DNA from: a bacterium
Lineage (GTDB): Bacteria > Zhuqueibacterota > Zhuqueibacteria > Oceanimicrobiales > Oceanimicrobiaceae
Assembly: GCA_037446635.1 (NCBI GenBank)
Contig: JBBIIG010000015.1
Location: 1-32,038, forward strand
Direction: 5' to 3'
Length of the DNA stretch: 32,038 bases
Below are positions 1-32,038 of the stretch, in pieces. The translations under genes and the position numbers were made by a program. The notes under the pieces are model-generated. The model did no database searches and was not told the DNA's origin. It saw only the letters and a list, made by a program, of their open reading frames with translations. The stretch's first letter is position 1. Each line of letters starts with the position of its first letter.

Positions 1-1
1 C

Positions 2-790
2 CAAAGCCGTTATGTTTACGACGTGCTTCGACGGGTCTGTGAAAGCCCCCGATGTAACCACGGCCCTTTGCGTGTGCCGCCCCCGATTGTCCATCTCGAT
101 GACGCGAACACTTACTGGCAGACGGCGTGGGAAGGCCAAAGTCTAAGTAAAACCGCCAAGCACTCGGATTGGGCGATTTTTTTTGAATCGGATTTTGCAG
201 CCCAAATTGCTGCTCTGTTAGCCGCACTTCATCAGATCGATCTCGAAAACATTGCATTGCAGGCGGGGCCGTCGCTGGAGCAGGTTATCGCAGCGGCGCG
301 CGAGGATAGGATGAACATAATTCAATTTCTTCCACAAAGAAGTGAAGAATTGCAGCGCGTTCAGCGGGCGCTGGAAAAATTAGCGGCGGGTTGGCACGCG
401 CCGATGCCGCGGCTCATCCACGGCGCCTTTAAGCTCACGCAACTTTTATATCGCGACGATCAGCTGGCGCTGGTGGACTTTGATGCCGTGGCGTGCGGCG
501 ACCCGCTTTATGATGTCAGCGAGTTCATCGCTTCGTTAGAATATTTAAACATCAGCGATGACGTTCCAATCGCCAAAATAAACAGCAAGGTCGAACAATT
601 TTTGACTCGGTATCAACAAGACGTGCCCTGGGAATGTGCGCGTGAGCGGATTGCTTTTTATGTGCTGGTGTTTCTCCTGGGTAAAATCCATTCGACGCTG
701 AAAAAGCTGGAAGCGCGGGCGAGTGAAAACCTGCCAGGCGCCCTAGATTTGCTTACCAAATGGCTGAAATTGGCCGAGGGCTACCAGTGA
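2..790 (+). CDS. APH/choline kinase-like phosphotransferase-fold protein (5'-partial; catalytic Asp absent)
   Basis: The frame is open from the window edge (caa agc cgt tat...). It has 'LAALHQ', a Brenner-like motif 'LIHGAFKLTQLL' (419-442) and 'LVDFD...GDPLYDVSEF'. The stop TGA overlaps the next GTG start (GTGA, 787-790). Confidence 0.8.
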   Translation, partial: QSRYVYDVLRRVCESPRCNHGPLRVPPPIVHLDDANTYWQTAWEGQSLSKTAKHSDWAIFFESDFAAQIAALLAALHQIDLENIALQAGPSLEQVIAAAREDRMNIIQFLPQRSEELQRVQRALEKLAAGWHAPMPRLIHGAFKLTQLLYRDDQLALVDFDAVACGDPLYDVSEFIASLEYLNISDDVPIAKINSKVEQFLTRYQQDVPWECARERIAFYVLVFLLGKIHSTLKKLEARASENLPGALDLLTKWLKLAEGYQ

Positions 791-1875
791 ACGTGGTGTT
801 TCTGCGCACGAAGCTGGACAGCGCGGTATTTTTGGGCGATCACCACGCCGGCGACGAGCTCGACCCCAGCCTGCTCGAGCGCATGAAGATCACCCAAAAA
901 GCCGGCAGCAGCTCCAAAAATATGATTGTTGGTTTAATCGAAAAACGGATTGTTTCCCGGTGTGAGGAATGGAAATTCTGGAGCGGCCGGCTGCAAGAAA
1001 TTTCCGGGCCCGGACATTTCCCGGTAAAACTGTTCCCGGTGGACGAGCGTTTCGCCCTCGAGGAGTTGGCGCACTATATCGACGCCGCCGGGCAGCCAGA
1101 CATCCTTTGGGTGGAAGGAACCGATTACCCTTTTTATCTCGAACGCATCTTCCAACTCTGCCCTGAAAGTTTTAAGTTGGTCTATTCGAAAGATTGGCGG
1201 CCGTGGAAAATCGCGCATCTGGAAGAGTACAACCTCTGTTTGGTGGACGAGCCCTGGGAAGTTGAAAAAGTCAAAAGTTATTTCCCGCGCCTCCATTGCG
1301 CCGTGTGGGATAAGCTGATCGATTACAAGTCGGCATTTTACCCAATGGCCAGCAACAAGATTTATGACATTTGTTATGTCGCTTACCTGCGGGAGCGCAA
1401 AAATCACGCGCTGCTATTTAGCGCAATGGCAAAAATAAACGATCGGCGGCTGAGCTGCGTTTGCATCGGGGACGATCGCAAAAATCATCGCGCCGAGTTG
1501 GAGAGGATGCTTGAAGATCTGCCGCATTCCGTGCACTTCACCGGTGAAATTCTGCTCGAGGAAGTCAATCGTTACATCAACTCGGCTAAGATCGGAGTGA
1601 TGTGTTCGCGGTTGGACGCGGCGCCGCGCGCCATTCTGGAGTACATGGCGGCGGACGTACCGGTGCTGGTGAATTCGGAACTGCTGGCCGGCGCCCGCTA
1701 TGTCGGCGCCCAGGCCGGTTTGGTGAAACCGCCGGCCGAATTTCATCTCGGCCTCCTCGAGCTTTTGGATAACTATCAAAATTATTCACCCCGCGCGTTT
1801 TTTCTCGAAAATTATTCGGTTGAAAAAGTCGTTCCGAAATTTATTGAAATATTAGAACAGGCAGGTTGCCGGTGA
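787..1875 (+). CDS. Glycosyltransferase, GT-B fold, GT4-like
   Basis: C-terminal Glycos_transf_1-like motifs: 'YVAYLRERKNH', 'VHFTG', 'DAAPRAILEYMAADVPV' (D/E-x7-E). Start placed at the GTGA overlap at 787, in frame with ORF 760. Confidence 0.8.
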   Translation: MNVVFLRTKLDSAVFLGDHHAGDELDPSLLERMKITQKAGSSSKNMIVGLIEKRIVSRCEEWKFWSGRLQEISGPGHFPVKLFPVDERFALEELAHYIDAAGQPDILWVEGTDYPFYLERIFQLCPESFKLVYSKDWRPWKIAHLEEYNLCLVDEPWEVEKVKSYFPRLHCAVWDKLIDYKSAFYPMASNKIYDICYVAYLRERKNHALLFSAMAKINDRRLSCVCIGDDRKNHRAELERMLEDLPHSVHFTGEILLEEVNRYINSAKIGVMCSRLDAAPRAILEYMAADVPVLVNSELLAGARYVGAQAGLVKPPAEFHLGLLELLDNYQNYSPRAFFLENYSVEKVVPKFIEILEQAGCR

Positions 1876-3116
1876 AAATCGCTTACCTCAGCGCGGATTT
1901 CGGCGTGCCGATTTTTGGCTACAAAGGAGCGTCCGTGCACGTGCGTGAAATGGTGACGGCGCTTAGCCAAGCCGGGCACGCGGTTACTATCCTTTCGCCC
2001 GCGATTGACAATCCCAGCCCGATCCCGAATGTGGAATTTTTTCCAATCCCCCTGGCCGCTGAAGATCTCCAGCGCCTGAACCAACTCAAAGAAGTGGAAG
2101 CCTTGTTGAATGTGCAAACCCGTATTCGGCAGGAATTGCGCAATCTCATCTACAATTTGAGATTGCATGCTAACGCTAGCGAGTATCTTCGCCGAAAGAA
2201 AGTGGATTTTGTTTACGAACGGTACGCGCTCTTCGGTTACGCCGGCATTCGCCTCGCCAAAGAGTTGGGGGCGCCGCACCTTTTGGAAGTGAACGCGCCG
2301 TTGGCCTACGAACAGGAAAGAACCCGCGGCCTGGAGATGAAAGAGCTGGCGCGCGAGACGGAACGCCGAATTTTTCGCGACAGCGACCACGTGTTTGTGG
2401 TTTCTCAGCACTTGCAGGAATTGGTGGCCTCTTGCGGCGTCCCGGAAAACCGCATTGATATTTTGCCAAATGGAGTTGACCCCCGGCGCTTCGCACCGCA
2501 ATCGGCAGATGGCAAACGAGTGCGCGCTCAGCTTGGCCTCGAGGGGAAACAGATCATCGGCTTTGTGGGAAGCTTGAAGCCCTGGCATGGCACCGAGACC
2601 CTACTGGCCGCGTTTCGTGACGTGCATCCAGCCGCCCTGCAAGCGCACTTGCTGATTGTTGGCGACGGTCCGGGACGAGAGCAGTTGGAAAAAACCGTGC
2701 ACGCAAATGGCTTGAACCAGGTCGTGACCTTCACCGGCAACGTCCCTTACGACGAGGTTCCCGATTACCTCGCCGCCGTGGATATCGCCGTCGCTCCCTA
2801 CACGCCCAATGAGCAGTTTTATTATTCGCCTATCAAAATTTTTGAATACATGGCGATGGCTAAACCGGTGGTGGCGGGCCGAATTGGGCAGGTGGAAGAA
2901 ATCCTACGCGACGGCGCAACCGGTTTGTTATTCGAGCCCGGCAACCTTCCGCAACTCACCGCGGCGTTGTTGAAATTGCTGCACGATGCCTCCCTGTGCC
3001 GGCGCATGGGCGAACAGGCGCGCGCCTGGGTGGTGCGGGAACGGGCCTGGGACAACAACGCCCTCAGGGTGATTGAGATCGCGAGTCAATTAACCAAGAA
3101 AAGAAAGGCAGAATGA
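1872..3116 (+). CDS. Glycosyltransferase family 4
   Basis: Begins 'MKIAYLSADFGVPIFGYKGASVHVRE'; also 'LPNGVD', 'GFVGSLKPWHG', 'YSPIKIFEYMAMAKPVV'. GTG start overlaps the upstream stop (GTGA, 1872-1875). Confidence 0.92.
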   Translation: MKIAYLSADFGVPIFGYKGASVHVREMVTALSQAGHAVTILSPAIDNPSPIPNVEFFPIPLAAEDLQRLNQLKEVEALLNVQTRIRQELRNLIYNLRLHANASEYLRRKKVDFVYERYALFGYAGIRLAKELGAPHLLEVNAPLAYEQERTRGLEMKELARETERRIFRDSDHVFVVSQHLQELVASCGVPENRIDILPNGVDPRRFAPQSADGKRVRAQLGLEGKQIIGFVGSLKPWHGTETLLAAFRDVHPAALQAHLLIVGDGPGREQLEKTVHANGLNQVVTFTGNVPYDEVPDYLAAVDIAVAPYTPNEQFYYSPIKIFEYMAMAKPVVAGRIGQVEEILRDGATGLLFEPGNLPQLTAALLKLLHDASLCRRMGEQARAWVVRERAWDNNALRVIEIASQLTKKRKAE

Positions 3117-4294
3117 AAATCAAAACATGCATCGTCACCGGACAGTACCCGCCGCAGGTGGGCGGCGTCGGGCACTCCGCCCATCGCGTCGCGAATTTGT
3201 TGGCGCAGGAGGGGTATGAGGTTCAGGTGGTTGCGCTGCAAAAGCACCCCGTATCGTTGCCGCTTGATGAAAGCATCTCGACCACTCAGGAAGAACGATT
3301 GCTGGTGCATCGCGTCAAAGTGTTTCACCCTAATCGCCGCGACGATCCAACCCTCTCTGAAGCCGAAATTTTGACGCGTTACAACCGCGAGATGTTTCAG
3401 GCGCTAGACCACTTTCAACGGCGTTACGGCTACGCGGTGCTGCACGCGTTCTTCCTCTATCCTGCCGGGTTTATCGCCGGCCTGGTTGGGAAGCTCCATT
3501 CAGTGAAGGTCATTGCTTCTGTTCGCGGCAACGATATCGGCAAATATGCGTTCGATCCCCTGCGGCTGCCGTTCATTCAGTCCGCGTTGGTCAACGCCGA
3601 TGTCGTTACCTCCGTGGCCACCAACTTGATTGAGCTGGCCGACCGCGCCATCACTCCGATTGCCAACAAATCCAAAACCATTTTGAATTCGATCGATGCG
3701 GCCCGGCTGCGCGTGCAATCGAAACCGGATTTGCCGCTGCACGGTCTGGTCATTGGTACCTTCGGTTTGTTTCGCTACAAAAAGGGTTTGGTCTATCTCA
3801 TTAAAGCGCTGGCCAGCTTGCGCGATCGCTTCGATTTCACTCTGCTCTTGGGCGGCGATTTTTTTAGCGACAGCGATCGCCAGCCGCATTTGCAGTATCT
3901 CAGCGATTACGGATTAAGCGATCGCAGCGTCATCACCGGCAAAATTCCGCCGGCGCGCGTCGCCGACTATTTGCAGCTCTTCGATATTCTGGTGTTTCCG
4001 TCGCTCTATTCCGAGGGCTGTCCGCTGTCTCTTTTGGAAGCGATGGCGTTGAAAAAAGTCGTGGTCGCCACCCGCACCGGCGCGATTCCGGAGATGGTGC
4101 GCGATCGCGAAAACGGGCTTTTGGTCAACCCGGGTTCGTCGGCAGAAATCGCGGCGGCCATCATTGAATTGCTCGGTAATCCCGAGTTGCGCGCTGTTCT
4201 TTCGGCAAACGCCGGCCAACTCGCCAGCGAGTTGACGCCGGAACGAGAGCTTGGTGAGTGGCTAAACGTATATGAAACGGTTTGTGGACGTTGA
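3113..4294 (+). CDS. Glycosyltransferase family 4
   Basis: 'YPPQVGGVG', 'RGND', 'RYKKG', 'SEGCPLSLLEAMA' (E-x7-E). ATGA overlap with the upstream gene. Confidence 0.92.
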   Translation: MKIKTCIVTGQYPPQVGGVGHSAHRVANLLAQEGYEVQVVALQKHPVSLPLDESISTTQEERLLVHRVKVFHPNRRDDPTLSEAEILTRYNREMFQALDHFQRRYGYAVLHAFFLYPAGFIAGLVGKLHSVKVIASVRGNDIGKYAFDPLRLPFIQSALVNADVVTSVATNLIELADRAITPIANKSKTILNSIDAARLRVQSKPDLPLHGLVIGTFGLFRYKKGLVYLIKALASLRDRFDFTLLLGGDFFSDSDRQPHLQYLSDYGLSDRSVITGKIPPARVADYLQLFDILVFPSLYSEGCPLSLLEAMALKKVVVATRTGAIPEMVRDRENGLLVNPGSSAEIAAAIIELLGNPELRAVLSANAGQLASELTPERELGEWLNVYETVCGR

Positions 4295-5706
4295 ACCACG
4301 AATTTCATGAAATGGCAGGCATCATAAAAAACTTTCGAATTAATTCTTTACCTTCAACGGCCTGGCTTAAAGATCAATTGCCGTCTTATATTTGGCCAGA
4401 ACCGCAGCGGCCGGGAAAAATCCTTCGCATTGCGGTGCTCTATTCAAGAGTTACCGCCAAGCTGAGCGCCGCGTCCTTCGAGATTGAATTGCAAAATCCG
4501 GATGGGCCCGTGCTTCGGCAGACCTACGCGGGCTACCTTTGGCCCAGTGAGCGGCTTTGGGAGGAATATCATGGTCTGCTTAACAACCACCCCATCCCGC
4601 CGACCATCGGGCCGCCGCTGCTGTTAATTGAGGAAGCGAATTTAATTCTGGCGGCTTTTCCTAACGATCGTAAATTGCGGGTGCTCTCCAAAGACGAAGT
4701 AGATTTGTGGCTAACGGAGCATTTGCACGAGCTTTTGAATGGGGAGCGGGATGGCGCGCGCTGGCGTCTCAAGGAAACGACGATGGAGGTGCTGCGCTAC
4801 GTGCCGGACCGCCGCTTGACCGCGCGCGTCCGCGTCAGGCTGGGATTGGAAGACGGCTCAGAAAAAACCGTTGCGTTTATCGCCAAGCAGTTTTATAAAC
4901 CCAAACGGGCGAAAGATTATTGTCGAAATCTCCACAAGCTTCAAGCCGTCAGGGCAGAGTTTTATTCGCCGGACGGCGCTCTGCGCCTGCCCCGAAAATT
5001 GGCGCTGGTTGAAAAGCGGGCGGCGGCTTTTATTGAAGAACTTCCGGGAAGAAATTTAGAGCAAGCGCTGCCCGAGCTGGATGTGCAAAACGTGATGCGG
5101 TTGGTTGGCAAAATGCTGGTGGATTTTCATCGCATTCCAATGCGAGTGCGAAAGAAAGTGACGCCAAAAAATGAAATCAATGAAGTCCGCGAAGCCAGTC
5201 GAACGATAGCCCAGGCCATCCCGGAGCTGCGCCCCCGACTGCGAGCCCTCATGGAAGGCCTGCTGGCTTGGCCCTGGCAAGGCACAGCGTCCGTCGCTTT
5301 GTTGCACGGATCATTTCGGCTCAATCATATTTTACTTCACCAAGGCAAATTGGCTTTTTTAGATCTTGATAGTTTGCGAACTGGCCCCGCGGCCTACGAT
5401 CTTGCAAATTTCCTCACGTCTTTGTATTATCTGCAAGCGCAAGATCGGATTAGCCTGCCGCAGCGAGAAGATATCGCACGTTATTTTCTCGAAGGATACG
5501 CTGCAAACTCAAGCCGGCAGATTTCGACGCCCGCGGTGCTGTGGTTTTTTGTCACCCTGTTGATCAACAAGCAAGCGCTCAAGCATGTGACCCATTTGCA
5601 CGAGAACCAGGAAGAAAAAGTTAAAAATATGTTGCGCCTCGCCGAAGAAATGTTATGTAAGCCGCGGCAAACTTCTCTCACGGATTTGTGGAAAGCGCTG
5701 CCATGA
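4291..5706 (+). CDS. APH/choline kinase-like phosphotransferase-fold protein with N-terminal extension (catalytic Asp absent)
   Basis: 'FPNDRKL', 'LRYVPDRR', 'FIAKQF' (beta-3 Lys), 'EELPG', 'LLHGSFRLNHIL' (5305-5328), 'FLDLD...GPAAYDLANF'. Start is either TTG 4291 (TTGA overlap) or ATG 4312. Confidence 0.8.
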   Translation: MNHEFHEMAGIIKNFRINSLPSTAWLKDQLPSYIWPEPQRPGKILRIAVLYSRVTAKLSAASFEIELQNPDGPVLRQTYAGYLWPSERLWEEYHGLLNNHPIPPTIGPPLLLIEEANLILAAFPNDRKLRVLSKDEVDLWLTEHLHELLNGERDGARWRLKETTMEVLRYVPDRRLTARVRVRLGLEDGSEKTVAFIAKQFYKPKRAKDYCRNLHKLQAVRAEFYSPDGALRLPRKLALVEKRAAAFIEELPGRNLEQALPELDVQNVMRLVGKMLVDFHRIPMRVRKKVTPKNEINEVREASRTIAQAIPELRPRLRALMEGLLAWPWQGTASVALLHGSFRLNHILLHQGKLAFLDLDSLRTGPAAYDLANFLTSLYYLQAQDRISLPQREDIARYFLEGYAANSSRQISTPAVLWFFVTLLINKQALKHVTHLHENQEEKVKNMLRLAEEMLCKPRQTSLTDLWKALP

Positions 5707-7865
5707 AGTATCACAAAGAAATTCGCATGGCCGCCATCTTTCTGGGGTTAATCATGATACCCAGCGGCGTTTTGGGATACTTGAGTTGGCGCGCGTTGGA
5801 AACGGAGCGCAAGCTTGCGCACGAGCGCCTGCGCGAAAGCTACCACCAGTTTGCCGGCCTAGCATCGCGAGAGATCGACGAAGGCCTCGAAGAGATCGAA
5901 GAAAACTGGCTTTCCTTTATTAATGAAATCGTCCAGGAGCGCTCGCCGCAAGTCAACCTGGAAAATTTGGAAAAGTTGTGCAGCCGTTCGCCACTCATCG
6001 CGGCCTGTTTTTTTATGGCGGCGCCGGGAAAAGTCGGTTATCCTCCCAATCTGACCGTACGAGAGCAAGATGAGTATTCCGAGCGCAGCGGCAGCGAAAA
6101 TTATGTTCGCGAGTACGAAATTTTTAATGAACTGGCGAATCAGGGCGAGGAGTTAGAATATCGCGCCTACGCTTTAGATGGCGCCATCGCCGCGTACCGC
6201 CAAATTTTCGCACAGGTCGAGCGCACCCAGTTTCATGCGATCGCAGAAAGTTATATCGGCCGCGCGTTGATGAAAAAAGGAGATTGGGAACAGGCTTTAT
6301 CAACCTTTCAAAATCTGCTGGCCACCTACCCCGAAGTTCGCGATCTCAACAAAATGTACCTGCGGTTTCTGGCGCAGTACCAAATTGCCGTGTGCCTGGA
6401 TAATCTCGATCGCGACTCCGAGGCGATCGCCGTACTTCTCCGCTTAAATAAAGATTTGCTGGAGCGCAGCGACACCATTAATAGCCTGCAATACTCATTT
6501 TTTTTCGACCAAATTCAAATCCTTGCGGAGCGTTTGCTTTCAGCGCCGAACTTGCCGGACTCGGATAGTTATAATAAACAGTTTCGCGCCTTAGCCGACC
6601 AAAACAAAAAACGCTTAAGCCAAAAATATTTTTTGGAACTGTTGGATCGCCAGTTGAACAAAATGGTGATCAACCGTAAGCGTTACCGTCCGAAGGTTTA
6701 TTACGTTTCGGATGAAGCCGATGAGAAGCCCTTTCTTTTGGGGTTTCGCCCCATTCCCGATCCTCAGGGTGCTTACACGGTTGGTTTGTTGGGGGTGCAG
6801 ATTGATCTCGAACAGCTCAGCCAACAGCTCTTTCCGAAGATTTTGCGCAATTTAAAATTCAGCGATCAAGTGCTGCTGGCCATTTTGAATCAGCGCAACG
6901 ATTTTGTGTTCGGCACCGCCGCGCCGGCTGGCGCGCCGATTGCCAAACAAACGCTTTCGGAGCCATTCAACTTTTGGCAGGTTGCAGTTTACTTAACCGG
7001 CCCGTCGCCTTTTTCGCGACGGTGGGATTTTCAAACCATGCTGGGCGCCTGGTTTATCGCGCTGCTGCTGCTGAGTATTTTGGTCGGCGCGTTGTTGTTT
7101 ATTCGCCGCGCTCGACGCGAGGCCTATTTGTCGCAGCTCAAGTCGTCGTTTGTTTCCAATGTGTCGCATGAATTGCGCACGCCGCTGGCTTCCATAAATA
7201 TGCTGGCGGAGTTATTGGAGATGCAGCTCGCGGGAGAATCGAAGGCGCCGAAAAAAGAATTCACGGCGCACGCGCGCGAATATCTCCAAGTTATCCGCCG
7301 CGAAGGGGAACGGCTGACCCGTCTCATTGAGAACGTACTGGATTTCTCGAAAGTCGAGCGCGGCATCAAACACTACAACTTTGAATATGAAGACCCGGCC
7401 GCCGTGGTACATCGTGCCGTGGAATCCTTTCGTCCCCATGCCAAAGCCCAGGGCTTCAGCCTGACCGTAGACATCAACGGCTCCCTACCGGAGGTGCAGA
7501 TGGACGGCGACGCCATTTCGCAGGCGGTGTTAAATTTGTTGAACAACGCCGTCAAGTACAGCGATCGCGTGAAAGAAATTCGCGTGCGGACGTATCAACA
7601 GAATGCGTCGCTTGCCATTGAAGTCAGCGATCGCGGGATTGGCATCGCGGAAACGGAAATCCCCAAAATTTTCGGGGAATTTTACCGCGTGGACCAGCGC
7701 TTGAACTCGCAGAAACAGGGCGGTATGGGATTGGGGCTCACCCTGGTGCGGCACATTGTTTCTGCCCACGGCGGCGAAATCAAAGTTCGTAGCCAGGTAG
7801 GGCAAGGCTCAACGTTCACGATTTTGCTGCCGCGGACGGTCGAAAGTACGATTGTTGAAAAGTAA
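5703..7865 (+). CDS. Membrane sensor histidine kinase (HisKA + HATPase_c) with an extracytoplasmic TPR-containing region
   Basis: Two TM segments; H-box 'VSHELRTPL', N-box 'NLLNNAVKY', 'DRGIGI', 'FGEFYRV', 'GMGLGL', 'GQGSTF'. TPR-like helices 'AESYIGRALMKKGDWEQALSTFQNLLATYP'. ATG 5703 overlaps the upstream stop (ATGA). Confidence 0.93.
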   Translation: MKYHKEIRMAAIFLGLIMIPSGVLGYLSWRALETERKLAHERLRESYHQFAGLASREIDEGLEEIEENWLSFINEIVQERSPQVNLENLEKLCSRSPLIAACFFMAAPGKVGYPPNLTVREQDEYSERSGSENYVREYEIFNELANQGEELEYRAYALDGAIAAYRQIFAQVERTQFHAIAESYIGRALMKKGDWEQALSTFQNLLATYPEVRDLNKMYLRFLAQYQIAVCLDNLDRDSEAIAVLLRLNKDLLERSDTINSLQYSFFFDQIQILAERLLSAPNLPDSDSYNKQFRALADQNKKRLSQKYFLELLDRQLNKMVINRKRYRPKVYYVSDEADEKPFLLGFRPIPDPQGAYTVGLLGVQIDLEQLSQQLFPKILRNLKFSDQVLLAILNQRNDFVFGTAAPAGAPIAKQTLSEPFNFWQVAVYLTGPSPFSRRWDFQTMLGAWFIALLLLSILVGALLFIRRARREAYLSQLKSSFVSNVSHELRTPLASINMLAELLEMQLAGESKAPKKEFTAHAREYLQVIRREGERLTRLIENVLDFSKVERGIKHYNFEYEDPAAVVHRAVESFRPHAKAQGFSLTVDINGSLPEVQMDGDAISQAVLNLLNNAVKYSDRVKEIRVRTYQQNASLAIEVSDRGIGIAETEIPKIFGEFYRVDQRLNSQKQGGMGLGLTLVRHIVSAHGGEIKVRSQVGQGSTFTILLPRTVESTIVEK

Positions 7866-7883
7866 GTTGAGTTGTGAAAAATC

Positions 7884-8582
7884 ATGAAAAAAATCCTTAT
7901 TATCGAAGATGACGCCGCGATGGTGCTCGGCCTGGAAAGCGCGCTGCAGGCCGAGGGCTACCAGACCGCGGTGGCGCGCACCGGCCCCGACGGCTTGCGC
8001 CTGGCCAAAGAGTTCCAACCAGATCTGCTGATTTTAGACGTGATGCTGCCCGGCTTGAGCGGGTTCGAAATTTGTCAGCGCCTGCGCGACGACGGCATGA
8101 AGTCGCCCATCCTGATGCTAACCGCCAAAACCGAAGAGAACGATCGCGTCATCGGCTTGGTTTTGGGGGCGGACGATTACATCACCAAACCGTTCAGTTT
8201 GCGGGAATTGCTGGCGCGGGTGCACGCGCATCTCCGCCGCCAGGAAAAGTCCGAGGCAAAAGAAGCTGAGCTCCAACCCAAAAGCTACTTTTTTGGTAAT
8301 GTCGAGGTAAATTTTAAACGGCGCGAGGTTTATAAAGACGGCCAGGTGCAACCTCTCACCAACCGCGAATTCCGCCTTTTGCAGTACTTTCTTGAGCATC
8401 CCGGCGAGCTGTTGACCCGCGACCGGCTGTTGAATGAAATTTGGGGGTACGAAGTTTATCCCACCACGCGCACCGTGGACAATCACATCCTGCGGCTGCG
8501 CAAACACATCGAACCCGATCCGGAAAATCCGCGCTATATCAAAACCGTGTTTGGCGCGGGATATCTGTTCGAGACGGAATAG
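7884..8582 (+). CDS. Response regulator, OmpR/PhoB family
   Basis: 'ILIIEDD', 'LILDVMLPG', 'GADDYITKPF'; winged-helix C-terminus 'LTNREFRLL...RTVDNHILRLRKHIE..P..IKTVFGAGY'. Confidence 0.96.
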   Translation: MKKILIIEDDAAMVLGLESALQAEGYQTAVARTGPDGLRLAKEFQPDLLILDVMLPGLSGFEICQRLRDDGMKSPILMLTAKTEENDRVIGLVLGADDYITKPFSLRELLARVHAHLRRQEKSEAKEAELQPKSYFFGNVEVNFKRREVYKDGQVQPLTNREFRLLQYFLEHPGELLTRDRLLNEIWGYEVYPTTRTVDNHILRLRKHIEPDPENPRYIKTVFGAGYLFETE

Positions 8583-8595
8583 AAACGCCAGTCAG

Positions 8596-9666
8596 ATGAA
8601 ACCTTTTACAAACAAGCTCGGCGTGCAGATGCACGGCGTTAACTTAACTCTGGAAGCGGATAACCCGCGCTTGCTGGCCTACGCCGCCGAACATCTCAAA
8701 CGAGTGGTTACGACGCCGGCCGCCGCGCCCGAGCTAACCGTGCGCAGTTTTTGGACCGAGGGCGAGTGGAACCCACATGCCCACCCCTTTGCCACCAATA
8801 GCGCGCTGAATGTAATTGGCAAGCGTATGTTGGGTAACGCCGAGGAACTGATTTGGCTGGACACCCTGCGAATGGATGGGCTGCAACTGCGGTTTGTGGC
8901 CAACCACGCGCCGCGCTGGACCTTCGAGGTCGCCTACTGTTTTCGCCCCGAAAAACGCAAAATCGAAAAGTCGCCGGACTATGAATACAAAAAATTTTTC
9001 AGCTTGATGAGTTACCTGGTTTACTGTCCTATCACCTGGTATCTGGAATATTATCGCGATTGGACGGTTTTGCACGCCTCGGCTTTGGCGAGCAAAAGCG
9101 CGGGGGTGATCATTGGTGGTCTGGGAGGCGTGGGTAAAACCACCACCTGTGTGGCCTTGATGCAACAAGCCGATTTGGAGTTGATTTCCGAAAATCTCAT
9201 TTTTACCGATGGCGAATTCATTTACCCCTGTGAAGAGCCCATTCGCCTGGACGATGCGAGCCTGGCGAGGCTGGGCGGCCATTTGCCGCACCTGTCGCCA
9301 ATGAATTTTCCAGATGGACTTAAAAAGAAATGGCTGTTTCATTTAAACCGCGAAACCACGCCGCAAAAGGTTAAGCCCGCCCTGCTTTTTTTACCGCAAT
9401 TTACGCCCCAGCGCGAGCTCAGAGAAATCACGGCCGCGGCGGCATTAGAAAAAATGACCGCCATCAATCGCCTGACCCGGGAGTTGGACGACTACTATTG
9501 GTACGCTGCAGCGCTGGAGATGCACTGGCCCAAAGCGGGGCAGGCTCAAAAACGAGCGGCGGTTTTGCATAGACTTCTGCAAGCCACGTCCTGTTTCGAG
9601 TTAGGAATTGATCGCCAGGCGGGAGTGGAGGCGGTGGTGCAGGATATTCTTTCAAAAATAAAGTGA
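8596..9666 (+). CDS. HPr kinase/PEPCK-like P-loop NTPase (HprK-related, uncharacterised)
   Basis: 'VLHASAL' followed by Walker A 'GLGGVGKTT' and then 'LISENLIF', where HPrK has DD. Likely start is ATG 8596, 13 nt after the regulator stop; the upstream part of ORF 8434 overlaps the regulator and is probably not real. Confidence 0.72.
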   Translation: MKPFTNKLGVQMHGVNLTLEADNPRLLAYAAEHLKRVVTTPAAAPELTVRSFWTEGEWNPHAHPFATNSALNVIGKRMLGNAEELIWLDTLRMDGLQLRFVANHAPRWTFEVAYCFRPEKRKIEKSPDYEYKKFFSLMSYLVYCPITWYLEYYRDWTVLHASALASKSAGVIIGGLGGVGKTTTCVALMQQADLELISENLIFTDGEFIYPCEEPIRLDDASLARLGGHLPHLSPMNFPDGLKKKWLFHLNRETTPQKVKPALLFLPQFTPQRELREITAAAALEKMTAINRLTRELDDYYWYAAALEMHWPKAGQAQKRAAVLHRLLQATSCFELGIDRQAGVEAVVQDILSKIK

Positions 9667-11042
9667 AGCTCAACATGCTTGCTCCCCTCGTACGGTCAAA
9701 TCACGGTTTGCCGATCAAATATTTTTTAACTCCGGAACTGATGCCCGACCGCGAAACGATCGCCCAGTTGGAAGGTCTCGCGCAGGCCAGCGGCCTCCAA
9801 CATCACGTTGCGGTGTTGCCGGATATCCACCGCAAAAGCCGCAACCCGAGCCCCACCGGCACGGCGGTGGCAGCGAGAGACGCCATCATCCCCCGCGCCG
9901 TGGATACAGGCATCTGTTGCGGCATGCGCATAATCCGCACGGAGATCGAAACGCGTCATCTTTCGGCGGCGGTTCTCGACGCGCTTTTCGGCGAACTCAT
10001 GCGCACCATTCCGGTGGCTGAGCACCACGAGGATGTTCTGAGCGAAGAAGACTTCACTGAGATACTGGTGCACGGCGGGCGCTGGAGCCAGAAAAAATTT
10101 GCCCTGAGCGACGAGGAGTTGAATTGCATCGAGGAGCGCGCTACCTACCGGGCGGATACTAATGACAGCACGGCCATTCTGGCGGCGATGCCTGCGCCCG
10201 CCCTAAAAAAGGGCCGGCGTCGCTTCGGCACCCTCGGCGCAGGCAACCATTTTCTCGAGCTGCAGGAAATTGTGGAAGTGTTTGATCCGAAGATGGCGGA
10301 TCGGCTTGGCCTCGCGCGGGGGCAGGCCGTGTTTATGCTTCACACGGGCTCCCGCAGCGTTGGCAGCAAGATGATGAAGTTTTATTTAGAGGAATTGGGC
10401 CAGAAATTTGGCGGCCCGCCAATTTGGTCGGTGCCAGCCAATTCGGACGAGGGCTTGCGATACCAACGCGCCATCGCCGCCGTCTCTAATTATGGTTTTG
10501 CCAACCGCATCGTCATCACCGAAAAATTGCGCGCGGCGGTGCGCAAAGTGTTGGTGGATGAATCGCTGGCGCTGCCCCTGCTGTACGATTGTGCGCATGT
10601 CAGCATCAAACAAGAGCTCTGGCGCGGTGAAAAGCTGTGGGTTCATCGCCACGGCGGCAGCCGGGCGCTGCCGCCTTCGCAGATGGCAGACCACCCGCTC
10701 TTTTCTCAAACCGGCCAACCGGTACCCATTCCGGGGTCGATGGGGGACGATTCGTTTATCGGCGTGGCCGACGAGCCCGTGGTTGAAACGTTTTACTCCC
10801 TCAATCACGGCGCCGGCCGAATTTTCGACAAGCCCGAAGCGCGGCAACATTTTTCCGCAGCTCAAATCGAAAAAACCATGCGCACTAAAAATATCCGGCT
10901 TTATCGCTACGGTTCGGACAACATTGCGGAACAAGCGCCGGGCTCGTTTAAAAATATCGCCAAAATCATCGACGCCATGACCGCCCTTTCCCTGGCCAAA
11001 CCGGTGGTGCGCACACGGCCGTTAGCCGTTTTGAAGGGTTAA
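9663..11042 (+). CDS. rtcB: RtcB-family (GTP/Mn-dependent RNA ligase fold) protein, divergent
   Basis: 'LPDIH', 'ICCGMR', 'GTLGAGNHFLE', 'HTGSR', 'IPGSMG', catalytic 'HGAGR', C-terminal 'RPLAVLKG'. GTGA overlap with the upstream gene. Confidence 0.93.
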   Translation: MKLNMLAPLVRSNHGLPIKYFLTPELMPDRETIAQLEGLAQASGLQHHVAVLPDIHRKSRNPSPTGTAVAARDAIIPRAVDTGICCGMRIIRTEIETRHLSAAVLDALFGELMRTIPVAEHHEDVLSEEDFTEILVHGGRWSQKKFALSDEELNCIEERATYRADTNDSTAILAAMPAPALKKGRRRFGTLGAGNHFLELQEIVEVFDPKMADRLGLARGQAVFMLHTGSRSVGSKMMKFYLEELGQKFGGPPIWSVPANSDEGLRYQRAIAAVSNYGFANRIVITEKLRAAVRKVLVDESLALPLLYDCAHVSIKQELWRGEKLWVHRHGGSRALPPSQMADHPLFSQTGQPVPIPGSMGDDSFIGVADEPVVETFYSLNHGAGRIFDKPEARQHFSAAQIEKTMRTKNIRLYRYGSDNIAEQAPGSFKNIAKIIDAMTALSLAKPVVRTRPLAVLKG

Positions 11043-11048
11043 TTTCTA

Positions 11049-11098
11049 TTTACATAAATTTTACAAGCTTTTGACAGCGCGATGACAACGCCTATTCT
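11049..11098 (+). promoter_or_regulatory. Four 11-bp-periodic TT(T/G)ACA-like direct repeats (Pho-box/OmpR-type operator) overlapping a candidate sigma70 promoter
   Basis: TTTACA 11049, TTTACA 11060, TTGACA 11071, ATGACA 11082. TTGACA-N16-TATTCT (11093-11098). RBS AGGAG at 11150-11154 before ATG 11162. Confidence 0.65.
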
Positions 11099-11161
11099 GT
11101 TTTCAATTATATTAGTAGTGCCACTTATCACTAACCACGAATTAAAAAGAGGAGAAATGAG

Positions 11162-11767
11162 ATGCAAAGTACTAGAGTGATTGTTTTGGTTCTACTCACC
11201 GGCCTGGTGTTCGCTGCGGTTAGTCCGAGCCGGGCGCAGAGTAGAAAACCCTTTATGAGAGCAGATGAGATTCTCGCCACCATCAAACCGGGCCAGTGGG
11301 CAAAGTTAGAGGGAGTGGTACAGAAGGATTTCACCGCCCTCTGCAAGGAGGTGGAAATTCTGACCGGTGACTTTCTCGATGATGAGTGGGGGATTACCGC
11401 AGTTGTCCAGCAGATTGATAAAGAAAAAAAAGAGTTTACACTTCTGCGCTTGCCAGTCAAAATCAATAAGGATGCTGAATTTGAAATGGCCGGAAAAAGC
11501 GATGGCAAGCGCGAGTTTAAAGGATTTGACGATCTCAAAGTTGGAATGTTGGTGGAATTAGAGGGAACCTACTTGAAAGACGGGACTTTTCTGGCCAAAG
11601 AAATCGACGATGAAACCGCTAAAGTGGAACGCGAGCCGGCACTGGCGGGAGAGGTCGAAGTAATGGGGCGAGTCGACAAAGTTGACGCCAAGCAGCGAAC
11701 GATTACAGTCATGGGTATCGCCTTTGTGCTTACTGAAAAAACCAAAGGCAAATCGGTCATCAAATAA
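11162..11767 (+). CDS. Secreted DUF5666 (OB-fold-like repeat) domain protein
   Basis: Signal peptide ending 'SRA'. Repeated 'V..IDKEKKEFTLL..PVKINKDAEF...DLKVGMLVELEG...FLAKEI' and 'GRVDKVDAKQRTITVMGIAFVLTEKT', typical of DUF5666. Confidence 0.75.
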   Translation: MQSTRVIVLVLLTGLVFAAVSPSRAQSRKPFMRADEILATIKPGQWAKLEGVVQKDFTALCKEVEILTGDFLDDEWGITAVVQQIDKEKKEFTLLRLPVKINKDAEFEMAGKSDGKREFKGFDDLKVGMLVELEGTYLKDGTFLAKEIDDETAKVEREPALAGEVEVMGRVDKVDAKQRTITVMGIAFVLTEKTKGKSVIK

Positions 11768-11781
11768 AGCTCGAGTAAATT

Positions 11782-13311
11782 ATGAATCGCAACCGTTGCT
11801 TCATTTTTTTAGTTTCGACGCTGTTGCTCAGCGGGCGGCTTATTGCTGGCGCGGGCTCCCAAGAAAGTCGGGAAGTGGATTTTTTTTACAAAGCGTACAG
11901 CGAGGCCGAGATCAACGAGGCCATAAAACGTCCCCTGACGCTGAAGGACTGTATTTCCATTGCACTGGCGAAGAACATTCCACTCAAGTTGGTGCAAGGC
12001 GATGTAAACAAGGCCGAGGCCGCGCATTCCGGCGCCTACAGCATTTTTTTCCCGGTATTTACTATTGAAGGCGTCAAAGAGAACCGTGATGAAAAGCGGC
12101 TGCCGGTTTTCCCAAATCCGGATACCACCAGCATTAGCCCCATTCGAAATCAAGCGTTGGTTGGCCGGGTGATCCAATTGTTTCCAACGGGTGCGGTTTT
12201 AGATTTTGCCACGGACCTGCGCCGCGACGTCAACGCCCCGGATCGGTTTCAATCGCCCGACCGAACCAAAAACCGCATCTTTAACCTGCGCTTTACCCAG
12301 CCGCTCTTGCGAGGCGCCTGGCCCACCGTGGTGCGCAACGCCATCACCGTATCTGCCTATGACCGTCAAATACAAAATACGTTGCTGTTAGATCAAAAAC
12401 TGAAGACAGTGTTTTTGGTAAAAAGTGCATTTTATGAAGTGCTGCTGCAGCACGAATTGCTTAAGGTCAATCAGGCGGCTATCGAGCGCGACTCGACGCT
12501 GCTGTTCGCTTCGGAATCGAAAGTGGAGGCAAAGTTAGCCACGCGCCGCGATGTGCTCAGCGCGGAAATTCAACTGGCCAGCGACAAAGCCACGCTGATC
12601 AAAAACCAAACCGACTACGAGTTCGCGCTGGACGGCCTCAAGGAAATTTTAGGATTACCTATCGAACTTGAGATCGATATTGCTGATACCGAGCTGGATT
12701 TTTCAATCCAGACGCTTGACGAGCAGGCTTTGATTGAACGAGCGGCCATGATGAATCCGACTCTCCAAAGCACCGCCCTCGCCGTTAAGCGAAGTAAATT
12801 ACAACAAACGGTCGCCCGCAATGCGCGCCTGCCGCAGCTTGATTTAGTCGCTTCTTACAGTCGTAATTTTGAATCTAAATTGGCATCCGACCCGGAGGAA
12901 AATACCGATCTTCATGCTACTGCCTGGGAGTTCAGTTTTAATTTTAGCTACCCGTTTTTGAATCGTGACGCGGTTACCAAAGCCGAAATTGCCCAGGTTG
13001 ATGTTTCGCAGCAACAGGAACGGTTGCAGGAGTTGCGCCGGCAAATTCAGGTGAGCATCCGCAGCATTGTGCGCAGCACCTACAGCGCTATTGAAGAGAT
13101 CAAGACCTTGCAGCGCAGCATTGAGTCGGCAGAACAGAAGGTGGCGTTTGCCACCACCATGTTCAATCTCGGGCGGGCGTCGAACCTGGATATCACCGAC
13201 GCCCAGGAAGCTTTGTTGAAAGCGGAAACGCAGTACGTGCAAAAATTGGTCGATTATCATATTCAACTGGCGTTGTTGGAGAGTCTAACCGGACAAGTTA
13301 TTACGAATTAA
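11782..13311 (+). CDS. TolC-family outer membrane efflux protein
   Basis: Signal peptide, 'LTLKDCISIALAKN', 'FTQPLLRG', 'RLPQLDL', 'FNLGRASNLDITDAQ', 'LESLTG'. Confidence 0.93.
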   Translation: MNRNRCFIFLVSTLLLSGRLIAGAGSQESREVDFFYKAYSEAEINEAIKRPLTLKDCISIALAKNIPLKLVQGDVNKAEAAHSGAYSIFFPVFTIEGVKENRDEKRLPVFPNPDTTSISPIRNQALVGRVIQLFPTGAVLDFATDLRRDVNAPDRFQSPDRTKNRIFNLRFTQPLLRGAWPTVVRNAITVSAYDRQIQNTLLLDQKLKTVFLVKSAFYEVLLQHELLKVNQAAIERDSTLLFASESKVEAKLATRRDVLSAEIQLASDKATLIKNQTDYEFALDGLKEILGLPIELEIDIADTELDFSIQTLDEQALIERAAMMNPTLQSTALAVKRSKLQQTVARNARLPQLDLVASYSRNFESKLASDPEENTDLHATAWEFSFNFSYPFLNRDAVTKAEIAQVDVSQQQERLQELRRQIQVSIRSIVRSTYSAIEEIKTLQRSIESAEQKVAFATTMFNLGRASNLDITDAQEALLKAETQYVQKLVDYHIQLALLESLTGQVITN

Positions 13312-13327
13312 AAGAGAGCTCGGTTTT

Positions 13328-14563
13328 ATGGATACTTTAGCTAAATTCAAAGTCTGGTTCGCTGAAGTCATGGCGGATAAAAGGCGCCGGCAGGTGATGA
13401 TGATTGTAGCGCCTGCGGTCGTCGTGGGTTTTTTTGTTGGTGGCAAACTCATGTTCGCCGAAAGCGACGAGATGAAACTGCCCAGCGTAGAGGTTAAGAA
13501 GGGGGCTGTAACCATCAAAATCACCGAGATCGGAGAATTGCGAGCCAAGGATCAGGTGACCATCAGCGCTATCAATGATAAGCAAATCATCTGGATGGTT
13601 CCGGAGGGCCAGTGGGTAGACGAAGGCGACACCATTTTGGTGCTCGAGTCCGAGAAATACATCATTTCGAGCGGCGAGGCCGAGTCGTCGTTGCTGGTGG
13701 CCAAAGCAGAATTGACCAAAGCGCTGAGCGAACTCGAGGCGCAGAGGTCAAAGGAAGAGGCGGCCCGCAAGAATTATGAGTCGCTGCCAGAGTTAGCCAA
13801 AAAAGGCTTTGTGATGGAAAGCGAAGTGGAGCAAGCGCGGCTGGCGTACATGGAGGTGAAATCCAGAACCAACTCCTTTCAGGCGGCGGTCGATGCCGCG
13901 CGTGCAAACGTGCAGCGCGCGGAACGAGCGCTCGCTCAACAAGAACGAAAGCTGCGCGAGGGCGTCATAGTCGCACCCCGCGCCGGCTTGGTGGTTTACG
14001 CCACGGTTGGCAATGAGGAAACGGCACGAAAGATTGAAGTCGGCATAACGCCGTTCGAGGGTATGGATTTGATATATTTGCCGGACATCTCCTCGATGCT
14101 GGTGGACGCGGAGATCAGCGAAGTCGATTTAGCCCGGCTGAAGGTCGGGATGCCAGTAGAAATTTGGCTGGACGCTTACCCGAACGACAAATTTAAAGGC
14201 GAGGTCATCAAAATTTCCGATCTGGCCAAACGCAAAATTAGCCGGGTTACCGGCAAGGCGACCGGCGCCAAAGTTTTTGACGTGACTGTCAGGGTGTTGG
14301 CTGAGGACATTCGCTTGAAGCCGGGGCTCACGGCCACCGTCGATATCATTGTTAACCATTATGAATCGGTGCTGTACGTTCCTCTCGAAGCGATATTTGT
14401 GGACGAGCACGATCAGACAATCGTATATGTCAAAAACAAAGGGCGGGTTGAAAGCAGAAAGGTAATGTTGGGGGAAAGCAACGATCGCGTGGCTATCGTC
14501 AAAGAAGGCTTACGGGAGAATGAAGAAGTACTGTTGACTCACCCAAGCTTGGCTCGCAGTTAA
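13328..14563 (+). CDS. Periplasmic adaptor / membrane fusion protein (MacA/HlyD-like)
   Basis: N-terminal TM, 'VPEGQWVDEGD' lipoyl half, coiled-coil hairpin, 'IVAPRAGLV', 'DAEISEVDL', 'LKPGLTA', 'EGLRENEEV'. Confidence 0.93.
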   Translation: MDTLAKFKVWFAEVMADKRRRQVMMIVAPAVVVGFFVGGKLMFAESDEMKLPSVEVKKGAVTIKITEIGELRAKDQVTISAINDKQIIWMVPEGQWVDEGDTILVLESEKYIISSGEAESSLLVAKAELTKALSELEAQRSKEEAARKNYESLPELAKKGFVMESEVEQARLAYMEVKSRTNSFQAAVDAARANVQRAERALAQQERKLREGVIVAPRAGLVVYATVGNEETARKIEVGITPFEGMDLIYLPDISSMLVDAEISEVDLARLKVGMPVEIWLDAYPNDKFKGEVIKISDLAKRKISRVTGKATGAKVFDVTVRVLAEDIRLKPGLTATVDIIVNHYESVLYVPLEAIFVDEHDQTIVYVKNKGRVESRKVMLGESNDRVAIVKEGLRENEEVLLTHPSLARS

Positions 14564-14584
14564 TTCCCTAACCGCAAAACATTA

Positions 14585-15820
14585 ATGGAATATTCTGAAA
14601 CCTTTCGCGTCGGCATCGAAAGTATTTTAGCCCATAAATTACGTTCATTGTTGACCACGCTGGGCGTTATTTTCGGAGTGGCGGCGGTTATTTCCATGCT
14701 CTCCATTGGCGAAGGCGCCAAACGTACTGCGATTGAGCAGATCAAGTTGTTGGGTACGAACAACATTCGTATCAATCACGTCAAGCTAACCGGTGAGCAA
14801 GCGGAGTTGGCCGAAAAGAAACTTTCCAAAGGTTTGAATTACCGTGATTGCCAACTCATCCGCGCGAACTCGCCCAACATCACCGGCGCCACCCCCTTGA
14901 GGTTTGTGGAAACGGAGGTGTTGCGGGGGAATAAAGAATCCACCGGCCGGGTGATCGGGACGCAAAGCGACTTCGAGTGGATCAGCAATTTTCATCCTAA
15001 GGAGGGGCGCTTTATTGGGCCGCTGGATGAAAAAGAGGCCAAGCGGGTGTGCGTCATTGGTTCAGAGGTTCGCCAGGAATTGTTTGGTTATCTTAACCCG
15101 ATTGGCCGCCAGGTCCGAATTGGCGACTCGTGGTTTACGGTGATCGGCGTCATGGAACCCAAAACCATCAAAGAAGGAAAAACCACGGTCATCAAGCTGC
15201 GCAATATCAACAAAGACATTTATATTCCCATCACCACCGCTCTCAAGCGCTTCACCAACGACGACCAACCTGATTTTGTTGATGAAATTGCTATCCAGGT
15301 GAGCCATGCGGACCAGGTCATCACGACCGCGGAGGTGGTAAAACGAATTCTGGCGCGCACCCACAACGGCGTCAACGATTACGAGATCATCATTCCAGCC
15401 GAACTGTTGGCACAGAGCCAGAAAACGCAGCGGATTTTTAACATCGTCATGGGGTCGATTGCCGCGATCTCGCTTTTGGTTGGTGGCATCGGCATTATGA
15501 ATATTATGTTGGCGAGCGTTACCGAGCGCACGCGCGAGATCGGGATTCGGCGCTCCGTGGGCGCTACCCAGCATGACATTCTCCGGCAATTTCTCAACGA
15601 GACCGTTTTAATCAGCGCCAGCGGAGGGCTGGTCGGCATCATTCTGGGAACAATCATGGCGAAAAGCATCAACGTTTTTGCTGGATGGGATACCGTGATC
15701 TCCCCGTTCAGCGTCATTGTCGCCTTCGGCATCTCGGCACTGGTGGGAATCGTGTTTGGAATGTATCCCGCACGCCAGGCGGCTATGTTGGATCCCATTG
15801 CCGCGCTGCGCTACGAATAG
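14585..15820 (+). CDS. MacB/FtsX-family ABC transporter permease (no fused ATPase domain)
   Basis: 'KLRSLLTTLGVIFGVAAVI', 'SLLVGGIGIMNIMLASVTERTREIGIRRSVGA', 'YPARQAAMLDPIAALRYE'. Confidence 0.95.
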   Translation: MEYSETFRVGIESILAHKLRSLLTTLGVIFGVAAVISMLSIGEGAKRTAIEQIKLLGTNNIRINHVKLTGEQAELAEKKLSKGLNYRDCQLIRANSPNITGATPLRFVETEVLRGNKESTGRVIGTQSDFEWISNFHPKEGRFIGPLDEKEAKRVCVIGSEVRQELFGYLNPIGRQVRIGDSWFTVIGVMEPKTIKEGKTTVIKLRNINKDIYIPITTALKRFTNDDQPDFVDEIAIQVSHADQVITTAEVVKRILARTHNGVNDYEIIIPAELLAQSQKTQRIFNIVMGSIAAISLLVGGIGIMNIMLASVTERTREIGIRRSVGATQHDILRQFLNETVLISASGGLVGIILGTIMAKSINVFAGWDTVISPFSVIVAFGISALVGIVFGMYPARQAAMLDPIAALRYE

Positions 15821-15859
15821 CTCATCTCAAAAAATAATTTTCTTGAGGAGGGGGGCTTA

Positions 15860-16975
15860 ATGCGTTTCAAAATTTATGTCATCGCGATTTTGTTGATGAA
15901 CTCGGCGTGCTTCAATCGTGCCAAAATCCACGTCCCGGAAAATACGGCTGCCCGCGGAAACACGCTCAGCTCCTGGGTTGATCACACCGGCCAGGCGCCG
16001 GCGCCAACCGCCGGTGAAGACATCGCCATGATTTACGATCCACAGCAGCACCGCATCCTACTCTTCGGCGGCAAGGACGACGACAATCAAAATAGCAATG
16101 AACTGTGGGCGCTGGATGCGGCCAGCCATGCCTGGCAGCCACTCATGATTGTAGGCGACGCGCCGCCCGCCAGCGAAGACCACTCCTTGATTTATGACCC
16201 GATTGGCCATCGCATGATTCTCTACGGCGGAGAGAACGGCCCCACCTGGAACCACACTTGGAGTTTTGATTTGCAAACTCTGCGCTGGAGCGATTTAACC
16301 GACTCCATGGCGCCGCGCCGAGAAGATCACACCGCCATTTACGACAGCCAACAAAAACGGATGGTGGTGTTCGGCGGGCAAGATAATGACGAGCTGAGTA
16401 ACGAAATTTGGGCGTTCAATCTTGATCCCGCTTCTCAAGGTTTTCAGCAATGGCAAAAACTGCCGGCCGCCGGCGACCGTCTGCCGGTCGCAAGATATGA
16501 TCATGCCGCCGTCTATGACAGCTTAAAAAATCGCATGGTAATCTACGGCGGCTGGGATGACGCTGAAGAAACATACCTCGACGACACCTGGGCTTTTTAT
16601 TTTGAACCCTTCCGATGGCAGCCCATCAAAACCAAAAAGTCACATCCGCCGCGGCGCCGTCACGCCGTGGGGGTGTATGACGCTGCCAGAAATTGGTTTA
16701 TCATCCAGGGCGGTTTTGGTGAGGAAGGGTATCTCAATGATGTCTGGGCGTTCGATCTAACCGTGGACGCCTGGCTGAACATCACGCCGGGCCCTCAGCC
16801 GAGGATGGATCACGCCGCGATTTATGATCCCCGCACACAACGCCTGATCATCTATGGCGGCGACGCGGGCCTGACTCATAAATTTCACGACCTGTGGGAA
16901 TTACAGATATTGCCGCACTTGCCGCTGGAGCCCATGTTGAAAGAGGCCGGCGCCCGGCCGCGCTCACGAGAGTAA
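15860..16975 (+). CDS. Kelch-repeat beta-propeller lipoprotein
   Basis: Lipobox-like 'MNSAC'; six repeats of the type 'PxxRxDHxAIYDxxxxRMVxxGG...NxxWxFD'. Confidence 0.88.
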   Translation: MRFKIYVIAILLMNSACFNRAKIHVPENTAARGNTLSSWVDHTGQAPAPTAGEDIAMIYDPQQHRILLFGGKDDDNQNSNELWALDAASHAWQPLMIVGDAPPASEDHSLIYDPIGHRMILYGGENGPTWNHTWSFDLQTLRWSDLTDSMAPRREDHTAIYDSQQKRMVVFGGQDNDELSNEIWAFNLDPASQGFQQWQKLPAAGDRLPVARYDHAAVYDSLKNRMVIYGGWDDAEETYLDDTWAFYFEPFRWQPIKTKKSHPPRRRHAVGVYDAARNWFIIQGGFGEEGYLNDVWAFDLTVDAWLNITPGPQPRMDHAAIYDPRTQRLIIYGGDAGLTHKFHDLWELQILPHLPLEPMLKEAGARPRSRE

Positions 16976-17190
16976 GACAATTAATTGCCTTCAAATGAAA
17001 TTCTCTCCTTGTCGTCCTATCAAAATTTTTCAAAAAAATTTCGATTTTTTTTCCGCAAAGCCTGCGGGCGTTCGTAAATAAACATGTGTTTTTAAGACTC
17101 AATTTCTTCAATCTTTCCTGATATACAACCTCATCTTACTCATACGATATCGGAGCCGGAAGCAGACGGGAAGGGTTAAGTTGTGAAGCT

Positions 17191-17233
17191 TGCGTGTAAT
17201 GTTCACGCATTCCACGCACAAGGCGGAGCCGTG
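17191..17233 (+). promoter_or_regulatory. Candidate pause hairpin + ops-like loading site for the NusG paralog
   Basis: Stem TGCGTG(T)AATG / CATT(C)CACGCA (17191-17218), followed by GGCGGAGCCGTG (17222-17233). The latter resembles RfaH ops GGCGGTAGnnTG and fits the G-11G-10...Y-1G+1 pause consensus. It lies in the leader of the UpxY-type gene. Confidence 0.6.
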
Positions 17234-17285
17234 TTTGGTTAACATATCGTATTATCAAAGTCTCCCAATTAATTTTTACTAAGCT

Positions 17286-17318
17286 GTTCTAAAACAACTT
17301 CAGTTCTAAAACAACTTC
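17286..17318 (+). repeat. Perfect 16-bp direct repeat (GTTCTAAAACAACTTC x2, 1-nt spacer)
   Basis: 17286-17301 and 17303-17318 are identical. Confidence 0.9.
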
Positions 17319-17372
17319 GTTGTGTGAGGTGGCGGGGAACTACCTCCTACAATTAAATCTGGAGAGATAGTT

Positions 17373-17945
17373 ATGGGTGACGATCTCGAAGTTGGCAACG
17401 AGGCCTCGGCTGTGAAGCGATGCTGGCATGCGCTGTACACGCGCCCGCGGTTTGAACGAAGGGTGCGGGCGTTTTTAGAGCAAAAGCAATTGCTGGCGTT
17501 TCTTCCAGAGCGGGAGGTGATCCACCAGTGGAGCAAAAACCGCATCCGCAAAATCAAAGAACCGCTTTTTCCCTCCTACGTTTTTATTTACGTCTCCGCA
17601 AAAGAACAAACGCTTTCAGTCTGCACGCCGGGCGTCGCCTACATTGTTGGCGTTAAGGGCAAGCCGAGTTGCATCCCGGACGATCAGATTCTGAGCATTC
17701 AGCGCATTTTGAATTACGGTTACGATCCCGAGCCCTACGAATATTTCGAGTTCGGCGATCAGGTTGAGATAACGTGCGGCCCCCTCAAAGGAATACGTGG
17801 CGTCTTCATTCAGGAAAGAAGCCGGGCCAAGTTGATCGTCTCCGTCCATCTTATTCATCAGTCCATTGCCATCACCATCGATCGCGGACAGATAAGGAAA
17901 GTGAGTTCGGCGCCGCCGCCAAAAGTGCGGGCAAACTATTTTTAG
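17373..17945 (+). CDS. NusG-paralog transcription antiterminator, UpxY/RfaH/LoaP type
   Basis: NGN domain 'WHALYTRPRFERRV...FLP...PLFPSYVF'; KOW 'GDQVEITCGPLKGIRG'. It is the first gene of a polysaccharide operon; RBS GGAGA upstream. Confidence 0.93.
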   Translation: MGDDLEVGNEASAVKRCWHALYTRPRFERRVRAFLEQKQLLAFLPEREVIHQWSKNRIRKIKEPLFPSYVFIYVSAKEQTLSVCTPGVAYIVGVKGKPSCIPDDQILSIQRILNYGYDPEPYEYFEFGDQVEITCGPLKGIRGVFIQERSRAKLIVSVHLIHQSIAITIDRGQIRKVSSAPPPKVRANYF

Positions 17946-17983
17946 CGCGACCATTTTCCAAAAGAGTTAAAAGCATTGACTCG

Positions 17984-19246
17984 ATGCGAATGAACATCAA
18001 CCACTCGCAAGCCGTGCTGTGGTTTGCTGCGCTGATTTACGCGCCGGCGCTGCTGGCCTCAGAGAAAGACCTTTCGCGAGCCGCGTCCGCAGACAGCATT
18101 TTGCATCTGCTGGTCAAAAAGGGCTTTGAAAATGTCGCTGTGGTTAGCGATGACAAGCGGCTGATGGTTGCTTATGAAAATCGGATTTATCGCGACGAGG
18201 TGCGAGCCATAAAAGAAGTTCTCAGCCTGGTTATGCCGGGCGCAAAAAACTCGCAAACCGTCGTCCTCGTTCCGCAAAATAGAAAAACTCCTCTGCTGTC
18301 GATTAGCATTAAGCTCGATGACTACACGGCTTTTATAGACGGCGTGTTTTCGCTGCAGCAATTTGTGTCCACTATGCAGGTTTCGTTTGACACGGATTCG
18401 ATTTGGAAGGCGTTGCGCGCCGCCTCCCGCGCCAACTCGTCGTTTTATAAATTTGATTTGGTCATCCACCCCCAATTCAAAGCGCATTTTGGCAACCGCC
18501 GCGATCCCTTCGAATCCCAACTCAATCTGGCGCCGGAATTAAGCGCCTCATTTTGGATGGGTCTGCGTTTTTCCGGCGAACTCATCATTCCGCTGCAAAA
18601 TGAACTGGCCGAGGAAGAAGATTTTGTGAGACCCGGAATAATCGTTTTGAACCAGACGCTGCGGCTGCCGCGCGCCATCTTTCTCTCCGCCGCCATCGGT
18701 TATTTTGACGAACAGAGATACGGCGTGGATGTCGAGATTCGCAAATACTCCCACGCCGGCCGTTGGGCGATCGCCGCCAACTTAGGATACACCGGTTTTG
18801 CATCCTATTTAAAAGGCGTTTGGTCCTACACCGATATCGATCTCCTGACCACCAGCGCCGCCGCCGAGTATCGCTGGCCCCAGCTCAATTTAATCCTGCG
18901 CGCTGTCGGCGGCCAATTTCTGGATCGCGATCGCGGGGGACGATTCGAACTTCTCCGCCAATTCGGAGAAGTCGATTTTGGTTTCTATTTCGTCAAAACC
19001 GATGCCGGCGAAAACGGCGGCTTCCATTTTTCGATTCCGATTTTCCCTGCTAAATATTTGCCGGCGGCCAGATTTCGCATCAGCCCGGCAAAGAATTTTC
19101 AGTGGGAGTACCGTTACCGCCGGCTTGACAGCAGCGGCCGCCAGTTTGAGACCGGAAATCGCCTGGATGATTTTTTCAAACGTTTGCACCCGGATTACAT
19201 AAAAAGTCAATTACAGAAGTTTGAAGATTGGGACAAGCAGAAATAA
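17984..19246 (+). CDS. YjbH/GfcD-related outer membrane protein (POTRA-like alpha/beta domain + C-terminal-type beta-barrel)
   Basis: Signal peptide after ATG 17984 or 17990; 'GFENVAV...LMVAYENRIYR'; amphipathic beta-strands 'AIGYFDEQRYGVD', 'GQFLDRDRGGRFELLRQFG', 'GGFHFSIPI'. The upstream part of ORF 17774 overlaps the antiterminator gene and is probably not real. Confidence 0.7.
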   Translation: MRMNINHSQAVLWFAALIYAPALLASEKDLSRAASADSILHLLVKKGFENVAVVSDDKRLMVAYENRIYRDEVRAIKEVLSLVMPGAKNSQTVVLVPQNRKTPLLSISIKLDDYTAFIDGVFSLQQFVSTMQVSFDTDSIWKALRAASRANSSFYKFDLVIHPQFKAHFGNRRDPFESQLNLAPELSASFWMGLRFSGELIIPLQNELAEEEDFVRPGIIVLNQTLRLPRAIFLSAAIGYFDEQRYGVDVEIRKYSHAGRWAIAANLGYTGFASYLKGVWSYTDIDLLTTSAAAEYRWPQLNLILRAVGGQFLDRDRGGRFELLRQFGEVDFGFYFVKTDAGENGGFHFSIPIFPAKYLPAARFRISPAKNFQWEYRYRRLDSSGRQFETGNRLDDFFKRLHPDYIKSQLQKFEDWDKQK

Positions 19247-19267
19247 TAAGCCGCGGCTGACGAAACC

Positions 19268-19978
19268 ATGATGGGCGCAACACGATCGATCAAATTCATC
19301 CTCCTGACGAGTCTCCTCATTTTCCTGTGTTCTAATGATCGCGGCATCTCGCAATCGCTCACCGGCGCCACGGGCTTGATGAGCATCCCAACCGGAGAAA
19401 TACTGGAAGACGGAGAATTTTCATTTGGCGTCAATGTTCTGAACAAAAAGCATCTGGAATATTTTGACGGTCAACAGCACACGAACGTCTATTTTGTTAC
19501 GATTGGCTTTTTGCCATTTTTAGAAGCGGGCTTGCGGTACACGCGGGCGTGGGAACCCGGCCCTTCTTCGGTGGGAGATCGAATGATCAGCATGCGGGTT
19601 CAAATGCTGAAAGAGCGGGATGCGACGCCGTCGCTGGTCTTGGGGGCCCACGATGTTCTGTCAACGGTGGGGCGACACTTTAATGCCCTCTATCTGGTGG
19701 GTTCAAAAAATATGTCGCAGGTCTTCGGTGTGAGAGAGATGGTTTTGCATCTTGGTTACGGGGTCGATTGGATTGCCGCTCGCAATCATGATTTTGTGGG
19801 TCTGTTCGGCGGGGTTTCCTGGGCTCCCCATTCAACTGTAACTGTTATGATTGAGTACGATGCCGATCGCTTAAATGCCGGCCTGAGATTTTTCATTCTC
19901 CACCATCTTGGATTGCTCGTCGGCGTTAACGGTTTGGATGCTCTCTCCGGCGGAATAAGCTACACATTCAAGCTCTGA
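19268..19978 (+). CDS. YjbH domain-containing outer membrane beta-barrel (N-terminal-type half)
   Basis: Signal peptide, then 'SLTGATGLMSIPTG' (YjbH N-terminal signature), 'LPFLEAGLRYT', 'PSLVLGAHD', 'ALYLVGSK', 'LHLGYG', 'GLFGG', 'EYD', and a C-terminal beta-signal-like 'GISYTFKL'. Confidence 0.8.
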   Translation: MMGATRSIKFILLTSLLIFLCSNDRGISQSLTGATGLMSIPTGEILEDGEFSFGVNVLNKKHLEYFDGQQHTNVYFVTIGFLPFLEAGLRYTRAWEPGPSSVGDRMISMRVQMLKERDATPSLVLGAHDVLSTVGRHFNALYLVGSKNMSQVFGVREMVLHLGYGVDWIAARNHDFVGLFGGVSWAPHSTVTVMIEYDADRLNAGLRFFILHHLGLLVGVNGLDALSGGISYTFKL

Positions 19979-20019
19979 ATCCAACAGGTTTAATTCATAA
20001 ACACAAAAAGGAGCGCACC

Positions 20020-20949
20020 ATGAAACAGTCAAAGAGAATTCAGTTCGTGCAGGCGTTTTTTATGCTGGCATGCTTGGGGTTCGTGGCGTGGAAGTGCAGC
20101 ACGGAGAAAATTGGGCCAAAGGATCCTTCGCCGATTGCGATCGCCACAATTGTCGAGGAACTTGCCAATGCGAAAACCCAGCCCGAGGCCGAGGCGGCGA
20201 TAGAGCATTTGCTGGACAAGACCGGCATCGGGCGAGCCATAAAAGGGAGTAGGTATGGCGACTACCTGCTGCCGGAGGGTTTTATCGCGGAACTGGCCCA
20301 GGATCAATTGCGGTATTCGAACGATCCCGATTATGCGTTAACCTGGGGTGAGGCCTTTGAGCTCGAAGCGCTGACTTTGGTTGAAGATGGCCAGGCGCGT
20401 TTCAATTTTAGCGAGGTGGCAGCCAGATTCCGTGAGCAGGCCACCGCCGCCCTCGATAACCCTGAAGATCCCAACTATGCCCTTTTGTTGGCGCTGGCGG
20501 CCGAGGGCGGTTCTATTCCCGGCGCCGTCAGCGTTGACGAAAACACCATTCTGTCGGCGGTGCAAGATTTCTTGTTTTCGGTTTGGGTCGATCACGAATT
20601 TTTGACGGAAGCGGAAAGCTTCGATATTATTCTGGCAACGAAAAGCAAACTCAAAATTAACTTGCTTACGGTGGAATGCCCGAGCGGAAAAGCTAAGAAG
20701 ATCGAGACCATCACTTTAGAATTTGAAAAACGTAACAAAGACCTGAAAAAATGTTTGAAAGCGGCTCAGAAGCAATACAACCAGGCTCTCAAAGCCTGCC
20801 GGAAAACAATTAAAAAAGAGAAAAAAATTATCGGCCAAGCGGCGGCTTGTGAAAATCTTAAAGATTGTTATGAAGCCGCCACTACCGCACTGCTGGATGA
20901 GATCGATACTTGTTTCGATCAATTTCATGACCAGGGCGGCGGCCACTGA
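20020..20949 (+). CDS. Hypothetical exported (probable lipo)protein with Cys-rich basic C-terminal helical domain
   Basis: RBS AGGAG; N-terminal signal with Cys (MLAC / AWKC); six Cys in the last ~90 aa; ends HDQGGGH. Confidence 0.7.
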   Translation: MKQSKRIQFVQAFFMLACLGFVAWKCSTEKIGPKDPSPIAIATIVEELANAKTQPEAEAAIEHLLDKTGIGRAIKGSRYGDYLLPEGFIAELAQDQLRYSNDPDYALTWGEAFELEALTLVEDGQARFNFSEVAARFREQATAALDNPEDPNYALLLALAAEGGSIPGAVSVDENTILSAVQDFLFSVWVDHEFLTEAESFDIILATKSKLKINLLTVECPSGKAKKIETITLEFEKRNKDLKKCLKAAQKQYNQALKACRKTIKKEKKIIGQAAACENLKDCYEAATTALLDEIDTCFDQFHDQGGGH

Positions 20950-20958
20950 TACAAACAC

Positions 20959-20985
20959 GTAGGGCGACGAGCCTCGTCGCCCTAC
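20959..20985. repeat. Perfect palindrome GTAGGGCGACGAG-C-CTCGTCGCCCTAC (GTAG-type REP-like; possible mRNA-stabilising or terminating hairpin)
   Basis: 13-bp perfect inverted repeat, 10 nt after the stop of 20020-20949. It starts GTAG and has no long U-tract. Confidence 0.8.
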
Positions 20986-21009
20986 TTCAAACTTAATTGG
21001 ACATCAAAA

Positions 21010-21537
21010 ATGAATCTGCCCAAACTTATTCTGCTGATAGCGGTATGCCACCTGCCCGCGCTGCTGCAGGCGCAGGAGACGCCGCAGAACATTTTGTTGC
21101 AACCCCAGGCTTCGCAATACTTCCTCGGGTCGCAGGATGAAGTGCTGATCAAAGTGGACATTCTCGGCTATGTGCAAAAGCCCGGGCGCTACCTCATCCC
21201 GCTCAACACCGATCTGCTTTCCCTGCTATCTTTTGCGGGCGGTAAGGCAGATGGCGCCAACCTCCGCAAAGTTTACATTTTGCGCAAACGCAGTTCATTT
21301 AATTCTAACAACGGCGAGCCGGGTAAAACGGAGGTCGATACCATCATTACCGTCAATTTGGAGCGCTATTTCAAGACCGGCCAGATGAAGTACCGTCCCG
21401 TGCTGCAAGCCGGCGATTCCGTGCTCGTTCCCCAGTCGGCAGGAAGCAAATTTCGCAATCTGGTGGGATTCAATTCGATCATTAGCTTGGCTCTGGCCAC
21501 CACCACTATTCTCTACGCCATTGACCGGCTTAAGTGA
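21010..21537 (+). CDS. SLBB-domain polysaccharide export protein (minimal Wza/OPX-like)
   Basis: Signal peptide; 'VDILGYVQKPGRY...LLSLLSFAGG....ANLRKVYILR', 'LQAGDSVLVP'; C-terminal hydrophobic helix; directly upstream of wzc. Confidence 0.82.
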   Translation: MNLPKLILLIAVCHLPALLQAQETPQNILLQPQASQYFLGSQDEVLIKVDILGYVQKPGRYLIPLNTDLLSLLSFAGGKADGANLRKVYILRKRSSFNSNNGEPGKTEVDTIITVNLERYFKTGQMKYRPVLQAGDSVLVPQSAGSKFRNLVGFNSIISLALATTTILYAIDRLK

Positions 21538-21564
21538 CGAAGTTAAACCAAAAGTGAGTTAAGT

Positions 21565-23898
21565 ATGCTGTCCAATGGACACACCACTCAGATCAATCAA
21601 AATGGTCACCATGGCGCTGCTTACTACGAAGAATTTCGAACCCTAAATTGGTACGACTACATCCGCATTCTGCGGCGGCGCTGGTGGATTTTGCTCTTGT
21701 GTTTTACTATCGTCTTTGCGCCCACGATCTATTACAACCAAACCACCCTGCCGGTCTTTCGCGCCGCGGCCGTCATCATGGTGCAGGATAACGCCGGCAT
21801 GCAAAGCGTGCTTTTTGAAGACTCGTTTCTGCGCAAGAGCGCCAGTCTGCAGGATCAGGTCTATTTGCTTCAAAGCAGTTCCATTGCCGAAGCGGTGGTG
21901 AAGAGGCTTATGCAATCCGAGGCGCGAGATTCCCTCGCCATTCTCGCCAACGGTTTTCAACCGGCGGTGAGCGCGCTGCGCCGCAGCCTGACCGCCGAAC
22001 CGGTCAAAGGCACTACGGCTTTTATCGAGGTGGCCGTGCGCGGCGCTTCGCCGTTTGAGGCGGCCTATCTCGCCAACACCGCCGCGGAGGTTTACCAGGG
22101 GCAGGATCAGGAATTCAGCCGCGGCGAGATTCATGAAGTGGTGGAATTCCTCGACGCCCAGCTTAAAATGAAAGAGAAGGATTTGAAAGAATCGGAAGAG
22201 CGGCTCAAGTTTTTCCAGGAGAAAGAGAACATCGCCAGTTTGACCGGCGACGCCCAGGAGACCGTCAACCAGGTCGCGGCCTTCGAGGCGCATTACAACA
22301 ACGCTCTGACCGAGCTGCAAGCCTATAAAAAGCGGCTGGAATACCTCAACCAACAACTGGGTGAGCAGACTGAAAATCTGCAAAACAATATCGCGCAGAT
22401 CTCCAATCCTCTGATTTTGAAATTGCGCGACGAGCTGGCGGAAACCGAACGCAAAGCCTCGGTGCTGACGGCCCAGGGCGTCTCCGAAGACTATGCCGAT
22501 CTGAAAATGCTGCGCAGCAAGCAGCAGCAAATTAAGCAGCGCTTGGTGGATGAAACTCAGGCCCTCGTCATCAGCGGGCTGATGCCGAACGATCCCCTGA
22601 CGCACGCCCAGGAGCTGGTGGGCCGCATCATCGAAGCCGAAACCGAGATGCGAGCGCTGCAGGCGCGCGCCGACGCTCTCGGCAAAGTGGTGGAGGCCTA
22701 CAATCGAAGACTGGAGATTCTGCCGGAACAGACCCTGCGCCTGGCGCGCCTGGAACGCCACAAAAAGGTTGATGAAAACCTTTACTTGATGATGAAAGAA
22801 AAGTACGAAGAGTCGCGCATCTCCATGGCCGGGCAGATTGGCAAAGTGCGAATTGTGGATCAGGCCGTGCAGCCGAGCGAGCCGGTCGAGCCGAGCAAGG
22901 GCCGCAACCTGGTGCTGGGCGCGCTCTTTGGGATCGGGCTGGGGGTCATGTTGATTATGCTTCTGGAATTTATGGACAAGTCGGTGCGCAGCGTCGAGGA
23001 TATCGAACGCCTGGGGCTGTCGATGGTGGGCATCATCCCGCATTTCAGTTCGCCGCGCGCCGGTTGGCTGTCATTCAACACCAACGGCCGCGATGCGGCC
23101 AATGGGGAATACTGTCTCATCACCGGCAACCATTCCAAATCGCCGGTGGCGGAAGCCTACCGCACGCTGCGGACGAATGTGCAGTTCAGCGCGGCAGGCC
23201 GCCACAGTTGCGCCATTCTGGTAACCAGCAGCGGCCCGGCCGAGGGCAAATCCACCACCGCCGCCAACCTCGGAATCGCGTTTGCCAATATGGGCAAACG
23301 CACGTTGTTGATCGACGCCGATCTGCGCCGGCCGGTTTTGCACCGCGCTTTTAACCTCGACAAACACTGCGGGCTGACCAAACTCTTGCAGAGCGGCCTC
23401 GGCGGTGATCATTTTCAGACAACCGGTATCGGTCATCTCTATGTCTTGACCAGCGGCGCCCTGCCCCTCAATCCTTCCGAGATGTTGGGCTCCAATAAAA
23501 TGAGAACCTTGCTCATGGAGCTGAAACAGCACTTTGACGTCATTCTGCTGGACAGTCCGCCGGTCATCGCGGTTACCGACGCCCTGCTTCTGGCTGCGCA
23601 CGTGGACGGCGTGTTGTTGGTGGTCAAAGCCGGCGACTCGCACCTGGAATTCGTGAAGCGCTCGATGGAAATGCTCCACGGCGTCAAAGCCCGGCTTTTG
23701 GGCGCCGTCTTGAACAACGTCCGCGCCGGTCACCTCGGCAGCTACTACTATTACTACAAAAATTATTACTCCTACGGCAGCGCCGACAGCGATTTCCAGA
23801 ACGGTCGCGTCCCCAAAAAGGAACGCCAAGAACCTGAGCGCACGGCGTCTTTCTCTTCTCTTAGAAAAGTGTTAGAGTCAAATCGTACCCACAAGTGA
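21565..23898 (+). CDS. wzc: Polysaccharide co-polymerase / BY-kinase (Wzc, GumC family)
   Basis: Two TMs flanking a coiled coil; 'AEAYRTLRTN', Walker A 'GPAEGKST', 'LLIDADLRRP', Walker B 'ILLDSPP'; Tyr cluster 'YYYYYKNYYSY'. Confidence 0.95.
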   Translation: MLSNGHTTQINQNGHHGAAYYEEFRTLNWYDYIRILRRRWWILLLCFTIVFAPTIYYNQTTLPVFRAAAVIMVQDNAGMQSVLFEDSFLRKSASLQDQVYLLQSSSIAEAVVKRLMQSEARDSLAILANGFQPAVSALRRSLTAEPVKGTTAFIEVAVRGASPFEAAYLANTAAEVYQGQDQEFSRGEIHEVVEFLDAQLKMKEKDLKESEERLKFFQEKENIASLTGDAQETVNQVAAFEAHYNNALTELQAYKKRLEYLNQQLGEQTENLQNNIAQISNPLILKLRDELAETERKASVLTAQGVSEDYADLKMLRSKQQQIKQRLVDETQALVISGLMPNDPLTHAQELVGRIIEAETEMRALQARADALGKVVEAYNRRLEILPEQTLRLARLERHKKVDENLYLMMKEKYEESRISMAGQIGKVRIVDQAVQPSEPVEPSKGRNLVLGALFGIGLGVMLIMLLEFMDKSVRSVEDIERLGLSMVGIIPHFSSPRAGWLSFNTNGRDAANGEYCLITGNHSKSPVAEAYRTLRTNVQFSAAGRHSCAILVTSSGPAEGKSTTAANLGIAFANMGKRTLLIDADLRRPVLHRAFNLDKHCGLTKLLQSGLGGDHFQTTGIGHLYVLTSGALPLNPSEMLGSNKMRTLLMELKQHFDVILLDSPPVIAVTDALLLAAHVDGVLLVVKAGDSHLEFVKRSMEMLHGVKARLLGAVLNNVRAGHLGSYYYYYKNYYSYGSADSDFQNGRVPKKERQEPERTASFSSLRKVLESNRTHK

Positions 23899-23942
23899 CA
23901 ATTGTGCCCGTAACTGATTTAGGGCTTGTTAATCCAACTCAT

Positions 23943-23976
23943 CGTTTCACAACGTCTGCCGTTTGCCGTCTCACGT
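23943..23976. repeat. Degenerate heptamer tandem repeat CGT(T/C)T(CA/GC)
   Basis: cgtttca-caa-cgtctgc-cgtttgc-cgtctca-cgt in the spacer between wzc and the oxidoreductase. Confidence 0.55.
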
Positions 23977-24005
23977 GTAGGAAGAAGTGAAAGGGAGGTC
24001 ATAGT

Positions 24006-25052
24006 ATGACAGAATTTCAAAACACGCATCTCGCCGTCATCGGCTGCGGCCGTTGGGGCCGCAATCACGTGCGCACCGCTCACAATCTACTCGGCGCGAA
24101 TTTGCAGATGGTCTGCGACGCCGATCCGCAAGCGGGGCAGACGGTGCGCAGCGTCTCGGCAAGCATCCGCTTCACCACTGAGGTGGAAGACGTGCTCGCC
24201 AATCCCGAAATCAACTGCGTCATCGTTGCCACGCCGGCGCTAACTCATTACACCATCGCCCGCGCCTGCCTGCTCCACGGCAAGCACGTCCTGGTGGAGA
24301 AACCCATGACCTTGACTACGGAAGACGCCCGCGAGCTGGTGAAGCTTTCGGACGCGCGCGAGCGGCTGCTGATGGTCGGCCACGTGCTGCTCTTTCACCC
24401 GGCCATCCTCCGGCTCAAGCAGGAAATCCGCACCGGCGCCATCGGCGCGCTGCGGTACATTTACAGCAATCGCCTCAACCTCGGGGCCGTGCGCGCCGAT
24501 GAAAACATTCTCTGGAGCTTCGCCCCGCACGACGTCTCGATTATGCAGTTCCTGACCGAGAGTTACCCGGTTTCTATCGATGCCAAGGGCGCCAGCTTTT
24601 TGCGCCGCAACGTGGAAGACACCACGCTCACCTACCTGGTGTATCCCGGCAACATCCACGCGCACATTTTTGTGAGCTGGCTGCACCCGTTCAAGGAACA
24701 CCGCTTGATGGTGATTGGCAGCCAAGGCATGATGGTGTTTGATGACCACCTGCGGGAAGATAAGCTCAAGCTCTATCCCAACGGCTTTGCCGCCGAGGAT
24801 GGCCAGTTGCACAAGTTCGAAGGCCAGTACCAGGCCCTCGCATTGGATGCCAGCGAGCCGCTGGCTAACGAGCAGCGCCATTTCTTCCGCTGCGTGCAAA
24901 CCGGGGATACACCTACAACCGATGGCCGCCACGGACTCGAAGTTCTGGAGATTCTGGCCAAAGCGCAAGACAAGTTGCGAAGAAAAACGCCGCCGGATGT
25001 ACACATAGCGCCGCGTGTGGAATGTGCCGGGTTGCTTCATGCTCGGGTTTGA
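24006..25052 (+). CDS. Gfo/Idh/MocA NAD-dependent oxidoreductase (WbpB/WlbA-like nucleotide-sugar 3-dehydrogenase)
   Basis: 'VIGCGRWGRNH', 'IVATP...H', 'HVLVEKP', 'MVGH', 'SNRLNLG', 'WSFAPHD', 'VSWLHPFK'; RBS GGAGG. Confidence 0.88.
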   Translation: MTEFQNTHLAVIGCGRWGRNHVRTAHNLLGANLQMVCDADPQAGQTVRSVSASIRFTTEVEDVLANPEINCVIVATPALTHYTIARACLLHGKHVLVEKPMTLTTEDARELVKLSDARERLLMVGHVLLFHPAILRLKQEIRTGAIGALRYIYSNRLNLGAVRADENILWSFAPHDVSIMQFLTESYPVSIDAKGASFLRRNVEDTTLTYLVYPGNIHAHIFVSWLHPFKEHRLMVIGSQGMMVFDDHLREDKLKLYPNGFAAEDGQLHKFEGQYQALALDASEPLANEQRHFFRCVQTGDTPTTDGRHGLEVLEILAKAQDKLRRKTPPDVHIAPRVECAGLLHARV

Positions 25053-25064
25053 TGACTGTGGTAA

Positions 25065-25199
25065 CAAAAGATCTCACCCTTCCGCGAAGCGGATCCGCTT
25101 TGGCGGAAACCCTCTCCTAAAAGGAGAGGGAACAAGTCCCTTCCCCTCTTACCTGCCTGCCGCAGGCAGGGGGGAAGGTTAGGATGGGGTCTGCTTTTG
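25065..25199. repeat. Composite REP-like long inverted repeat (CCCTCTCC/GGAGAGGG type) with two nested palindromic inserts
   Basis: Arms caaaag-atctcaccct[...]aaccctctcc versus ggggaaggttaggatggggtctgcttttg; internal hairpin ccctctcct-aaa-aggagaggg; inserts at 25081-25107 and 25150-25170. Confidence 0.75.
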
Positions 25200-25224
25200 A
25201 GTAGGTAACCCGAATCCCAAACCA

Positions 25225-25246
25225 TACCTGCCTGCGCAGGCAGGTA
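25225..25246. repeat. Perfect 22-bp palindrome TACCTGCCTGCGCAGGCAGGTA
   Basis: Self-complementary; a near-identical copy lies at 25150-25170. Confidence 0.9.
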
Positions 25247-25394
25247 AATATTTCTGAAATGATGTACTTAGGCAGGCGGGCCGAAGCAGTCCCATTGAAT
25301 GAGCAACTTCCTGAGTTTTCGCACCTGGGATCGGGGGGGTTTTCCGCTAAAGCGGCCGGCGAGACAAAACTCTCCTCCCCCAAATTCCGTGCTA

Positions 25395-25427
25395 ACGTTT
25401 ACCAAACCGACGAGGTTTGGTAAACGT
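25395..25427. repeat. 14-bp-stem hairpin ACGTTTACCAAACC-GACGA-GGTTTGGTAAACGT
   Basis: Perfect inverted repeat ending 32 nt upstream of the wzm start. Confidence 0.85.
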
Positions 25428-25459
25428 GGTTTGCTAACCCTTGAACCTATTAAAATTCC

Positions 25460-26302
25460 ATGACATCAACAGCAACCAACGAACCCGTTCTCATTATTGA
25501 ACCCGGTCGCACTGAAAAGAACTACTGGACCGATCTCTGGCGTTACCGTGAGCTGTTTTTGATTCTCGCCTGGCGCGATATTGCCGTGCGCTACAAGCAA
25601 ACCATCATTGGCGTGGCCTGGGCCGTTATCCGTCCGTTCCTAACAATGGTGGTCTTCACGGTGATCTTCGGCAAAGTGGCAAAGCTTCCAACCGAGGGGA
25701 GTGCGCCCTACGCGTTGATGGTCTTTGCGGCGATGCTGCCGTGGTCGCTGTTTTCCACTTCATTGGGAGAAGCTTCCAACAGCCTCATTGGCAATGAGAG
25801 GTTGATTAGTAAAGTTTATTTCCCGCGCCTGATCATTCCAACCGCCACAGTGGTTACGGCGTTTGTCGATTTCCTCATCAGTTTTGGGATGCTGCTGGCA
25901 TTGATGATGTACTACCAGTTTCTGCCCGGTTGGAACATGGCTTTGCTGCCGCTATTCATGTTGTTGGCTCTATTGACCAGCCTCGGCCCCGGACTCTGGA
26001 TCACCGCCATCAACGTGAAGTATCGCGATTTCCGTTATGTGATTCCCTTCATAACGCAGTTTGGCTTATACATCTCGCCGGTTGGATTCAGCAGCAACGT
26101 GGTTCCAGAAAAGTGGCGCTTGCTCTACAGCCTTAACCCGATGGTGGGCGTCATCGATGGTTTTCGCTGGTGCATATTGGGCGGCGAGAGCGCCATCTAT
26201 TGGCCGGGATTTCTACTCAGCCTTACGATTGTCGCCTTCTTTATGTGGTTGGGTATCTCCCGCTTTCGCAAAATGGAAAAGAGCTTTGCGGATATTATCT
26301 AA
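25460..26302 (+). CDS. wzm: ABC-2 polysaccharide export permease (Wzm/RfbA)
   Basis: 'LWRYRELF..LAWRDIAVRYKQT..GVAW', 'LISKVYFPR', 'YRDF', 'LNPM', 'EKSFADII'. Confidence 0.95.
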   Translation: MTSTATNEPVLIIEPGRTEKNYWTDLWRYRELFLILAWRDIAVRYKQTIIGVAWAVIRPFLTMVVFTVIFGKVAKLPTEGSAPYALMVFAAMLPWSLFSTSLGEASNSLIGNERLISKVYFPRLIIPTATVVTAFVDFLISFGMLLALMMYYQFLPGWNMALLPLFMLLALLTSLGPGLWITAINVKYRDFRYVIPFITQFGLYISPVGFSSNVVPEKWRLLYSLNPMVGVIDGFRWCILGGESAIYWPGFLLSLTIVAFFMWLGISRFRKMEKSFADII

Positions 26303-26368
26303 TAGCATGTTCATGACTGTCGATAAAGCGACCAAGGATCCCCTCCAGCAAGGTTGGCAAATACGATG

Positions 26369-26457
26369 TGGATTAATGGATAATTGGATTATTGGATCAC
26401 TGGCTTAACTCTTATAGCCCCTTTCATTGATCCATTACTCCACCACGCCATTACTCC
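26369..26457. repeat. Inverted array of octamer tandem repeats (TGGATNNN x4 / NNNNTCCA-like x4)
   Basis: tggattaa-tggataat-tggattat-tggatcac-tgg (26369-26403) faces ttgatcca-ttactcca-ccacgcca-ttactcc (26427-26457), in the wzm-wzt spacer. Confidence 0.75.
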
Positions 26458-26513
26458 GCTTTCTAAAGACGTACGGCGCTGGTATGACTGACAAATACTG
26501 AGGATAAGCCTGA

Positions 26514-27860
26514 ATGTCGGACATAGTGATTCAAGCTGAAAATCTCGGCAAGAAATACACAATAGGACACCACAACCAAAACGGCCGCAGCCGCTATACC
26601 GCCCTGCGCGACGTGCTGGCGCAGAACGCCCGCAGTGTTTGGCACAAAACCCGCGATCTCATGCAGGGCAAGCCCCTCATTCATGGCGACTCGTTTGAAG
26701 AAGTGTGGGCGTTGAAAGATGTCAGCTTTGAGGTGAAGCGCGGCGAAGTGATTGGTATCATTGGCCGCAACGGCGCCGGCAAAAGTACCCTGCTAAAAAT
26801 TTTAAGCCGAATTACTGAGCCGACTACCGGACGGGTGACCATAAAGGGACGAGTAGCCAGCCTGCTGGAAGTAGGCACCGGCTTTCACCCTGAATTGACG
26901 GGCCGTGAAAATATTTTCTTGAATGGGGCCATCTTAGGAATGACGCGCGCTGAAATTAAGAAGAAGTTTGATGAAATTGTTGCCTTTGCCGAAGTGGAGA
27001 AATTCATTGACACGCCGGTGAAACGATTCTCCAGCGGGATGTACGTGCGGTTGGCCTTTGCCGTGGCCGCGCATCTGGAGCCAGAGATTTTGGTGGTGGA
27101 CGAGGTGCTGGCGGTTGGGGATGCAGAGTTCCAGAAGAAATGCTTAGGAAAAATGGGAGACGTGGCGAAGGATGGACGGACGGTGTTGTTTGTGAGCCAT
27201 AATATGGCAATGATTCGAACGTTATGTCCTCGAACCATTCTCTTTTACGGCGGTCGACCCTTGTTTGATGGTGAGACGTCAATTGCCATCTCAGAATACA
27301 CAGGTGGAGGAAAACAGCAAATCAATGGAAGATTAAATACGATTGGAAGACAAGGGTCTCCAACTAAGGCATTTGTTGCGGATGCATGGTTGGAAATTGG
27401 CGGTAAACCAGTGACTTCTCTCCTTTTCGGCCAAGTTGCTGATTTAATAATCGAAATAGAAATTAGTGAGCCAATAACCTTCAGTGTCGAATTGTTGCTC
27501 CGACAAGCCGATGGCTTGCCTGTTGCCTTTGCACCAAGCGGGTTAGCGCAAGATTGGGAAATAGAGGCTGCGCCTGGAAAAGTGAGCGTATGTGCACAAC
27601 TTCCTCCGGCAAGATTGGCTACGGGCAATTATAAGATTGATATTATGTTGGCTGTTACGAATCAGTATTTTCTGGATTACATTGAGGGAGCACTTCCATT
27701 TCGGGTCGAAAAAGCATCTATTGGCAATCGATACTGGAGCTTCACTCAAAAGCGTGGTCAAGGCCACGAGCTTTGGGATGTTAAGTTTGTCCTATCTGAA
27801 CACCAAATACGAAGCACGCTGCCAATACCCTTTGAAAACCATTTAGAACCATCAGAATAA
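26514..27860 (+). CDS. wzt: Polysaccharide ABC transporter ATP-binding protein with C-terminal carbohydrate-binding domain (Wzt/RfbB)
   Basis: Walker A 'GRNGAGKST', 'GTGFHPELTGREN', signature 'FSSGM', 'ILVVDEVL', 'FVSH'; C-terminal Wzt_C-like 'LATGNYKI...EGALPFRV'. Confidence 0.95.
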   Translation: MSDIVIQAENLGKKYTIGHHNQNGRSRYTALRDVLAQNARSVWHKTRDLMQGKPLIHGDSFEEVWALKDVSFEVKRGEVIGIIGRNGAGKSTLLKILSRITEPTTGRVTIKGRVASLLEVGTGFHPELTGRENIFLNGAILGMTRAEIKKKFDEIVAFAEVEKFIDTPVKRFSSGMYVRLAFAVAAHLEPEILVVDEVLAVGDAEFQKKCLGKMGDVAKDGRTVLFVSHNMAMIRTLCPRTILFYGGRPLFDGETSIAISEYTGGGKQQINGRLNTIGRQGSPTKAFVADAWLEIGGKPVTSLLFGQVADLIIEIEISEPITFSVELLLRQADGLPVAFAPSGLAQDWEIEAAPGKVSVCAQLPPARLATGNYKIDIMLAVTNQYFLDYIEGALPFRVEKASIGNRYWSFTQKRGQGHELWDVKFVLSEHQIRSTLPIPFENHLEPSE

Positions 27861-27896
27861 TTCAGAACAATCCTTTTATACCCCCAATATTCTGCT

Positions 27897-29000
27897 GTGA
27901 AAATTGACTATTTGATTGTTGGCTCCGGTCTTACCGGCTCCGTTATTGCCCGTACTTTAAACGACGTTGGGAAGCAGGTTCTGGTTGTTGAACGCCGACC
28001 ACACCTCGGCGGTAACGTTCATGATCATTTCCATCCAAGCGGTATTCGCATCCACAGCTACGGTCCTCATTATTTTCGTACGAATAATGAAAAGCTCTGG
28101 GCTTTTGTCAATCGTTTCTCAAAGTTCTATACATATGAGGCAGCACTTAAGTCCTGGGTGGACGGTCGTTACGAGAACTGGCCAATTGCGGGCAGCTACA
28201 TTCGCCAACGTATCGGCCAGAATTGGCAGCCTGAATTTGGCGGCCAACCAACGAACTTCGAGGAAGCGTCTCTCGCCCTGATGCCGCGACTGATTTATGA
28301 AAAATTTGTGAAAGGTTACACCGAAAAGCAATGGGGTGTGTCCGCCAAAATGCTTTCAGCAGACCTTGCCAAACGTTTTGATGTGCGCGCGGATGATGAA
28401 CCAAGGCTGATGCGGCACAAATACCAGGGCATCCCAGTTGACGGTTACGCAAATCTAATGTCTCGCATGCTTGAGGGAATTCCGATTGTCCTGAATTGTG
28501 ATTACCTAAAACACCGCGAGCTATTTCATGCACGGAAGTTAACCGTATTTACTGGGCCGATCGACGAATACTTTGGGTTTGACCTGGGCCGACTAAAATA
28601 CCGGGGTCAACGCCGCGAACACGAGTACCTTCCGGATGTCGATTTCGTTCAACCATGTGGTCAAGTCAACAATCCCGATCCCACTAATGGTGGTCATATT
28701 CGCACTTTGGAGTGGAAACACATGATGCCGCGAGAATATGCAGCGCGCATTCGCGGGACTGTACTCACACGGGAGACCACAATCACGCCTGAGGATCCGA
28801 GCAACTATGAATATCCATTTCCTGACGAAGCTAATACGAGACTTTATCAGACTTACCGCGCACGGGCGGAAAAGATATCGAATCTTCTGATTTGCGGCCG
28901 GCTTGGAGAATATCGTTATTACGATATGGATCAAGCCATCGCACGCGCCTTGGTGTTGGCCAGAAGAATTCTAACGCAACAAATTGAAAGCACGGATTAA
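27897..29000 (+). CDS. glf: UDP-galactopyranose mutase
   Basis: FAD motif 'IVGSGLTG', 'HLGGN', 'HSYGPHYF', 'GYTEKQWG', 'YQGIPVDGY', 'TGPIDEYF', 'GRLGEYRYYDMDQAI'. Confidence 0.95.
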   Translation: MKIDYLIVGSGLTGSVIARTLNDVGKQVLVVERRPHLGGNVHDHFHPSGIRIHSYGPHYFRTNNEKLWAFVNRFSKFYTYEAALKSWVDGRYENWPIAGSYIRQRIGQNWQPEFGGQPTNFEEASLALMPRLIYEKFVKGYTEKQWGVSAKMLSADLAKRFDVRADDEPRLMRHKYQGIPVDGYANLMSRMLEGIPIVLNCDYLKHRELFHARKLTVFTGPIDEYFGFDLGRLKYRGQRREHEYLPDVDFVQPCGQVNNPDPTNGGHIRTLEWKHMMPREYAARIRGTVLTRETTITPEDPSNYEYPFPDEANTRLYQTYRARAEKISNLLICGRLGEYRYYDMDQAIARALVLARRILTQQIESTD

Positions 29001-29008
29001 GTTTTTCT

Positions 29009-29968
29009 ATGAATAATGAAATTCATCACCCGCCAAGCATAGCGCCGGTGCCGGATGGCATCAAGCGACCCCTATGGTCGGTGATGATCCCCACTTACAA
29101 TTGCGCTAAATATCTTCGGCAAACTTTGGAAAGCGTGCTGTGCCAGGACCCGGGCGCTGATCAGATGCAGATTGAGGTTGTGGATGATTGTTCCACAAAG
29201 GACGACCCGGAAGCTGTTGTAAAAGAAGTTGGAAATGGCCGAGTCGGGTTTTTTCGCAAACCACAAAATGAAGGGGCCACGGCCAACTTCAACACCTGCA
29301 TTCAACGCAGTCGCGGACATCTGGTGCACATTCTTCACGGCGATGATTATGTGCTGCCGGGATTTTACGCCAAAATCGCGAATATGGCAAACCAGCATCC
29401 AGAGGTATCTTTGCTTGCCACGCGTTCTTTCTTCGTGGACGAAGCGGGCGTGATTGCTAAGGTCAGCGAAAGGCTTGCAGAGCTAGAGAATGGATCGCAT
29501 GACATTCGCAGGTTTTTGTATGGTACGCCTCTTCAAACTCCGAGCGTGGTCGTCCGAAGACATTTCTATGAGAATCATGGTGGATTCTTACCAACCCTGG
29601 TACATGCTGCAGACTGGGAAATGTGGACACGCAATACAAAATTAGGAGGCGCAGTGGTTGCGCCAGAGGTGCTTTCATGCTATCGCGTCTTTGCCGCAAA
29701 TGACTCATCTCGCTTGCGGCAAACCGCGGACAACTTAAGGGATTTACAAAGATTGTTCGGGTTGCTTGCCAGTCGCTATCCTGAGTTCAGCATGAAAAAA
29801 GCCCGGAGGAGAATGTCTAAACTTGCATTATCGCAGGCTTGGGCGTTCGCCGAAAACGGCAATCGTCCGGCGTCAAAAGCCAATCTGCGTTTCTGGCGCA
29901 GCATTGCCACGCCACAACTTTGGTTGCATCGTACTGCATTAAGCGCCTTAAGATATTCTTCAAAATAG
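29009..29968 (+). CDS. Glycosyltransferase family 2
   Basis: 'SVMIPTYN', 'EVVDDCSTKD', 'ILHGDD', 'AADWEMW'. Confidence 0.92.
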   Translation: MNNEIHHPPSIAPVPDGIKRPLWSVMIPTYNCAKYLRQTLESVLCQDPGADQMQIEVVDDCSTKDDPEAVVKEVGNGRVGFFRKPQNEGATANFNTCIQRSRGHLVHILHGDDYVLPGFYAKIANMANQHPEVSLLATRSFFVDEAGVIAKVSERLAELENGSHDIRRFLYGTPLQTPSVVVRRHFYENHGGFLPTLVHAADWEMWTRNTKLGGAVVAPEVLSCYRVFAANDSSRLRQTADNLRDLQRLFGLLASRYPEFSMKKARRRMSKLALSQAWAFAENGNRPASKANLRFWRSIATPQLWLHRTALSALRYSSK

Positions 29969-29986
29969 TAAAGCGCTCTTCACAAA

Positions 29987-30922
29987 ATGATTATGATATC
30001 TGCCATAATCTGCACAAGAAATCGCTCGCACTATTTGTCCAAAGCTATTGATAGCTTGTGTAAACAAAGCCTCGCTTTAAATGAGTATGAAATTATCGTT
30101 GTTGACAACGCTTCGACAGACGATACAAAAGACATCGTTTGCGAGATTCAGCAGAAAGCCCTAAACCTAGTTTATGTTTATGAGTCTGAACCGGGCTTAT
30201 CTTCCGCAAGAAACACCGGCTGGCGAAATGCCCGAGGCAAATACGTTGCGTATTTGGATGATGATGCCATAGCCAGTCCAAAGTGGTTGGAGGAAATAAT
30301 AAATGCGTTCGAAAAAACAGATCCCCGACCAGCTTGCGTTGGCGGAAAGATCCTACCCCTGTGGGAAATAGAAAAACCATATTGGTTTCCCAAACAGTTT
30401 TTGAAATCACTGACAATATTAGATTACGGGGAAACTCCGATTTTTCTGAATGATGATAGGATAGTCGCTGGTGCCAACATTGCTTTTCGAAAAGACCTTT
30501 TAGCAGAGATCGGAGGTTTCGATAAGCGATTTACAAATTATTCGGATGAGGTGTTTGTGCTTGAACGAATTCGAAAACTTGGAATGCAAATCCTCTATTG
30601 TCCAAATGCTTGCGTAGAGCACCTTATTCCTAAAGAGAGATTAACCGAACAGTATATTTGCAGAAGAAAATACTTAGGCGGCAAGGGAGAGTTTTTGATG
30701 CTACTTGAGAGAAAACAAAAGTCTTTAGGCAGACTCTGGTTTATTGCTAAGAACTTGCTGGGCCGCCCTTTTGATATGTTAAGGCACTCGATTTTGTGGA
30801 TAGTCTATCGATCGAAGCAAGATTATCAAAAATCGATTATCTACAAGGTTTATTTTTATAGAAGCATGGGCTTTCTAATTCAATCTTGCAATTCAAGGCT
30901 ATTTGGAAAATCATTCCTCTAA
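29987..30922 (+). CDS. Glycosyltransferase family 2
   Basis: 'SAIICTRNR', 'IIVVDNASTD', 'GLSSARN', 'YLDDD', 'GANIAFRK', 'GGFD'. Confidence 0.93.
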   Translation: MIMISAIICTRNRSHYLSKAIDSLCKQSLALNEYEIIVVDNASTDDTKDIVCEIQQKALNLVYVYESEPGLSSARNTGWRNARGKYVAYLDDDAIASPKWLEEIINAFEKTDPRPACVGGKILPLWEIEKPYWFPKQFLKSLTILDYGETPIFLNDDRIVAGANIAFRKDLLAEIGGFDKRFTNYSDEVFVLERIRKLGMQILYCPNACVEHLIPKERLTEQYICRRKYLGGKGEFLMLLERKQKSLGRLWFIAKNLLGRPFDMLRHSILWIVYRSKQDYQKSIIYKVYFYRSMGFLIQSCNSRLFGKSFL

Positions 30923-30924
30923 TT

Positions 30925-32038
30925 ATGGAAGTGTTGTATTTTACCCCCTCTGATATCCAAGTCGCTCGCGTGGATCGCCAATGTATCATGAAATTTTGCG
31001 AAGCCCTGGCGCGCATCAATGGCATCGTTGTGAATCTGGTAACGGTAAGAATTCGACTTTCAAAGTATGAACCAAACCACAGCGATATTTTTAAGTTGTA
31101 CGGTGTTCAGCATCTCTTTAAGATCATTTCCATTCCGACCTTACTCAGGCAGGAAAAGAGAAAAAAATATCTTTCTGCTGTGATGATTTTCCTAAGTTAT
31201 TCTTTTTTTGTGCTCTATTATTGTACCACAAAAAGACGACGGGTCAGAACGGTCGTTTATTTCAAAAATTATCTCTACGGCCTCCCGTTTATTCTTGCTC
31301 GCCAAATCTTAGCCAAGGATTTAAAGCTCATTTTTGAAGCGCATGTGTTGCCTCGCAACGCTTTTCAAAGGTGGACGCTCTCGAGAATGGATGGAGTGGT
31401 GGCCAATTCCAATTCGCTTGCTAAAGATTTGGCAGAAGCTAAACTTGTCAGTAGGACAAATGTACTGGGAATCCATCAGGGTGTCAATCTTGATTACGTT
31501 GAGAGCATTAGACTTTCGAAGTTAGAGAGCAGAAAGAAACTGGGACTGCCAATCACGAGCAAAATAGCTGTCTACACCGGCAAAGTCTACGATGGCTACG
31601 AAGAGATTGACTATTATGTGGAAACCGCCAAACTGCTGCCTGCCGATGTGCGGCTGCTAATCGTCGGGGGGCGTAAAGATCATGTCGAGCGCCTCAAAAA
31701 GAAAACCGCAAAGATAGCCAATCTCAGTTTTCAGAGTTTTGTGCCCCCTTCGGAAATTTATTATTATATGTTTGCTGCGGATGCCTTGTTGCTTTATTAT
31801 GCCCCGGGTTCGGAGCTCAACAACTATCGCTCACCGGGAAAGCTGTTTGATTACATGGCCGCTATGTCTCCGATTGTGGCCGCCGACTATCCGGTGCTGA
31901 AAGAAATCCTGGTGCACGAACACAACGCTCTGCTCGTTCCCAAAGCAAATCCTCGGGAGCTGGCAAGCGCCATTCTTAGGGTCGTGTACGATGAACACAT
32001 GGCACAAAGGCTGGCGAAAAACGCCTACCAGGAAGTGC
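30925..32038 (+). CDS. Glycosyltransferase family 4 (3'-partial; not in the supplied ORF track)
   Basis: Manual translation from ATG 30925 stays open to the window end: 'MEVLYFTPSD...FEAH...HQGV...YTGKV...IVGG...AADALL...SPGKLFDYMAAMSPIVAADYPVLKEILVHEHNALLV'. Confidence 0.9.
   Translation, partial: MEVLYFTPSDIQVARVDRQCIMKFCEALARINGIVVNLVTVRIRLSKYEPNHSDIFKLYGVQHLFKIISIPTLLRQEKRKKYLSAVMIFLSYSFFVLYYCTTKRRRVRTVVYFKNYLYGLPFILARQILAKDLKLIFEAHVLPRNAFQRWTLSRMDGVVANSNSLAKDLAEAKLVSRTNVLGIHQGVNLDYVESIRLSKLESRKKLGLPITSKIAVYTGKVYDGYEEIDYYVETAKLLPADVRLLIVGGRKDHVERLKKKTAKIANLSFQSFVPPSEIYYYMFAADALLLYYAPGSELNNYRSPGKLFDYMAAMSPIVAADYPVLKEILVHEHNALLVPKANPRELASAILRVVYDEHMAQRLAKNAYQEV

Follow-up and report, generated by a model that had tools for sequence, protein, structure and literature searches.

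We report a conserved RtcB-fold enzyme which, together with a P-loop partner, probably applies the histidine-GMP chemistry of RtcB to a sugar or polyol bearing a phosphate and not to RNA, the likely outcome being the joining of a phospho-sugar to a glycan. Both proteins are encoded on the forward strand of the window, the whole stretch of 32,038 nucleotides that was analysed. The upstream gene (8596..9666) specifies an HprK/PEPCK-fold P-loop protein of 356 residues, and the TGA that ends it shares bases with the GTG at which the RtcB-like gene begins (9663..11042, 459 residues; the database entry P0002 starts at the ATG at 9675 and has 455 residues). The P-loop partner was overlooked by an earlier note on the same DNA and is the strongest clue to the function of the RtcB-like protein.

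The RtcB-like protein scores 310 bits against the Pfam RtcB model (PF01139, cut-off 27), covering model positions 1-426. It misses all four NCBIfam RtcB models, which describe particular subfamilies (165, 129, 218 and 77 bits for cut-offs of 407, 272, 1150 and 1050). Its AlphaFold model (pLDDT 94) matches 4DWQ in Foldseek with a TM score of 0.88 and an E value of 1.5e-40, at about 30% identity to archaeal/metazoan-type RtcB, and trees rooted on bacterial-type RtcBs place the variant branch sister to the archaeal/metazoan type. All motifs read in the earlier note were found again: VDTGICCG (9900-9923), AHV, HRHGGS, EQAPGSFK, LPDIH, NHFLE, HTGSR, PGSMG, HGAGR and VLKG. The canonical residues D54, C86, N195, H196, F197, E199, H227, R231, H312, S364, H382, R386 and K458 are retained, and alignment with P. 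horikoshii RtcB gives the substitutions G93>D81, D95>G83, N97>C85, N330>V313, K351>H330, R412>K390, E446>Q424 and Y451>F429. A further change, G69>K58 in the motif PDxHxK, had escaped notice and is the sole new residue common to the whole wider clade; D81 is absent from its Chloroflexi, Omnitrophota and actinobacterial branches.

We compared a family alignment of 120 sequences, the query included, with 53 canonical RtcBs. G83, D81, V/E313, H/N330 and Q424 each occupy their positions in 120 of the 120 sequences, while the canonical residues are found there in 98-100% of the canonical set. The substitutions are essentially absent from these 53 RtcBs. The guanylylated His404 and its Asp65 partner (P. 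horikoshii numbering) are retained as H382 (120/120) and D54 (119/120), and the Mn1 ligands C98, H234 and H329 as C86, H227 and H312 (each 120/120). Among the Mn2 ligands D95, C98 and H203, D95 is glycine in all 120 sequences, as the earlier note had read for this protein, and H196 and C86 remain. It had likewise proposed an intact guanylylation histidine beside a changed RNA-end or second-metal site, and the sequence data support the retained histidine and a change at the second-metal/leaving-group site. The aspartate that it saw two residues before the glycine is a family trait. The extra cysteine is not, since the position of C85 is variable (Cys in 65 sequences, Asn in 47, Ser in 7, Gly in 1), and we rejected C85 as a new metal ligand. 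In the guanine pocket, F197, E199 and K458 (F204, E206 and K480) are invariant, and E446 is replaced by Gln throughout. The contacts to the 5'-OH strand are retained at N195 (N202, 120/120) and R231 (R238, 118/120); of the others, R190 becomes Lys, Q194 is variable and H242 becomes Ser. Across the wider clade, His404, D65, C98 and the three metal histidines are invariant. The guanine pocket is partly eroded in the Chloroflexi and actinobacterial branches and mostly kept in the branch of the window.

The roles of these residues are documented in known RtcBs. According to PMC10944509, D119, N354 and K375 of human RTCB (D95, N330 and K351 in P. horikoshii) hold the gamma-site phosphate. Loss of the same three residues makes use of plain GTP by the variant uncertain. 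The earlier note's view that GTP-histidine chemistry is probably kept is supported as regards the histidine. The 3'-phosphate of the RNA must occupy the former pyrophosphate position beside Mn2 (PMC3973293), so the altered gamma-phosphate site is also the acceptor site. The D95A and D119A mutants lose RNA ligation, and their guanylyl transfer is weak or rescuable; archease restores part of the activity of D95A but not its ligation (PMC3973293 and PMC10944509). The loss of D95 might do no more than cripple the enzyme, a point against a new function. The Mn1 ligands and also the gamma-site contacts N330 and K351 are described in PMC9745838, the guanine-pocket residues F204, E206, K480 and E446 in PMC3973293, and the 5'-OH contacts N202, R238, R190, Q194 and H242, which serve the joining step, in PMC8051266. 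Passages searched in PMC12135372 and PMC13247085 yielded nothing on residues.

The RtcB-like gene is intact and under purifying selection. The dN/dS ratio is 0.08-0.21 in 29 of 55 pairs listed, and the six pairs with the lowest saturation give 0.08-0.12. At sequence level, neither objection considered by the earlier note is borne out, whether substitutions common among bona fide RtcBs or relaxed selection. A decaying duplicate on its way to becoming a pseudogene might be suspected from a frameshift at one related locus (L015) and from the canonical copy in the genome, but the selection data, the substitutions fixed in 120 of 120 sequences and the lack of internal stops in any of the 29 variant matches that the survey of the phylum lists refute this explanation, whose probability we regard as negligible.

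The P-loop partner carries H160, the Walker A motif GGLGGVGKT and E199-N200. Foldseek matches it to PEPCK (E 6e-9) and to HprK (1KKL, E 7e-5); when the partner profile was run against PDB sequences, the similarity found did not go beyond the level of the Walker A motif, and the score against TIGR04352 (HprK-related kinase A) is 29 bits for a cut-off of 200. In the ESM Atlas the partner falls into unnamed clusters and the RtcB-like query into RtcB clusters. H160, G180 and K181 are invariant in the partner family. E199-N200 stands where HprK-like proteins mostly carry Asp-Asp: among 150 representatives we counted DN in 103, EN in 22 and DD in 1, with 24 unparsed, so that DN or EN is present in 125 of the 126 parsed, whereas generic HprK-like controls are mostly DD. 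Asp179 of HprK is the proton acceptor (PMC9399212), and with Asn at this position the partner may not phosphorylate a hydroxyl.

The linkage of the two genes was then quantified with profiles built from variant loci. The P-loop gene is found at 19 of 22 core loci and 4 of 4 Chloroflexi loci but at none of 53 canonical RtcB loci; for the APH and GT4 genes nearby the core counts are 17 and 16 of 22, again against none of the 53. Variant RtcB occurs in 21 of 167 genomes of the phylum, and the partner is present in all 21. In two class samples of 301 genomes each, all 11 strong partner loci, of which 2 are seed loci, have the variant next to the partner or fused to it, compared with 0 of 49 generic HprK-like loci. 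The Omnitrophota sample of 301 genomes includes 2 that carry a variant of the L024 type, and a P-loop gene is weakly matched near each of these. The partner is fused to RtcB in P0272 (on two contigs), P0283 and P0302, to GT4 in P0280, P0287 and L024, to GT2 in P0359 and to an ABC exporter in P0285, although overlapping genes can yield artefactual single fusions. What looked like N-terminal fusions in L013 and L031 were rejected, since the open frames concerned are GC-rich and overlap the gene of the partner. When longer forms of RtcB were sought, nothing but 29 canonical proteins with inteins came up, which is weak evidence; the fusions emerged via the partner. Trees built for the RtcB-like protein and its partner are congruent (Mantel r 0.94, 31 loci), a match that operon co-inheritance alone could give. 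The partner was not seen in the available sequence at L011 and L015, and in one genome (G147, 91% complete) the partner occurs but variant RtcB does not. Among plasmids, 214 records matched, all below 60% identity, and the 25 matches listed (26-33%) include no close variant.

The pair lies among sugar-building and exporter genes. Upstream on the same strand lie an APH-fold gene cut by the contig start (2..790, HGAF replacing HGD), a GT-B glycosyltransferase (760..1875, PF00534/PF13692), two conserved GT4 glycosyltransferases (1866..3116 and 3113..4294), a conserved APH-fold gene (4282..5706, HGSF replacing HGD), a sensor histidine kinase with a TPR periplasmic part (5688..7865, conserved in KSB1-type loci) and a conserved OmpR-type response regulator (7884..8582). 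Downstream, also on the forward strand, are the frequent neighbours DUF5666 (11162..11767) and a TolC-like, MacA-like and MacB-type permease exporter (11782..15820), followed by a Kelch beta-propeller gene (15860..16975) that in relatives often stands between the P-loop and RtcB-like genes. Most APH-fold neighbours lack the catalytic Asp. The branch of the window is set among GT4, APH and two-component genes, and its sister branches in Wzx/GT2/epimerase loci. A scan counted 19 promoter-like sites (11.4 expected) and 30 terminator-like sites (26.2 expected). A search of sequencing runs listed no RNA data set that contains the sequence.

The RNA-repair families archease, rtcA, rtcR and prfH were found neither in the window nor among the scanned neighbours. 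This agrees with the earlier statement that rtcA, rtcR and archease are missing from the window, as the scan of its 27 ORFs showed. The same genome has a canonical archease-rtcB pair of its own, located on C6, and RtcA is also encoded outside the window. Of the 21 genomes with the variant, 3 (G146, 95% complete; G164, 87%; G165, 59%) gave no other RtcB match, and the same is true of G169.

The neighbouring genes and the fusions speak for an acceptor other than RNA, as the earlier note had proposed for the RtcB-like protein. Loss of the phosphate-site triad, combined with a partner and fusions among sugar-building genes, suggests that the pair makes phosphate bridges on sugars instead of repairing RNA. 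In the mechanism we propose, His382 would take GMP from a guanine nucleotide, while the partner would either stand in for the missing second-metal/gamma-phosphate site or provide the substrate in phosphorylated form. The GMP would next pass to the phosphate carried by X, a sugar or polyol, to give X-pp-G. A hydroxyl of a glycan or glycolipid that the GT4 enzymes have built, bound at the retained N195/R231 site, would attack the phosphate of X, so that X becomes linked through an X-P-O-glycan bridge and GMP is set free. Export of the product would fall to the ABC or TolC/MacAB system encoded nearby. Against this sugar-joining scheme stand the retention of N202 and R238, which contact 5'-OH RNA, and the change of R190 to no more than Lys, as well as the Asn of the partner, the missing Asp of most APH-fold neighbours, the exceptions to the linkage and the genomes without another RtcB match. 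A narrower version, which we consider unlikely, is a new class of two-subunit glycan phosphodiester ligase present in several phyla: having lost its gamma-phosphate site, the enzyme would draw on GDP or a GDP-sugar, and the partner, deprived of the base that a hydroxyl acceptor requires, would add phosphate to an existing phosphate, for instance turning released GMP back into GDP.

Other explanations account for part of these data. The enzyme might only make or exchange a GDP-linked donor, a phospho-sugar reacting with His-GMP, possibly formed from GDP, to yield GDP-X for the GT4s without any joining. Histidine nucleotidyltransferases of the GalT/VTC2 type provide a model for such use of GDP rather than GTP. 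The loss of the gamma-phosphate triad with a mostly kept guanine pocket, the proximity of GT4 genes and their fusion to the partner are all consistent with this explanation, as is the effect of D95 loss, after which ligation is gone while some guanylyl transfer persists. We nevertheless consider it unlikely: the joining-step residues N195 and R231 are conserved, and the guanine pocket, which the Chloroflexi and actinobacterial branches have partly eroded, should have been preserved if the enzyme did nothing but make GDP-sugars.

It is still less probable that the protein has remained a nucleic-acid ligase or capping enzyme, the partner replacing archease or healing RNA ends and the glycan context reflecting hitch-hiking or stress co-regulation. 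The complete RtcB fold, the preserved N202, R238 and most guanine contacts, and the genomes in which the variant is the only RtcB match fit such a role, and the partial rescue of D95A by archease indicates that a partner can compensate. However, the ligation activity of D95A is reported not to be rescued, and D95, N330 and K351 are near-invariant in the 53 canonical RtcBs and in five more, one of them of the E. coli type. The scanned neighbours include no RNA-repair family, the partner is fused to glycosyltransferases, and the genome has its own archease-rtcB pair and rtcA elsewhere. A pseudo-enzyme module that binds nucleotides and tunes the adjacent two-component system or the glycosyltransferases, as regulator or scaffold, is also unlikely. 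One catalytic Asp is indeed missing from the RtcB-like protein, from its P-loop partner and from most of the neighbouring APH-fold proteins, and a sensor kinase adjoins the variant at 13 of 28 clustered loci, but Vicinamibacterales-type and Chloroflexi loci have no two-component genes, and the clade-wide invariance of His404, D65, C98 and the three metal histidines is unlike the usual decay of pseudo-enzymes.

A literature search found no paper on the kinase-partnered RtcB branch, which the 2016 genomic survey of RNA repair or its supplements could mention. The RtcBs characterised in the literature surveyed act on nucleic-acid ends. If the sugar-directed reading is true, a branch spanning several phyla would represent the first use of the RtcB fold outside nucleic acids and a new route to phosphate-bridged glycans, and many genes labelled 'tRNA-splicing ligase RtcB' would be misannotated. 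The variant branch also offers a natural experiment on the purpose of the second metal site of RtcB. The branch of the window is its most testable member because it keeps most of the guanine pocket, which the Chloroflexi and actinobacterial branches have partly lost.

Compared with archaeal/metazoan-type RtcB (P. horikoshii PH1602, T. thermophilus TTHA1785 and human RTCB), the variant shares the fold, the catalytic His and Asp, the Mn1 ligands, the guanine contacts F204/E206/K480 and the 5'-OH contacts N202/R238. It lacks D95, N330, K351, R412, E446, Y451 and H242, gains K58 and D81, and is accompanied by a P-loop protein, not archease, in glycosyltransferase, APH and exporter surroundings. 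In M. xanthus, the paralog RtcB3 is reported, by the title of a paper cited in PMC10630183, to act in capping. Such paralogs show that guanylyl transfer can be uncoupled from ligation, but nucleic-acid ends remain the substrate. The pairing of an HprK-fold protein with a nucleotidyl-transferring enzyme recalls the TIGR04352 modules and pseudomycoidin, for which the kinase PsmK and the nucleotidyltransferase PsmN place a hexose on a phosphate (PMC6993621). Here, the transferase has the RtcB fold and the P-loop protein carries E/D-N, not D-D. The scanned neighbours contain no lasso precursor or PqqD gene. CobU, HddA/HddC and CofC/CofD are kinase/guanylyltransferase pairs that make GDP-linked intermediates. 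Their folds are unrelated to those described here, and the likeness is one of functional analogy only, namely the shared logic of phosphorylation, guanylylation, and transfer with release of GMP.

The reading frame at 9663-11042 (+) is uninterrupted over its whole length and encodes an RtcB-like protein of 459 residues starting from GTG, which scores 310 bits against the Pfam RtcB family and is about 30% identical to P. horikoshii RtcB. Its AlphaFold model (pLDDT 94) matches RtcB structures with a TM score of 0.88. Residues were counted in the alignment with the P. horikoshii enzyme. The changed sites, with the P. horikoshii residue given first, are G69/K58, G93/D81, D95/G83, N97/C85, R190/K183, H242/S235, N330/V313, K351/H330, S411/D389, R412/K390, E446/Q424 and Y451/F429. 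Retained are D65, H67, C98, N202, H203, F204, E206, H234, R238, H329, S385, R408, K480 and the guanylylation histidine H404, which the earlier note had also read as intact.

The family alignment holds the best 120 of 885 homologs. One is the record of the window itself; the remaining 119 are 59-72% identical to it, and the named ones are mostly from candidate division KSB1, the phylum from which the window probably comes. G83, D81, D389, K390, Q424 and F429 are each found in 120/120 rows, V or E at 313 and H or N at 330 likewise in 120/120, and K58 in 119/120. The glycine at the Mn-liganding Asp position, the aspartate two residues before it, and the altered HRKGA (H330) and EEAP..YK (Q424, F429) motifs, all noticed earlier from the single sequence, are thus traits of the family. 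The extra cysteine is not, as the C85 position varies (C 65, N 47, S 7, G 1; n=120). In the sister branches the D81 position holds S or V. The substitutions are not common in canonical RtcBs, since D95, N330, K351, R412, E446 and Y451 are 98-100% conserved in 53 of them. The dN/dS values of variant pairs range from 0.08 to 0.21 (29 of 55 pairs printed), the six least saturated giving 0.08-0.12 and the window-containing ones, which are near saturation, 0.11-0.19. The gene is a member of a family and not a decaying gene; decay is barely conceivable.

Published work documents the roles of the replaced residues. Mn1 is liganded by C98, H234 and H329, and Mn2 by D95, C98 and H203; the gamma-phosphate is contacted by Mn2 and bonded by N330 (PMC9745838). 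In human RTCB, D119, N354 and K375 hold phosphate at the gamma position, and the D119A mutant shows weak guanylylation and no ligation (PMC10944509). With the offset of 24 residues, checked on His and Cys residues, this triad corresponds to D95, N330 and K351, all of which are replaced in the RtcB-like protein. D95A is inactive, archease restoring RNA guanylylation but not ligation; the guanine is contacted by F204, E206 and K480, and the RNA 3'-phosphate must occupy the former PPi position (PMC3973293). E470 (equivalent to E446) is located at the guanine base (PMC8668186), and because E446 is replaced the guanine pocket is not wholly unchanged. Comparison of the mapped substitutions with the published roles therefore indicates a remodelling centred on the leaving-group and acceptor site.

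Just upstream, a P-loop gene at 8596-9666 (+), hereafter the partner, overlaps the GTG start by 4 bases; its fold is that of PEPCK/HprK, with weak matches to HprK-related profiles. Of the best 80 of 564 genome loci, 22 belong to the core branch, 1 to Omnitrophota and 4 to Chloroflexi, and the other 53 are canonical. The partner is present at 19/22 core-branch, 4/4 Chloroflexi and 0/53 canonical loci (0/43 of those of at least 10 kb). APH-fold and GT4 genes occur at 17/22 and 16/22 core-branch loci, versus 0/53 canonical loci for each; the positive counts are not independent, because the profiles were built from variant loci. The core-branch loci without partner are L010, whose contig begins inside the gene, L011 and L015. 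At the latter a frameshift interrupts the RtcB-like gene (8299-9706) and the surrounding 19.7 kb hold no partner, reflecting loss or an assembly error. At L024 the GT4 lying two genes upstream carries a weak partner domain as a fusion.

Further genomes were surveyed for this linkage. The variant (E below 1e-170) was found in 21/167 genomes of the phylum, being the sole RtcB match in 3, and the partner in all 21. In one genome, G147 (91% complete), the partner occurs but the variant does not. Its locus L124 (G147:C2:957000-976999) is a natural deletion variant of the cluster: GT4, APH, response regulator and P-loop genes are kept, and both the sensor kinase and the RtcB-like gene are missing from their side. 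Another, G163, has part of the partner gene where a contig ends. By family, the module occurs in 18/19, 4/10 and, for the window's own, 0/20 genomes; its spread is therefore patchy, kin in these counts not being independent. Two class samples (301 genomes each) gave strong partner matches in 7 and 3 genomes, with the variant adjacent or fused at 11/11 loci (2 being seed loci), and within 1.5 kb at 0/49 weak generic HprK-like loci. In metagenomes the variant accompanies 4/5 strong partner loci and 0/6 weak ones; in the remaining strong locus the sequence stops at the partner gene. An Actinomycetota sample (401 genomes) yielded 4 partner matches, 2 with the variant adjacent and 2 without it, the latter carrying Asp-Asp.

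In the trees all variants group together in a single clade (FastTree support 0.999-1.0); with bacterial-type RtcBs as the root, its sister is archaeal-type RtcB, subject to long branches. Partner and RtcB trees of 31 loci are concordant (Mantel r 0.94; supported splits shared 12/16 and 14/17), which shows co-inheritance, not binding. Fusions join the partner to RtcB (P0272, P0283, P0302), GT4 (P0280, P0287), GT2 (P0359) or an ABC exporter (P0285), those known from single records being possible read-through artefacts; P0272 (828 aa) belongs to a cluster of 3, two of them full length, whose contigs measure 14.9 and 73.7 kb. One contig (G729:C38) holds two cluster copies, fused in one and unfused in the other (L190, L191), and several KSB1-type genomes also have two copies. 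Chloroflexi and actinobacterial variants, found in Wzx/GT2/epimerase or GT loci, no longer have PGSMG, and the two actinobacterial ones have lost R408 and K480 as well. The window's branch retains all three and neighbours GT4, APH, two-component and exporter genes. In the window, MacA-like and permease genes abut (14563-14585) with no ABC ATPase between them, unlike six loci (L003, L005-L008, L022) with an intervening ATPase of ~245-290 aa. A separate surface-polysaccharide locus spans 17373-32038 and G000:C15:32039-52000 (L125), with a NusG paralog, split YjbH-like, Wzz/Wzc, Wzm/Wzt, UDP-galactopyranose mutase, GT2/GT4, Wzy-like and Asn-synthase-like genes; GC after 25 kb of the window is 47.6%, versus 52.5% for the genome.

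On balance we lean towards a pair that uses GMP to activate the phosphate of a sugar or polyol, which it then attaches to a hydroxyl of a glycan. In the chemistry we infer, His382, the counterpart of H404, would pass GMP to the phosphate of the sugar or polyol, which would then be linked to the hydroxyl. Neighbouring genes for inositol-1-phosphate synthase (L023; homolog at L031), phytase (L017) and purple acid phosphatases (L011, L014, L018) point faintly to a phosphate of inositol or of a polyol, but their number is too small to build on. The GT4 neighbours would also suit a pair that only synthesises a GDP-linked donor, a reading that seems unlikely. N202 and R238, the first two of the 5'-OH strand contacts N202, R238, R190, Q194 and H242 (PMC8051266), are kept; the gamma-site triad is replaced, and a ligase still acting on nucleic acids, aided by a new helper, appears rather improbable.

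The aspartate of the APH-fold HGD motif is catalytic, and most APH-fold neighbours with a parsed motif lack it. In the window's genes at 2-790 and 4282-5706 and in those of related loci the motif is mostly HG(S/T/A)F or a close form of it; other loci have a second type (HGDF) beside ABC genes. Contigs C74 and C91 of the window's genome hold further APH-fold relatives of these genes, in separate clusters that also contain ABC transporters and acyl-transfer-like genes. At the HprK D-D site, which holds the proton acceptor (Asp179; PMC9399212), the partner reads E/D-N (DN 103, EN 22, DD 1, unparsed 24; 150 representatives). The simple idea of a kinase-made sugar phosphate is therefore weakened, and two other readings come into view. 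The acceptor may be an anion, for example GMP, or the pair may be a regulatory module of pseudo-enzymes. That the pair is regulatory we regard as quite improbable. A second HprK-like protein of this genome (G000:C54:2958-4160) has a DE motif, on a contig without RtcB.

Our literature search, mainly of openly accessible papers, found no publication on the pair. The window's genome also encodes a canonical RtcB on contig C6, with archease directly upstream, and rtcA on C84. The RtcB-like protein lies within the RtcB homology family, yet departs from the canonical ligase in its Mn2 site, its gamma-phosphate site and its gene context.
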